From positions 124,001 through 188,000 of the forward strand of contig JAPMXV010000021.1 in the NCBI GenBank assembly GCA_026936335.1: a stretch of DNA of 64,000 bases. The letters are read 5' to 3'. The translations under genes and the position numbers were made by a program. The DNA is from Mantamonas sphyraenae STR306. Taxonomy: Eukaryota > Protista > CRuMs. Of the stretch, positions 1 through 64,000 are shown piece by piece (the first letter of the stretch is position 1; the number at the start of each line of letters is the position of its first letter). Below the pieces are notes generated by a model that saw only the letters and a list, made by a program, of their open reading frames with translations, had not been told where the DNA came from and did no database searches.

Positions 1-2330
1 GAGCTGTACCTTGTCACGGCGCAGTTTGACAAAGCGGAACCGGTGTATGCGCGTGCGTTGCGCATGCGTGAACAGCTGCACGGGCCGAGAACCCCAACAA
101 CGTGCGTTGCATGCTGAAACTGTGCGAGTTTTACTGTGCGCACGCAGACTATCACAAGGCGCTGAGTCTGGTGGAGCGAAGTCTGTCGATTGCAGAGCAG
201 TTTTGCGGGCCCGAGAGTGAGCTTGTCGCTGTGGTGCTGCACCAGGTGGGGCGAGTGTACATGCATCAAGGCTTGCATGCACACGCCATGCAGGTGTTTA
301 CCGAGGCACACGCCATCCGGCAACAGTTGTGGCAGGATCCTGAGCGTGTTCGCGAACGCGCGGCACAGCGGGAGCAGGACAACCTGGTGGACATTCACCA
401 GTGGCAAGATGACAGTGCGCGTCTGCTGATGGACATGGGAGGTGCGCGATGCGAGTTGCAACAGCTGGCAACTGCGCAGAGTGCTCTGAAACAGGCAGGG
501 GAGCTGTTTGTGGAGGTGTACGGTGACAAGTGTCCCGAGTGGTACGAAGTCATGCTGGCGCAGGCCCGCGTCTATCGAGAGCGAGGCCTGTGGAAGCAGG
601 CAGACGATGGGTTCAAGCGTGTGGCAAACTACAGGTGCAATCTGTACGACACCGAGTTCCACGCGGGCGTGGCCGAGGCGTTGTTCGAGCTGGCCGACTC
701 GCGGCTGCGACAAGAAAAGGTGGCCAAGGCCAAGAGTGGGTTTGAACAGGCACTGATCATCAACGAACAGCTGTACGGTCCCGAACACGATGCGGTCGCA
801 CGTGCGTTTGTAAAGTTGGGTGCTTGTCACGTGGCGGCGGACGAGCTGGAATACGCAGAGCGCATGTTTGACAACGCGACGGCGGTGATGGAACAGGTGT
901 GTGGCAAAGTGCACAGCATGGTGGTCCCCTCGCTGCTGGAGGTGGCAAAGCTGCGCGTGATGCAGCAAGACTACGCGGCGGCAATCGAGCTGTGTGACCG
1001 TTGCAGCGTGTTGTTGGAGCGTCGCTTTGATGGCCACCACCCTGCATTCATGGGTGTGTTGGAAACCCAGGCCCAGGTGGCATACGAGCGTGGCGAACTC
1101 CAGCGTGCACTGGAGCTGTACGAGGCTGCACTGAAAGCAGCCGACAATGCGTATGGCGAGCTGCATCCGCGCATCAGCAGCATGCTCTGTGCGGTCTCGT
1201 ATGTGCATCGCGACCTGGGCGACTTTGAGCGCGCACAGGGTCTGCTGGAGGAGGCACTGCAGATCACCGAGGGTCTGGTAGGAGAGGAACACAGCGGCGT
1301 GGCAAACATCCTGAACGACATGGCGAACCTTGCGGGAGTGCAACAACGCACCGGGGACGCCATGGCGCTGTACACACGCGCACTTGAGATCCAAGAGGCA
1401 ACTCTGCATGCACCGCACAGCGCAATGGCGAGCACGTTGAACAACATGGCAAACCTGCAGTATGCACAGGGTCAGTACGAGGCGAGCGAGGCCCTGTACA
1501 GGCGTGCGCTGGAAATGGAGGAGGAGGTGTTTGGCAAAGAGCACCGGGAGGTTGCATCGACGCTGAACAACCTGGCTGCACTGATGTTTACACGACACGA
1601 GTATGCCGAGGCAGAGGTGACGTACCAGCGCGCACTGGCCATCCAAAAGAAGCGCCTTGGCGTGCGCAACGTGATGACGGCGACGACGATGAACAACCTG
1701 GGCAACCTGATGCGAGCGCAGGGCAAGCTGGAGGAGGCGGAGCCGCTGTTTGTGACGGCACTGGAGGTGAAAGAGGCCCTGTTTGGCAAGGGACACATCT
1801 CGTTGGCGACAACCCTGACCAACCTGGGCACGCTGTACATGGACATGGGGGCGCGTGTTCACTTGCGCAAGGCTGAGAAGCTGCTGGACCGTGCCTTGCA
1901 GATCAAGATGAAGGTGAATGGGGAGGATCACGAGAGTGTGGTGTCGACGATGCTCGTGTACGCACAGCTGCTGGAGCGAACGGACAGAGACGCCGGTGCC
2001 GTGGAGCTGCTGGAACGCACGTTGGAGATCCAGGAGCGCGTGTATGGAGTGGGAAACAAGGGCACGATGGCCACGCTGCGCATGCTTGCGGACGCACACC
2101 AGCGACTGGGCCACCAGCGAGAATTCCATCTGTACGACGAACGGGTGAGGGATGTGATGAAGCAGGAGCAGCGGCGGGAAGAGAAACGTGAGGGGGACAG
2201 AGGCGGCGGTGGCGGAGGAGGAGAGAGGAGGAGGAGGGATAGAAGGAATAGTCGGAGACGAAAGCACACACGGGCCTGCGGTGGAGCAGGAGCAGCGTTT
2301 TTTGGGGTACAGGGGAGGCAGAACAAGTAG
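1..2330 (+). CDS. TPR-repeat region (kinesin light chain/nephrocystin-3-like 42-aa TPRs), 5'-truncated; probably the N-terminal part of one giant gene extending to 10225
   Basis: Repeated motifs such as HREVASTLNNLAALM...AEVTYQRALAI. Bases 1-85 in frame 1 read ELYLVTAQFDKAEPVYARALRMREQLHGP (another TPR), joining the 102..2330 frame via a 1-nt shift near 86. Confidence 0.85.
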
Positions 2331-4077
2331 CATGAGCGGATACATGGTGCAGGTGGCCATTGGCAGCGGATCTGTTCTCCCCGGCGACAAGGCGATGGTG
2401 GCGACAAGCAAAGCGACGATGCAGATGGCAATGGCCAACACGGTTGCAGGTGAAGGGTCGTCGAGTGGTGGAGTGGCGGTTGAAAGCGGCATCGGTAGCC
2501 AGAGCGCGCGACGCAGCAGCGGACGCCGTGGCAGCATGGGCTCGGTGGGTTCACAAGGATCGCACGTCTCTGCGGCATCGAGCAGCGGAAACACGACGAC
2601 GAGTGAAGGGACGAGCAGCAGTGCACACAGCGGACGCAGTGTGCGCAGCGAGCGCGACAGGGTGCGGTTTGAGCTGGAGCAGAAGCGCAGGCGACTGTCG
2701 CGCAGCGCCTCGATGCTATTGGACATTGAAGACATGCGCAAGTTGGCGCACATGAACAGTCAGAGTGCCCTGGAGCAGAGTCCGACTGTGTTGCGTCCGC
2801 GGCGCAAGAAAAGCATCAGCGAGCGGCGATACGGGCATGTGCGGTCGCGTGTAGACACGGGACGCGGACAGGAGGAACGACGTCGTCGCAGCCTGGGGTC
2901 CATGCATGTGAGTGTGGCTGGAATGGAGGTGGAGACGGCGCGTGCAGAGGAAATGGCGGAGTTGAAAGAGTTTGCAGGCCGCGTGTTTGCAAACACGGTT
3001 CCGTTGAAGCGCAGGGACTCTACGCTGCAGTTGCACTCTGTGGTGCGTGCACGGGAAGCCACAGACCCAGAATGGGACAACGAGGCGCTGGGCCGAGAAG
3101 AGGTGATTGCACACTGGGCGCGGGATGTGGAAGAGGCACAGCAGCACTTGGACATGGTGGCAGAGATGGAGGCGGAAGAAGCGACGGAGAAAGATGTGGA
3201 TGACGATGATGAGGGCGAACTGATTGCGCGCGTGGATGAAATCCTTGGGCTGACGAAGAGCGTCAAGGAGATCGCTGTGCCAGGTCCTCGTGCGCCCAGT
3301 GTGGATAGAATTGTGATCGACTCGGATGAGGAAGAAGAGGATGAAGCTGCTGAGGACGGGGTGTATGATGATGAAGAGGAGGAGGCAGTGTTTCGGGCTC
3401 GGTCGGAGCAGGATGTGTATGAAGGCTTCTTTGTGAAGCGGCATGTCGAGGGCGAAGCTGTATTTGGGCAAGGCAAGTTGATGGAAAGTGTCGCCCATGG
3501 GATGATGGAGGATTTGAGTGGGTTGGGAGTGAGTGTGGACAACATTGGTGGGGAGGAGGAGGAGGTGGTGGTTGAGGAGGAGGGTGAAGAGGAAGAGGAG
3601 GAGGGTGAGGAGGAAGAGGAGGAGGAGGAGGAGATGGTTGAGGAGGAGGGTGAGGGTGAGGAGGAAGTGGTGGTGGTTGAAAAGGCGGTTGGGGGTGATG
3701 TGGCCATCAAGGAGGAGGAGGAGCAGGCCGAAGAAGACCCAGAGGTGGATCAGGCTACTGTTCCGTTGGAGAAGGCAGATCAGGTGATGGTGAGCAAGGG
3801 GACGGTGTGGGCAACCGATTCGGCCCGTACGTGGACCACGAAGAGGCTCGAAGAAGACAGGGCCGAGCAGGCGACAATGGCGAACGAGGCCACGCCGCTT
3901 TTGGACGAGTACGCCGGCGCGAGTGACGGATATGTTTGCGCAGCCAACGATGGGCAGTGGCCCATCGACCGCGACGTTGCTCGGATTCAGCAACCGTTGG
4001 ACGGGGATGAGTGCAAGCGCCAAAGCGGCGGCAGAAACGGAGGAAGAAACAGAGGCAACGCAAGATGGACAGTCTGA
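2188..4077 (+). CDS. Low-complexity Ser-rich/acidic segment, probably the middle of the same giant gene (frameshift-linked)
   Basis: Long open frame with coding-like composition (poly-E tracts) overlapping both neighbouring ORFs; frame changes near ~2190 and ~3925. Confidence 0.55.
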   Translation: MRGTEAAVAEEERGGGGIEGIVGDESTHGPAVEQEQRFLGYRGGRTSSMSGYMVQVAIGSGSVLPGDKAMVATSKATMQMAMANTVAGEGSSSGGVAVESGIGSQSARRSSGRRGSMGSVGSQGSHVSAASSSGNTTTSEGTSSSAHSGRSVRSERDRVRFELEQKRRRLSRSASMLLDIEDMRKLAHMNSQSALEQSPTVLRPRRKKSISERRYGHVRSRVDTGRGQEERRRRSLGSMHVSVAGMEVETARAEEMAELKEFAGRVFANTVPLKRRDSTLQLHSVVRAREATDPEWDNEALGREEVIAHWARDVEEAQQHLDMVAEMEAEEATEKDVDDDDEGELIARVDEILGLTKSVKEIAVPGPRAPSVDRIVIDSDEEEEDEAAEDGVYDDEEEEAVFRARSEQDVYEGFFVKRHVEGEAVFGQGKLMESVAHGMMEDLSGLGVSVDNIGGEEEEVVVEEEGEEEEEEGEEEEEEEEEMVEEEGEGEEEVVVVEKAVGGDVAIKEEEEQAEEDPEVDQATVPLEKADQVMVSKGTVWATDSARTWTTKRLEEDRAEQATMANEATPLLDEYAGASDGYVCAANDGQWPIDRDVARIQQPLDGDECKRQSGGRNGGRNRGNARWTV

Positions 4078-7000
4078 GAGCGATGATGCAGACGAAGTGG
4101 GTAGCGTGGAAGAAGCCGTGATGGACGACGCTGGCACCGAGTATTGGGATACGGTGAACAGGTTGGTGGCAGCGCAGAAGGAGCGGCGCGAGGAGCAAGC
4201 GTCACGCATACCCACGCTCGTGTTTTCAGACTACGAAAGCGAACAGGCTGCGCGTGCGGTGCACGCACAGTTTAGCACGGCTGGCACGGGCGAGGAAGAG
4301 TGGCGTGCGGCCGTGGAGGCAGAGAGGGACCGCAAAGCCCACATGTACGAAGATGCAGTGTCGAATGCGATGCTGTCGATGAGCGCACGGCTTGATGAGA
4401 GCGTGCTGGGCGAGGACGAGGAGGAAGGGCGCCAGGTGCAGTTGCTTGAGACCACGATGAGTCCCAGCAAGTGGAAGCCACTGAGTCCGAAGCGAGCACA
4501 GAGTGGCGCGGAAGTGAGTGTGGAGCGTGCAGAGGATGCACACGTGGATGCACTCGAGGAGTTGCTGAACACAAGCGCGGAACTGGTGCTTCAGGAGGGC
4601 ATGGGTGGACGTGGCATGGGTACGGGGATGCTCAGCAGCTACGAAGAGGTGACCGTGGCCATGGTGGCACAGCAACTGGGCGCAGGTCGGGCCGATGATG
4701 ACGCTGAGAGTCGTCGGGGCAAGGTGAGGGCGGGACGAGATGAGGTGGCCGAAGCACTGACGTCCAGCGAGTACGAACCATTGGGCAACATGGCACCCGC
4801 ACGTCCCGTGGAGCCTGTAGAGACGGAGGAGGAACGCCGTGCTCGCGTGCTCCGTTCGCCACGCTTCCTGCGTCGATCGCTGTTTGGCGTGGTCGACATG
4901 GACAATGTGCGTGCGCTGGAGGAGACTGAGTTGGAGGAGCCTGCAGATCTACCGCCAGTTGCGATGGACACGGCGCGTGATGGCACCGGAGATGGCGAAG
5001 TGGAAATGAGCGAGGAGGAGCGTGCGTTGCAAGCCAAGATCCGGGCGCTGGAGGCAGAGCAGGATGAGTTTGTGCGAGCGCAGGAGGAAGCGGTGGCAGA
5101 ACTGGTGCGCAGGCGCGAGGATAGGCAGATTGAATGGCGAGAGTTTGAGGAGAAGCAGGCTGCGCGGAGAAAGGCAGAAGAGGAGGAGCGTGCCGCGAGA
5201 CAGTTGCAGCTGATGTTGGAAACACGTGCACGTGAGCGAGAGCTGAAGGAGAAGTATGAGAGGGAGGTGGCAGCAAGGGCAGAGGCGGCAGAAAAGCGTG
5301 CGGAGGAGAGGCGGCTGGCGAAGCTGGCTGAGGAGAGCAGTGGCGACGAGATCGATCCGGAGAGGGAGGCAGAGAAGCAGCGGTTGTTGGGCATTGAGGG
5401 GGAGATCCCTGTCGTGGTGGTTGAGGATGTGTCGGAGGAGGAGGAAGAGGAGGAAGAAGAAGAAGGCTGCATGGAGGAGGAAGAGGAGGATACCGACGAT
5501 CGGCAGGTGCAGCATGAGGTGGCAATTGGGCAGGATGCAGTGGATGCCAACACGAGGATGACCGTGTTGTGGATGGCTGTGCGTTTGGCAAAGATTAACG
5601 CACCGCCGATGCATTCAAAGCCTGTGCGGCTGCATTTGAGCCACGGCAGGACCGTGGAACCGCCAAAACCAGAGAAGTTGACACTTGATGTGGAACTGCG
5701 TGCTCGGCTGCGTAGCTACAGTGAGACTGGGCATGTGCGGGGGAATGTTGACAACGTCGAGAAAGTGGGACGGGGGGAAACGCAGGAGAAAACGGTGGTG
5801 CTGGAGCATGTTGACGATTCAGACAAGGACACAGAGGCAACAGAGATGACCGCGAAGGAAGCCGATGACGCCCCGTTGCCTGAAGGGTGGAGAAAGATCA
5901 CAAAAGGCGACACGGTGTTCTTCTACCACCGTCAGACACGCACGAAGCAATTTGAGAGGCCAACTGCGCCAGTTGTGGTTGAAAGGGATCCGGAAGAGGC
6001 GTTTCAATGGAAGAGGGCGGATGAAAAGGCAGAGGCTGAGGCACAACGCAAGGCAGAGGCAGAAGCACAGCGCAAGGCAGAGGCTGAAGCAGAAGCCAAG
6101 AAGAAGGCTGAGGCAGAGGCTGAGGCAAAGAAGAAGGCTGAGGCTGAGGCAGAAGCACAACGCAAGGCAGAGCAGAAGCAGAGGCCAAGGCTGAGGCAGA
6201 AGCACAACGCAAGGCTGAGGCAGAAGCAAAGCGCAAGGCTGAGGCAGAGGCACAACGCAAGGCTGAGGCAGAGGCTGAGGCAAAGAAGAAGGCTGAGGCA
6301 GAGGCTGAGGCAAAGAAGATGGCTGAGGCTGAGGCAGAAGCACAACGCAAGGCAGAGGCAGAAGCAGAGGCCAAGGCTGAGGCAGAAGCACAACGCAAGG
6401 CAGAAGCTGAAGCAAAGCGCAAGGCTGAGGCAGAGGCACAACGCAAGGCTGAGGCTGAGGCAGAAGCCAAGAAGAAGGCTGAGGCAGAGGCTGAGGCACA
6501 ACGCAAGGCTGAAGCTGAAGCAGAAGCCAAGAAGAAGGCTGAGGCAGAGGCACAACGCAAGGCAGAAGCTGAGGCAGAAGCGAAGAAGAAGGCTGAGGCA
6601 GAGGCTGAGGCAAAGAAGAAGGCTGAGGCAGAGGCCGAGGCACAACGCAAGGCTGAAGCTGAAGCAGAAGCCAAGAAGAAGGCTGAGGCAGAGGCACAAC
6701 GCAAGGCAGAAGCTGAAGCAGAAGCCAAGAAGAAGGCTGAGGCTGAGGCAGAAGCACAGCGCAAGGCAGAGGCAGAAGCAGAGGCAAAGCGCAAGGCTGA
6801 GGCAGAGGCACAACGCAAGGCTGAGGCTGAGGCAGAAGCCAAGAAGAAGGCTGATGCAGAGGCTGAGGCACAACGCAAGGCAGAGGCAGAAGCACAGCGC
6901 GAGGCAGAAGCTGAGGCAGAAGCGAAGAAGAAGGCTGAGGCAGAGGCTGAGGCAAAGAAGAAGGCTGAGGCAGAGGCCGAGGCACAACGCAAGGCTGAAG

Positions 7001-10000
7001 CTGAAAGCAGAAGCCAAGAAGAAGGCTGAGGCAGAGGCACAACGCAAGGCAGAAGCTGAAGCAGAAGCCAAGAAGAAGGCTGAGGCTGAGGCAGAAGCAC
7101 AGCGCAAGGCAGAGGCAGAAGCAGAGGCAAAGCGCAAGGCTGAGGCAGAGGCACAACGCAAGGCTGAGGCTGAGGCAGAAGCCAAGAAGAAGGCTGAGGC
7201 TGAGGCAGAAGCACAGCGCAAGGCAGAGGCAGAAGCAGAGGCAAAGCGCAAGGCTGAGGCAGAGGCAAAGCGCAAGGCTGAGGCAGAGGCACAACGCAAG
7301 GCTGAGGCTGAGGCAGAAGCCAAGAAGAAGGCTGATGCAGAGGCTGAGGCACAACGCAAGGCAGAGGCAGAAGCACAGCGCGAGGCAGAAGCTGAGGCAG
7401 AAGCGAAGAAGAAGGCTGAGGCAGAGGCTGAGGCAAAGAAGAAGGCTGAGGCAGAGGCCGAGGCACAACGCAAGGCTGAAGCTGAAGCAGAAGCCAAGAA
7501 GAAGGCTGAGGCAGAGGCACAACGCAAGGCAGAAGCTGAAGCAGAAGCCAAGAAGAAGGCTGAGGCTGAGGCAGAAGCACAGCGCAAGGCAGAGGCAGAA
7601 GCAGAGGCAAAGCGCAAGGCTGAGGCAGAGGCACAACGCAAGGCTGAGGCTGAGGCAGAAGCCAAGAAGAAGGCTGAGGCTGAGGCAGAAGCACAGCGCA
7701 AGGCAGAGGCAGAAGCAGAGGCAAAGCGCAAGGCTGAGGCAGAGGCAAAGCGCAAGGCTGAGGCAGAGGCACAACGCAAGGCTGAGGCTGAGGCAGAAGC
7801 CAAGAAGAAGGCTGATGCAGAGGCTGAGGCACAACGCAAGGCAGAGGCAGAAGCACAGCGCGAGGCAGAAGCTGAGGCAGAAGCGAAGAAGAAGGCTGAG
7901 GCAGAGGCTGAGGCAAAGAAGATGGCTGAGGCAGAGGCCGAGGCACAACGCAAGGCTGAAGCTGAAGCAGAAGCCAAGAAGAAGGCTGAGGCAGAGGCAC
8001 AACGCAAGGCAGAAGCTGAAGCAGAAGCCAAGAAGAAGGCTGAGGCTGAGGCAGAAGCACAGCGCAAGGCAGAGGCAGAAGCAGAGGCAAAGCGCAAGGC
8101 TGAGGCAGAGGCACAACGCAAGGCTGAGGCTGAGGCAGAAGCCAAGAAGAAGGCTGAGGCTGAGGCAGAAGCACAGCGCAAGGCAGAGGCAGAAGCAGAG
8201 GCAAAGCGCAAGGCTGAGGCAGAGGCAAAGCGCAAGGCTGAGGCAGAGGCACAACGCAAGGCTGAGGCTGAGGCAGAAGCCAAGAAGAAGGCTGAGGCTG
8301 AGGCAGAGGCACAACGCAAGGCACAAGCTGAGGCAGAAGCCAAGGCTGAGGCTGAGGCAGAAGCCAAGAAGAAGGCTGAGGCAGAGGCTGAGGCAAAGAA
8401 GAAGGCTGAGGCTGAGGCAGAAGCACAACGCAAGGCCGAGGCAGAAGCACAACGCAAGGCTGAGGCTGAAGCAGAAGCCAAGAAGAAGGCTGAGGCTGAG
8501 GCTGAGGCACAGCGCAAGGCAGAAGCTGAGGCACAGCGCAAGGCAGAAGCTGAGGCAGAAGCGAGGAAGAAGGCTGAGGCAGAGGCTGAGGCACAGCGCA
8601 AGGCTGAAGCTGAGGCAGAGGCACAACGCAAGGCAGAGGCAGACGCAGAGGCAGAAGCTCAACGCCTGGCAGAAGAGCAAGCACAGCTGGAGAACCTCCC
8701 CTTTGAGGAAACGTCTGCTCTGGAGCATGCTCCGACAGCACCAGAGCCAACCATGTCCCACAATGATTCCTTCACCTTTGACGTCGACTCCTTGGCCGGC
8801 ACTCTGTCCACTCTGGACACCCTCAACGAAGATGACAACAACGTGGATGACGATTCCTTCAACATCGACTCCCTGTCATCCGTCCTCTCCACCCTCTCTG
8901 CCCCCATGGACGATCACACCGCTGCCACACACATCCAACGCCTCATCAAGGGCAAGCTGGCACGCAAGCGCTTTGCAAAGATCCTCAAGTGGCGCAAGGT
9001 GCGCCGCAAGACCGAACGCGAGATCCTCACATCTGAACGCACGTTTGTACGACAGTTGGACGCCATCATCAATGTGTATCTGATCCCATTGCGCCAATGG
9101 GCGGATTCAGAGACACCCATCCTCACACACGACGAGATCGACACGCTGTTCTCCACTGTCCTGGAACGCATCTACGAGATCAATGCTCCGTTCCAGAAGC
9201 AACTCTACAACCGTGTGTGGAACCTCGATGGAGAGACACGTCCCATCATCTCTGACCTGTTCCTGGACATGATGGAGCAGTTTACCGAGTATGCCGAGTA
9301 CGTTGTCAATTACGACGCAGCCATGGGTCTGTGGACACACCTGTGTCAGAAGGGTGTCAACCGTGAGTTTGTCCTCTTTTGCAACCAGGCCATCCAAGAC
9401 TCGCGTTGCCAGGGACAGAATCTGCAATCACTTCTGATCACCCTCGTCCAACGCATGCCACGCTACCAGCTGCTCCTGCAAGAGATGCTCAAGCACACAT
9501 GGCCACAGCATCCCGACTACGAAGGTTTACAGCAAGCCGTGGAGGACATGATCAAGGTCAACACGTTCATCAACGAGGAGAAGCGAGCTGCGGAGCAGGT
9601 CAGCGACAAGCTGAGTGAACTGGAAGAGGCCATCCACCACCGAGGGGACCTGGCCATCCAAAAGGAAGGACGGATGCTGGTGAAAGAGGGCAATGTGAGT
9701 GAAGCAGGCAAGGCAAACAAGAAGGGGAAGCGAGGCAAGGCCCAATCACGGTACGCCTTTCTCTTCAACGACATGCTGCTGATCAGCACAGCCAGCAGTG
9801 GGTTCACACGCAAGAGCACCAGCACCTACAAGATGAACGCTTACGTGAAGCTGTGTGGTGCGCAAACTGCACTCGATGCCCCGTCTGGCATTGTAGCTGT
9901 GCGCAACGGCGACGAAGAGATCGAGCTGTTCTTTGCCGAAGGGCAGACGGAAGCGATGAACGAGTGGTACGAGACTGTGTGCGAACAAGTGCACGCTCTG

Positions 10001-10225
10001 TCACAGGTCCAGTACCTGAGTGTGGTGAGCGACCGGCCTCGCTCGAGCACGTTGACGCCGCTGCCCGAGTTTTCCCGCTCGCGCTCCCCTTCTCCCAACG
10101 CACACTCCAAGACACCGAGTCCACGTGATCAAACCTCATCCTCCACGTCATCGTCGTCCACAAACACCACCAACGACGACGCCCTGGATCTGGATGCCCT
10201 TGGAGACGCCCTGGCCGGATTGTAG
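3923..10225 (+). CDS. WW + charged Ala/Glu/Lys repeat + IQ + DH-PH Rho guanine nucleotide exchange factor
   Basis: WW: PLPEGWRKITKGDTVFFYHRQTRTKQFERP (~5872-5962). IQ: AATHIQRLIKGKLARKRF. DH: EILTSERTFVRQL...VQRMPRYQLLLQEMLKHT...INEEKR. PH: SRYAFLFNDMLLIS...EWYETV. Compensating frameshifts at ~6170 and ~7004 within the repeat. Confidence 0.88.
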   Translation: MTDMFAQPTMGSGPSTATLLGFSNRWTGMSASAKAAAETEEETEATQDGQSESDDADEVGSVEEAVMDDAGTEYWDTVNRLVAAQKERREEQASRIPTLVFSDYESEQAARAVHAQFSTAGTGEEEWRAAVEAERDRKAHMYEDAVSNAMLSMSARLDESVLGEDEEEGRQVQLLETTMSPSKWKPLSPKRAQSGAEVSVERAEDAHVDALEELLNTSAELVLQEGMGGRGMGTGMLSSYEEVTVAMVAQQLGAGRADDDAESRRGKVRAGRDEVAEALTSSEYEPLGNMAPARPVEPVETEEERRARVLRSPRFLRRSLFGVVDMDNVRALEETELEEPADLPPVAMDTARDGTGDGEVEMSEEERALQAKIRALEAEQDEFVRAQEEAVAELVRRREDRQIEWREFEEKQAARRKAEEEERAARQLQLMLETRARERELKEKYEREVAARAEAAEKRAEERRLAKLAEESSGDEIDPEREAEKQRLLGIEGEIPVVVVEDVSEEEEEEEEEEGCMEEEEEDTDDRQVQHEVAIGQDAVDANTRMTVLWMAVRLAKINAPPMHSKPVRLHLSHGRTVEPPKPEKLTLDVELRARLRSYSETGHVRGNVDNVEKVGRGETQEKTVVLEHVDDSDKDTEATEMTAKEADDAPLPEGWRKITKGDTVFFYHRQTRTKQFERPTAPVVVERDPEEAFQWKRADEKAEAEAQRKAEAEAQRKAEAEAEAKKKAEAEAEAKKKAEAEAEAQRKAEQKQRPRLRQKHNARLRQKQSARLRQRHNARLRQRLRQRRRLRQRLRQRRWLRLRQKHNARQRQKQRPRLRQKHNARQKLKQSARLRQRHNARLRLRQKPRRRLRQRLRHNARLKLKQKPRRRLRQRHNARQKLRQKRRRRLRQRLRQRRRLRQRPRHNARLKLKQKPRRRLRQRHNARQKLKQKPRRRLRLRQKHSARQRQKQRQSARLRQRHNARLRLRQKPRRRLMQRLRHNARQRQKHSARQKLRQKRRRRLRQRLRQRRRLRQRPRHNARLKLKAEAKKKAEAEAQRKAEAEAEAKKKAEAEAEAQRKAEAEAEAKRKAEAEAQRKAEAEAEAKKKAEAEAEAQRKAEAEAEAKRKAEAEAKRKAEAEAQRKAEAEAEAKKKADAEAEAQRKAEAEAQREAEAEAEAKKKAEAEAEAKKKAEAEAEAQRKAEAEAEAKKKAEAEAQRKAEAEAEAKKKAEAEAEAQRKAEAEAEAKRKAEAEAQRKAEAEAEAKKKAEAEAEAQRKAEAEAEAKRKAEAEAKRKAEAEAQRKAEAEAEAKKKADAEAEAQRKAEAEAQREAEAEAEAKKKAEAEAEAKKMAEAEAEAQRKAEAEAEAKKKAEAEAQRKAEAEAEAKKKAEAEAEAQRKAEAEAEAKRKAEAEAQRKAEAEAEAKKKAEAEAEAQRKAEAEAEAKRKAEAEAKRKAEAEAQRKAEAEAEAKKKAEAEAEAQRKAQAEAEAKAEAEAEAKKKAEAEAEAKKKAEAEAEAQRKAEAEAQRKAEAEAEAKKKAEAEAEAQRKAEAEAQRKAEAEAEARKKAEAEAEAQRKAEAEAEAQRKAEADAEAEAQRLAEEQAQLENLPFEETSALEHAPTAPEPTMSHNDSFTFDVDSLAGTLSTLDTLNEDDNNVDDDSFNIDSLSSVLSTLSAPMDDHTAATHIQRLIKGKLARKRFAKILKWRKVRRKTEREILTSERTFVRQLDAIINVYLIPLRQWADSETPILTHDEIDTLFSTVLERIYEINAPFQKQLYNRVWNLDGETRPIISDLFLDMMEQFTEYAEYVVNYDAAMGLWTHLCQKGVNREFVLFCNQAIQDSRCQGQNLQSLLITLVQRMPRYQLLLQEMLKHTWPQHPDYEGLQQAVEDMIKVNTFINEEKRAAEQVSDKLSELEEAIHHRGDLAIQKEGRMLVKEGNVSEAGKANKKGKRGKAQSRYAFLFNDMLLISTASSGFTRKSTSTYKMNAYVKLCGAQTALDAPSGIVAVRNGDEEIELFFAEGQTEAMNEWYETVCEQVHALSQVQYLSVVSDRPRSSTLTPLPEFSRSRSPSPNAHSKTPSPRDQTSSSTSSSSTNTTNDDALDLDALGDALAGL
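6025..8665 (+). repeat. Coding tandem repeat (AEAEAQRK / AEAEAEAKKK units) with a 480-bp higher-order period
   Basis: 24- and 30-nt units; the lines starting at 7021, 7501 and 7981 are identical, giving a 480-bp periodicity. Confidence 0.95.
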
Positions 10226-10229
10226 CCCA

Positions 10230-10287
10230 AATGAAGCCCTTTCATGCACACTCACACCCATACACGCTTGTAAACCGTTTTTTCATT
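10230..10287. promoter_or_regulatory. Back-to-back putative poly(A) signals AATGAA of the convergent RhoGEF (+, 10230-10235) and MKT1 (-, 10282-10287) genes
   Basis: AATGAA occurs shortly after the stop codon on each coding strand; the same hexamer recurs at the 3' ends of other genes in the window. Confidence 0.55.
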
Positions 10288-10292
10288 TCCCA

Positions 10293-12931
10293 TCACCATT
10301 TGGAGACAACACCGAGCAGGTCGGTGTTTGCCTGCAGGAGCTCGTCTGCTGAAGCAAACTTGGCGGCAATGTCCTTGGAGACGATGTTTGCCTGGACGAG
10401 ATCGTCGACAATGTTGTACATCTGCAGCCAGAGCTCATAGCCCGCCTGCAGGTCGGCCTGAATGTCAGCGCAGCCTACAAAGGTCTGCTTGGCCGTGTCG
10501 AGGTCCATGCCGTCGAGAAGCATGGTCTTGACAATGACGCCGAGACCGCAGTCGACGTCTTGGTTGTACGGCAAGCTGGAGTGCAGCTTGGCGTAGGAGC
10601 GAGGTGGAATCACAGCCTTCTTGCGCACCACCATGCTTGCACACAACATCTCCATCAGGTTGCGAAGGTTGCCCGTGAGCATCTTGACCATGGCATTGAA
10701 TCCAAGGAGGTCGTGGTCGATGGGGCCCTGCCAGATGCCCGAACGTGCTGCTGGGAGGACGGAAAAGACGCGTGCGACCAAGGTTGCACTCAGATACTCG
10801 GTGGCACTGGGGTCACGCACATCCCACTCGGTCACATACTCTGCAGCAGGGCTCAGCGGCTTGTCGTGCAGCGCTCCCAGGCGCAGCATCTCGGTGAGCA
10901 GCAACGTCTCTGCAAAATAGTCACTGGCGCCAAACAGGCTCATGCCCAGCGGGGTCGGCTCGGCCCCGTCCAGGTAGGCCAGCTCTTGGAGGGTCTGCAG
11001 GATGACGGACAGTTGCATCTCGTCCATGGTTACCACCACGTCGCTGTCAATTTTGGCACCAGCCACGCTGCTGCTGCTGCTACTGCTGCTGCTGCTGCTG
11101 CTCTCTCCCTGCTGGTCCAGCTGGTAGGAGAGAGCAAAGCGAAAGTCGATGCTCTTGAGGGTCTTGGGCTTGAGGGTCTTGCGGTTGTCGCTGTTTGATG
11201 ATGAGGAGGAGGAGTTGCCAGCCGAGGATGAGGAGGAGGAGGAGGACGAAGACGACTTCATGGCACGGTACTGACGGCCATACTCACGTGTGATATCGAG
11301 CTGGGGCACACGCGGCTGCTGATGCTTGGAATTGGGGCCCGGATACTTTGTGCTTGCGACAAGGAAGGGCGGTTGGTTGCCTGTGTAATGGGCACGGAAG
11401 CGGACGCCGTGGGTAAAGGCAAAGGAGTTTGGGTTGCCCAAGGCACACACGAGGATGCTGAGGGACTTTGTGCGCAGATCGTGGAGGGCCTCGCTACAGG
11501 CACGCAACTCAATGGTGTCCACACGGGGCATCTTTGCGGTCCAGACGCCCGTGGAGACGGCGTTGAGCACCTGAGTGCCCACGGCACACTGGGAGATGAG
11601 GAAGTAGAGGGAGTTGGGAAGGGCCGGGCCGACGAGGGCGTGGAGGTCGCTGGGGGCGATTTCCGCGTGGAGCGGAGCACACTTGCAGTGGAAGTCAAAG
11701 ATGGGATGGCAACGGACGACAAAACGGGCGCGCACAAACATGTTTTGGTAGTACACTTGTGCCAGGTTGCGTGTGACGGTGACGCCAGCGGAAAACTGCT
11801 TGACCTTGTCCACCACCCAGGGGAAGCTCTCCTGGGGATTGAGTGGGTCGCAATGGTAAATGCCAGCCAGGATGCACATGTCCACAAAGGCCTCCTGGGT
11901 CACCTGCAGGTTCTGTAGGATGGTCAGAGTGTCCACGTAGCTGTACGTGCCCTCTGCAAAGTCAATGCTCAGGATCAGGCGGCTCACACCAAACATCAGC
12001 ATGTCCAACGGCCCCAACACGGCTTTGATGAACGCTCGCGGCTGATTGAGCCACGCCAGCTGTGCTTCTGCCTGGTACGGAGCCTGCATGAAATCCACCC
12101 CGGCATTCTTGAACAGGGTCATGAGGTGCGAGGCATACTCAAACGAGGTGGCGTATTCTGCACATGGGAACACACGTGTACACACGCTGGTCAGCACACA
12201 TGTGCGTGTGGGAACAGGGCCCGCCGCGGGAGAGGGGAAAATCTTGGGCAAAAAGTTACCGCCGCTGAAGCTGCTGCTGGCGCTCTCTGTGTCGCCCTTG
12301 TAGTACGAGGTCCATGCCTGGGACCGGTCGCGCTGACGCTTCTGCCATGGTTGGGTAGGATGCCGGGGAAAGGAGGTGGTTAGAGACATGCATTTGGGAT
12401 GGGAGGGAGGATACTTTGCAAGGGGGAAATGTGATCTCGGCAAGGCGAGGGAAAACGGGTGGCAAGGGAGGCGGTGCTAGGGCTGCGTACCTTGAACGAG
12501 TTGTTGGATTCTTGGAAACCGGGCTTGGGGAGAGTGTTGATTCCCGGAAAGACAAAGACGGGATTGATGTTGTGAGATTGGAACAGGGCAAGGCGTTCGT
12601 TGACGCGCTCGGTGAGGGAATGGGGCACGCCACCGAGGGCAGGTTGCCATGGTTCGGTGACACTGAGGGAGCGCACAAAGTGGTTGACATCAACGCCAAT
12701 GCGGCCGTTGGCAAGGTCGGAGATGTTGCCCGTGAAGAGCAGTGGCTCGATAAACTCTGCGAGAGGGGTGAAAATTGACGAGTCAGGAATGTGGGCGAGG
12801 TGAGTGAAGAGGCCCCCGGAAGGCAGCAGTGGGGAGGAAAGGAAGGAAGGAAGGAAGGAAGGAAGGAGGAACAAGGCCATGTACGTACTGCCGAGACCAC
12901 GGGGTCCAGAACGCAAGACCAGAGAGGACAT
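10293..12931 (-). CDS. MKT1: Mkt1-like post-transcriptional regulator (XPG/PIN-family), spliced
   Basis: Spliced N-terminus RGLGKFIEP...GRIGVDVNHF...NINPVFVFPG; APYQAEAQLAWL; DMCILAG; C-terminal GPIDHDLLGFNAMVKMLTGNLRNLMEM and LPYNQDVDCGLGVIVK resemble the MKT1_C region. GT-AG introns at ~12159-12259, ~12343-12490 and ~12757-12887. Confidence 0.8.
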
Positions 12932-12999
12932 GGCTGTGAGGAGAGTTGGCAAGGCGGACGCGGGGGCTCCCGCAAGGCAAAACACACACATACGAAGAG

Positions 13000-13752
13000 A
13001 TGAGCACAGACAAGAAGAACGAAGTGCATCAGCAGGCAATCTACCTGGAAACCATTGCGAAGGAGCAAAAGTACAGCACGCTGAAAGAGGATTTTGTTGT
13101 GAATCCGAACACACGTAGGTTGATGGAGGATGATGCGGGAGAGCGGGGTTGACGGGAGGGGGGTGGACACAGCTTTGTACTCACACGCACCGGGTGATGG
13201 ATACGGTGTTGGCACACATTGCAGTGTATACAATTTCGGAGAAACCGAACAAGATGAACGTGTGGCAGCTGATGAAGGAGACGGAGGAGGAGATGCAACG
13301 ACGTCGACAGGCGCGTGAGGAGGGGGAGGAAGAGGAGGAGGAAGATGCAGACTGTGAGTTGCAATTGTGGGACACATAGGCACTCTCGTGCGTGTGTTGA
13401 TGCCCAAGTGTTGTCATGTCAGGAGTGCCCTGGAGCGGAAGGACTCGTTGACCGTTACCCGTGAGGCGGAACCTTTGCTGACCCAACACACACACACACA
13501 CGGCACACACACATGCACACATGCACACCACGGGACAACGTGGGCCATTTCACATCTCGCACAGTCAAATCGGTGATGAAAAAGTCGCTGCGCACACCCA
13601 AGGACAAGAACCCGTGGCCGCTGACGGAAAGCCAGGAACTGGGCTGGTTTGCACAAGAGTACAAAACCGAGTCGAACCGACACTTTAACAAGCCCCTGGC
13701 ATCGTCGGATGTCACTCGGTACGCCGATGCAGAACGTGGTGTGACCAAGTGA
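13000..13752 (+). CDS. CFAP144: FAM183/CFAP144-like ciliary protein, 3 exons (not shown intact in the ORF track)
   Basis: Exons encode MSTDKKNEVHQQAIYLETIAKEQK...NPNT|LYTISEKPN...|...TPKDKNPWPLTESQELGWF; donors gtaggt and gtgagt, acceptors ttgcag and gcacag. Confidence 0.7.
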
Positions 13753-13821
13753 ATGGGGGAATTGTGAGAATGAATGAAACATGTACATTTGCGCTGTGGG
13801 AGCCACGGGGAAGACGACGAG

Positions 13822-16800
13822 ATGTTGATGCGGAGCGGGGTTGTTCTTGCGATGGCGTGTTTGGCGTTGGCTGCCTGTGCAGGGACTGTGTATGGACAGG
13901 AGGAGGCCATGGGCAGCGTGGGAGGAGCATGGTGTGAAGAGGTGGGTGTGGAGGTGCCGGAACGGGTGCTGGAGGGACGTCTGGTGGTCGGTGGCTCGTG
14001 GACATTCCACCTGAGTGCATGTGGTCCATTGGAACAGGCATGTGGGGATGACGATGACGCATGGGCGTGTCAACGGTTGGACAATGGGGCTCAGTACTCC
14101 CTGGGGAGGCCGATTCGCTCCGAGCGGGTGAGCCATGGCTTGGTGCGCTTGCGTCTGGCTCACGGAAGCATCTGTGACGTGACGGGTCATCCGAGGGTGA
14201 CGACCGTGACGTGGATGTGTGACAGATCGATGGAGGATGACAGATTGCGTGTGGTGAGTGCAAACGAGGTGAGCACGTGTGCGTACGAACTCACGGCGGC
14301 GTCCAGGCATGTGTGCGGTGTGGTTGCCGGCGTGGAACACGTCGACATCACACATGTACACATGCAGGCACGCATGGAGGAGGAAAAAGCACGAGTGGAG
14401 GCGGCAGCAACACCTGCGCACGCACCGGAGGCGGAGATTGTGCCACCCAGTCGTTTCGAACTGCCTGACGGCACACAGTATGACCTGAGCAGTCTGGTGA
14501 AGGGTGGACAGGGAGCACACAGCACAGGAGTGGAGCTACATTCCGACGATGGCCACGTGTACGTGGTGGGTGGGCTTGTGGCCGTGTCTGGAGCGGGACG
14601 AGACAATGTGGCAGTGCTGCAACGCGCAAGCACGGGCGAGACGTTCTCATGCGGTCATCTCTCGTCTGTGAGATACGAAGCAAGCGATTTGGATGTGTTG
14701 CAAGGGGTGAAAGTGGTCATTGGACGTGGGGATGCGTGCGACGAGCAGCACACGCGCCAATCCGTGTTGCATGTGTTTTGTGACCCCACCATGGAATTGA
14801 GCCAAGGATTGCGCGTGCTGTCTGTGGAAGAAGACTTTTGTGCGTATTCCTTCCGTGTGCACAGCCGAGCAGGGTGTCCGGTGCGTGTGGGGCGCCCGTC
14901 GCCGTCTTCGTCCTCGTCTGCACGTACCCAGTGCCGGTTTGGCGCGTTTGATTTGAGTCGATTGGCACGCAGACGTGCGTTTGGGTTCGTGGACAGGCGT
15001 GCGGGACACACGTACCATGTTTCGGTGTGTGGCGGGGTGCAGCAAACAGAGGGTGGAGGCAGCGGCGTGTCGTGGAACCTGGGAAGCCAGGAGGCGGTTC
15101 AGGTGCCGTCCCGGTTTGGCATGCGGCACGGGGTGTCATTGAAGCACGCGGGGGGCGATGCGTGTGGAGGGGACCAGGGGCGACGACGAAACACGACGGT
15201 GCATCTGCTGTGTGCGCCTCTGCTGGGTGTGGGACGCGTGGTGGAGGTACAGGAGCCACACCCATGTGTGTATGAAGTGGTCATTGTGTCGCCACATGCG
15301 TGTGCACGCGGCACGTCCCGAGAGGGCGATGCAGAGCGAGCGTCGCTGTTCAGTGTCATGGGTGATGCGGCGCTGCGTGCGCAGGAATTGTCATCTGCGC
15401 TCATGCTGTGGGAGATGGCACAACACGAGGCGGGTGGCAATCACAGTGTGTGTGCGTACAAGCGAGGGTCGCTGTTGATGCGCACGGGCCGGCTGGCAAG
15501 TGCCCTTGCGGCACTTGCCCAGGTGGATCGCGGGCACGCACTGTTTGGAAGGGCGCAGGTGGAGCGTGGACGCATGTATGCACACATGGGCCAGTTGAAT
15601 CAGGCACGAATGGCACTTGTGAGTGGGGTGCGTGTGTTGTCAGGAGCGGAACAGATGGAGGCGATGCGTCGCGTGGATGCGGTGGATGCCTGCCGTGCGT
15701 TGTCCACACGTGCATACTCGTTCATGCAGGGTGGCTTCCACGAACAGGCCTTGCGTGCGTTTACACGCCTGGTGGAAGAGTGCAGCCCGGGCTCTGTGGC
15801 GTTGCGTCTTGCACGAGGCAAGGTGCTCATGGCCTTGGAACAGTGGGACGAGGCCATGCTGGAGTTGAACCAAGTGTTGCGCAGCGACAGACGCAACGCA
15901 GAGGCGTTGATTGCACGTGCACGCATCCTCGTCTTGCACAAGGAGGGTGGAGAGGCAGAGGGGGAGAAGCACCTGCGCATGGTCCTTCGCTACGACCCCG
16001 AACACAAAGAGGCTGTGCGCTTGCTGAGGGGCATCCATGCGTTTGGTCGCAGGGTGCAGGCAGCCACGGCCGCCTTCCAGCAAGGTCGCATGGAAGAAGC
16101 GGCCGAGGCAAGTCTAAAAGCGGTCGCAGGCGATGTCCTCGTGGCCGACCAGCGACGTGCGCATGCATACAAGATTGCATGTGCCGCGTTGTACCGTCTC
16201 AAGCGCACCGAGGATGCGTTGGAGGCGTGCAGCGAGAGTGTGGAGTTGAACAGGCAGGAGATTGACGCCCTCGTCACCCGCGGATACATTTTCCTGGGCA
16301 TGGAGAGGTGGCAGGAGGCATTTGAGGATTTCAAACGGGCCCTGCTGATCAACCCACGGCGCTACGATGCCCAACGAGGCTACCAGCAGGCACAGAGGGA
16401 ACACACGCAGCAGAAACAACGCGATCGCGTTGACTACTACGAACTGTTGGGTGTGCCTCGCAACGCCACAAAGGCAGAAATCAAACGGGCGTACCGGAAG
16501 CTGTCTCTGAAATGGCATCCGGACAAGTACGACGGGGATGACAAGGACGAGGCGCTGCGCATGTTTCTGCTGCTTGCCGAGGCAAAGGAGGTGTTGAGCG
16601 ACGCGACATTGCGGGAACGATACGACCGAGGCGAGGATGTGGATGACATCCTGCGTGGACCTGGGCCTGGAGGACGACAAGGATTCCGGGAAGACATGGG
16701 TGGATTCCACGCTGGAGCGGAACCCGATTTTGGGTTTGGACGCGGGCAGGGCGACGACGAGGACGACGATGACACGTCACATGGGGACATGGGTGCAAGT

Positions 16801-16896
16801 GGCACTCGTCAAGGCCATGGTGGGTGGGATGAGCTGCCGGATGGGCCTGGAAAAGCGCGGGATGTGAAAAAGAGAAGTGGGAAAAAGAGAGGGTGA
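13822..16896 (+). CDS. Secretory-pathway protein: signal peptide + about 3 mannose-6-phosphate receptor homology (MRH) domains + TPRs + J domain (DNAJC3/DNAJC7-like C-terminus)
   Basis: Hydrophobic N-terminus [15 protein letters not shown]; three Cys-rich repeats with G-x-x-C...R...C...C-x-Y...S-x-x-x-C; TPR helices; [32 protein letters not shown]. Confidence 0.8.
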
Positions 16897-16909
16897 TTCT
16901 TCATGGCCA

Positions 16910-18554
16910 TCACACCACCAGAGCGACAGATGCCATGGCTGAGAAGCCAACGAGGATGAGGAGAAACTTGAGGCCCTTGCGTTCTGTGGATTCTTCGAAT
17001 TCCTCGACGACGATGCCGACGCCAGCGACGTAGAGAAAGGTGCCTGATCCGAGGCCCAGGGCGATGGCCTGGATGAGGACGACGGTGGTTTGGGTGACGG
17101 CAATGGAGATGAGAAGGCCCGTGATGATGCCCGTGGGAGTGACGAGACCAAAGAGGAGGATGAGACGGATGATGAGTGAGCGACGCACCTGGGCACGCAC
17201 GAGTGCCACACCCAGGGCAAAGGCGGCAAGGAACTTGTGCGACACAATGGCAATGTAAATGGCGAAAAAGGTTTGCTCCTGAACGGAGGTTTTGAGCACG
17301 CCCAGGGCGAGACCTGCAATGAAGGAGTGGACGGTGAGGACGGCAAGGAGGAGGAAGGGCACCAGGGCGTTCTTGCCCTGGGTGTCGTGGTCATGATGCA
17401 TGGCATCCACCGTAAAACTGTCGCCAGCCTGTGTCAAGTCGCCTCCCTGCGACACTGCATTCAGTTCCGATGCCAGCTTCAGACCCGTGCGCACGCCGCT
17501 GGCAAATGTGTTGCTTCGCACACACACAGCCACAGACGGCCGCTGATCATACGACACCGCCGTCGTGCCTGCGTGCCGTCCATGTGCATGTGCATGCCCA
17601 TGCGTGTGAAGCCTCTCACGCATGCTCCTGCCATTTTTGTGGGACGCACTCCCGCTGCCAAACAGCAGCGGCCTCCCTTCCTGGCTGCTGCTACTGAGCT
17701 CATGCTCCAGGTGGCCATCCAATCCCATGCGATTGATGGAACTGCTTCCCGCTGACAATGCACGTGGACGTCCGCGCCGCCGCCGCCGCTCACGTGTTGC
17801 TCCTGTTCCCGCTCCTGTTCCTGCTCCTCGTTTGCAACTCGTGTTGCCCCGTAGTTGGCATGCGACAACACAGCCCCGTTGCCCTTGCCCTGCTTCTTTA
17901 CAGCATGCACAGCCGCCTCTGCAGCCTCCTCGTCATCCATGGATTCGGTTGGCTTTTCCACGTCGTCACTGCCTGCCTCTTTGTGCTCCGCCGAGGCGAC
18001 GATCAGATCTTCGTGGCCGTCGTACATGATGCGTTCCAAGAACAGCACCAACAGGAAGCCCACGCCACACAACAGCTCAGCAAACGGGTACGTGGTGATA
18101 CCCAAGTCTTCAAATGCTGTGGAGAAAGGGTCAGAGAGCGTGCGTGTGAATGTGTGTGTGTGTGTGTGTGGCAAGGCGGAGGCGCGAATGGGGGTTGGTT
18201 GGCGTGGACGTCAAAATGGGAAAGGCCTTCGCGTGGACGACCACCGGGCTCCCACGGCCACGCAACGCACCTTCGTGGGCATCGGGAAGCATGTGGAGCA
18301 ATCCAGTGGCCAGAAAGACACCCGCCGAGAAAAAGTTGCCCAGGGACAATCCCAGGGAGTGGGACGGATCAGTGCGGCCAAGACGGACGGGAATCAGTCC
18401 GCCGACGATGGCCAGGACAAACACAGACACTGCCGCAAGGATTTGAAATGAGATCTGAGTGGAGTGGAGGAGTGGGATGTGAGATGGAATGTGGGGGGGG
18501 GTGGGGTGGGGTGGGAGGGAACCATGTGTGACGTACGTCTTGGGTTTTGTCCAT
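16910..18554 (-). CDS. ZIP-family zinc/iron transporter (spliced, one apparent frameshift at ~17760-17900)
   Basis: GNFFSAGVFLATGLLHMLPDA; YPFAELLCGVGFLLVLFLE; VLTVHSFIAGLALG; IVSHKFLAAFALG; GSGTFLYVA. Two GT-AG introns near the 5' end. Confidence 0.88.
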
Positions 18555-18666
18555 TCCGGTTCCAGGTTCGTTGGCCTGGTGATGATGGCGCACACATACA
18601 CACCGTTCACACCATACCACAGCACAGTTCCACAATCACAGGGCACAGGGCACAGGGGACACCTGT

Positions 18667-20638
18667 TCACGCGGTGGGATCCCACTTGGCAAAGGAGGTT
18701 TGGAAGGTCTGTGCGAGTTCTGTCTCCTGCTCCTTGTCCAGGGCACAATCCTTCCAGTTGACACGCTCCCGCAGCCCGAGGAGATCACAGGCCACCTGTC
18801 GTCCATACTGCATGGGGAAGCGTTCGTGTTCGCCAATGGCATGTGCAAACCGTGTGCCATCGGCAAGCTCGACGTAAAAATAGCCCTGCTCGCCAAACTG
18901 CTGGGCCAGCGACGTGCCGGCGTCGATGTCGACAAAGTCAATGCCATTGTGTTTGCCCTGCGAGACAAAGGCATCGCGTATGGCAGCGGAGGGCAGGGCA
19001 GCAGGCAGTGGGATGACCTGGAGGTGAAAATGAGCGCCACGGATCTTGATGTTGCGTTCGTAGATCAGGGCCTGCATCTCCTTGCTGGCAAAGTAGGCCT
19101 GAAGGGCGGCTTTGAAGCGTGCAATGTCTTGCAGGACATCGTCGGCACACTGGGCCTGCGAGGTTTCGTGGGTGACTGGGATGATGAGGATGTGGTCGGG
19201 CACAATGCCACCCTTGGGCAAGGCAAGATAGGCAGCCTCGCCAATGTGAGTCACCAGATGCGTTTCCACCTTTTCCGAACTGAGGCAGAACCAGCACATG
19301 GACGGATCGAGTGGGTTGCGAGCCTGACGTGGTTGTCGTTGTCGTTGTCGTTGCTGCTGTTGCCTGCTGGAGGACGGTGCAAGCGACTCCTGCGAGGGCA
19401 GCGGTGCAGGTCCTCGCAACGACGTCCCACGTTGCTGTTGTTGCTGTTGCTGGCGCTGCTTATGCTTCAATTGCCGTTGGTCCATGGCAGCTCCAAAGAA
19501 GAAGTTCTGCGGCTGTGCTTGGTCGACAACGTGACCCAACAGACCAAACGATGACGATGATGATGATGAGGATGATGATGATGAGGAGGAGGAGGAGGAG
19601 GAGGAAGAGGAGGAGGATGAGTTGTTGATGCGCTGGCGCTTGGTTTGCTGGACGATTTGTCTGTCTGAGGACACTTCGTCGTCAACGTAGGGGTTGAGGG
19701 TGGCCTGGGCAGGGATTTGATTCAGCTGCTCCGAGGACATTTCGTGCAGTTGTGTCACATTGACGGCGTACAGAAACTTTGCTTTGGTTTTGTTGCCCAC
19801 GGGTGCCAACGAGAGGAAGCGAGTGATGTGTGTGCGTGCACCGTGGGCGTTGTAGTTGACGTACGGAAGGCGTTCCACGTGCTCCGCCACCCCACCGGCA
19901 AAGTGGTACCTGGGTTTCAGCACACGTGCACACGAGGACGCTAGGGAAGAGCTGGATGACGCTGACACAGGTGCAGGCTGGCTCTCGCGCACGTGTGTGT
20001 CAATGTTGAGCGGCCAGGTGGAAGTCAGGAACAGATCAACTCCCTGGAAGTGGTCCTGCTGCTGTTTGAACCCATCCAACCATGTGCTGACCGCATCAGC
20101 CTCTGCGTCACCCATCGATTCGTGTTCGCTGCTGCTGCCTCCCAGATAGGCAATCTGCAAGCCCTTGGTAAGCTGTGCATTCTCCACCACTCCGTGGCCC
20201 GACACAAAAAGCACGTTGGGTGCCTTTCCGTCGTCATCCTCAACCTCCATCCGGTGTTCTGTGTACCCACATGGAGGGGCGTGGTTGAACACGAGCGTCA
20301 GTGAGAGACTCGCAAGGATGTGTGCGTGTGTGCGCGCGTGTGTGTGTGTGTGTGGGGGGGCATGTGTCAACGAGCATACCTTGCACCCAGGTGCGTTCCT
20401 TGTCGTTGGCACACACCACCAGAGTGGGCAGGGGCATGCGTTTGGTGCCCCGCAGGAGAGCAAGTGCCTCTGTGTGGTCTGCATCGTCGGCTGGCGACAG
20501 GAAGCCCCCCACGCAGCACAGGAGATCAAAGGCGCCCACCTTGCTCTGGACCTTGGCGACCCGTTTGGTCAGAGTCGACACCTTGCCCATCACAGAGCCA
20601 GCAATAAGCAGTTTGCATGTGGTCGAGGTCTGTGACAT
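18667..20638 (-). CDS. CWF19L1: CWF19-like protein 1 (pseudo-metallophosphoesterase + CwfJ domains)
   Basis: KVGAFDLLCCVGGF; GVDLFLTSTWP; LKPRYHFAG; CWFCLSSEKVETHL...YLALPKG...HILIIPVTH; FPMQYGRQV. Intron 20259-20379. Confidence 0.9.
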
Positions 20639-20931
20639 GATCGGTGGGGTTGCTTTTCTGTGCTGTGCTGGCGACACTGGCGCACGTGAGAGATGGAGAG
20701 TGTGAGAGTGCATGCATGTGAGTATGTACGTATGTACAATTCACTCTTGTGATGTGAGTGTTAATTGGAAGGCAAGCAATGTGTTTGCTTGGGAAGCTTG
20801 CTCGTGATTCACTTTCTCCTGCGCCCCAAGGGCATGCACATGGAGGATGCTGGTGCTCGCGTGCATCGTCAAACCTTCCACGGCAGGGATTCGTGGTTGA
20901 TGATGGGCTGGATGGGGAGTGAGTCGGGTGT

Positions 20932-21370
20932 GTGCGGCCGTGCGCGGGAGGAGACAAGTTGGTGTGGAGCGAGATGGACGGGAAGGAAGGAGAGTTGCAC
21001 GTGCGTCCGTTTGAAGACCAGGCCAGCGGCCATTTGTCGATTGTACGCATTGAAGAAACACCTGCACATATTTTCAAGCCGATTATTCGTCGGGAGCTGG
21101 ACTTTTACAGTCGCGTGGAGTCCAAAGTGCCAGGCTTTGCCAATTTCACCGCCAAATATCACGGCTGCCTGGACCTGCGGTTCCGACTGGACACAGACGC
21201 AGTGGACGAGGCCCAGGCAGGCTCAGTGGCAGGAACGTCTGGTGAAGCAGGCACAGAGCGTGTGCTGGCCAAGCCTGTGGATCCGAGTGGAGCAGCGCTG
21301 GTGGCAGAACTTGTGGGAGGGCGGGAAGGAAGCAGCAGCAGCGGAAGCAGTAGCAGCAGTAGCACCAGCG

Positions 21371-21401
<31 letters not shown>

Positions 21402-22746
21402 AGATGCAGTGGAAGAAGATCCAGAGACGAGTCTGTCGGCGTCGAGCAGTAGTGACGAGAGCATGCAGGGGACGGTGGACGGCCAAGAAGGCGAGGGTCC
21501 AGAAGGTGAGCGATCTGCGCAAACGCAGTCGCAGCTGGCGGACGAGGCAGAGACAAAGAGGGAGACAGAATCACACGAGGTGCAGGGAAATGAGGACACT
21601 GCGGATGGTATGGACAACGCAGCCATGGTGGCGGTGGCATTGGAGAGCGACGTGTCGGACGAAGACGACGAGAAGCAGGACCGGAGCAATTCCTCCGAGC
21701 GCGAGGAGGGTCGTACGAAGGACCCCAGCACAAAGGAGGGAGCCAGCACAGAGGACACACAGAGCACAAGGGGACGGGATGAGAGCAGGGAAAGCATGAC
21801 GAAGCGACCGTTGAGGAGCAAGAAGAGGAGGTCGTCAAAGGGGAGCAAAGGGCGTGCGTTGCCATCGCTGCACACGCTGCTGCAAGACTCGCCACAGATT
21901 TCGTATGTGGTGCTGGAGAACCTGACGCAAGGGTACACGCAACCGTGTGTGATGGACGTCAAGATTGGGACGCGTCAGGGGTCGCACGCAGTGTACGGCA
22001 GTGGGACCAAGAAGCCGCGGCTGGTGAGCAAGTACAGGACCAGCACACAGCTGGGCTTTTGTGTGAGCGGGTTGCGCACGTATGCACCGGGCAGCGATGA
22101 GGTGGTTGTGCGTGACAAGCTGCACGGACGCAAGCTGGACAAGCACACCGTGGCCGGCACGCTGATGGAGTACTTTGACGTCGACGGACGACGGTTGGAT
22201 ACACACAGGCACATGTTGCACGAGTGCATCGCAAACATGCGTGCGCTGTACAGCCTCTTTCAGCGGCAAACCACCTTTCTCTTTTGCTCTTCCAGCCTCC
22301 TCTTTCTCTACGAACGGCTGCCTGCGGCACAGCTCGCCGGCACTCCGATTGACTTTGACGATCCGCACGCAGCATGCGGATGCAAAGAATGGGTGGAGGA
22401 TGAGGATGATGAGGATGAGGACGGGGGCGATGCACTGGGGTTGACGCGTGAGCAGGAACGTGCGGTGCATCGGCGTGCACAGGAAGAACGTGGTGGTCAC
22501 TCGCTGGTGCGCATGGCCATGATCGACTTTGCACACACGTATGTGGTGGACGAGGTGGGCGAGGCGGCGCTGGACACTGATTATTTGAGGGGCCTGGGCA
22601 ACCTGATACGTGAGTTTCGCTCCATGGTGCGGCTACTGTGTCCGCAGCATCGCGACGAGGAGCTTGCGAGGAGGAAACGTGCGCAGGAGGAAGAACAAGA
22701 GGAGGAGGAGGGTGATGAGGAGGAGGGCAATGAAACGCTACTTTGA
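20932..22746 (+). CDS. Inositol polyphosphate kinase (IPMK/IP6K family) with an acidic insert
   Basis: PFEDQASGH; PxxxDxKxG motif PCVMDVKIG; SSSLLFLY; MIDFAH. Likely start ATG at ~20973. Confidence 0.9.
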
Positions 22747-22973
22747 CCAACCCTTCCCATGCGACCGCATTACAGTGGATCCGAATCGGAGGGGGAGGGG
22801 AGGACGAGGAATTGCAGCATCACGTCATCGACCTGTCGTCGTTGCTGATGGCCGGTGCGGCTGCGGCGGATGTGGAACAGCCTCTGCAGCAGCAGCAAGC
22901 ACACGGTGGGCATGGTCAACAGGGCATGGATAACGCACACGGACATGGACATGGTGGCATCGGTGCAGACGAG

Positions 22974-23011
<38 letters not shown>

Positions 23012-24020
23012 GGGAGGAGGGGAGGCGGACGGAATGGGAATGGGACTGGGAGGAGAGGGAGCGGAGGAGGGCGGGCCTCGATCACTGGCAGAGGCGTTTG
23101 CAGGGCTTTCTGGAGAACAGCAGCGCGTGTTGGCCTTGCTGATCAACTGGACGGCGTACACTCTTCCGTTTCTGTGTCTGTTGGTGCTTGTGTTTGTGTA
23201 CGCACACGCTGTGGGCCTGCTGTGGTACGTGTGGTTTGCGGGCGCGGCGACGTTCTGCCAAAACGTGCTTGTGAGCGAGATTGCACTCAAACAAGACCGC
23301 CGTGTGAGCCGTGTGGCTCTTGTGGTGGCCGTGGCAGGGGCCCACCTTGCGTTGCTGGTGTGGGCCAACGGCGCGGCCCTTGTGGAGCTGCTTGCCTTTG
23401 ATGCACCGCGCAACCCGGTGACTGGCGCCCCGTTGGCATTGGAGGCGTGGGATGCACTGTGGTACGTGTTTCTGGTGGACATGGCAACGCGTTTGACAGT
23501 GCATGTGCTCAAGGCTGGCGTGCTGTTTGCTCGCGGACACAAGCCCCCGTTCAAGCGCACTGCCATGGTGTACAATGCCATCGAAATGGTGGCCATTGCC
23601 GTGCGTGTGTTGGGCCCTGTGCCCGTGTGGTACCGCTACTTTTCCGGTCCACAGTTTGGGGTGAGCTTTGGCAACATCCTCGCCGCCACATACCTGGTGT
23701 TCAAGTTTCCCCAGTGTGCGGCACGCATGCGCTTGACGGCGTACGCGGTGACGGATGCAATGATGGGTCGTTTGGAGTGGGGTCATTACACGTCGGCACG
23801 CGAGTTGCAACAGGCCGACGACGAGTGTTCGATTTGTCAGGAGGCGTACACCTCGCCCATCAGCCTGCCCTGCGACCATGTCTATTGCGAGGACTGCATC
23901 AGCGAGTGGCTCAACGCACACAACACCTGTCCCCTGTGTCGTGCCGTGGTCGACAAGCCCGTGCACACGCGCGAGCAGTACAAAAACGGCAGTACGCTGG
24001 CTTTAATGTACATTTTCTGA
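22743..24020 (+). CDS. RING finger and transmembrane domain protein (RNFT1/2-like E3 ligase)
   Basis: Several TM helices, PVPVWYRYF, C3HC4 RING CSICQE...LPCDHVYCEDCISEWL...TCPLCR, and a C-terminal NGSTLALMYIF. Exact start uncertain. Confidence 0.85.
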
Positions 24021-24034
24021 GTGGTTTCCACATT

Positions 24035-25633
24035 TCACACAGCCTCCCAGTGTTGTCCTCCCCCGTTTGCTAGAGCTCCCACGTGGCGTGCATGATGCCA
24101 ATGGCGCACGATGGCCCAGACGTGGCGGATGCCAGGGGTGTCCTTGGGGCCAACTGCATGCCGCATGGGGGTGAGCGCGATGGCAGAGAACCCATTTGCT
24201 GTGCATGCGATTGCACTGACAATGGATGGGAGGAGGAACAGGCCAAAAACCCAGCCAGGGACCACCCACGCTTGCGTGCGCTGCAACACGAGCATTGCAT
24301 GACAGAAAAACAGCCCACCCCACAATCCGGTAATCACAAGCATGGGCTTTCGTGACATTGGTTTGTCCCACACGAGGACAAGCCGAAGGATCATCAGAGC
24401 AAGTGTGAGGAGGGACGGGATTGCCGTAGTCGCATCGCTTTGATGCAACATGCATGGGAGCGACACAGACACAGTCGCCACGACAGGCAGCGCAATCAGA
24501 ATGGTTGTTTCTGAAAAGAGAACCTTTGGATCGCGTTCTCGACAGAGGCGAAACATGACGACGATGAGGGTCAGGGCAAAGGTGAAGCCGATCAGAATCA
24601 CAGGGGCCGAAAAGAGCATCGATTCACTGTGAGAGTATGAAGGGTCACGTATGCAACCGTCCAAGGCGAATGTGTTGAAGGATGCCATGAACCAAGCCAG
24701 CAGCCAGGCAAACATCACCCCAAAAGTCAGGAAGCACAGCTCCGCCACCACAAAGATGCACATGCCCATGCGACCTGCTCTGTAAACCCACCGTGCAATC
24801 AAACACGGCAAGAATGCACCAAGGGCGCTGATGTACGCAATGGCACGGAGCAGAGACATTGTCAACCCTGGACCCTCAGGGGTGTCGACCACAGCCAACT
24901 GAAGCACAAGGGATCCCCCGTACGGGAACACAAGGATGGCAACAGTCATTGTGAACCACCAGGCTGAGATGTTTCCGTTCATGGACAGCTTCAACTTGGC
25001 TCGTTGCACGATTTTGTCCGGTCGCTGAAACTCCTGCACTGCCATGCGTGCAAGAGCATCCAACCCCTTGGATTGTGCTGTCCACAGAGCCACCGCTGCG
25101 TCACGTAGCGACCACTGACCTTCACTGAGGTCAACATGTCGTTCGAGGTCCACAAACGAGAACAAACTCTCCTCTTCCTCGACACCCTCCCGCTCGTTGT
25201 GAAGTCGAAGAACTCGTTGCTCTTGCGGAGACAGTTCCAATCCACTGTCTGCATCACGTTGGAGCAGGGCAAGATACAGACCTCGTTGCTCCTCGCTCAG
25301 TTCCCGCGGAAAGTCTCTCGCGTTCCACTGGTACGCCCCACTCCCACTCCCTCGTTGCGACCCCACCTCACGTCTCACATGCTCCCACAGCAACCCATGG
25401 CCTTCTTCCGAATTCAAAATGCTGTACATCCGCCACGAAGTCATCGATAGTGCCACAAACGACGCCACTGAAAGATGGTTGGCAATGCGCAGCACCACCT
25501 CGTCCGGCAGCTGTCCCAGAGGCAACCGCGTCAAATCCGCCGTGTCATCCACATCCATGTCCGCCTTTCCTTCGCCACGAGCACGTGGAAACGCATTTGC
25601 GGCGTCAAAGAGCAGAATTTCTGATTCGGACAT
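24035..25633 (-). CDS. F-box protein with a C-terminal multipass transmembrane region
   Basis: F-box LGQLPDEVVLRIANHLSVASFVALSMTSWRMY...LW, followed by about 8-9 hydrophobic segments. Confidence 0.7.
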   Translation of the reverse strand: MSESEILLFDAANAFPRARGEGKADMDVDDTADLTRLPLGQLPDEVVLRIANHLSVASFVALSMTSWRMYSILNSEEGHGLLWEHVRREVGSQRGSGSGAYQWNARDFPRELSEEQRGLYLALLQRDADSGLELSPQEQRVLRLHNEREGVEEEESLFSFVDLERHVDLSEGQWSLRDAAVALWTAQSKGLDALARMAVQEFQRPDKIVQRAKLKLSMNGNISAWWFTMTVAILVFPYGGSLVLQLAVVDTPEGPGLTMSLLRAIAYISALGAFLPCLIARWVYRAGRMGMCIFVVAELCFLTFGVMFAWLLAWFMASFNTFALDGCIRDPSYSHSESMLFSAPVILIGFTFALTLIVVMFRLCRERDPKVLFSETTILIALPVVATVSVSLPCMLHQSDATTAIPSLLTLALMILRLVLVWDKPMSRKPMLVITGLWGGLFFCHAMLVLQRTQAWVVPGWVFGLFLLPSIVSAIACTANGFSAIALTPMRHAVGPKDTPGIRHVWAIVRHWHHARHVGALANGGGQHWEAV

Positions 25634-25722
25634 TTCCTCCCGCAACAAAGACGTTCCCCTGCCTCACCCATCGCATCCATTGCCACAACAACAACCACAC
25701 CAACCGATGCATTCACAGTACG

Positions 25723-26823
25723 TCACCGAGGAACCACTTTGATGGAACGGATGGCATTCAACGAGGACAGAGGCAGCTCGTCTTGATCCTCTTCGATCAG
25801 GGTCAGCCCGTTCAGGTAAAGATCCGCATCCCCGTGCTTCTTGGCCACAGCAGCACGCACCTGCGCCACTGTGTTTGTCGTTTTGATGCGCTGTTCCTTC
25901 GATCGTCCTGCCACACGCAACGGAACCGTCGCCGGAGCACGCACCACCCTCTTCTTGGCCTTTGTACTCTTTCCGTACGCGTGCGAATCCAAGGCGGATG
26001 ACGACGACGACGATGTCGTCGTCGATGACGATGTGGAAGACGACGGATACGCAGAGGCACCGTAGGCGTCGTAGTCGTCGTAGTTTGATCCGCCGTTTTC
26101 GTACTTTGCCGCGTACAGCGCCATTTCCTCCTCTTCGGTGAGTTTCTTGCGTCCCATGTTGAATGTGATCCCCTCTTCTTGCATGAGCAGGTTGTCCTTG
26201 TTGTACGCGTCCCACGGATCCCTGCGTTCGTGGCCGTCCACGAGCGAACTCCAGCTCGTGATTCCTCCCAACGCGGCGTAGTCACTCCCTCCGCCTGCCA
26301 GGTTGTTCACAGGCCTCCCCGCTGCCTCTCGTTCCTCTCTGCTTTCTACCACCGTCTCATGGTCAGCCCACTTGTAGTCACAGTCGCAGGAGTACGGCGA
26401 CACAAACTCGTCACACTTGCACCGCGTGCATGCATGAAGACCCTTGACACCGTGCTCATCCGGTTTGTGCTTACACTGACACCGTACCGTCCATGTGCCA
26501 TGCGCCGGAATGTACTCGTAGTGTTTGCAGGCGCACTTCTTGCACCCGAGCCGCCCTTCCTCGTCGTACACGTCGTGCTGCTTGAACCTGTGCTGGCAGA
26601 AGCACTTTGAGGAGGGTCCCACCATTTTGCAGTCCACCAGTGTCTCCTTGTTGCGCCAGGAAACGTACCAGCGCGGGCCGTTTCGATTCCGTTCCCTTAC
26701 AGCCGCGTACTCCTCCTCGCTCAGCAGTTCACCTGTGCCGTCATCCCCAGTGACACGCAGATACTCCAGATATGCTTCGACGTGTTGTGCCCCCTCTGCA
26801 TTCACCACGATGCGCTCAGCCAT
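25723..26823 (-). CDS. FAM221A: FAM221-like Cys-rich protein with a possible C-terminal ubiquitin-like domain
   Basis: HVEAYLEYLRVTGDDGTG...YVSWR...DCKMVGPSSKCFCQHRFKQH...HETVVESREER...YAALGGITSWSSLVDG. Confidence 0.75.
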   Translation of the reverse strand: MAERIVVNAEGAQHVEAYLEYLRVTGDDGTGELLSEEEYAAVRERNRNGPRWYVSWRNKETLVDCKMVGPSSKCFCQHRFKQHDVYDEEGRLGCKKCACKHYEYIPAHGTWTVRCQCKHKPDEHGVKGLHACTRCKCDEFVSPYSCDCDYKWADHETVVESREEREAAGRPVNNLAGGGSDYAALGGITSWSSLVDGHERRDPWDAYNKDNLLMQEEGITFNMGRKKLTEEEEMALYAAKYENGGSNYDDYDAYGASAYPSSSTSSSTTTSSSSSSALDSHAYGKSTKAKKRVVRAPATVPLRVAGRSKEQRIKTTNTVAQVRAAVAKKHGDADLYLNGLTLIEEDQDELPLSSLNAIRSIKVVPR

Positions 26824-26870
26824 GGACACAAACGTTTGTTTTTGGGTGCACAGCGCACATTCACCCCACT

Positions 26871-28499
26871 TCATTCGCCCACCACTCCCATCGCCGCCAC
26901 AAACACATCCGCAAACGACCCACGCGCACGCGCCGCGCCATCGTCATCCTTGAAGCTTGTGGCAAACTCGTCTGCCGTCACTGTGCGCATGGCACGCAGC
27001 GTTTCCAGCGCCTGATCGCGATCCATCCCAGCATGTGTGCGAAGGAATGCATTGGTGATCATTCCCGTGCGATGGATGCCTGCCGAGCAATGCACCAGGA
27101 TGTGCACCTTGCTCTCCTCCAGAAGCTTTCGCATCGTGTCAAACACACCCCAAAGCTCCTCGTATCGTTCGGGAACAGGAGGCACTCCGTGGTCCAGTGG
27201 AAAGTGCAGCCATTGCATGTCACCGTATGCTTCCACCTGTTTCTCCACAGCCTCTGGCCTCTCGTTCCCTCCCAAAAGCGTCAGTACGGCGCGGCAGGCT
27301 GTGTGCTCGTGCAACACCTCCACTGTGTTGCGTCGAGGACGATGCCACAGGCCAATGGCACCATTCAACACGGGCACCCACTGGATTTCCATCTCTGGAG
27401 GGATGTCCGGATCCGGCACGGGCTGCCACACCTCGTCACTACCAGCAAACACCTCACCGCCATACTTCCCACGCACCGCACTGCCCAAAGGATTCAATAC
27501 AGCCCACAGCGCTTCGTCGTCGTCCAATCCATTGCCAAAACCGTCAAACAGCCGCTCCACATGCGTCAGATTGCCAAACGAGGACACAGCAATCGCCTTG
27601 ATCATTCCCACCAGCGTCTTCGGCTCCTCCTCCTCCTCATCCTCCTCCGCATCCTTCGTCACCTTTCCTCCACCCTTGCCCTGATTCTTCTTTTTCTTTT
27701 GCACCACCAGCTGAGCCAGGGACTCCTGCGTCAACAGATCGAGACGGGTGGGCACCCGCAGTTTGACGGATTTCCCCTTTTTGCGCTTCCCGTTGTTCAC
27801 GTACAGGGTATAGCCCCTCTCCACATAGTCCTTTGGCACTGTGTTATCCGTGGTTGCGCCCACGGCGACTCTGCGTTTCAGCAGCTCGCACAGACAACGC
27901 GCAATGTTTCGGCTATCGTCAATCCCGCTGTGGTGTCGTCCCTCGAGCTCCAGTCCCAGACCAGACAGCATGTCGGTCATCCCATGCACCTTTGTGCGCA
28001 GGGCATGGCTCGCCACATTCTTCAGATTGCACCAACGTTGGAACAGAGGCGGCATGGCCTCTGCCTCCAATCCGGCACGGGCCCACTGCCGCGGCAGCAT
28101 GGATTTCAAATCCCAATCGCCACACGTCACGCACAACACACTTCCATCGTCTGCATCCAGTCCATGTGCCTTCAGATGCTCCTGCAGCGACGCCAGAACG
28201 TCGACAAACACGGGTGCCTTGTCGACCCACTCCTGCTCTATGCCTGTCAGTTCCGTGCAAAATGCAGTCAACTGTGGATGCGCCTCTGGTTTCACATAGC
28301 TGTGAAACTCGGCCTCATCCACCACCTGGCCCCGCACGGCGTCCACCACCACCACGGGCCACTCGATGATCTCCTGCTCTCGCGACACCACAGACCCGCG
28401 GTCCGAGTCACACGTAGCCTCAAAATCCAGCACCAGGTAGTGGGTCACCTCCACCGGCGCACTGCTCTCCTGGCTCTGTGTCTCGCCTCGTGTGGACAT
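26871..28499 (-). CDS. ERI1-type DEDDh 3'-5' exonuclease fused to a C-terminal Cys-based (PTP/DSP) phosphatase
   Basis: YLVLDFEATCD, QEIIEWP, FHSYVKP...LTAFCTELTGI, CGDWDL, LEGRHHSGIDDSRNIA; phosphatase P-loop VHCSAGIHRTG. Confidence 0.88.
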   Translation of the reverse strand: MSTRGETQSQESSAPVEVTHYLVLDFEATCDSDRGSVVSREQEIIEWPVVVVDAVRGQVVDEAEFHSYVKPEAHPQLTAFCTELTGIEQEWVDKAPVFVDVLASLQEHLKAHGLDADDGSVLCVTCGDWDLKSMLPRQWARAGLEAEAMPPLFQRWCNLKNVASHALRTKVHGMTDMLSGLGLELEGRHHSGIDDSRNIARCLCELLKRRVAVGATTDNTVPKDYVERGYTLYVNNGKRKKGKSVKLRVPTRLDLLTQESLAQLVVQKKKKNQGKGGGKVTKDAEEDEEEEEPKTLVGMIKAIAVSSFGNLTHVERLFDGFGNGLDDDEALWAVLNPLGSAVRGKYGGEVFAGSDEVWQPVPDPDIPPEMEIQWVPVLNGAIGLWHRPRRNTVEVLHEHTACRAVLTLLGGNERPEAVEKQVEAYGDMQWLHFPLDHGVPPVPERYEELWGVFDTMRKLLEESKVHILVHCSAGIHRTGMITNAFLRTHAGMDRDQALETLRAMRTVTADEFATSFKDDDGAARARGSFADVFVAAMGVVGE

Positions 28500-28609
28500 G
28501 GTGTTTGGTTGGTTTTTGGATTTCTGCTGGTTGAGGCAGCGACGATTTTCCGGGAAGCTTTTTTTCTTCATTGGTCGGGGCCGTGTGACGCCCTCCAAGC
28601 CACTCACTC

Positions 28610-30454
28610 TCACTTGCTCTTGCCACTGTTGACACGCTCGTAAATGAGCATGCTGGGCTGCACGCGTCCGTAGAGGGCCTTGCGAACGACGTCGTCAAAC
28701 TCGCGTCCCACGGTGCTGTGGATGCTGTCATCGAAACAGATCCACCGGGCCTCCTTGGGTCGGTAGATGTACACGGTGTAGTGCATGCCATAGATGGACA
28801 CCAGTCCGCGCAGCTGGTACGTGGCACTCTCTGCCCCTGGGTACACGTCGGCAATGTCAAACTCCTCGCCTCGGATCACGTCAAACACCTCCAGGATCTC
28901 CTTCTTGCTGGGGTTGGGTGTGGTCCAGATCAGACCCAGCGTCATCACCGTGGGCGTGGACACCAGCCACGTGTTGGTCTTGTTGGTTGCCTCGCAGCCT
29001 TCCGTGTCGCAGCTCTTTTCCGGCTCGTCCGCACTCAACGCGAGCAGCTTGCCAATGTCGGCGCCTGCGTTCTCCTTCTTCAGTTCCACCAGTTGCTGCG
29101 CAGCCGCATAGTGGATGAACTGCTTGTACGTCTCGGGCTCCAGAGACTCACCACACGACGCACAGCTGTACTGCTCGCACAGGGTGATGCCAAACACGTG
29201 GTGCACCAGACACGGCGGCAGACAATCCTTCTCCTCCTCACCCTCCGCACCCACAAACTCGTTGTGCAAATGCTCCAGAATCGCCACGTACGCCTCGCTC
29301 GCATCGTCCATACGACCCAGTTGGAACTTGCTCTCATTGCTGAACAGCATGTGCAGTGCGTAGCGAAGTCGGTCAGGCGGACACACGTCCCGGAAGCCGT
29401 AGTGGTACTCGTTGAAGATGAACTTGAGCGCACAAAAGATGCACGCCGTGTCGTTGTGCACGTGATCCTTGTACTCGATGCTCTCCAGACGCACCGCAAA
29501 GCTACGCGACGCCCACAGCACCTGCAGCACTACGTTTACAAAGCAGTTGTTCTGTCACACACACACACACACACACACACACATTCGCGCGCGGTTTTTC
29601 TGTGGGTCAGCGGAATTCCAACAAACGCGATTATCAACCCCTCCGCCCTTTTTTTGGGCGCCCTGCACTCACCTGCCCTGCGTTGCGCAGTCCCTTGGCC
29701 GCATAGATCGACTCGCCAAATGACAACGTGTCATCAAACGCCTTTGTCGACTCGCGCAGAGACTGACTCACGTCGGGAGTCAGGATCAACGAGTTGCTCA
29801 TGGCCAGCTCCTGCGCCTTTTCGTGCCCGTTGTTGTCTCCGTCGCCAAACTCGTACTCCTTTGTGTCCGGCTGTACGTGGAAGCTCACCGCCCCGTTCCA
29901 CGACGAGTCTGTGTTGTGTGTCATTCCCATCGTGTAAGCCGCGAGGGGCCCTTTTGCACGCCGCGTTTGCGACCCTCGCCGCCTCCCTGTTGGGTCACCT
30001 ACCGAAACACTGCAGCCGCAGCGTGCGCCCTGCAATGCGCATGGCTTCGTGCAACTCCTGTCATGGACAAGGGCAAAACAAACACACGCGTGCGCATTCC
30101 GTTTGCAAAGCAACCAGGGACGGACACGGAAAACGGAACGGGTTTTTTAGCGGAATCGGTGTGTGGTGTGTCAGCGTATCGGCTCTCGGCTCTCTCCATG
30201 ACCCTCCTACGTGCCCTTGTCTCGCCCCACTGTGCTTCCACCGCAACACGTACCACCGTGCTTGTGATGGTGCACATGTCACCCTCATCGTCCTTGAAAC
30301 GCAGCGTCAGCAGCGCGGAGCTGGGCATCGCAAAGGTCTCTTTGCACATGGCCACAAACGTGTCAAACTCCACATCCCGACGCTGGCTCAGCCGATGGAT
30401 GTCGTCACCGTACACCAGTTTGCACACCACCGTGTCTGAAGACGAAGAGGACAT
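28610..30454 (-). CDS. PB1 domain + ubiquitin-specific protease (C19, USP53/54-like), spliced
   Basis: PB1: VCKLVYGDDIHRL...LRFKDDEGDMCTI|ELHEAM. Splicing 29552-29672 gives the Cys box KGLRNAGQ|NNCFVNVVLQVLW; His box YGMHYTVYIY...WICFDDS. Confidence 0.82.
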
Positions 30455-30571
30455 TGCAGCAGCCTGTGATCAGTTTGGCTCCAACGTCGCATCCCACCAC
30501 ACACCGCAAGCAATCCTCACACCTGACCACGTTTCCATTTCCATTCCAACCCTCCCACCTCGTGCTCACAC

Positions 30572-31258
30572 TCACTGACCAAACGTGTCGGCATCTTTGA
30601 GGTACTCCAGCTCCGCCTCTGTCGATTCCCTCCCCAGCACCTCGTTGCGATGTGGGTACCTTCCAAACTCCTCCACAATCTTGCGATGTCCCACCATGTA
30701 CTCTCGAAAGGCGTTGCTGAAGCCTTCCGTGCCATGCTCACGCTTGGCGTAGGCATCCAGAGCATCCATCACCTCCAACGCCTCGTCGTGAATCTTCACG
30801 TCCTCCTGGTGCTCAAACGGCAGCAGGGCAAACAGAACATCGATGCCAGCGTACGGTGCCACAAACGTGTCGCCTTGTTGAGCACGAGACAACACGGTGC
30901 GTGCCGAGGCAAGCCCCAAGCCGTCGTATGCAAACGCCTTGGCCGAACCACGGTGGATCTGTCGCGAGAACTGGTCACACAGAATCACCATGGCCATGTC
31001 ACCCTTGGCATACTTTTCCTCAGCCCAGTCAAGCTCCTCCGCCTGCTCCAGAAAGACACCAAATTTTTCGCGCAACTCATCATCGAAGCTCTTGGAGTCC
31101 ATGAACCACTTGCCGGCGTTCTTCTGGAACACATCAAGCGAAAAGTCGACGTCGCCCTTGGACCATCCTTCCTGGAACCACCAGTCCAGCACAGCGTCAA
31201 TGTGTGCCTGGCTGCCGGAATCCTCCTTGACATCGCTCGTCGTGCTCTCTGTGCTCAT
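30572..31258 (-). CDS. DUF924 family protein
   Basis: VLDWWF...WF...FDDELREKF; ILCDQFSRQIHRGSAKAFAYD; LPFEHQED; FGRYPHRNEVLGRESTEAE. Confidence 0.88.
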   Translation of the reverse strand: MSTESTTSDVKEDSGSQAHIDAVLDWWFQEGWSKGDVDFSLDVFQKNAGKWFMDSKSFDDELREKFGVFLEQAEELDWAEEKYAKGDMAMVILCDQFSRQIHRGSAKAFAYDGLGLASARTVLSRAQQGDTFVAPYAGIDVLFALLPFEHQEDVKIHDEALEVMDALDAYAKREHGTEGFSNAFREYMVGHRKIVEEFGRYPHRNEVLGRESTEAELEYLKDADTFGQ

Positions 31259-31395
31259 GCTGCAACGGAATACAAAGTGTGTGTTTCGGGTGTGTTCAAT
31301 TACGCTTGTGCTACCTCTGGTTGTGCTTGCAATCCGTCGGAACATGCACAGTTGTGTCCACGTGCGCCCGCAGTGCCAGCCAACCTCTCTGCGCA

Positions 31396-32250
31396 ATGTC
31401 CACCGTCGACAAGGACGCCCAGCTCGCACAGGCCCTTCAAATGCAAGAGGATGAGGCCTTTGCAGCACGCCTTGTCGATGAAGAGCAGGCTGCCTTCCAG
31501 AAGCAGCAACAGGAGCAGCAGCAGCAGCAGCAGCAACCCGCTCGTCTCGGGGCCTCTGAAGACACCCTTCTCGACCACTTTGGCATCCAATGGAGCCAAG
31601 ACGAGCAGGAGTCGTTTGACAGACAGCATGGCCGTGTTGTCGATGCCATGACACTCGTCCCGCGCTCAATGATTCGCGTGGGACTCTCCTCCGCACGCTC
31701 CATGCTCGGGTTGCCTCCACGACGAGACTTGGACGACCATGAATCCTCGCTGGGCTTTGTACAGAGACTAAGGACGCGTACACGCGACAATTCCCTCCTC
31801 GAGGAACGCCTCAAGAGCTATGGCTTGAAGCGAAAACGCATCAAAGGCGACGGGAATTGCCTCTTTCGCTCCCTGGGCTTCGCCATGGTCGGTGATCCGG
31901 GAAAGGAACGAGCCACCATTGTCCGCGACGATGTCATCACCGAAATTGCTGCCTTTCCTGAGCGCTACCGCGAGCACACAGAGGATCTGGAAGGGTACCT
32001 GGCCGAAATGGGCCGCGATGGAACGTGGGGAGACCACCTTGCCGTTGCAGCCGCCTCCAATGCCTACGGAGTGCCCATTCGCATCATTTGCAGTGACAGT
32101 GACGTCGAAGTCGTCCAACTGGACCCTGTGGAGCAGCGTCTTGATCAACTGGTCTTTATCACCTTCAACGGTTCCCATTTCGACGCTGTGCTCCCTATCG
32201 ATGCCGAGGACGATGGCAACGATAGCGATGGGCCTTGTGTGTTGCAATGA
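31396..32250 (+). CDS. OTU deubiquitinase with N-terminal UIM/MIU-like helices and a C-terminal CaaX-like motif
   Basis: DAQLAQALQMQEDEAFAARL; GDGNCLFRSL; GTWGDHL; FNGSHFDAV; ends in CVLQ. Confidence 0.88.
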   Translation: MSTVDKDAQLAQALQMQEDEAFAARLVDEEQAAFQKQQQEQQQQQQQPARLGASEDTLLDHFGIQWSQDEQESFDRQHGRVVDAMTLVPRSMIRVGLSSARSMLGLPPRRDLDDHESSLGFVQRLRTRTRDNSLLEERLKSYGLKRKRIKGDGNCLFRSLGFAMVGDPGKERATIVRDDVITEIAAFPERYREHTEDLEGYLAEMGRDGTWGDHLAVAAASNAYGVPIRIICSDSDVEVVQLDPVEQRLDQLVFITFNGSHFDAVLPIDAEDDGNDSDGPCVLQ

Positions 32251-32296
32251 GCGTGCGAGCACCACCCTTCCCCTCCCCAATCCAAAACAACGAAAA

Positions 32297-35200
32297 ATGT
32301 ACAGCTCTATGGAGGCCCTGCGCCTGCAGGGGATCACCCCATCCACAACGTCATCGTCCAGCGGCGGCGGCGGCGGAGGCAGTGTGCGTTCTGCCGGTTC
32401 AAGCACCATGTCCCTCTTGTACGACCTGTACCGCGAGGACACCAATCCGTACATGGAAACCGAGGAGCAGAGCGCATCCACAGCAATGATGGGCTACAAC
32501 ATGGCGGCCCAGATGGCACCGCAGCAGTCGACAAACACACTCGTGTCGTACAGCTCGTCGGCATACAGCGTGGCGCTGAGTACAGAGGACCACAACGATT
32601 TGGTGTTGGAAAACGACGTCGACTGGGCCCAAGACAGCAGGTATGCGGATCTGGACGATGACACGCAGGATCAAATCGAGGAAGCTGTGCGTGAGCACCT
32701 TCAGGCAGCGCAGAAGCGGCCATGGAATGACCAGTTCCAGGAATTGCTCATGCAACCGGCCATCTCTCCTGAGGACAAGGTCACACGTCGCGAGCGCATC
32801 AACAGCCTCTCCCACGATTTCGTCTCCTTTGCCGAGTGTGTCACAAAGGCGCTCGTGCTGCAACGCTTCCTGCCCGAGGACCGGAAGCTCATCCAGCGTG
32901 CCGACCTTGGCGGCCGTGCAGGCGGTGACAAGTACATTTACCACGGCGTCCTCTTTAAGTTTTGTGTCGACCATGGCATTTATGGGTCGGACCACGCGGC
33001 ACAAAAGGCCGCCGGCCACGAAATCAAGAGTTTGAACAAGCTGGTGGCGGCGGAAGAGGATCAGTTGCACTTCCCGCTGGCCTGCGCCTGTGACTACCGC
33101 GGCCACCGCGTGTTTGCCGCCTCCCTCGTGCCCGTGACCGACGATACGCTTGTGTTGGGCAGTCACGACGCAGGCAAGCATGTGGTCAGTTCCAACGAGC
33201 GTGTCAACGCGCTCATCCGTGCCGTTTGCTCTTCCCTCAACCTCAAGTCACACATGTGCAAGGCCAGCGCGGACGACGCTCTCGTCCTCATGCACGGGCC
33301 CTGTGACATGGAAGTGCACGTTGGACGAGACGGCCTCTATTACGTCCTGGATGCCGCACGGTAAGCAAAAAGCATCACACACACCCCCCGCACACACACA
33401 CGAAAGCAAACCTCCCTCCACCCACCCACTCACCCACTCACCCACCACCCCTACAGTCTGTCACCACCCACATTTCCCGTGCATTTGGACACAAAGGCAC
33501 CGCACACAGTCATCCACCAGCTGTTCCGCTTCGAAGCCCTTCAGGCAAACCCGTTTCCGCTCTCCTCCGATGCCCTGACCGGCTTTGGCAAACACAACCG
33601 ACGGGAACACGACAGCGAAGTGAAAACGGCCACACTGCGTCTGTTGCACACGGTGGTGCCTGGTGTGGCAGTGAAGCTGCAGGCCATCACCGACAATGCC
33701 GAGCTCAACGCAGCCCTGCTGGACACGGTCGTCCACTTTATGCACCGCAATGGCATCAATCTACGCTACTTGGGCAATTTGATGGCCTGTGTCGATTCAT
33801 CGCACGACACCCTGCGCAGCGCCCTGTTTGTGGAAATGGTGGCGCGCATTGCCAAGATCTCCATCCGTTCGGACCTGCGCGATCTCGTCTCGCTTTCGGA
33901 CGAGCCGCTGAAACGAGTCATCTGCCTGCATCTGGACTATATCTGCCGGCCGGCGGACGACCAGCGGCATCGGCGAGTGTGGACGCGGATCAAGGAGCAA
34001 ATCGGCGAAAAGTACGTCAATCGCGAGTGTGTGTCGCTGGCCGAGGAGATTGACGACGCCGTCGATGCTCTGATGGCATCGACAGAGCAGCGGCAGCTTG
34101 TGTTTGAACGCATCTGCACCCTTGTGGGTGCACGCACCCAGTGCACCACGGATGACCTGCCCATGGATCCCGAAGACATCGAGGATCTGGAGTGCACCTC
34201 GAAACGTGTGCGTGCCACCGCCCTGAGCGAATCGGTCAGCCAATCCGACCTGCTTTCGTCGTGCATCACCTTTTACCGCTCCATGCTGGAATCGTTGCAG
34301 GAGGTGCAGCTGGAACGAGGCTCACAGGACACCACACGCATTGTGGAGACGCTGATCACGCTGGCAGACCTGCACATGCAACACGCAGAGTACAACGAGG
34401 CCCAGAAACGATACAAGCAGGCGCTGAACATGGTGGAAAGCAGCAGCGAGCAGCAACGCAAGGCAGACATTGAAATCGGCCTCGCCAAGGTGCTCCACAA
34501 ACAGTCCCGCTTCCACGAGGCCCAGGAGTGGTACGAACGGGCCGCTGCCTCCCTGGAGCAACTCAACGACATGCAAAAGCTGGGCGAATTGCTGCACCAC
34601 ATGGGCCGCCTGGCGTGCGACTACGGCAAGCCCGAAGAGAGCATCGAAGTGTTCCAGCGGGCGTTGGATGTGAAGCGAGAGGCGTTTGGCGAGGAACACT
34701 CCGAGACCGGATTCACACTCACCTCCATGGCCGAGTCGCACCGGCGGTTGCGCAACTACGAGGATGCCATCGAACTGTTGAAACAGGCGGAGGCGGTGTT
34801 TGAGGCTGCGTTTGGCACCAGGGACCACTCGTCGGTGAGCACGGTGCTGTCCACTCTGGGACGCATCCACCTCAGTTGCGACAGGCTACGAGAGGCACAG
34901 GTTGTGTTTGAACAGGCGTTGGACATCCAACGACGCACACTCAGCGAACGCCATCCCACCTGTGGCCAAACCATGAGCTGGTTGGCAAGCGTGGCCATCA
35001 AACGCAGCAATTTGGTCAGTGCAGAACGGCTGCTGCGCGAATCGCTGATCATCACCGAACGGGCCATGGGCAAGACCCACTCGCGTGTCTGTTCCATCCT
35101 CAATCGCCTGGCGGGCGTGTTTGTGGACACGGGTGCCTTCTCCAAGGCGGAAGCCACCGCACGCAGGGCACTGGACATCCGGTTGGCCTCGTTGGGCGAC

Positions 35201-36370
35201 TCCCATCTGCACGTGGGCTACAGCAAGCACGACCTGGCACGCATCCTTGCGGTGCAACACAAGGATCTGGACGAGGCACTGCAACTGATCACCGAGGCAC
35301 ACGCCATCAAGGTTGCCAAGCTGGGAGCCAGCAACTCGTCCACACTGATGAGCAAGGCCCATCTGGCGTGGATCACGCGTCTCAACGGCGACGACCGCAC
35401 GTGTTTGTCCATGATGGAAGAGCTGCTGGACACGGTGATGTCTGTGCCCGACTCGAAACGCACCATGTACAACGCGGTGCTGTCCATCAGCATGTTTATC
35501 ACCGCACACGTCCACGCATGCAACCATCGCTACGACCAGGCCCGCGAGACGATTGCCCTCATGCTGGAAAAGGGTGTGCGAGGCAACGGCCGCCAACGCT
35601 TCTTTGTCTCCCAAATGGCCCCTCTCTTTCAACTTGCCCTCGACGTGTATCAAAAGCTGCTCGACGACCCGTTCCCTGCTCTCCACACCCTCTCCACCAT
35701 GCTTTCGCCCGACCTGCGACCCCTACTCCAGGACCACCTCGACGATTCCATGGCGCTCGATGACACCGCTGCAGCACACCCTGCGGTCACCCTCGGCAAC
35801 ACCAAGGAGACCGGTGACAGCGACGACCGCACCGGCAGTCTCCAAAGCCATCCCTCCACCTCGATGGACCTTCAGGACGTCGGACTCATGCGGGAAGAGT
35901 CCCTCAGCGAGGATGTGTTGCAGTTGAGCTCAGCTGCCACGCCTGCATCCTCGTCGTCGTCATCATCGTCGTCCTCGTCGTCATCCTCATCATCATCATC
36001 ATCATCATCAACTTCCTTGTCGTCCTCCCTCACCACAGGTGATCCCCAACAGGACGAGGCTGCTCCAACGCGGCCTCGACGTGGTGTGCGTGCCACAGAG
36101 CTGCACAACGCCTCCTGCCAGGCCATCTTGTATCTTGCTGCCTACCTGCTGGACCACGCCGACGACCAGGCGCACGAGTCTGTCTCTGCCCTCCTCGACG
36201 CTATTGTCCACGACGAGGAAGAATACCAAAGCCAGGAGGGCTACTGTCGCACAACAAGCACACGCATGGCCGACCTGGCTCAAGACGACAACCCCCCCTC
36301 TCCCCTGCCTCTCCTAGCCTGGACAGACCTGTTTCGACGCGTCGACAATTCCATTTCGCGGCTCCTTTAA
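32297..36370 (+). CDS. CLU-domain + TPR protein (clustered-mitochondria-like paralogue)
   Basis: PWNDQFQ...AGGDKYIYHGVLFKF...AGHEIK...DYRGHRV...GPCDMEVHVGRDGLYYVLDAAR|LSPP (intron 33361-33456); MHRNGINLRYLG; VEMVAR; KLC-type TPRs. Confidence 0.85.
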
Positions 36371-36461
36371 CCGCCAATACAGTTCACAATCCCGCACCCA
36401 TGGCCTGCCCTGTGCTGTGTGTGTGTGTGTGTGTGTATGCGTGTGCGTTTGTGCACGGCGT

Positions 36462-39400
36462 TCACCTCTCTTGGTCGCTGTCATCCCCGATATCATCTGC
36501 CACATCTTGCCCATCCAAGGAACGAGCATCGTCATCGCCACTCCCCACTCCAGCACCACCGCCACCGCCACCGCCACCATGCGCGCTGAATGCACTGCGT
36601 TGGCCCGAACCAATGCCCGAGCCACCTCCACCTCCACCTCCTCCGCCACCTCCACTGCTGCCGCTGCCCACACCGCCTCCTCCAACGCCGTCTTCGCTGT
36701 GGAGCGTGTCGTACAAGCTTGCGTGCGAGGTGCGAAACTCCTGCCTGTAGATGGCCAGGTCACGCATGGTGCGATCGCTGCGTTGGCTCATGCGCGAGTA
36801 GCGGCCTTCAGCAGCCGAGGAGCGGGGGCGCTGACGACGAGTCACCTTTTCCCAGGGAAACTTGTCTGGCACGCGTTGTGGCTGACGCCTGCGTTCCAGG
36901 CGCTTGAGCACGGGCCTGGGCAGTTCCTGGAACAATTCCTCCATGCTGAGGTCCTCGTAGCAGGCCAGCACATAGTGGAAGCAGTAGTCGAGCAGCTGAG
37001 GCGCCTCGTGCACGTAGGCAATCTTCAGGTTTTCCAACACACTCTCGCGTGTCAACTGCTTGGCCAGGAAGCGTTCACACTCTTCCTTGAGCGTGTCCAG
37101 TTCGTACTCGTGTGCTGCCGTAAGCAGCTCCAACGCCACCGAACTGTCCAGCTCCACGCGGCCACAGTACACGTAGCGAAGCAGCTTCTCAAACGCCGCA
37201 TACGAATAATCCAACACCTGAATCAGCTCCGGCCCCGTTTTGCTGCTGGCCAGGCTGCTGCTGCTGCTGCTGCTCTCACCCACTGTGCCTGTGGCCTCCG
37301 CGTGCAGCCGAAACACCACATGGAAGTGTTCGCACCGCGACACCAGAATGATCTTGTGTGCGTGCACCAGCCGCCCCTCAATCTCAAACACCACGTCGCT
37401 GAACGCCTTGAAATTAAAGATCTTTTCCAGATCGTGCGTCAAATCCAAATCCTGCGACCCTTTGTACAGGCCGTGGAACCCGTCCAGGAAGAAGGCATAC
37501 CGCGGCGCCGTGTCGTACGGGTGCCTCTCACGCTGCGGTTTGCTTGCCACTGTGCTTCCACCCCCGATGCCACCGTTGCTGTTGCTGTTGCTGTTGTTGC
37601 TGCTGCCTGCTGCTGCTGCTCGTCGACATCGCCCGTGCCAGGCCCGGCCCCGTGTGTGCCATACACACTCTCCATGCGAGACGGATACGGAACGGGGCGC
37701 ATGTGCTGCGACCCACCCATGGTACCGGAGCTGCTTGTGGTCATGCGCGATGCGGCTCCCAAGCGTCCAGATGCAGCTGCTGCCATGCTTGCCACACCTG
37801 CCACACCACTCCCCTCGTTGGCCGACGCCTCTGCCAGCTCTTCGGCACTCACATCTTTGAAGGGCTCCACAAACTTGCCACACAGCTGGCGCAGACGCTC
37901 CATTTTGTAGTCGGCGGCGGCAGCGCCAAGCTTGCCTGCGTTGTCCAGGTCACTCACGACGTTGTCTGTGTACATGTACTCCAGGAGGGCCATAAACACC
38001 GGGTAGGTGAGGTCGTGCAGTGCAAGCTCCTCCTTGCGTGCGTTCATCTTAAAGTTAAAGGCCTTGCCCTGGTCGTCCAGCTGCTGGATCATCGAGCGCA
38101 ACTTGGTGCACCTTTGTGACAGAATCACCTTGTGTGCTTCCACCCGCTGGCCTTCCACAACCACCACCAGATCCGTATACTTCTTGTCCTTCAGCGCTCC
38201 AAACAGGTTGGTGCGCGTACGCACCACCGTGGGCAGCAGGTGTCGGAAGAACTCGCTCACCTCGGCCACCCGATTAAAGTCGTCGTATTCATCGGGAATC
38301 TGGTCCACAGGATACAGCTCCATCAGCGGCGGACTGATCAGATTTGCGTTCCCCTGCAGCGTGAGCGTTTCCAACACACTCAGCTCGGTGATTTCCGGCG
38401 GCAAGGCTGTCAGTTGGTTCTGATGCAAATGCAGCGTGCGCAGGCTGGCCATGCCTGCCAGCGTCAGTGGGAGCTGCGACAGTTTGTTTTCGCTGGCTTT
38501 CAGCGTCTTTAGGTTGACCAGACGGCCCATGTCCTCTGGCAGCCGCGTGAGATGGTTGGCCCACACATCCAGGCGCACCAACGACACACAGTTGCACAGT
38601 TCGTCCGGCAGCTCAATCAAAAGGTTGCGAGAGACGTCGAGCTGCTTGAGCAGCTTGAGCTCGCCGATGGATTCCGGCACGCTGAGCAGCCTGTTCATGC
38701 TCAGGTTGACCTTGGTAAGGTTGGTGAGGGCGCCAAGCTGCTCTGTGGGCAACGACGTCAGTTGGTTGCAATTGGCATCCAACACCGTCAACGCGGTGAG
38801 ATTGCCCACCTCCGGATTGAGTTTGCCCAAGGAGTTGCACGACACGTCCAACACCTGCACCGACGTCACCTGGCCAATGTCATCCGGCAGACTGGTCAGC
38901 TGCAATCCATACAACTGCAGCAAATAGTCGTCCTGCCACAACGCCGTCTCGATCCGCGTCCGTGCCGTGTAGATCTTGTGATTGCCTCGTCCCTGCTTCT
39001 TCCGCTCCTTGTTTTGGTTGCTGATCAGCTGCTCAATCGTCAAGTCATCATCATCCCACCGGAAGCGTCCACGCATGCTCCCTGTGCTGTGTTGACTCAT
39101 GTTGTTCTGCAACGCTGCCACCGCCGCCGCCGCCATCGCCTCGTGGTCCTCCCCCATTCCACCTCCACCACCTCGGTCCCGCGACGTTGAGCGTGACAAC
39201 GACCGGTGTACACTCTCGCGTGGCCGCAGCGACATCGCACGCGCCGCTGCTGTGCTGCGACGCGAATTGAAATCCAATCCCAACGATCGGTGCAGGCGCA
39301 GCAGGTCCCACGACGATTGTTTCCTGCCTCCTCCTCCTCCTCCTCCTCCTCCTCCGCCCATTGGGCTGTTGTTGCTGCTTCCCATCCCCTTGTCTCCGGC

Positions 39401-40247
39401 CCCTTCCAGTCCCAGTCGTTTTGCACGCACCTCTTGCACCTTGCGTGTTGCCCCCACCGGATCCTTCTCCACGTCCACCAGTCCCGCTCGCTTCAGCTCC
39501 TCCAGGATCATCATGGGCTGCGCCCCTGCCCCAAGCGAGTCCCGGCGGTTCAGATTCACCCCGACCCCGCCGCTTCCTCCGCCTCCACTGCCTCCACTGT
39601 TGCCTCCTGCGCTCAGTTGCGACTGCAAAGGCGCGGGTGATGGCCCGCTATCTCGGCTCACTGTCGTCTGGCTGCGCCTGCGTCCCATTATGGGCCCCAC
39701 GCCGTCATCGTCTCCCGACCCTTCGCTGCCCAGCGAATCCATGCTACCCGTGCGCCTTTGGAACCGTCCCGCCGGTCCACGACGTCCTCCCTGTGAGTAA
39801 ACATGCACCCATATGCACATGCCGTGTGTGAATGTGTGTGTGGGAGGTGGGTATGTGGACGTCAGCGTGCTTGCCTCACAACGCGCGGTAAGTGTGTGGT
39901 GTGTGCGTTTGCCGGCAAACGGGCAACGGTCGGGTTTTCGCAGGCGGCCGCACGCTTCCTGCGTCACCGTGAGCCCACACCAAACTCACCTGAAGGGAGC
40001 GCACTCGTCCTGGCATGCCTCCGATGTCGTTCATCTCGCTGGGGGACACCGAGGAGGAACCCTGGATGGGTGTTTTGTCGCTCGATTCGCCGTCAGCCCC
40101 ACTTGACGCCGTCCCACCACGGCTACTGTCCATCTCGCTACGCATGCTGCTGTTCAACAGTGGCGAACTGCCCCTTCTTTGCATCTGTTGCCTCAGGTTG
40201 CCTGCACTGCCCATTCGCGCCAACGGCGGCGTGCTGTGTGATTCCAT
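36462..40247 (-). CDS. LRR (SHOC2-like) + two BTB/POZ domains; intron 39791-39989, frameshift at ~37605
   Basis: LRRs LxxLxLxxNxLxxLP; BTB1 YTDLVVVVEGQRVEAHKVILSQRC; BTB2 FSDVVFEIEGRLVHAHKIILVSRCEHF. Confidence 0.82.
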
Positions 40248-40446
40248 TCGATGATGGTGTGTGTTTTTGCCTTCTCTTGGTGCTGCCTTTGTGTCTGTGT
40301 TGCCTCCTCACGTGTGCCTTTTGCTACTTCCTGCCTCCTGCCTTTGTGTGCAACCGACGCCCAATGACACAACAACGGGAATGGGTTTGCGGAGCCCTCG
40401 CGCCGCCACCGAAAACTCTCTGGCTTCGCCACACACACACACATCC

Positions 40447-42702
40447 ATGTCCAGCAAGGATTTGCCGCCGGTGAAGTTCACCAGTACGTGATTTTTGCCC
40501 GCCCGTGTGTGCAAGTGTGTGATGAGGAGCTTCCCCTGCGCGTGCTTTTTGCTCCCTTTCGCTGCGCTTCGCTCAGCAGACACTCAGTCCGGCCCCAAAA
40601 GCCCTCTCGAACCGGCCCGTTGACGGACTGTTCCCCGCCACTGACTCGCATGCGCCGTCGCACCATCCACAGCCATCAGCAAGGGAGACGGTGTGCAGGT
40701 GTGGCGTGGCCCACCCAGCGACATCGAAAAGGAGGAAGGCTACCAAAAGTGCGTTTTTGCAGCGGTTCTATCGGGCTGCGTTTGGCGTTTGGCGGAATGC
40801 AAAGACCCACCCAAGGACAAACCACGGCCGCTGACACCTCTGTGCCCATCCCCACACAGCACCGACGGGTCTGCAGTACATTTCAGCCGTGACGGCACTC
40901 GGCTAGCCATCACCACAAGCACAGGGGTCTCTGTGACCGACACGGCGTCGGGCGAGGTGGTGGCGGAGATCGAACGCACCAAGATTTTCGCAGTGCAGTT
41001 TTCGCCTCTGGCCACGTACTTGCTCACGTGGGAGCGCTGGAACAAGGACAAGCACACAGAATCCGGCGAGGGCAACCTGAGGGTGTATTACACAGCCACG
41101 GGGGAGCTGATCACGCAGTACAAGCACAAGTCGAACAACCGCGACGCCTGGCCCTTTGTGCAGTGGTCCGATGACGAGCTCATTGCCGCTCGCATGGTCC
41201 AAAACGAGGTGCTGTTCTTTGACGGCACCAACGTGGCCTCCGAGGCCATTGACACCCTGGAATTCGAGGGCATTGGTGCGTTTGCCCTGAGCCGAGGCGA
41301 TCCCCCGTACAAGCTGGCCGCCTTTGTGCCCGAACGCAAGGGCAGCCCGGCCGCCGTCTGTGTGTATCATTATCCCAACATCGGACGCAGCCAGGCGGTG
41401 GCTTCCAAGAGCTTTTTCAAGGCTGGCAGCGTGTCGATGGAGTGGAACAAGGCGGGCACCGCGCTGATCATCAAGACCAGCACCGACCACGACCAGACGG
41501 GAAAGAGTTACTACGGCGAGACAAGCCTGTACTACATGAGTGCCAATGGAGACGTGTCGTGCAAGGTGCCGCTGCCGAAGGAGGGACCGGTGCACGATGT
41601 CGGGTGGAATCCGAACGGCAAGGAGTTTGTGGTGGTGCATGGATTCACGCCGGCCAAGGCCATCCTGTTTGACTACAAGTGCCGTCCCAAGTTTGACTTT
41701 GGGTCGGCGTCGCGCAACACGGTCGTGTGGAGTCCGCATGGACGGTTCCTGGTCATTGCGGGCTTTGGCAACCTGGCCGGCGACATGGACTTTTGGGACC
41801 GGCAGAAGGAGGAGCTGATGGGCACGGCGAGGGCGTCGGATGCACACTCGTTCCACTGGTCGCCCGACAGCAGGCACTGCATCACCGCCACCACGTTCCC
41901 GCGGCTGCGAGTGGACAACGGCTTCCAGATCTGGAAGCACAACGGCGACCTGGTGCACGAGGAGTCGTTTGACGAGCTGTACAGCGTGCAATTCCGCCCC
42001 TGTGCGCCGGGCATCTATCCCAACCTGAAGCCCGAGGCGAAGCAGCAGCAGAGCAACGGCGGAGGCGGAGGCGCCTCCAGCGGCAGCTCCGCCTCGAGCA
42101 AGAGTGCCAATGCACAGCCCAGCGCACAGCCATACCGTCCGCCGGGCGCACGCGGCTCCAACTGGTCGTCGAGCTTCATGAAGCGCAAGGAGGACAATGA
42201 TGCGCCAAAGAAAATCACAGGCAGCGTGGCCAAGAGCAACAGCGCAGGAGGAGGCGGAGGCAACGGCAGCCGCACAAACACCATTCCCGGCGCTGCACCC
42301 GTGGGTGGGGAAAAGTTGTCGCGCACGGCATTGAAGAACAAACGCAAGCGGGAACGCAAGAAGGCCCTGCGGGAGGCTCAAAAGGCACGCGAGGACCTGC
42401 AAGAGACGATCAAGAGCAAGGGAGGCGCAGGGTCGTCCTCATCCTCCTCATCCTCCTCAACCGGATCAGGTTCGGGCAAGGAGGACGACGTGGACGAGGT
42501 GGAACTGCTGGACTCGGTCGACGCCTGTGCAAAGCGTCTGAAGAATCTGCACAAGAAAATGCGGCAGATTGCGGCCCTGAAGCAGCGCATGGATGAGGGA
42601 GAGGTGCTTGAGGACGACCAGCTGTCCAAGGTGCAACGTGAGACGGAAGTCACCTCGCTTATCGATCGCATCGAAGCCAAGAAGGCGCAACTGGAGGGTT
42701 GA
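40447..42702 (+). CDS. EIF2A: Eukaryotic translation initiation factor 2A (spliced 5' end)
   Basis: KSFFKA...WNKAGT...DQTGKSYYGET; EGPVHDVGWNP; IAGFGNLAGDMDFWD; TTFPRLRVDNG; PYRPPGARG. Two 5' introns (gtacgt, gtgcgt donors). Confidence 0.95.
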
Positions 42703-42726
42703 TGATGGTGTGCAACAGGTTCATCG

Positions 42727-45700
42727 TTGGATGATGATGGAGGGGGGGGGGGGAATGTGATGGCAGCAAGCACAGAATGTGCAAGTGGCAAAAACAATGA
42801 AGCCACAAGTTGTTTTCGTTTGAGTGACTCTTTTGTCTTGACCGGCGTGCGTGCCCTCACCCAACACAGAATGGTTGCCACCACACGCAGTCGTCGGCAG
42901 ATCCATGGGAAGTACACAGCCGAACTGAGTCCCACGGAGTATGAGGCGGCCGTTCTGTACGAGAGGTACAGGCACAGCGATCGCGTGGGATCGCCCCAAG
43001 TGCATCCGGATGCCTGGGCCTTCTTGTGCCACTTCACCAGCCACCGTCACCGCAGCCGAGTGGCCATTGCCTCTGAAGTCCATGCCCGTGTGGTGCTCAA
43101 GATCCTGAGGTACAGGCTAAGGGAGCCACGAAAACTGGACGACAACGAACAGCTGCCGCTTGCACAGGCCCTCTTTGCACTCGTTGCTGGCGTAGGTGTC
43201 CTTGACGTGAAGACCAAGGCCTTGTACATGTTTAAACAGCACTCAACCGTGATTCCAACAAAACCAATAGTTATGGAGGCGTCCTACTCAGCTCCAGACG
43301 TGCAAGACAACAAGGAGGGGCCTGCGTTTGACCTGAAAAAGCTCGTGGAAAATGCAGCGAGTAGTGGCAGACTGTGTCACGACGCATGCAAATGGTGTCG
43401 ACAGAGCACAGGAAACACATCAGAGAACACACCAGAATTCGTCACAAACTACGTGCACACAGAGTATGCCCTGACCCAGGTCAGCATCGTGCTGTTGAGG
43501 CAACTGGAGAAGAAATTTGCCAACGACTTCAGTGTCCGCCCCGTGTTCCCCGTGCCTGGCAGCTTCAGCTCCGTAGCATTCAATGTTACGCGTCGCAAGG
43601 ATCTTATCTCGCGCCCTGTACTCCGCATGGACAACACCCTGTCCGAGAGGGAGCAGCGTGACGGACGTGGCGGGCACGCGCGGCATCCGCTCGTGTCTCT
43701 GGACACGTCGGCAACGGAGGTGCGTGCCTCTGTAATGTATGTGCTGCACATCGAGGACCTTGTCATGTCCTGCATGGCGCGTGTGCACACGACAGCAGAG
43801 TCAGCATCGTCGAGCTCATCGCTCCTCCAGCGTGCTGTGGAAGACGTGATGGCTGACGTACGTGACAAGGCGCGGCGTTGGAACCTGCGTGATGGGGATG
43901 TGACTGTGTTCCTGCGTGGTGAAACGCACACAACCATGTCCACGCTGGTCAACCAAACCAACCGCAGAGCGATCATCTTCGAGGCCACGCTCGCGCACAA
44001 GCACAACGAGACCATGGAGCAGCTGCTGGATACCCTGAGTGCAGCGAGCGAACGCATGGGTTTCAACGTGGAATGCTGCGCGAACCCCGTGTCAACCTGT
44101 TTGTCCAGGGCCTGCGCGCAAACAACGATCATCCAGAGTCCCCTCAGCGACGGATCTCTGATTCGAGAAGGCGTCTGGATCCAAGGCGAATCGGAACACA
44201 CTATCACACGTGACAACCACATCCACAGGCTTGTGGTGGGGTTGTTGTGTGGTTGCTCAACACTTCCCATCACCCTTTCCACCGTAGGCAAGACGGGCAA
44301 GATGTTGGACTGTGTAAGGACGTGGCACTTGCGGGGCGAGCTCGTGGACGCGGAAAAGGCGGTGCGTCTTGCGGCAAGGTCGGATTCACGGGCAGCGGAA
44401 AAGCGGCAGCTGAACGATGAGGTCAACCTGGCGATTGCAGCTCTGGTGGACGACGCGACACTGGAAGAGCTGAACGCCATGATGCGTACACCAGTAGTGG
44501 GCGCTTCTGTGGGAGCGAGCGACAACGACGATCACCACGACAATCGCGAGGAGTCTCAGACACTCTTCGATGCATGCGGTTTGATGCCCAAACGAGGGAG
44601 TGGTGTTGTGGCCGAGGCAATTTCGGTGGCGGGCGAAGGTTCAAGCGTTGGCGAGGCCATCAGCGCCATCGAGGAAGCTCTTCAGCAAGAGTGCAAGGAA
44701 AGAAAGCCACTGCCACCGGGGAGAACAAGCGTGTTTGTTCGGCGACGTGAGGTACACGGGCAGCGATTGCGGCTATTCGTGGCACGGGACTCCCTCGAGT
44801 CAGCGTCAATTCTGCGGGCCATGGGCACCCAGCACGTGCGAGATGCAATGACGGAAGCAGGCTTGGATGACTACGCCACGGCTGTGGACAAGATGGTGCA
44901 GGCAGAGAAGGGTTTGGTGCAGGCGGCGCGAACGGAGGCAAGCACAACCGCGTATGTAAGCAAGAAGAAATGGGACGCGTTTGTGGACGCCGTGCGCAAG
45001 GAGAACAGTGGAATGCCTATGTCCAAGGCGAACAAGGTGGTGCCTGCGGCCACACTCCAGAAACTAAGGCGGGAGGCGCCGTCATCACTGAAATCTCTCA
45101 GGATTCCCAAAGACACTACGTGCCTGCGAGTGACGAACGACGCCAGTGGCAAGAAGAGCAACACTCGCCATGATCCGAGGCCTAGTTTTGGTCCCGACTG
45201 GCCAGCAACGCACCAAGAACTCCTGTGCAAACTGCTGATGTGGTTTTGTGAATCCACCGTGACGCACACCGACACTATCAGCAAAATGACGACACATTAT
45301 AGCCGCTCTCTTGGAGCAATTCACGAGACCAAGCCTGTTCCAATCCCCCCCAAGATCACTGCGGTGATAGACAAGTGGAACCATGCGGGGTACGAGGCGC
45401 AACGCACCCGAACGATGCTGGATTTGGAGGCCCTGGTTCCAAACCACAACATGGATGTCCAGGCGTGCGTGGACTTCCCCGGCATGGTTGAGGCGATGCT
45501 TCTCACTCCGCTGCCCGAAGACGTGTGCGGCCGAGTGCAGATCACGGAGGCGCAGGCGGAAGGAAGCACACATTGGGAGCGCATGGCCTTCGCGGGTGGA
45601 GCGAAGCGGTTTCAAGAAGACGCAAAGAGGATGCTGCCACACATTGTGTATGCGTTGAGGGAGTTTGCACGGATCTACTTCACAGCGGCAGGCCTCGCGT

Positions 45701-48204
45701 CCACTCGCCGCGAGTGTGATAGGTTGTTTCTGGAGGTGACCAAATTCGAGATCAAGTCAGCACGGCAACACCTGCGCCAAGAACACGGTGTGCAGCTGGG
45801 AGAGGAGGACGAGGATGAGGACGAGGACGAGGACGAGGACGAGGAGGAAGATGAGGAGGACGAGGGGCGGGAAGAGGAGGACGAGGAGGACGAGGACGAG
45901 GACGAGGACACACGGGCGAATCCGAGCGAGCAGAAGGACGAGGAGGCAAAGGCACGTGACCCTGTGGAAGAATTCCTCGAGCTCACTGCCCCTGAACTGC
46001 GTGCGGTCTACCGCCGGCGCAGACCAAGCGATAGACCCGAGCGACCCCAGGTGGAGGATTTGGGTCTGGACGAACGCCAGCCATCACGCGCATCCCTCCA
46101 CAAGAGGCTGTTGCTGTTCAGCCTGGTGCTGGCAGACGGCGTATTTGGCAAGCGCGGCATTCACGCCGACAACACCGACGCCATGTCGCATGCGGTGGCA
46201 GTGTGGCTGGTGAGGGCAGTGGGTGGGTCGAAGCGCGCGTTCGTTCCCACCCCAAAACGCCTGTCCACCCCGCAGACGATCATGACCTCCCAAGGTGGTC
46301 TAGATATTGCTTTGCTGCCGCTGCTTCATGGAAACGACCGGAAACCTTCCACCGAGGCGCCGGAAAACGCTGCACTGTGGGACATGAAGCGCCAGCTCAT
46401 GGACGACGCGGGCAAACTACCACGGGAGGTACGGCTTGTCCACGCCGCGTCACAGGTGGTGGGTTACCAGCTAGGCTTGCGGTTGGAGGAGCACGTGAAG
46501 AATGCTGTGGTCGAGATCAAGGAGACTGCACTGGCGTCAGCCACGCAGGAGGGGGAAATGGCCGAGGTGGACGAGCTGGAAAGTGCGCTATCGGCGCTGA
46601 AAACGCGCCCTGCTGCAGAGCCAAATGACACACTGGTGTACCACGATGTTATCAGGGACGTCTTTCTGGCCCAAGAGGCAAGGAAGAAGAAGACAAAGAT
46701 GAAGTCGGGAATGCGCGGGCCAAATCCGTTTCTCGCGGTTCAGAGAGCAAACGACGTCATTTTCAAGGGAGGTGAAGCCCGGATCCACCGGTTCAAGCCT
46801 AAACCGTGGGGATATCAGCAGCTGTTCACCCTTCCAGAGACAACACGAGGAGGACGGCGAGTTGGATTTCCGTGCCAAGAATCTGACGAACCCGTGCCAG
46901 CTGTTGGCGTGTTCAATTCCATGGTTCAGTGGGCAGGGGGTGGATCGGGATCAACGTTGGCCTCGCCCAAGCCCCCGGCCACCATCAGTGCACACCGGCT
47001 GTCCAACTTGGGCTGGAATCTATGGCGAAATTTTGGGCACAACTGGATGCCCAAGTTGCAAGCATCGCTGACAACCCATGCTGGAGACAACATGGCTGCG
47101 ACCATCGACCGTGTTGTGGGCCTCATCAAGCACTATGCCCCTCCTTCGTCAGAGGAGCTCTCGGTGGCTTTGAAGGCCCTGGAATTGAATGTCGAAGATG
47201 AGCTGGTTCGCAAATGGGAGGACGTGGCGCGTGCAGCTGGCACAGCAACAGGCAAACGCCTCGCGCTGTCCACATCCTGGCTGCCGCGAACTGAAGAGGC
47301 AGGGGCGTCGTCTGAATCATCATCATCGTCGTCATCGTCGTCGTCTTCTTCGTCGTCCGACACGTCAATGACACGGTGGGCATCGAGTGTTCATGGTCTG
47401 TGTGCAGGCTACGACCCAGGTGTGTACCAGCACGTTGGAGCCCTGGTTTACTACTATGAGCGTGTTTGTGTTTCTCGTTTCGCAGACGTGTGCTGCATTG
47501 AGTACGGTCTGGCGTTTGACCTCAAGGGCACCAATGTCCGCTACGAGCAGAGGCGATCGGGCCATGCAGAGATCTCCAACAAGCTCAGCAAGCTGGGCAA
47601 GCAGCTTGCCAACGCTGTGGACGCGGCAAAGAATTCGAAGATCGAGGAGGAGATGAAAGCATTGACCGAAAAGTTGAGGCCAATCCAACAGCATATGGCC
47701 AAGCTGATCAAACACGGAAGCGCGGCAGTGATGGCTGACCTCCAACGACAGTGCAACCACCGAATTCACGTCGGATATGGAGCGGCGCCCGTGGTTGCAA
47801 GTGTGCCAGTGCGCACTGATGCCGCCCAACTCGCCTGCGTCGCTACGGTGACGATGACTCACGAAGCACAGACATCCAAACACTCTGCGTACGACTGTAA
47901 AGCCGTTCGAAAGCATGCTTGGAGTGTCGACAAGAACGGGTCACGGAACGATCGGTGGTATGTGCACGAAGTGGCCACCAAGACGCTGCCGGATGGAGAG
48001 GAGTGGGTGGCGCACAAGGATCGCAGTGCTGCCATCAACATGGCCAACAAATGCCATGCAGCTCGGTGTGGTGGTGTCGAGCTGTGGCTTTTCACATGGG
48101 TGTGGAGCGGCAAACGTGCGCATCTACAAGAGGCGGCCCGCCAGGCCATGCATGGTGGACAAGATGCAGGAAATGGGGGACAAAATGTCCAAGTGGAGTT
48201 GTAG
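42727..48204 (+). CDS. Very large Fanzor/TnpB-like RNA-guided nuclease (RuvC at C-terminus); probable start ATG 42871 (1777 aa)
   Basis: RuvC-I GYDPG (D codon 47413); helical region ...LIKHGSAAV; IHVGYG; relocated Glu THEAQTSK (E codon 47863); RuvC-III HKDRSAAINM (D codon 48019). Intronless. Confidence 0.78.
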   Translation: MDDDGGGGGNVMAASTECASGKNNEATSCFRLSDSFVLTGVRALTQHRMVATTRSRRQIHGKYTAELSPTEYEAAVLYERYRHSDRVGSPQVHPDAWAFLCHFTSHRHRSRVAIASEVHARVVLKILRYRLREPRKLDDNEQLPLAQALFALVAGVGVLDVKTKALYMFKQHSTVIPTKPIVMEASYSAPDVQDNKEGPAFDLKKLVENAASSGRLCHDACKWCRQSTGNTSENTPEFVTNYVHTEYALTQVSIVLLRQLEKKFANDFSVRPVFPVPGSFSSVAFNVTRRKDLISRPVLRMDNTLSEREQRDGRGGHARHPLVSLDTSATEVRASVMYVLHIEDLVMSCMARVHTTAESASSSSSLLQRAVEDVMADVRDKARRWNLRDGDVTVFLRGETHTTMSTLVNQTNRRAIIFEATLAHKHNETMEQLLDTLSAASERMGFNVECCANPVSTCLSRACAQTTIIQSPLSDGSLIREGVWIQGESEHTITRDNHIHRLVVGLLCGCSTLPITLSTVGKTGKMLDCVRTWHLRGELVDAEKAVRLAARSDSRAAEKRQLNDEVNLAIAALVDDATLEELNAMMRTPVVGASVGASDNDDHHDNREESQTLFDACGLMPKRGSGVVAEAISVAGEGSSVGEAISAIEEALQQECKERKPLPPGRTSVFVRRREVHGQRLRLFVARDSLESASILRAMGTQHVRDAMTEAGLDDYATAVDKMVQAEKGLVQAARTEASTTAYVSKKKWDAFVDAVRKENSGMPMSKANKVVPAATLQKLRREAPSSLKSLRIPKDTTCLRVTNDASGKKSNTRHDPRPSFGPDWPATHQELLCKLLMWFCESTVTHTDTISKMTTHYSRSLGAIHETKPVPIPPKITAVIDKWNHAGYEAQRTRTMLDLEALVPNHNMDVQACVDFPGMVEAMLLTPLPEDVCGRVQITEAQAEGSTHWERMAFAGGAKRFQEDAKRMLPHIVYALREFARIYFTAAGLASTRRECDRLFLEVTKFEIKSARQHLRQEHGVQLGEEDEDEDEDEDEDEEEDEEDEGREEEDEEDEDEDEDTRANPSEQKDEEAKARDPVEEFLELTAPELRAVYRRRRPSDRPERPQVEDLGLDERQPSRASLHKRLLLFSLVLADGVFGKRGIHADNTDAMSHAVAVWLVRAVGGSKRAFVPTPKRLSTPQTIMTSQGGLDIALLPLLHGNDRKPSTEAPENAALWDMKRQLMDDAGKLPREVRLVHAASQVVGYQLGLRLEEHVKNAVVEIKETALASATQEGEMAEVDELESALSALKTRPAAEPNDTLVYHDVIRDVFLAQEARKKKTKMKSGMRGPNPFLAVQRANDVIFKGGEARIHRFKPKPWGYQQLFTLPETTRGGRRVGFPCQESDEPVPAVGVFNSMVQWAGGGSGSTLASPKPPATISAHRLSNLGWNLWRNFGHNWMPKLQASLTTHAGDNMAATIDRVVGLIKHYAPPSSEELSVALKALELNVEDELVRKWEDVARAAGTATGKRLALSTSWLPRTEEAGASSESSSSSSSSSSSSSSDTSMTRWASSVHGLCAGYDPGVYQHVGALVYYYERVCVSRFADVCCIEYGLAFDLKGTNVRYEQRRSGHAEISNKLSKLGKQLANAVDAAKNSKIEEEMKALTEKLRPIQQHMAKLIKHGSAAVMADLQRQCNHRIHVGYGAAPVVASVPVRTDAAQLACVATVTMTHEAQTSKHSAYDCKAVRKHAWSVDKNGSRNDRWYVHEVATKTLPDGEEWVAHKDRSAAINMANKCHAARCGGVELWLFTWVWSGKRAHLQEAARQAMHGGQDAGNGGQNVQVEL
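42790..42809 (+). repeat. Left copy of 20-bp direct repeat (contains AATGAA)
   Basis: Exact match to 48268-48287; both copies are preceded by GC, with an A5 versus A6 difference. Confidence 0.9.
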
Positions 48205-48290
48205 ATGATTGTTGTGGTGAAATGCTTGTTTAAACTAGCGCTTGTAAGCAGCGCGAGGTGATTTGCAAAAAACAATGAAGCCACAAGACC
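48205..48290 (+). ncRNA. Candidate omegaRNA (scaffold + guide) downstream of the Fanzor-like ORF
   Basis: Position immediately 3' of the ORF, as known for TnpB/Fanzor; stem CTaGCGCT-TGTAAGC-AGCGCgAG (~48235-48257); GTTTAAAC palindrome. No expression evidence. Confidence 0.35.
48268..48287 (+). repeat. Right copy of 20-bp direct repeat (contains AATGAA)
   Basis: Exact match to 42790-42809. Confidence 0.9.
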
Positions 48291-48362
48291 TCTGGGAGGT
48301 TGAGATGAAACGGGGGTTGATTTTGACACGCTTTTTGAGCTCCAGGCATGCGCGTGCGTAGC

Positions 48363-48985
48363 CTATTCCTGTGACGATTGTGTCTGTTTGGTGCGTTTGT
48401 ACACAAGGTTGCGCTCGTGGACGACGGTCTTGATGCGGGCCATGCTCTTGCGCACCTTTTGCATTCGCTGCGGATTGTCCATGCGCAGGCCCTTCTTCTT
48501 CATGTCGCGCTTCTCGGTGAGGAGCAGATTGCGCTCCCTCAGCAGCACCAGCCACAATGACTGCAGGTCCTGGAAGCTCTTGAGGCGCAGTTCGCTGGCA
48601 CGCCAGGCTCGGCCTGAGGCGGTGGGGAGCAGACAAGCGGGGACGAGATGCGGGTGGCGGGACGTCCGGGGCGTCAGCGTTCACACACACACACACACGA
48701 CAACCACACATGTGACGGCAAAGCCATGGTAAAGAAAGGGAGAGAGTGTATGGGGCAGAGCGACTCACCTGCGTGCACAGATTCGTTCTCCTTGCGTTCG
48801 AGGTAGGACGGGGCGAGGAGCTGGGACTCGAAAGAGTCGCGTGGAGCGGCCGAAGTGTCGTCGGCGTCCAGGACGGCGACACTGGAGGTGGAGAAGGAGG
48901 CCGACGCATGCGGATATGTACAGGCGACCATGCTGCGGTGCACAATGTGTGCCTTGACACGCACGGAACGGAGGCCAGAAAACAT
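48363..48985 (-). CDS. MRPL47: Mitochondrial ribosomal protein uL29m, 2 exons
   Basis: Splicing 48614-48768 gives [36 protein letters not shown]...KVRKSMARIKTVVHER; N-terminal targeting-like sequence. Confidence 0.9.
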
Positions 48986-49026
48986 GGGGTGTTGGAGGGG
49001 GAAGCGTTGGCGGAAACAGTGCAACC

Positions 49027-49770
49027 ATGAGCAGCAGCGGAGGCAACACGACGCAGGATGCGATGAGGAGTTCGCTGTTCAATCCCGACACGAGTTCGTT
49101 GTGGTCACAAGCCCGGGAGGGCAACCTGGACGGAGTGATGGCAATTCTGGACGAAAAGCCAAAGCGGATCAACGCCAAAGATCCGGAATCGGAACGCACG
49201 GCGCTGCACTGGGCGTGTGCAAAGAACAGGGTGGAAGTGGCGCAGTATCTGCTGGACCAAGGAGCCAAGGTGAACACTTTTGACGAACTGGGATGGACAC
49301 CGCTGATCAGTGCGTGCAGCGCAGGGCACACGGCGGTGGTGGAGCTTCTGCTGAGTCAGGAAAAGCTCAAGGTGGACGCAGCGACGACCGCAGGCAAGAC
49401 GGCCCTCATGTATGCGGCCAGTAGCAAACACGGGGACATTGTGCAGATGCTGCTGGCTGCAGGGGCCAATGTGACCGCAAGCAACTCGCTGGGCGAGACG
49501 GCTCTGCACCAGGTGTGTGCACAGGGGGCACAGAGTGTGGCAGTGATGCTTCTGGAAGCGGGCGCATCGCTGACAGTGAAGAATGAGGACGGTGACACTC
49601 CGCTGGCGTTGGCAGTGGTGGAGGACGACGTGAGTCTTGTCCGCCGGTTGTTGCACGACATGGGCAAGGATGACGCCGAGGCGGTGTTGAGTGGAGAGAA
49701 CAAACACGGTCAGAGTGTGTTGAGCATGGCCAAGAGCGATGGGATGAAGTTGGCGTTGGGAAGTGTGTGA
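49027..49770 (+). CDS. Ankyrin repeat protein, gankyrin/PSMD10-like
   Basis: RTALHWAC...DELGWTPLISACSAGH...GKTALMYAAS...GETALH...GDTPL. Confidence 0.8.
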   Translation: MSSSGGNTTQDAMRSSLFNPDTSSLWSQAREGNLDGVMAILDEKPKRINAKDPESERTALHWACAKNRVEVAQYLLDQGAKVNTFDELGWTPLISACSAGHTAVVELLLSQEKLKVDAATTAGKTALMYAASSKHGDIVQMLLAAGANVTASNSLGETALHQVCAQGAQSVAVMLLEAGASLTVKNEDGDTPLALAVVEDDVSLVRRLLHDMGKDDAEAVLSGENKHGQSVLSMAKSDGMKLALGSV

Positions 49771-49829
49771 CATGTGGGGAATGGAGGCCGCGCCCTGTTC
49801 GAAACAACCCCTTCTGCTTCTTGATTCGG

Positions 49830-52800
49830 ATGATCAAGTGTGGCAATTGGTTCTCGTCGTCCAACAATGACATTCCGGACGACGAGTCGGAACGGGAGTT
49901 GCTGTTCCTGGAGAGCAGCGTGCGAGGAGACCACGCAACGCTCCTGAAGCTGCTCAAACGCGGTGTGGATCCAAACACGCCGCGGAGCAAGAATGGGCGC
50001 TTTGCACTGCATTGGGCAGCCAACCACGGTTCACTTCAGTGTGTGCAATTGCTCATCCAGCACGGCTCTGCGGACGACGCCGTCGACCGCGTCGGCCGCT
50101 CGCCTTTGTACTGGGGTGAGTTGGGAGTGGTGATGGGAATGGGTGCGGGAGGAAGGCACGAGTGCGAGGACGGATGGATGTGTGTGGGAAGGGAGGGGGC
50201 GGTGGTAAACGTGACTGGGATGGATACGCACCTGAGGAGTGGGTTGATCGGAAATCGAAGCGCAAACTCGCTCACACGCACCTCGCACACACGGGGAAAC
50301 AGCATGCCGTGGAGGCCAATTTGCAGTGGTACAATACTTGGTGAGCATCGGAGCAGACGTCAACGCAGCCGATGAGACAAACAGCACGCCGCTGTTTGCA
50401 GCCGCGCGGTAAGAAAAAGAGTGGCGTCGTGCACACAAAAAGCCGAGCGCTGCTTTTGACTCGAATTCGCTTTGCAATCCAATCTGACACGATCGAGGGC
50501 GGGTGACGTGTGCACAGCAATGGCCACCTGGAATGCATGCAGCATCTCCTGGAACATGGGGCGCAGGTGAACATCAAAGGCACCACACAGGGCTGGACGG
50601 CGCTGCACTGGTGTGCGGTGAACGGGCGCGACGAATGTTTGCAGTTGCTGCTGGATTGCGGCGGCGACCCAAACCAGAAGGACGACGACGGGCGCACTGT
50701 GGTGCATTACGCCGCCCAAAACGGCCACGCGTCCACTCTGGAGATCCTGATGGACTACGGAGCCGAGTTGATGTTGGGGGATGCAAAGAACATCACCCCC
50801 CTGCACCTGGCCGCCTCCAACGGGCGTTCCCGAGCCGTGGATCTGCTTTTGTGTCAGCGTAAGTGTGGTCACGCGCGCGAGTTGTGCGTTGTGTGTGTGT
50901 GTGGAGGTGGGAAGGCGGTGGGTTGTTGTTGACACGCTGATTGTCCGCCCCACAACACAGAACCAGACGTGCTTGTTCGCAGCGACGATGGGGCGACGCC
51001 AATTCTGAATGCAGTGTTGGGCAACTTTAAGGAGGTTGTTCTGCTGCTGATTGACGCCCGTCCTGTGGACCAGCTGCAGCTGCTGGTGGACATTCTTGCG
51101 GGACGTGACGCCATGACGCTGGACCCGAAGCAGCAGGAACAATTGCGTACGATTGTGTCGTATGTGGCCACCATTCCCACGTACCAGGAGAAGCTGTTGA
51201 ACCTGATGTGCACTGGCGTGGCAGAGCTGGGGGCAGCTATCCTGAGCAGCACGGACGAGATCTACGCACAACGAGCGCACTTGGGCACGTGGCATGCACA
51301 ACTCATGGAGAAGCAGGCCAAGATGTTGGATGGCCAGAGTGACGAGGATGAACAGGCACAGCCGAGGGTTCCTCCTACCGCTGCAGCCGGACCCAGCGCT
51401 GCGGTGGCAGAGGTGGTGGAGGTGCAGGCGGACGAAGAGGTGGAGGTAAACGAAGAGGACGAAGAAGATGAAGAGGACGAAGAGGATGAAGAGGATGAAG
51501 AGGCAGAGGAGGCAGTATCCTTGATGGAAAAGACGACCCGGGACGCAGAGACGCTGCTGATCATGGTGCTGGCTATTGTGCGCATCGCGGCGGATGTGGT
51601 CAGCGATGAAAGCGACGTGAAGGATGTGAGCATGCAGGCACGCATGCGCGCAGCTGCACAGTTTTTGATCGAGTTGACGCCGTTGTGGGAGCACCTGGAC
51701 ACGCATCTGCAAGGGATCGACGAGAAACTGAGCGAGACGGTGGAACAGGTGAACGAACACGCAGCACAGGTGCATCGTGCGGAGCGAGAGGCGATGGAAT
51801 CGGGTCAGGCCAAGCTGGATGCGCTGTTTGGGGAAACGGACAGCAGCAGCAGCAGCGGTACAGTGTCCGGGAGCACAGGTGTGTCGCAGGGGCATGGAGA
51901 GGCAGTGCAGTCGCCTGTGAGTGTGGAAAGCACACAGTTTCTGCAAGCCTTGGCCACCGTGGTGGGTCCACTCGTGGACGCGCACTTTGTGGTGTCCAAC
52001 GCCCTCGAGCACTTTTCGCATCGTCACAACCAGCACTTGGACCTGGATGCCCTGCGCAAGTTTTCGCCCTCACTGGTGGCGCTGTCACGTCAGCCGTCGT
52101 TGGGTGCAGATGTGGACGAGGAGCAAGAGCAAGAGCAGGAGCAAGAGGAGCAGGCGAGCACGGTGGTTGTGGGTGCGGACAGCGAGAGCGAAGCCGACTC
52201 GCCGAGTGGAATGGCCATGGACGAAGACGACGTGGTTGCAGTCCACGAGACGACGACGATGACGACGGCACACGGTGGCATTGTGAGCAACGAGGAGGCC
52301 CAGTCTCCACGGGACGTGCAATCCATCTTGGCGGTGCCCGAACACAGCAGCTCGAATCTTCTTGCGCCGTCACACGAAACGCTGGAACAGGAGCGGGCGG
52401 AGAGCGAACGCATGCGTGCGGCACTGGAGCAACGACGGGCACAGTCGAACAAGGGCAAGGCAAGAGCGGCGACAACGGGCGAGTCGTCGTCACGAGAGTA
52501 TATCTGCGCGTCGTGCCCCGTTCACGACTTTCTGACACAGGTGGAACGTCATTTGGCACTGTTCAAAGCGATGGCCAACGTGGACGTGACGCTGCTGGTG
52601 GGTCACCTGCAGTTTGTGGCATTCTTCCCGTCGCTGATGGAAGAGTTTACAGAACTGCTGCACAGGGTGCCGTTTCATCTCAAACAGCAATGGTTCCGCG
52701 ACCAGTTGTACAAAGAGAAGGCGGAGCAGAGCTTTGAAACGATTGCGTTTACCGTGGAACGCGACGAGGTGCTGTCCAACTCGTGTGCCATGCTGTACCT

Positions 52801-53803
52801 CAAGACGGCCAATGCCCTCAAGGGGGAAATCAACGTGCGTTTCCACGGCGAGGAGGGCGTGGGAGCAGGCGTGCGTCGCGAGTGGCTGCGCATCCTGTCG
52901 GCAGAGCTGTTTAATCCGGATTACTCGCTGTTTGAGGGCAACGTCACACAGCCCAACCCGCTGAGCAACGTAAACCCGGACCATCTGTCGTACTTTCGGT
53001 TCTGTGGCCGCATTGTTGCGCTGGCAATCTACCACGGCGAGTTTCTGGGCGTGCACTTTACGCGGTCGTTCTACAAACACATTCTGGGCATGCCCATCGA
53101 CTACCACGACCTGGAAGACATCGATCCGGGCTACTGCCGCAACCTGGGCTGGCTGTTGGACAACGACATCGATGAGTTTGACCTGGGCCTGAATTTCACC
53201 ATTGTGCTGGACGTGTTTGGCCAGCAGCGCACCGTGGAGCTGAAGCCCGGCGGCGAGGACATCCCTGTGACAAACGCAAACAAAGCAGAGTACGTGCATC
53301 TGGTGTCAGAAATCCGGATGACAGACATCATCCACGACCAGATCGAGGCGTTTCTGGAGGGCTTCCGCGAGTTGGTGCCCCTGTCGCTGGTGCGCATCTT
53401 TACACGCGAGGAGCTGGAGCTCCTGATCAGTGGCATGCCCGAAATCGACGTCGACGATTGGTACCACAACACAGAGTACAACAACGGATTCAGCCAGGAG
53501 TCACCGCAGGTGCAGTGGTTCTGGACGTTTGTGCGAGAGATGTCGCAGGACGAGCGGTCCATGCTGCTTCAGTTTGTCAGTGGGACGACAGTGGTGCCTG
53601 TGGGTGGGTTCAAAATGCTCAAGGGGTTGCATGGGTTGCAGAAGTTTGGCATCACACGGGTGCCCACAACACAGGATCAACTGCCGACCACGAGCACCTG
53701 CTTCAACCTGCTCAAGATGCCAGAGTATCAGAGCGAACAGAGCTTGAGGAAGCAGCTGTGGACGGCGGTGCAGTGTGGGAACGTGGGCTTTGAGTTTGTT
53801 TAG
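49830..53803 (+). CDS. Ankyrin repeat + HECT E3 ubiquitin ligase (HACE1-like), spliced
   Basis: Ankyrin exons with introns at ~50116-50302, ~50409-50517 and ~50859-50960; HECT: FHGEEGVGAGVRREW...LLQFVSGT...LPTTSTCFNLLKMPEY (catalytic Cys). Confidence 0.88.
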
Positions 53804-53817
53804 CTCTGTCCTGATCA

Positions 53818-56800
53818 ATGAATGTCAATCCTTGCGCTGAGTCGTGCGCTTTCTCCTCAAACCAAATGACCTCGTCGTCTGCCTGGTGGCTGGCAGAGAT
53901 GGTGGCTGCCTCGGCCAGCGAAGCAGCTGCTGACCCCAACCACCACACGCCTACATACACCCACCCGAGCAGCGACAGAGGGAAAGGCAGCATCGTGGGG
54001 CGCACGGATCTCTCCGCTTCGACATCATCACCGGACGGCGCCGTGTCCTGGGGCACGCTGACTGCGTCGCTGCTGACCGTGTCAGCAGCCTCCCTGGGAT
54101 ACATCATGTACAGCAAGCGCAGCGCACGCAAGGCGCTGGAGCACAAGGAGCAGGAAAAGGCGGCGGTAGAAAAGACTTGGCGCCAGAAATGTACAGACAC
54201 GGAGCAGGCGCTGCAACCCGTGGTCGACCAGCTGCGTTCAGAGTCTCAGGCACAAAAACGACACGCAAAGTCGCTGGAGGCCAAGCTGCGCTCCACGACG
54301 CTGCTCCTAGCCGAGTACCGGCGCAAGTTGAGCGATGCACACAACCAGAGCCTCGAGTCGCTGCAGGAGAGCACACTGGAGCACGAAATGAGCCTGGAGA
54401 TGAGCCAACAGGCCATTGACATGGACTCGTCCATGCTGGATGCCTCCTTCCGTTCCTACCTTGGCCCACACCTGGACCAGTCGCTGAGTGCGCTTGGATC
54501 GATGTCTCCCAACACGCTGGGCCGCGTGACACGGCGCATCCGAGAGTTGGAGGACAACGAAACGCGCATCAAGATCCAACTGGTGGAAGCAGAGACACAG
54601 CTGGAGATGCTGGGTGCCCGCAAGCAGGAGCTGCAGGTGGAATTGGAGGCCAAAGTGCGCAAACTGGAGAGCAGCCACGCGCAGGTGGAGCAGCTGCGCT
54701 CGCTGTGGCAAGACGAGCATGACACGGTGCAAGAGTACCGGAAGCGCGAGGAGAAGCTGCACAGGGAGGTGGAGGCAGCGAACCAGCGAGCGATGGAGAT
54801 GCAGGTGCAACACGCAAGCTTCGACACCATCGACCAGCAACACACACTGGAGCGAATGACTCTGGAATTGGCAGAAATGCGCAGCGGCAAGGCCAAGGCG
54901 GAAGAAAGGGCCACACAGGTGCGGCAGCAGCTCATGGACGCGCGCGCAGAACTTGACAAGCAGGCTGCCGTTGTGGAGGAGCTGCAGAGCACGATTGCAG
55001 ACATGGAACGGGTGCAAGCGCGCATGAAGATGCTGCACGACAATGCCATGGAGAGTGTGCGGCAGGACCATGCCAGCGAGGTGCGCAAATTGCGGCAGGA
55101 TGCGCAGCACGAGCTCAACAGCACCAAGATACGTGCCGAAGAGACACTGGCGCGGGAACTGGCGGCATTGGAGCGTAGGCTACAGGCAGACCACGAGCGG
55201 GAACGGCACGAAATGCGGATGGCGCTGGAGGCGAGGAAGCAAAACTACAACCAGGAGCTGGAGAGGCAGCTGGAGGAGCAGCACGACCAATTGGTGAGCC
55301 AATTCGAAGCGGAGTACCGTAGCAAGCTGAAAGCAAGGGAGGTGCAGCATGCAGAGGCGCTGCGGCATGAGCAGGAACGGATGCGCGATGCCGTGGAGGT
55401 GGCCAAACACAGCATGGCCGAGGAGGCGGCCATGCAGAAGCAGCAGACCGAAGACAAGCTGGAGTTGGAGACCCTGCAGAAGCAACTGGAGGTGCAGCAG
55501 AAGATGCGGGAAGCGCTGGAGGAGAAGGAGGCGCTGCTGCGAGCAGAGTACGAAGAGAAGCAGCGGATCGCGGCCGAGGAGCTGCAGGTGATGATGGACA
55601 CCACGCGAGACAGACTGAAGCTGGAACAACAGCAAGAGGTGAAGCGCATGGAGGCAAAGCTGGCGCTGGAGTTTCGGCAGCGAACGCGGGAGGCAGAAAT
55701 GGAGCTGAAGAAGCGCTTCGAAGCAGAGATGCGGGACAAGGTGGCTCAGGAGCGCGAGGCACTGGAGGAACAGATGCGACGCAAGATAGACGAGACAGAC
55801 ACTGACTACCGCAAACGAATGGCCAGCGAGCACCAGCTGCTGGAACAACAGCTGGAAATTGCCATCAAGGATCGGGAAAACCAGATTGCGCTGGCGCGCG
55901 AGCAGCTGCGCGAAGAAGCGCAGGCTGTGTTTGATGCCAAACTGACGCAGGAGGTGGCCACCATACGCGCGGAGCACGAGGAGGAGCTGCGTGCAGAAAA
56001 GGCCAAGATGAAGGAACGGTTGCAGGCGGCTCGCGAGGGCTTGCAAACACAGCTGAAGCGGGAGCTGGAGGTGCACGAACAGAGCATGCGCACAGAGGTG
56101 GAGCTGCAGCGTGTGCGTTTGCAGGACGAACACAAGGCAGAAATGCGGCGTCGAGTGAAGGAGATGGAGGAGGAGCAGGCGGCGCGTGTGAAGCACATGC
56201 GAGAGCAGCTGATGCACGAATTTGAGCTGCGCAAGGCACAAGCTGACATGGAAAAGGAGCACGAGATGGAACAGGAGCGTGAGGCACTGGAACGCAGGCT
56301 GAAAAAGGCACTGGAAGTGCAGCGGGAGGAGGTGGAGGCAGAGGCACGCAGCAAGCTGGCAGCGGAAGAGGCAAGGTGGGCGAGGGTCGAGGAGGAACGC
56401 AAAAAGCGCATGGAAGCGGATTTCAACAGCCGGCTGGAGCGGGAAATGCAGGAACTGGCTCAGAGCGTGCGTGTGCAGAGCAACGAAGAGGCAAAGTGGA
56501 GGGAGTTGAACGAGGAGCGGCGAAAGAGCAACGAAGAGTCGATGCGCAGGCGTGTGGAGGAGGAGAAGCAGAGACTGGAGAAAGAGTTTGCCAAGCGCCT
56601 GGCGAGCGAGGAGGCGCAGTGGAAAGCGATCGAAGAGGAGCGGAAACAAACAACCAGGGCAGAGATGGAGCGGCAGCTGAATGCACAGAAGCGCAAGCTG
56701 GAGGCCGAGATGGAACGTATCAAGAGGGACGAGGCGCGAGCCAGGCAGGATGCAGAGGAGAGTCTGACGGCAAGCAAGGAGAAACAGCTGCAGGAGGCGT

Positions 56801-59694
56801 TGCAGGAGCAACGCAGCAGCATGACGGCAGAATTTGAGAAGCAGCTGGCCAGGCAGAAGCGAGACTGGGAGCAGATGGAAAAGACACGCCGGGAGCGGCG
56901 TGAGCGTGAGTACAGCCGGCAGCTGGAGGCGGAGACGGAACGGCTGCGGAAGGAGTACGAAGAGAGCGCACGCAAGGCAGCAGACGAGTGGGAAAAGGAG
57001 GCGGCGAAGCGTGCGTTGAAAGCAGAGTGGGCGCTGGAGGAGAAGCTGGCAGCGGAGAGGGAACGGTTGCAAACACAGCTGCGCAGCGACGTGGCAGAGG
57101 CCACGGGCGAGGAGTGGGAAGCCAAGATGCGACTCAAGATGGAAGAGATGGAGGCAGAGTACAGGAGACAGCTGGAGGCGAACGAAGCGGAGTTGACCGA
57201 CAAACATCGGCAGGAACAGCTTCAGAAGGAGAGCGACTTGCAGGAGAAGCTGCGTGAGAACAGGCAGCGTATGGAGCGGGAGTTTGAAGAGCGGCGCAAG
57301 GCGGAGGAGGAGATGCGAGCAAGCGAAGAGGCAACGCGGATGGAGCTGGCACGGCGCGAGTTTGAGCAGCAACTGAACGAGGCGCGATCGGAGCTGGAGG
57401 CAGCGCAGAACCAACACGAGGCGCGTGTGAAGCGGCATGACCGCAAGTGGAAGGAGCGTGTGCAGACGGCCGTGATGGAGGAGCGTGTGGCGGCGAACCA
57501 GCGGATGGAGGAACTGCAGGAGGAGGTGGTTGCTGAGTGGAAGGCCAAGATGCAGGAGGAGAGGGACAGGGCCAGCCGTAGCAAGGCGGAGCTGGAAGCA
57601 CAACTGGCACAGGTGCGCAGCAAGGCGGCAAGTGAGGCCGAGGCGCTGCGTGCGGCGTCCAAGCGAGAGCGGGAGGCATTGGTGCGGAGGCACGAGGAGG
57701 CAGAGGCAGAGCTGCAGAGGGAGTATGAACAGCGGCTGAAGGAGCAACAGGCGGTGTTTGAGCGGGAAAGCAGACGGATGAGCATGGAGCGATCGCACAG
57801 CGAACATGAGCTGCAATCGCGAAAGGATGAACAATCGAAGCAAAAGGAACGCGAGCTGCGCAAACAGGTGCAGCAGCTGCAGGAGGCACAGGCGGAGGAG
57901 AGGCGACGGTTGCAAGAGGAGGCGGCCTCAGAGATGGAACGCGTGCGTAGGGAGCACCGTGCAGCGTTGGAGTCGCAGCAGGTGGCCGCACGTGAGCAAA
58001 TGCAGCAGCTGCAGCGGAGGATGGGCCAGGAGGCAGAAAACAGGCTGCAGGCGGAACTGGCCAAGGTGCGGGAAGAGGCGAGGAGGCAGCGAGAGGAGGA
58101 CCAGGCTCTGTGGGCCAAGTACGAAGAGGACCGCAAGGTGATCGAGCAAAAGACGGCGGACAAGGAAAAGATGGAAGCGGAGTTTTTCGAAGACATGGCG
58201 CTGCAGCAGGCGGTGGCACGGCGATGGCTGGAAATGTGGCGTAGTGCAAAGCGACACGATCGGTTCCACAGCGCCGTGTATGCACTGATGAAACGCAAGA
58301 TGCACACCAACATCGATGCACGGACAGAGGCCCTGCGCAGCCTGGTGAGCTCGGAGAAGGAGTACCGTCGTGAGTTGCACTCGCTGGTGACCATCTTTGT
58401 GAACGGCAGCGCGCGGGAGGAGCTCCTGACCGCCAAGGAACGCCTGGACGTGTTTGGACCCGTGGAGGAGATGAGCAGAATCAGCGAGGATCTGTGCGAG
58501 GTGTTGGACCGTGTCATGGAAGCGTGGCCGTTGGAACAGAACATCAGCCGTGCAATGATGGGTGTGATGGAGCAGTTGGAGGTGTACCACGAGTATGTGG
58601 TGGGGTTCGACGCTGCACGCACCAAGGTGAGCGACAAGGAAAAGAAGGACAAGGCCTTTGCCTCGTTCCTGGCCAAGGGCCAAGGAATGAGCGGGAGCAG
58701 TCTGCAGGCGCTGTTGACGACTCCGGTGCATCGTGTGCCACAGTACACAAATGCACTGGGCAAACTGCACCGTCTGACGCCCAAGGAGCACGGGGACTAC
58801 GTGGGCCTGGGCGAGCTGCTGTTCCTGCTCAAGTCGCTGAGCAAACAGATCAACGAGGGCAAGGAGCACAAGAGCAACCAGGAGCGGATGTGGCAGGTGT
58901 TGACCAAGATTGGCGAGGAGGAAAGCCGCGACGGACGGCGTTGGATTCGCGACGGCGAAGTCATGCTGCGGAGCAGCAAGGACAAGAGCAAGTCGGGCTA
59001 CGCTGCACTGTTCAGCGACGTGCTGATGCTGGCACGGCCCAAGAGCAGATTCAAGAAGGAGCTGCAGGTCAAGTCGCAGGTGCCGATCACAGCCAACACG
59101 ACGGTGCAGGACGTGAGCAAGCAAGCGAGTAGCGGCAGCGGCAGCGGCAGTGGCATGCGATCGCCTCGTCTGTCCTCCTCCTCGTCTGGCAATGGCGGCG
59201 CGGGGGCCACTGGCACGGGACGCATCCATGCGTTGGAAGTGAGCGAGAGCGAGAGCAAGATGCTGGTGGTGCTGGAATTTGCCGAGGAGAAGGAGCTGCG
59301 CGCGTGGATGGAAGACATTCAGGCGGCGGTGGTGGATGTGTCCAAAAAGACAGAGCACGAGCAGGACGAGCTGGTGGTGCGGCGCAGCTCGATGGACGTG
59401 CGGCGCATCTCCACGGGCAAGTTTCGGGCCGGTGATTGGATGCGGGGCCAAGAGGAGGAGGGCGATCTGACCAACAGCTCAAGCGCAGGAAACCTGCTGG
59501 AGGTACCTGGAGGATCTGGACGCATTGCAGGGCGTCGTCGCCGTGCTCCACCCACACGAAGCGGCATGGGACTCAGTCCTCGGTCGCGAGGGGGTGCGGG
59601 TGGGGACACGGGCGACGACGGCGACGACCATGGGACCTCGTCAGGCGACAGCAGTCGACGCAAGAGCACGCGCGAGCGCATGGGATCCGCATAG
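53818..59694 (+). CDS. N-terminal TM helix + very long coiled coil + DH-PH RhoGEF
   Basis: TM WGTLTASLLTVSAASLGYIMY; about 1350 aa of E/R/Q/K heptads; DH LVSSEKEYRREL...LLTTPVHRVPQY...INEGK; PH YAALFSDVLML...AWMEDI. Confidence 0.85.
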   Translation: MNVNPCAESCAFSSNQMTSSSAWWLAEMVAASASEAAADPNHHTPTYTHPSSDRGKGSIVGRTDLSASTSSPDGAVSWGTLTASLLTVSAASLGYIMYSKRSARKALEHKEQEKAAVEKTWRQKCTDTEQALQPVVDQLRSESQAQKRHAKSLEAKLRSTTLLLAEYRRKLSDAHNQSLESLQESTLEHEMSLEMSQQAIDMDSSMLDASFRSYLGPHLDQSLSALGSMSPNTLGRVTRRIRELEDNETRIKIQLVEAETQLEMLGARKQELQVELEAKVRKLESSHAQVEQLRSLWQDEHDTVQEYRKREEKLHREVEAANQRAMEMQVQHASFDTIDQQHTLERMTLELAEMRSGKAKAEERATQVRQQLMDARAELDKQAAVVEELQSTIADMERVQARMKMLHDNAMESVRQDHASEVRKLRQDAQHELNSTKIRAEETLARELAALERRLQADHERERHEMRMALEARKQNYNQELERQLEEQHDQLVSQFEAEYRSKLKAREVQHAEALRHEQERMRDAVEVAKHSMAEEAAMQKQQTEDKLELETLQKQLEVQQKMREALEEKEALLRAEYEEKQRIAAEELQVMMDTTRDRLKLEQQQEVKRMEAKLALEFRQRTREAEMELKKRFEAEMRDKVAQEREALEEQMRRKIDETDTDYRKRMASEHQLLEQQLEIAIKDRENQIALAREQLREEAQAVFDAKLTQEVATIRAEHEEELRAEKAKMKERLQAAREGLQTQLKRELEVHEQSMRTEVELQRVRLQDEHKAEMRRRVKEMEEEQAARVKHMREQLMHEFELRKAQADMEKEHEMEQEREALERRLKKALEVQREEVEAEARSKLAAEEARWARVEEERKKRMEADFNSRLEREMQELAQSVRVQSNEEAKWRELNEERRKSNEESMRRRVEEEKQRLEKEFAKRLASEEAQWKAIEEERKQTTRAEMERQLNAQKRKLEAEMERIKRDEARARQDAEESLTASKEKQLQEALQEQRSSMTAEFEKQLARQKRDWEQMEKTRRERREREYSRQLEAETERLRKEYEESARKAADEWEKEAAKRALKAEWALEEKLAAERERLQTQLRSDVAEATGEEWEAKMRLKMEEMEAEYRRQLEANEAELTDKHRQEQLQKESDLQEKLRENRQRMEREFEERRKAEEEMRASEEATRMELARREFEQQLNEARSELEAAQNQHEARVKRHDRKWKERVQTAVMEERVAANQRMEELQEEVVAEWKAKMQEERDRASRSKAELEAQLAQVRSKAASEAEALRAASKREREALVRRHEEAEAELQREYEQRLKEQQAVFERESRRMSMERSHSEHELQSRKDEQSKQKERELRKQVQQLQEAQAEERRRLQEEAASEMERVRREHRAALESQQVAAREQMQQLQRRMGQEAENRLQAELAKVREEARRQREEDQALWAKYEEDRKVIEQKTADKEKMEAEFFEDMALQQAVARRWLEMWRSAKRHDRFHSAVYALMKRKMHTNIDARTEALRSLVSSEKEYRRELHSLVTIFVNGSAREELLTAKERLDVFGPVEEMSRISEDLCEVLDRVMEAWPLEQNISRAMMGVMEQLEVYHEYVVGFDAARTKVSDKEKKDKAFASFLAKGQGMSGSSLQALLTTPVHRVPQYTNALGKLHRLTPKEHGDYVGLGELLFLLKSLSKQINEGKEHKSNQERMWQVLTKIGEEESRDGRRWIRDGEVMLRSSKDKSKSGYAALFSDVLMLARPKSRFKKELQVKSQVPITANTTVQDVSKQASSGSGSGSGMRSPRLSSSSSGNGGAGATGTGRIHALEVSESESKMLVVLEFAEEKELRAWMEDIQAAVVDVSKKTEHEQDELVVRRSSMDVRRISTGKFRAGDWMRGQEEEGDLTNSSSAGNLLEVPGGSGRIAGRRRRAPPTRSGMGLSPRSRGGAGGDTGDDGDDHGTSSGDSSRRKSTRERMGSA

Positions 59695-59744
59695 AGCGAG
59701 GGGAGGAATCCATCCAATCTCATGCATTTGTTGATCTCACCACA

Positions 59745-62700
59745 TCACTTCTTGCCTCCCTTCTTCTTGCCTCCTTTCTTGCCCTTCCTCTTGCCTTCTG
59801 GGTAGGACGAGGAGGAGGAGGAAGGTGGTGCATCAATGTCCTCGCTCACCATCTCTGTGAACAGATCATCCTGGGCGTCATCCGCGTTGGCCGAGTCTCC
59901 CTCACTCGTCGACGAGGAGGTGGAGGAGCGGTGATGGGCGTCGTCAGCGTTGGTGAAGTAGCCCTTGGCCTGAAGTTCGGCAAAGGCCTCCTTGCTGACG
60001 GGCACAGCAACCACCTTTTTGTTGCCCTCTCCGTCGACAGTGTCCAGGAGCATCATGAGGTCGTCCGAGTTGGCAGCGCCGGAAGAGGCGGCGCCGCGGA
60101 TGCCAAAGCCTTGGCCGGCCACGTCGAGCTTAAGGTTATCGTGGTCGCGACGGATGCGTGCGGCCTTGGCGTCGTTCTGCACGCGTGCCTCGATGCCATC
60201 GACCTGGGCCAGATAGTCCACGCAGCCGCGTGTCAGCTGGTGCTCCAGACCCAAATGGGTTTGGAAGAGGGCCAGGGCGCTTTGGCCCTGCTTCTTGGCC
60301 CCGCGCATGTCACGTGTGCTCAGGTGGACACGCGACAGTGAGTAGTGTGCAAGGGCCTGGCTGACGGCGGCGTCGGCGACGGCGTCCGCCTGGGTGCTGC
60401 GCGAAGCCAGGGTCTCAAAGAGGTGGATGGCGCGTTGGAGGTAGGGCACGCTGCCAAGGGGTTCACCCAGGTTCATAAACAGCTCGGCCTGGGTGAGGAG
60501 GTTCCTGCCAAGGGCAGCGTTGACCGTGTCGCCGCAGATGCACTGCTGAAGGTACAGCACGTGCTCCTGGTAGAGAATGGCCACACGGTGGTTGCCAATG
60601 GCCTGGTAGAGGCCGCTGAGCTCACGGTAAGCCTCGAGCGTTTGGCCGTCGTCCAGACCCAGGCTCTGTTCGTAGCCAATCACGGCCAGACGCATGAGTT
60701 CAAACACTGTGGGCAGATCGTGGTTCAGGGCCAGCATGAGACGTGCGGTGCGCATGTTGCAGGCGGCCACCTCGGCCTGCATGTTGCCATGGATCATGTT
60801 GAGACGCCTGCGTTGCTCCTTGAGCACAGCAAGCACCTCCTGGTGCTTCTGATCCTCCAGCAGGGTGCGCAGCGAGGCCTCCATGGCCTCGCAATCGCGA
60901 TCCGTCACGGTGGCCGTCTTGAGCACCGCCACAGTGCCCATCACATGTGCAGGCAGCACAGGTTGCGACGCGTTGAAGTTGTAATCGCGCGGTTCCATCT
61001 GCACGCCCACCTGCTGGCACACACGGCGCATCAGCGTCACAGGGAATTGCAACACACCGGCATCCAACTGCTGTTCTGGGCCCGCCAGCGAGGCGTAGCC
61101 AAAGCGAGCCTGTGCCTGCTCGGCAATCTCCTGCCACAACGACTGGCTGTCCATGGCCAGGCACGCCTGGGCGTGTGCGCTGAGCGACGACAGCAGCGTC
61201 TGTTCGTCCTCGTCCTCCTCTTCGCCCTGACCCACCAGCAGCGAGGAACCCGCAGGAGCAACCTGTGCCTCGCGACCCGTGGCTTCCGCCACCACGCGTG
61301 CAGCCTTTGCGTACCCGGGGCCGTAGAGGGCGTTGAAGAAGTGGGCCACCAGAGTGGGCACCAGGTGGCGTTCGGGCAGATCGCCCATCCATGCGTTGAG
61401 CACATGCTTGGCCACACGGGCGACGATTTCCAACTCGACGACGGCGTGCAGGTAGGCGTTGTCGGCCACCAGGGCCTGAAGCTGGCCAAGGTAGCGCATG
61501 TTGATGCCCATGGCATGCATGGTGCGGCTCAGCGTGGCTCCGTCGTGCACGTGCACCTTGCCACTGAGGAGCAGCTCGGCAAACTCGGGCAACACCGTCC
61601 CGGAAAGATAGTCCGCAAGCGCACGCACCTGTGCCTCGTCGGCCTCGCCATCCACGTTTTCCACCACGGGCCATCCGTCCACGTCTGTGTTGAAGCAGGC
61701 CTGCTGCGCCTCGCTGCCCTCCTCCTGCGCCGCACGCCAGCGTGCAAGCAGTTCCGGACGCAGCACCGCGTACGGCAGCTCCGCACCGGCAAAGTTGAGA
61801 TCGCGAGGCAGCAGACGGTACAGGTCGATGAGGTAGTTGCGTCCATCGATGCCCTGCATGCAACGCAGCTCGGCGGCAATGGGCATGGCCACAGACTCGT
61901 TGTTGTTGTCGCCCTGGATGCGCTTTGTGCCTCCCTTGATGCCCAGCGCGGTGGCCAGGGCAGACAGGGGCTCCACCACGGCGTCGTCACACACAAGTGA
62001 GTTTGTGGCTTCGCCCGTCTCAGGGTTCATGTCCATCAACACGCCGTACAGCTGGCGGAAGCGGTGTGCGTGTGTCAACACGCCCATGATGGTGCTCTGG
62101 ACCAGGAAGCGCTGGCCCTGGTACGTGACCAGGATGTAGTTGGGCAAAGCCATGCCGGGCACAGAGGCGTCGCGCACCAACTGAGCTCCAAGAAGCTCCA
62201 CGTTGGCATACTTGTCATGGGCCCAGGGCAGGCCGCGGTCCGCATACTCCTCGCGCGGCTGGCCCTGGCGGTACACAAACACGTTGTTGTGGTTGAACAG
62301 CAGCGTGTTGTTCTTGAACGTGGGCTGGATGGAGCCGTCGACCACACCCTTGACCACAGGCACGGCGGCGTCGACAAACTCCACCTGCGTGCGCGCAAGC
62401 ATCATGTTGCGCTGCAGCCGTTCGTGTGCATCCTCACGTGGCATCTCGTACACTTGCTGGAACTCTTCGTTGTAGTCGCGTGCATGCTGGAGCACGTTGG
62501 CCAAACTGGAGGAGCCCCACAGCAACTGCTGCGCGGCGTCGTGCACGTCGTACTCGCCCTCAATCGACACAGACGGCATCAGCCACGACGGCTTGGCCAA
62601 CGAGTTGCTGGCATACTCCAGCACCGCACTGTGGGCCATGGTGGCCATCAGTCGCTCGAACCGGGTGGCAAACTTGTGCGAAAGCAACGAGAGCAAATCG

Positions 62701-63524
62701 ACAAGCGAGGCCGTGCGGTGCAGCTTGTGGCTCGGGTGTGCACGTGCGTCATACTGCGACGCACTGCTGCGGTTCACGTAGAAGCCCGACGACGTGGCAC
62801 TGATGTAGTACGCGTTGTTTTCCAACGTGACACACTCGATGACAAAGTGGTGGCCTCGCAGACGGTCGGCGCTGCTGGGCTGCCAGCCCGAAATAAACAG
62901 CCGCTTGACACAATGACCCAAATCGGCCGCAAACGAACCGGGCCCAGCCTTGTCACTTCCATCCACAAACTGAAGTTGCACAGGCGGCGGGAAGTACGTG
63001 CTCAGGGCCCGGGCGGCGCTGATCTTCGGAGCTTTTTCCTCGTTGTCGCCTTCGCGCTCGTGCAGGAACACCTGGTTGACAATGCGAGTGCACATGGACT
63101 CGGTGCGCACACCAATGCCAAAGTGGGCCTGGATGGTGCTGAGGAGGAGCTTGAGGCGTGTGAAATGCGTGATGGCCTCCAGCTGGCTCAACTGGGCCGG
63201 CGGCTGCATGTACAGCTCCAGTGGCCACCCAAGGGTTTCCAGTTCCACCTCGTCGTCCAGACGTGTGTCCTCATGCACCAAGTCGTATCCGACGTAGATG
63301 TGTGTGCTGAGGTTGTCTGCCAGCAGTTGCCGCACGTCCTTCACCTGCAGCTGCGAGCTGCTGCCCAGATCCATGTTCAGCGCCTTGGACGGTGCAGGCG
63401 GCTGCACAGTCAACACGCGTGACTGCACACCCGTGCTCTCTGTCTCTTGCACCTCGTCGCCCGTCGACGACTCATTCCTGCTGCTCTCTACGCCCACAGG
63501 CGACTGTTCGGCCACGGTGGACAT
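59745..63524 (-). CDS. CLUH: Clustered mitochondria protein (CLU1/CLUH/TIF31)
   Basis: ISGWQP...ITLEN-like motif...GFYVNRS; RDYNEEFQ; GIDGRNYLIDLYRLLPRDLNF; LRPELL; MHAMGINMRYLG; C-terminal TPRs. Confidence 0.85.
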   Translation of the reverse strand: MSTVAEQSPVGVESSRNESSTGDEVQETESTGVQSRVLTVQPPAPSKALNMDLGSSSQLQVKDVRQLLADNLSTHIYVGYDLVHEDTRLDDEVELETLGWPLELYMQPPAQLSQLEAITHFTRLKLLLSTIQAHFGIGVRTESMCTRIVNQVFLHEREGDNEEKAPKISAARALSTYFPPPVQLQFVDGSDKAGPGSFAADLGHCVKRLFISGWQPSSADRLRGHHFVIECVTLENNAYYISATSSGFYVNRSSASQYDARAHPSHKLHRTASLVDLLSLLSHKFATRFERLMATMAHSAVLEYASNSLAKPSWLMPSVSIEGEYDVHDAAQQLLWGSSSLANVLQHARDYNEEFQQVYEMPREDAHERLQRNMMLARTQVEFVDAAVPVVKGVVDGSIQPTFKNNTLLFNHNNVFVYRQGQPREEYADRGLPWAHDKYANVELLGAQLVRDASVPGMALPNYILVTYQGQRFLVQSTIMGVLTHAHRFRQLYGVLMDMNPETGEATNSLVCDDAVVEPLSALATALGIKGGTKRIQGDNNNESVAMPIAAELRCMQGIDGRNYLIDLYRLLPRDLNFAGAELPYAVLRPELLARWRAAQEEGSEAQQACFNTDVDGWPVVENVDGEADEAQVRALADYLSGTVLPEFAELLLSGKVHVHDGATLSRTMHAMGINMRYLGQLQALVADNAYLHAVVELEIVARVAKHVLNAWMGDLPERHLVPTLVAHFFNALYGPGYAKAARVVAEATGREAQVAPAGSSLLVGQGEEEDEDEQTLLSSLSAHAQACLAMDSQSLWQEIAEQAQARFGYASLAGPEQQLDAGVLQFPVTLMRRVCQQVGVQMEPRDYNFNASQPVLPAHVMGTVAVLKTATVTDRDCEAMEASLRTLLEDQKHQEVLAVLKEQRRRLNMIHGNMQAEVAACNMRTARLMLALNHDLPTVFELMRLAVIGYEQSLGLDDGQTLEAYRELSGLYQAIGNHRVAILYQEHVLYLQQCICGDTVNAALGRNLLTQAELFMNLGEPLGSVPYLQRAIHLFETLASRSTQADAVADAAVSQALAHYSLSRVHLSTRDMRGAKKQGQSALALFQTHLGLEHQLTRGCVDYLAQVDGIEARVQNDAKAARIRRDHDNLKLDVAGQGFGIRGAASSGAANSDDLMMLLDTVDGEGNKKVVAVPVSKEAFAELQAKGYFTNADDAHHRSSTSSSTSEGDSANADDAQDDLFTEMVSEDIDAPPSSSSSSYPEGKRKGKKGGKKKGGKK

Positions 63525-63659
63525 TTCCGGCGGATTTCCTGATTTTTTGTTGGTTTGTTTGCAGCGAATCCGATTGAATTTCGTTGTCTTTGCTCTCTCT
63601 CCCACACACACACTCTGTCTCTCTCTCTCTCTGTGTCTCTCTGTCCCTCATTCACATTC

Positions 63660-64000
63660 TCACAGCAGGGCCAGGGGCCACTTGTCGGTGTCGAGCTTCT
63701 CGCCACCGCAGGCAATGTACTTGCCGCCGTCGACGTAGGCGTCAAACGAGCGCACGAGCTTCTTGGTGTTTGCGTCGTACATCTTCTTGACAGCGCCGGT
63801 GAGGAGGCCGACCGAGGTGGTGGCCTTGTACTTGAGCTTGTCGTGGTCGGTGATGAGCTTGGGGTTGATGGTGATCTTGGTCCCCTTGTCGTGCTTGTCG
63901 CCGTTGCGGAACACGTAGATGACGCGTGCCTTCTCCGCCTGTGTGCCAAACTTCTTGATGCTCTTCTTCTTCACGGGGCTCTTGTACTCGTACTTGACCT
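63660..64000 (-). CDS. Doublecortin (DCX) domain protein, apicortin-like C-terminus; 5' part outside the window
   Basis: KFGTQAEKARVIYVFRNGDKHDKG...GAVKKMYD...DGGKYIACGGE. Confidence 0.75.
   Translation of the reverse strand, partial: VKYEYKSPVKKKSIKKFGTQAEKARVIYVFRNGDKHDKGTKITINPKLITDHDKLKYKATTSVGLLTGAVKKMYDANTKKLVRSFDAYVDGGKYIACGGEKLDTDKWPLALL

Follow-up and report, generated by a model that had tools for sequence, protein, structure and literature searches.

Fanzors are the eukaryotic cousins of CRISPR-Cas12, and the locus studied here raises the question of whether a very long reading frame between two host genes encodes such a nuclease and how it came to lie there. The initial annotation of the window (the whole stretch of DNA analysed, 64,000 nucleotides) from Mantamonas sphyraenae, a CRuMs protist (PMC10492846), had placed a giant Fanzor-like endonuclease of about 1,800 aa between housekeeping genes. 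Translation confirmed an open frame of 1,825 aa at 42727-48204 on the plus strand, and Pfam matches identified its neighbours as eIF2A on the left and MRP-L47 on the right, two convergent genes that flank the frame. A search of the genome assembly (25,061,354 bases in 78 contigs, ~59% GC) with the C-terminal part, as the annotation had proposed, revealed nine full-length paralogous copies on seven contigs with unrelated flanks, which led to the delineation of a mobile element with the following features in the window.

40693-42702, plus strand: host eIF2A gene, left neighbour outside the element (PF08662, E 9e-79)
42790-42809, plus strand: left-hand unit of a direct repeat of 20 bp, read as target duplication, its last 3 nt overlapping the left terminus, from a test of own against cross flanks
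42807-42830, plus strand: left terminus in the same CAG/CTG register as in the other copies, then a short palindrome; TIR-like match to the right end at 7/12 bases
42807-48275, plus strand: mobile element of 5,469 bp, bounded by sharp homology limits among copies
42871-48204, plus strand: coding sequence from M49 for the giant Fanzor-like protein of 1,777 aa, from alignment with other subfamilies
48205-48275, plus strand: conserved 3' non-coding end, candidate omegaRNA scaffold, with a 5-bp hairpin at 48238-48254 and one compensatory pair
48268-48287, plus strand: right copy of the 20-bp repeat, from repeat comparison
48363-48614, minus strand: last exon of host MRP-L47, convergent right neighbour outside the element (PF06984, E 8e-26)

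The giant ORF is the sole gene of the element. Its start had to be corrected, as the first 27 codons of the 1,825-aa frame, including a TTG and M12, represent host flank beyond the element; M49 (nt 42871) is the first ATG inside it and corresponds in the alignment to the initial Met of the other subfamilies, thus giving a protein of 1,777 aa. The full-length copies measure 5.5-6.2 kb and fall into four subfamilies, namely the window copy with L012 (97% DNA identity), L013-L016, L017/L019, and L018. Intact ORFs of 1,777-1,881 aa are present in six of the nine copies, while the remaining three are frameshifted, at least two of them in low-complexity tracts where assembly error is possible. dN/dS is below 1 in every region, with values of 0.17-0.5 between subfamilies that are lowest in RuvC, and of 0.18-0.52 overall between close copies, in which RuvC shows no amino-acid change. 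Between subfamilies, dS amounts to 0.47 in RuvC versus 2-3 elsewhere, and the RuvC region is identical in the window copy and L012, which suggests conversion of the 3' end. Apart from the full-length copies, we detected three fragments derived from the 3' end, one of them a solo right end of 62 nt, and an isolated fragment of the N-terminal domain (C54:169070-169351, E 9e-41). Relatives beyond this genome were found neither in a word search of 5.8 billion proteins with aa 1250-1825 and the N-terminal domain as queries nor in scans of viral and metagenome contigs, and a profile search of 1.84 billion representatives returned three matches, all of them poly-Ser artefacts. The giant Fanzor-like system is real, under selection and recently mobile, and it combines these properties with an unusual capture of domains, which are arranged as follows.

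42871-43725, plus strand: conserved N-terminal domain, aa 49-333 (33-47% between subfamilies; invariant His, Cys, Tyr and Arg)
43726-44472, plus strand: predicted FEN/5'-3' exonuclease-like fold, aa 334-582, with an H3TH-like motif and most catalytic carboxylates replaced (AlphaFold, structure search)
44473-45285, plus strand: conserved middle region, aa 583-853 (dN/dS 0.2-0.5)
45286-47364, plus strand: segment that probably forms the WED/REC part of the Fanzor core, interrupted by acidic and poly-Ser insertions (Atlas features of aa 1130-1825; putative start, placed by Fanzor1 motifs)
47365-48201, plus strand: RuvC-like domain with D1563 of the DPG motif, Gly in place of the canonical RuvC-II Glu, E1713 as the relocated Glu, a degenerate zinc finger, and D1765 (motifs, alignment)

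The C-terminal motifs lie where the annotation had put them, with D1563 in GYDPG, G1683/G1685 in IHVGYG replacing the canonical RuvC-II Glu, a relocated E1713-x-x-T-S, and D1765. The DPG of RuvC-I is invariant in every subfamily, and the D-E-D triad as a whole, described as intact, is shared without change by all subfamilies, although overall identity between them is only 34-46% (60-83% for RuvC), so that the motifs are not due to chance. The distance from Gly to Glu is ~30 residues here versus ~45 in PMC10530073. The zinc finger is indeed degenerate, C1724 alone remaining of four cysteines, and PF07282 (TnpB zinc finger) had no match at any copy of the element. In a blind MAFFT alignment with six PF07282-positive proteins of the same genome, the DPG, E1713, C1724 and D1765 of the window protein fell in the catalytic and zinc-finger columns. 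HHalign comparison with a further giant family of this genome (L034, see below) gave E 2.3e-4 around RuvC-III, including a common C-terminal Trp motif; with the HMM of that family and ~900 shuffles as controls, paralog L019 took first and the window protein third place, a weak signal. Atlas language-model features of aa 1130-1825 scored 0.94 against giant-virus DUF8286/PF07282 clusters, followed by Cas12b RuvC.

Measured against the Fanzor hallmarks given in PMC3627910, PMC10711439 and PMC10530073, the proposed signature stands as regards DPG, the Gly at RuvC-II, the moved Glu and the final Asp, and falls short in the C4 zinc finger, which is absent. The same loss qualifies the reading of the domain as a Fanzor-like RuvC, for which the blind alignment, HHalign, the Atlas features and the anatomy of the element all argue. 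Searches of Pfam, NCBIfam and PDB gave no direct TnpB/Fanzor sequence match, and the AlphaFold model of the RuvC domain, built from five sequences, was too low in confidence (pLDDT 35.6) to place the triad or to make fold searches informative; the assignment to TnpB/Fanzor thus rests on alignment. Both outcomes could speak for motifs that arose by coincidence in an unrelated transposon protein, an explanation that we find hardly credible in view of the way in which DPG, Gly, E-x-x-TS and D are ordered and spaced, the similarity to the PF07282-positive family, the Atlas features and the 3' end anatomy. Judged by sequence, the giant protein very probably descends from TnpB/Fanzor and would work like a Fanzor1, as a Fanzor-like protein rather than a strict member because the C4 zinc finger is absent. 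Matches to DARPins were rejected as summed repeat artefacts in which no single stretch was significant, and PDB matches (TnpB/Cas12f) of an alignment that includes TnpB-type rows were not counted, as they are circular.

With three of four zinc ligands lost and the RuvC-II region shortened, the protein could also have given up cutting and act as an RNA-guided DNA binder, in which the triad would be structural or metal-binding and the extra domains would recruit host factors; a Chlamydomonas Fanzor with similar junctions bound RNA and showed no cutting in vitro (PMC10530073). We regard a non-cutting protein as decidedly unlikely, since the three acids have not changed between subfamilies in which dS is saturated, RuvC is under the strongest constraint of all regions, and the junction scars described below point to cuts near the guide.

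As to the remainder of the protein, the proposed figure of >1,200 extra aa at the N-terminus is probably too high: the WED/REC core, going by Fanzor1 motifs, presumably starts near residue 850 and leaves an extension of ~800 aa. The accompanying statement that the protein is far longer than typical Fanzors holds, with 1,777 aa versus 600-700 aa for most Fanzor1 (PMC11423790). For aa 49-333 no homologs and for aa 583-853 no matches were found. The AlphaFold model of aa 334-582 (pLDDT 62.8, pTM 0.53), for which the alignment comprised the element's own paralogs only, was compared with 48,161 solved chains, and the best 7 were all 5'-nucleases (Z 5.4-6.4, most of the domain aligned). T5 exonuclease ranked first (Z 6.4, rmsd 4.3, 169 aligned), followed by a mycobacterial flap endonuclease, a plastid exonuclease and T4 RNase H (Z 6.3 each), Pol I (5.9), ExoIX (5.7) and XPG (5.4). 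Atlas likewise placed 5'-3' exonuclease and XPG clusters first (TM 0.54-0.55), as did the viral library. FEN1 sequence profiles did not detect the segment, and HHalign against FEN1 brought the expected segments into register, though at a non-significant E of 0.45. Identity to the structural matches is 6-12%. As the Z scores are modest (<8), the Foldseek E-values not significant, and Cas12/RuvC folds, which match the first 130 residues, score only slightly lower, we consider a FEN-type fold for aa 334-582 likely on the basis of the model.

As in the FEN1/XPG/T5/Pol I superfamily, the predicted fold spans a PIN-like core and an H3TH-like region, whereas in the giant protein the carboxylates are mostly replaced and the fold sits within a Fanzor-like nuclease. 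According to an inferred motif mapping of the seven catalytic carboxylates, H341, R397, S456/T457, S477 and S511 occupy expected acid positions, and D475 is kept in three of five paralogs. Invariant features comprise H341-x-E343-D344, an NRR motif and a Gly-x-Thr-x-Lys H3TH-like motif. The modelled domain is most likely a nuclease-dead binder of DNA structures. Literature searches found no natural fusion of a Fanzor or TnpB to a FEN-type fold, nor a description of a natural RNA-guided nuclease joined to a DNA-repair nuclease fold.

Analysis of the right end addressed the RNA component that such a nuclease would use. The distance from stop codon to right end is 72 nt in all subfamilies, and the five-pair hairpin is kept in 7/7 distinct ends with one C-G to U-A compensatory change, a single event. 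Its loop (48243-47) can pair with the terminal ATACA (48270-74) in 91% of cells, a possible pairing that lacks covariation and is weakened in the window copy. The folding energy of the whole right end was no better than that of shuffles, and an Rfam search gave no match. Directly after the conserved right end the flanks diverge copy by copy, the pattern that a scaffold with a guide specific to each copy should produce; positions 48276-48290 are the predicted guide of the window copy. None of four contig-level runs is recorded as RNA, but one of them, X4, appears transcriptome-like, as its pieces end shortly beyond the stop codon of eIF2A and shortly ahead of the 3' end of MRP-L47. These pieces carry L012-type rather than window-type letters, and some extend >300 nt beyond the right end; as contigs, which show neither RNA ends nor levels, they give no more than an indication that transcription of sibling copies continues through it.

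Comparison of the junctions revealed a duplication of 4-13 nt in eight of the nine copies, its start coinciding with the first bases of the right flank. The extent of duplication lies far above the cross-pair expectation (0/20,000 permutations were as high, even minus the two longest), and in two copies the match is limited to the first 4-6 nt of a 13-nt stretch. The duplication of the window copy reaches 20 bp because its target resembled the last nine bases of the element, within which this copy bears the target's letter. TA is found on both sides in two copies (L012 and L018). When the right end is reverse-complemented, 4-9/12 bases agree with the left terminus across copies. The solo right end (L021:6947-7009; C10:8446-8507) has an intact hairpin, an 8-bp duplication and a 3-nt microhomology, and could be a stand-alone guide locus or an aborted copy. 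Taken together, the duplications from the right flank, the solo right end and the young RuvC region fit copying from the right-hand side. An empty allele with read-through of the insertion site was not seen in the contig-level runs.

Such junctions raise the possibility that the giant protein alone opens new sites, into which the element is copied from its right end without a transposase, the zinc-finger-less Fanzor, the remodelled flap-nuclease fold (invariant H341-x-E343-D344) and the new domains jointly steering repair. Most junctions are not TA, the variable duplications and the 5'-truncated copy look target-primed, and all N-terminal domains are under purifying selection. The initial annotation had noted that no transposase gene lies inside the element, which we can confirm, as no DDE_3 match falls within any copy; nor was a transposase with the same ends found. 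A genome search for the IS607 resolvase and the Crypton tyrosine recombinase as partners came back negative while positive controls were detected, and LINE retroposition is unlikely, since the genome has a single RT match and poly(A) tails are missing. However, matches between the guide of one copy and the insertion site of another stay at background level and no right flank is common to two copies, leaving guide-directed spread to new sites unsupported, and the termini are CAG/CTG-like in a genome with abundant IS630/Tc1 transposases that could act in trans. We therefore consider self-mobilisation unlikely.

The genome contains 19 DDE_3 matches, none of them in the giant-element family; five of the 19, IS630/Tc1 DDE transposases, precede other giant TnpB-type frames by 6-7 kb in the same orientation (C2:227110, C11:277768, C57:110987, C44:318368 and C44:207327). 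Together with the CAG/CTG termini and the TA flanks of two copies, the DDE_3 matches suggest an IS630/Tc1 ancestry and help in trans. The 3' hairpin and 5' palindrome, the variable duplications and the 5' truncation would also suit a non-autonomous Helitron2-type element carrying a Fanzor, as in Chlamydomonas CRe-1/2/3 (PMC3627910), with a rolling-circle Rep supplied in trans, and in L017/L019 an asymmetric inverted repeat of 9 bp lies shortly before the hairpin (0.5% of internal controls). Since this repeat is absent from the remaining subfamilies and a Helitron Rep had no match in the genome, in a search whose positive control was likewise silent, we rate a Helitron2 origin as very improbable.

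The account we favour, and hold to be probable, is that of a non-autonomous IS630/Tc1-derived element whose giant Fanzor-like nuclease cuts empty sites, so that repair copies the element back; its descent from IS630/Tc1/mariner is probable as well. A transcript would run through the right end, its 3' part becoming the omegaRNA and the right flank serving as guide, and the resulting RNP would cut the element-free site inside the guide-matched stretch. Starting at the right flank, host repair would then copy through the element and restore it by what we infer to be restorative homing. If the left side were joined imprecisely, the variable duplications from guide position 1, the left-end microhomologies and the truncation of the solo right end at its 5' side would result. 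An IS630/Tc1 transposase acting in trans would most likely account for new sites, while the captured FEN-fold domain, probably nuclease-dead, may, as a speculation, bind flapped or branched DNA at the cut. Restorative homing was shown for bacterial TnpB and, for Fanzor, only cleavage (review PMC13565253). Fanzor1 cuts the non-target strand 14-17 nt from the TAM (PMC10432273), a distance larger than the 4-13 nt duplications, so that trimming must be assumed in the homing account. The lack of a TA duplication in seven of the nine copies also speaks against it, as do the short 4-6 nt matches of two copies and the failure to see an empty allele.

Among the closest known systems is Fanzor1 (SpuFz1, GtFz1, PpFz1; PMC3627910, PMC10432273, PMC11423790), which shares the DPG, the RuvC-II Gly, the relocated Glu followed by TS and the RuvC-III Asp, as well as the organisation as sole gene of a multi-copy eukaryotic element with a conserved 3' end beside a variable flank. 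In contrast to Fanzor1, the giant protein lacks the C4 zinc finger and carries the ~800-aa extension with its FEN-like fold, and the element has degenerate TIRs and non-uniform duplications. SpuFz1 has no end pseudoknot, and the possible one of the window element lacks covariation. Chlamydomonas CRe-1/2/3 are likewise Fanzor elements that lack a transposase, keep their 3' ends, occur in copies truncated at the 5' side and show duplications that vary in length (7-19 bp; PMC3627910), whereas the giant element has no TTTT target preference, introns or detected Helitron partner but does have CAG/CTG-like termini and a much larger protein. By analogy, the similar junctions may reflect a shared Fanzor-linked process. 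The element resembles the IS630/Tc1/mariner-associated Fanzors PGv-1 and PUl-4 and other giant families of this genome in its CAG/CTG-like termini, a possible weak TIR and the TA flanks of two copies, and differs from them in that no DDE gene lies inside it and seven of nine copies have no TA duplication. The protein triples the usual Fanzor size and suggests that the zinc finger is dispensable, while nine dated copies with readable junctions make the role of Fanzors for eukaryotic transposons a testable question.

The TnpB zinc-finger model gave 39 matches in the genome, ~30 of them in frames of 1,480-2,090 aa that belong to several families distinct from that of the window. By the evidence of these predicted proteins, giant Fanzor-like genes have undergone a genome-wide expansion, and the ~30 further frames would make this genome a natural library of domain captures by RNA-guided nucleases. 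One such family, L034-L038 (C44, C12, C70, C7, C51), has an intact C4 finger and DPG/IGDG motifs, and its right end shows CTG then TA in four of five copies, which is Tc1/mariner-like; the end of L037 is shortly tandem-repeated. Fanzor2-like proteins of conventional size with Pro at RuvC-II (L029-L032 on C44, C52, C58 and C6; frames of 633-849 aa) are present as well, though no IS607 resolvase was found in the genome. The sole RVT_1 match of the genome lies at C3:7371-7718 in a 963-aa frame, an RT of that type being seemingly near absent.

Elsewhere in the window, a host MKT1-like gene (10293-12443, minus strand; XPG_I, MKT1_N, MKT1_C), itself a member of the XPG/FEN superfamily, is located 30 kb from the element. 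Positions 49027-53803 on the plus strand hold ankyrin-repeat ORFs and then a HECT E3 ligase ORF, and 3923-10225 on the same strand a 2,100-aa ORF with a RhoGEF at its C-terminus and a repetitive, strongly purine-skewed middle.

Follow-up and report, generated by a model that had tools for sequence, protein, structure and literature searches.

What kind of event places a 5.47-kb insert with a giant Fanzor-like gene between two convergent host genes, and leaves an exact 20-bp direct repeat with one copy at each end? This question is raised by a locus in a window of 64,000 nt (the whole stretch of DNA analysed here) from the deep-branching protist Mantamonas sphyraenae. An earlier note on the same DNA offered two readings of the repeat, an unusually long target-site duplication or the guide of an omegaRNA directed against the element's own left flank, and both are weighed below against the sister copies of the element in the genome.

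A UNIQUE 20-BP REPEAT BETWEEN TWO HOST GENES

40693 to 42702, + strand: host eIF2A gene, the left neighbour, start not mapped (Pfam PF08662, E 9e-79; list of open reading frames, ORFs)
42796 to 42801, + strand: AATGAA, predicted and probable host 3′-end signal of eIF2A
48363 to 48613, − strand: last exon of host MRPL47, the right neighbour (PF06984, E 9e-25, exon 2 searched alone)

The 20-mer occupies 42790–42809 and 48268–48287, each time on the + strand; its left copy starts 88 nt past the eIF2A stop (42702) and its right copy 64 nt past the stop of the long ORF (48204). Shuffles, a search of the assembly (25.06 Mb, 78 contigs) and the ORF list confirm this exact repeat, first reported in the earlier note: two matches occur in the window against 0.01 expected in shuffled sequence, and they are the only exact copies in the assembly. 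Since the next best matches genome-wide carry three mismatches, the 20-mer is not a common 3′-end word, an objection that the note itself had raised and that is thus ruled out. When one copy and the interior are deleted in silico, 182 nt are left between the eIF2A and MRPL47 stops, which bears out the short convergent spacer that had been proposed. No empty eIF2A/MRPL47 site was found in the assembly, so that this pre-insertion sequence is a reconstruction.

Contigs of public runs, used here instead of raw reads and probably from the same study as the assembly, span both junctions, and the repeat is therefore unlikely to be an assembly artefact. The left junction is crossed by X3 record 17 without substitutions, and the right one by X1 record 8 and X2 record 16 without substitutions and by X3 record 24 with one gap; a window-specific A at 48271 is present in the Illumina contigs that span the right junction. 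Among the public-run contigs listed, none has a joint that skips the element. Contig depth over the copy-specific stretch 43274–43534 is near that of the flanks (63 vs 58 in X1, 95 vs 85 in X2), as expected if the element is present on both homologues, contig depth not being a copy number.

The AATGAA within the left 20-mer is enriched past host stops, four of its nine occurrences in the host DNA of the window lying within 100 nt after the stop of a long ORF, and for this reason it may serve as the eIF2A signal. It had been suggested that the duplication provides the element with a ready 3′-end signal; the likeness to a host signal stands, but the hexamer is incidental to the element, because it is absent from the junction of every other copy and is found within 200 nt of the right end in only one of them. 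In subfamilies B and C (left ends L016–L022 and L034) AATAAA or AATGAA occurs about 35–45 nt inside the left end, where it could serve the upstream host gene; subfamily A, to which the window copy belongs, is without it.

THE INSERT AND ITS FAMILY

42808 to 42840, + strand: left end of the element, lacking about 1 nt of the complete terminus, with a motif shared with IS630/Tc1 transposase elements
48205 to 48276, + strand: conserved non-coding right end, candidate omegaRNA scaffold and degenerate right terminal inverted repeat (TIR)

The insert extends from about 42808 to 48276, and its nearest sister is 97% identical in DNA across this interval. The family has at least nine copies in three subfamilies; nine copies are long, and L024 is a remnant of 62 nt. 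All of them share the right end, and their likeness stops at ...ATACA(A/G), usually followed by T, which corresponds to 48275/48276. The left end starts about six bases ahead of a TTTTC motif and aligns with L042 and L050 (compared at the left end), which encode DDE_3 (E 1e-25) and HTH_Tnp_IS630 domains; the genome has about 17 full-length Tc1/IS630 transposase genes. As this left end is common to Tc1/IS630 transposase elements, the insert is read as a non-autonomous Tc1-type element, presumably mobilised in trans. Its TIRs match at 10 of 14 positions in L022, at 7 of 14 in the window copy and at 6–8 of 14 in the others. The transposon family is young.

In three of the nine long copies (L018, L021 and L022) the ORF is split, by real breaks or by assembly errors. 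The window copy and L015 show zero differences over 47400–48270 (870 nt) and differ by about 2.8% in the remainder, in patches, while the 85% DNA likeness of subfamilies A and B is limited to the last 970 nt; this patchy identity of the 3′ part suggests a recent exchange or conversion of the RuvC and omegaRNA module. L024 (1464–1527; G000:C10 near 8483) is a lone right end of omegaRNA size with the scaffold hairpin and the terminus, inserted in an apparent leucine-rich-repeat gene with a 6–8 nt duplication. The left-end motif is also carried, with unrelated interiors, by L034, L036, L038, L041, L044, L046, L048 and L049, of which L034, L038 and L041 resemble short left-end remnants of about 50–155 nt. 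TA is likewise missing where transposase-bearing elements (L042, L050 and G000:C2 near 226348) begin, CC and TT standing at the left junction, and one copy is clipped by about 70 nt.

A GIANT FANZOR-LIKE PROTEIN

42871 to 48204, + strand: giant Fanzor-like protein of 1777 aa, encoded by an intronless ORF that starts at a conserved ATG, in a frame open from 42706
47407 to 48045, + strand: RuvC-like motifs D1515 (DPG), HVGYG, E1665 (ExxTS) and D1717 (DRSAAIN), invariant in the three subfamilies

The ORF is found in eight further copies, and its N-terminal part is 34–95% identical across the nine. Profile searches gave no family match for the N-terminal 1500 aa, and the ESM Atlas none for the N-terminal 960 aa. 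Read by motif, the C-terminal 280 aa hold a rearranged RuvC triad, with a glycine at the canonical RuvC-II place and an alternative E downstream; Fanzors are defined by such a rearranged RuvC-II, with G or P at the canonical place and the alternative E later (PMC10530073). ESM Atlas features reach 0.91–0.93 to the Cas12f1-like_TNB, OrfB_IS605 and C2c1 RuvC clusters, and nine of the ten named matches belong to one clan. The RuvC part has no match in Pfam, NCBIfam or PDB and none in 1.84 billion representatives or in the 5.8 billion set; DARPin matches in the search with this part are repeat artefacts. AlphaFold models of the protein have pLDDT values of 34–36. The zinc finger, which in Fanzors begins about six residues past the catalytic E (PMC13565253), is not canonical here: Ser stands at the first Cys place, and the nearest Cys lies 11 residues past E1665. 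Such a degenerate finger would lower the likelihood of Fanzor membership. By its motifs and language-model similarity, the protein is very probably a highly divergent Fanzor with putative nuclease activity, and it may be Fanzor1-like, to judge only by its YG and ExxTS motifs and by the kind of carrier. Homology searches returned no alignable homologue outside this genome, and a literature search found no publication naming Fanzor together with Mantamonas. In the segment 43730–44335 the motif order resembles, by eye, that of FEN1/XPG, with most acidic residues absent; against PIN 5′-nuclease families, the segment gave no Pfam or PDB match to E 10 in the three subfamilies.

THE RIGHT END AS CANDIDATE OMEGARNA

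48238 to 48254, + strand: 5-bp hairpin kept in all nine copies, with a single event in which both sides changed (C-G to U-A)
48277 to 48291, + strand: predicted guide, 14–15 nt beyond the conserved end, by analogy to PMC13565253

In ten loci conservation falls abruptly past 48275/48276, where the conserved non-coding right end gives way to variable flank. This right end is a candidate omegaRNA scaffold; whole-region folding of the 72 nt after the stop was no better than that of shuffles. Because the conserved scaffold reaches 48275/48276, the guide would begin near 48277. In the DNA examined, the predicted guide has its full match at the reconstructed empty site only, with no other within two mismatches over 15 nt. 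The full target would be the empty allele, which is the standard TnpB/Fanzor arrangement.

The second reading of the earlier note, in which the right 20-mer itself serves as guide and directs the system against its own left flank, the 3′ end of eIF2A, with AAGTGGC as candidate TAM and with binding, regulation or re-cutting as the conceivable outcome, is very unlikely. It is true that 11–12 of the 20 nt stand in guide position, so that the left junction could conceivably be bound weakly or form a partial R-loop. The first 8–9 nt, however, are part of the scaffold conserved in all copies, and a predicted guide starting at 48276–48278 matches the left junction over only 10–12 of its 14–15 nt and then fails, whereas cuts are expected at 14–21. 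Moreover, the sequence ahead of this match is ...AACAAT and not the TAM that had been proposed, other copies have no such self-match, and the left junction is intact in contigs. Self-cutting at the left junction is thus unlikely.

One of the public runs, X4, looks like RNA, its run type being guessed (depth 659 on eIF2A and 217 on MRPL47, with intergenic gaps). The X4 element contigs listed (window 42876–48276) are alleles of a sister copy on C58 and extend past the right end; none of these contigs has the alleles of the window copy. The transcribed copy may be this sister.

JUNCTIONS OF THE SISTER COPIES

L015: whole left end, duplication TA
L022: whole left end, duplication TA
L019: whole left end, duplication TTA
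L020: whole left end, duplication CTA
L021: whole left end, no duplication
L018: clipped left end, 5 nt duplication
L016: clipped left end, 6 nt duplication and 7 nt filler
L024: clipped left end, 6–8 nt duplication
L017: clipped left end, 11 nt duplication
Window copy: clipped left end, 20 nt repeat

The ten loci fall into two junction classes, a TA-type one and a longer, repair-like one, and since the sister copies show 0–11 nt there is no fixed long duplication. The TA target duplication is exact in two of the ten (L015, L022) and longer by one base in two more (L019, L020); in all four the right flank also repeats the first 1–3 bases of the left end. At the window copy a TA duplication is absent, the right junction being TG and the repeat 20 nt. 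In 5/10 loci TA coincides with the right junction or lies 1 nt away from it, compared with about 1 per 100 positions in host DNA, and no TAM consensus beyond a pyrimidine emerges across the insertion sites. True left/right pairs share a mean of 7.2 against 3.0 for mismatched pairs, a difference reached in 0 of 20000 permutations, also without the window copy; these statistics cover 10 pairs only, and taken one by one the duplications of 4–6 nt do not exceed the null range (maximum 6) and are in part due to the shared TA.

The exactness and uniqueness of the 20-mer could be taken as the mark of a new integration chemistry with a fixed duplication of about 20 bp. This is hardly credible: none of the nine other junction pairs exceeds 11 nt, and four are of the TA type with 2–3 nt.

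Three of the TA-type insertions (L015, L019 and L020) coincide exactly with the stop codon of a host gene (TAG or TAA), which is kept or recreated at the junction; this compact genome is GC-rich, and the TA dinucleotide is rare in it. In L020, too, the flank may have replaced the terminal bases of the element. 3′ transduction or cross-targeting between copies was considered and rejected, the best flank-to-flank match being 7/12.

ANATOMY OF THE 20-BP REPEAT

42790 to 42798, + strand: host 3′UTR AAAAACAAT, matching the element right end AAATACAAT at 8/9 bases, the microhomology part of the repeat
42799 to 42809, + strand: 11 nt of ordinary target duplication in its left copy (the alignment with the nearest sister starts at 42808)
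48268 to 48287, + strand: right copy of the 20-mer, whose A at 48271 agrees with the host flank and stands against a T in all other copies

The 20-mer is composite. Because all copies diverge at 48275/48276, the first 8–9 nt of its right copy fall at the conserved right end of the element, and the last 11–12 nt are an ordinary host duplication. Base by base, the repeat divides into the 9 nt that match the right end at eight bases, 9 nt that are simply host sequence, and AG (42808–42809), which forms the final 2 nt of the duplication and is common to the element left end. Matches of 8/9 to the right end are found only four times in 117 kb of host DNA, both strands included. Across the last 870 nt, the A/T at 48271 is the sole difference from the nearest sister, and as this A agrees with the host flank, 17–20 nt of the right copy are probably derived from the target. 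The simplest reading is that the right junction was formed inside the microhomology and that AG served to attach the left end 11 nt farther on. A chance 8/9 match combined with one slippage mutation is a possible alternative, which needs two coincidences; the T-to-A change sits in an A run, where slippage could explain it. Simple homing of a canonical TA insertion would not be expected to leave TG at the right junction. By reasoning, a simple circle-junction crossover cannot yield the nine extra host bases at the left junction.

The same bases bear on a transposase-only account, in which Tc1-type transposition was sloppy at a T-containing site, the 11 nt came from later local repair, and the 8/9 match and the T-to-A change are coincidental. 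Degenerate TIRs (6–10/14) would make a clean, two-ended transfer inefficient, half of the copies are near canonical, and a single substitution in the A run would be enough. Nevertheless this account is unlikely, as it calls for a chance match with odds of about 3 in 100,000 at each site and also for a matching mutation at the one informative base among 870 identical ones, and the target is not TA.

A PROBABLE SCAR OF MICROHOMOLOGY-MEDIATED REPAIR

The 20-bp repeat is probably the scar that microhomology-mediated repair left at the insertion of a non-autonomous Tc1/IS630-type Fanzor element, and not the product of a clean TA transfer. The junction anatomy is read directly from the bases, and from it we infer the following order of events. 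In the host 3′UTR, a 9-mer would already have resembled the right end almost completely, and within that homology the right junction would have formed; the left end, 1 nt short, would then have been joined by the 2-nt AG overlap 11 nt on, with duplication of the intervening stretch. The break was most likely staggered or one-sided. The first reading of the earlier note survives as far as a non-classic, repair-like route is concerned, whereas the long target-site duplication itself does not, because 8–9 nt of it are the right end of the element; the distinct duplications that it anticipated in other copies are present as stretches of 0–11 nt, none of them of 20 bp.

Retro-insertion in trans could in principle yield a 17–20 bp duplication, if a LINE-type enzyme nicked the bottom-strand T-run at 42790–42794 and primed on the A-rich end of an RNA. 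The T5 run at the junction does face an A-rich element end, 3′ ends are precise and 5′ ends ragged, and the 62-nt copy L024 with its 6–8 nt duplication consists of the right end only. In none of the ten right junctions, however, is there a poly(A) or simple-repeat tail, and no copy carries the flank of another, though the RNA should include the guide. In nine of the ten copies the left end is no more than 10 nt away from the DNA end, upstream of the start of the RNA-like contigs (about 42876), and the TA enrichment and the left end shared with Tc1 are further points against this route, which is distinctly unlikely.

Within the repair explanation, cutting of the empty allele by the element's own Fanzor is tentatively favoured as the source of the break. 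Fanzor cuts 9–21 nt from the TAM and produces 5′ or 3′ overhangs (PMC10432273); it is favoured because cuts at these distances span the sizes of the long junction class and the predicted guide fully matches the empty allele. After such a cut, one end would copy the element in, and the TAM-side end, held by the enzyme, would be joined late. The TG at the right junction and the lack of a visible TAM consensus speak against this source. Two other sources would fit equally, a replication template switch and an unrelated break at which an excised or nicked element was captured. It is doubtful that the Fanzor itself makes the long variable duplications as a rule, by cutting the empty allele 10–20 nt into the guide while microhomology joins the other end. 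If it did, the scar would be a genomic footprint of RNA-guided homing in eukaryotes and of a spreading partly independent of transposase, and duplication length would report the cut position.

RELATION TO KNOWN FANZOR ELEMENTS

Variable duplications are already known from other Fanzor elements. The Fanzor1 elements CRe-1, -2 and -3 of Chlamydomonas reinhardtii are of the Helitron2 type and have variable duplications of 7–19 bp, but where the 5′ end of a CRe copy is complete, the signature is the canonical one of the host transposon (Bao and Jurka, 2013; PMC3627910). Like them, the present element is a non-autonomous Fanzor element with an intact 3′ end, a clipped 5′ end and variable duplications. 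It differs in that its carrier is Tc1/IS630-like (DDE, TA target) and not an HUH Helitron, in that clipping is mostly by 1–10 nt and there is no fixed upstream tetranucleotide, and in that the window copy has right-end microhomology and the protein is intronless and about three times larger. The Fanzor1 element MCi-2 of Mucor circinelloides, with duplications of 11–12 bp, fuzzy 5′ ends and no clear TIRs (PMC3627910), also shares with it a common 3′ region with differing 5′ regions and the fuzziness of the 5′ ends, but its fixed duplication pattern (ATAATT...) and its partial Crypton recombinase are not seen here.

The Mariner/Tc1-borne Fanzor1 elements SPu-1 (SpuFz1), PUl-1, PUl-4 and PGv-1 have clean TIRs of 30–33 bp and uniform TA duplications (PMC3627910, PMC10432273). 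In these, as here, the Fanzor ORF is followed by a short conserved right end doubling as omegaRNA (here a candidate), the target is TA, and non-autonomous copies share ends with transposase elements (here the left end); the D-E-D spacing, 150 and 52 aa here, is similar to the 158 and 65 aa of SpuFz1. In contrast, the TIRs of the present family are degenerate, the duplications range from 0 to 20 nt and the zinc finger is not canonical; the protein has 1777 aa against 633 aa in SpuFz1. In restorative homing by TnpB/OMEGA systems, the guide comes from the right flank, which makes the empty site the full target (PMC13565253). The predicted guide is likewise drawn from the right flank, but precise homing restores the junctions, whereas those described here look imprecisely repaired.

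What is new is the same scar on a DDE-type carrier beside near-canonical copies, together with right-end microhomology and a protein whose length is about three times that of SpuFz1. Because this scar is found on both Helitron and DDE-type carriers, the variable long duplications may point to a Fanzor-linked route. Homing by Fanzor has so far been assumed from bacterial TnpB, and the CRe duplications have been put down to Fanzor cutting only tentatively (Craig, 2023; PMC10288648). The 20-mer is a special case and not a new system. The genome holds young Fanzor- and transposase-carrying Tc1-type elements together, with both clean TA and long repair-type junctions, and as both kinds of element and of junction coexist in it, it allows a test of whether junction type is linked to Fanzor.
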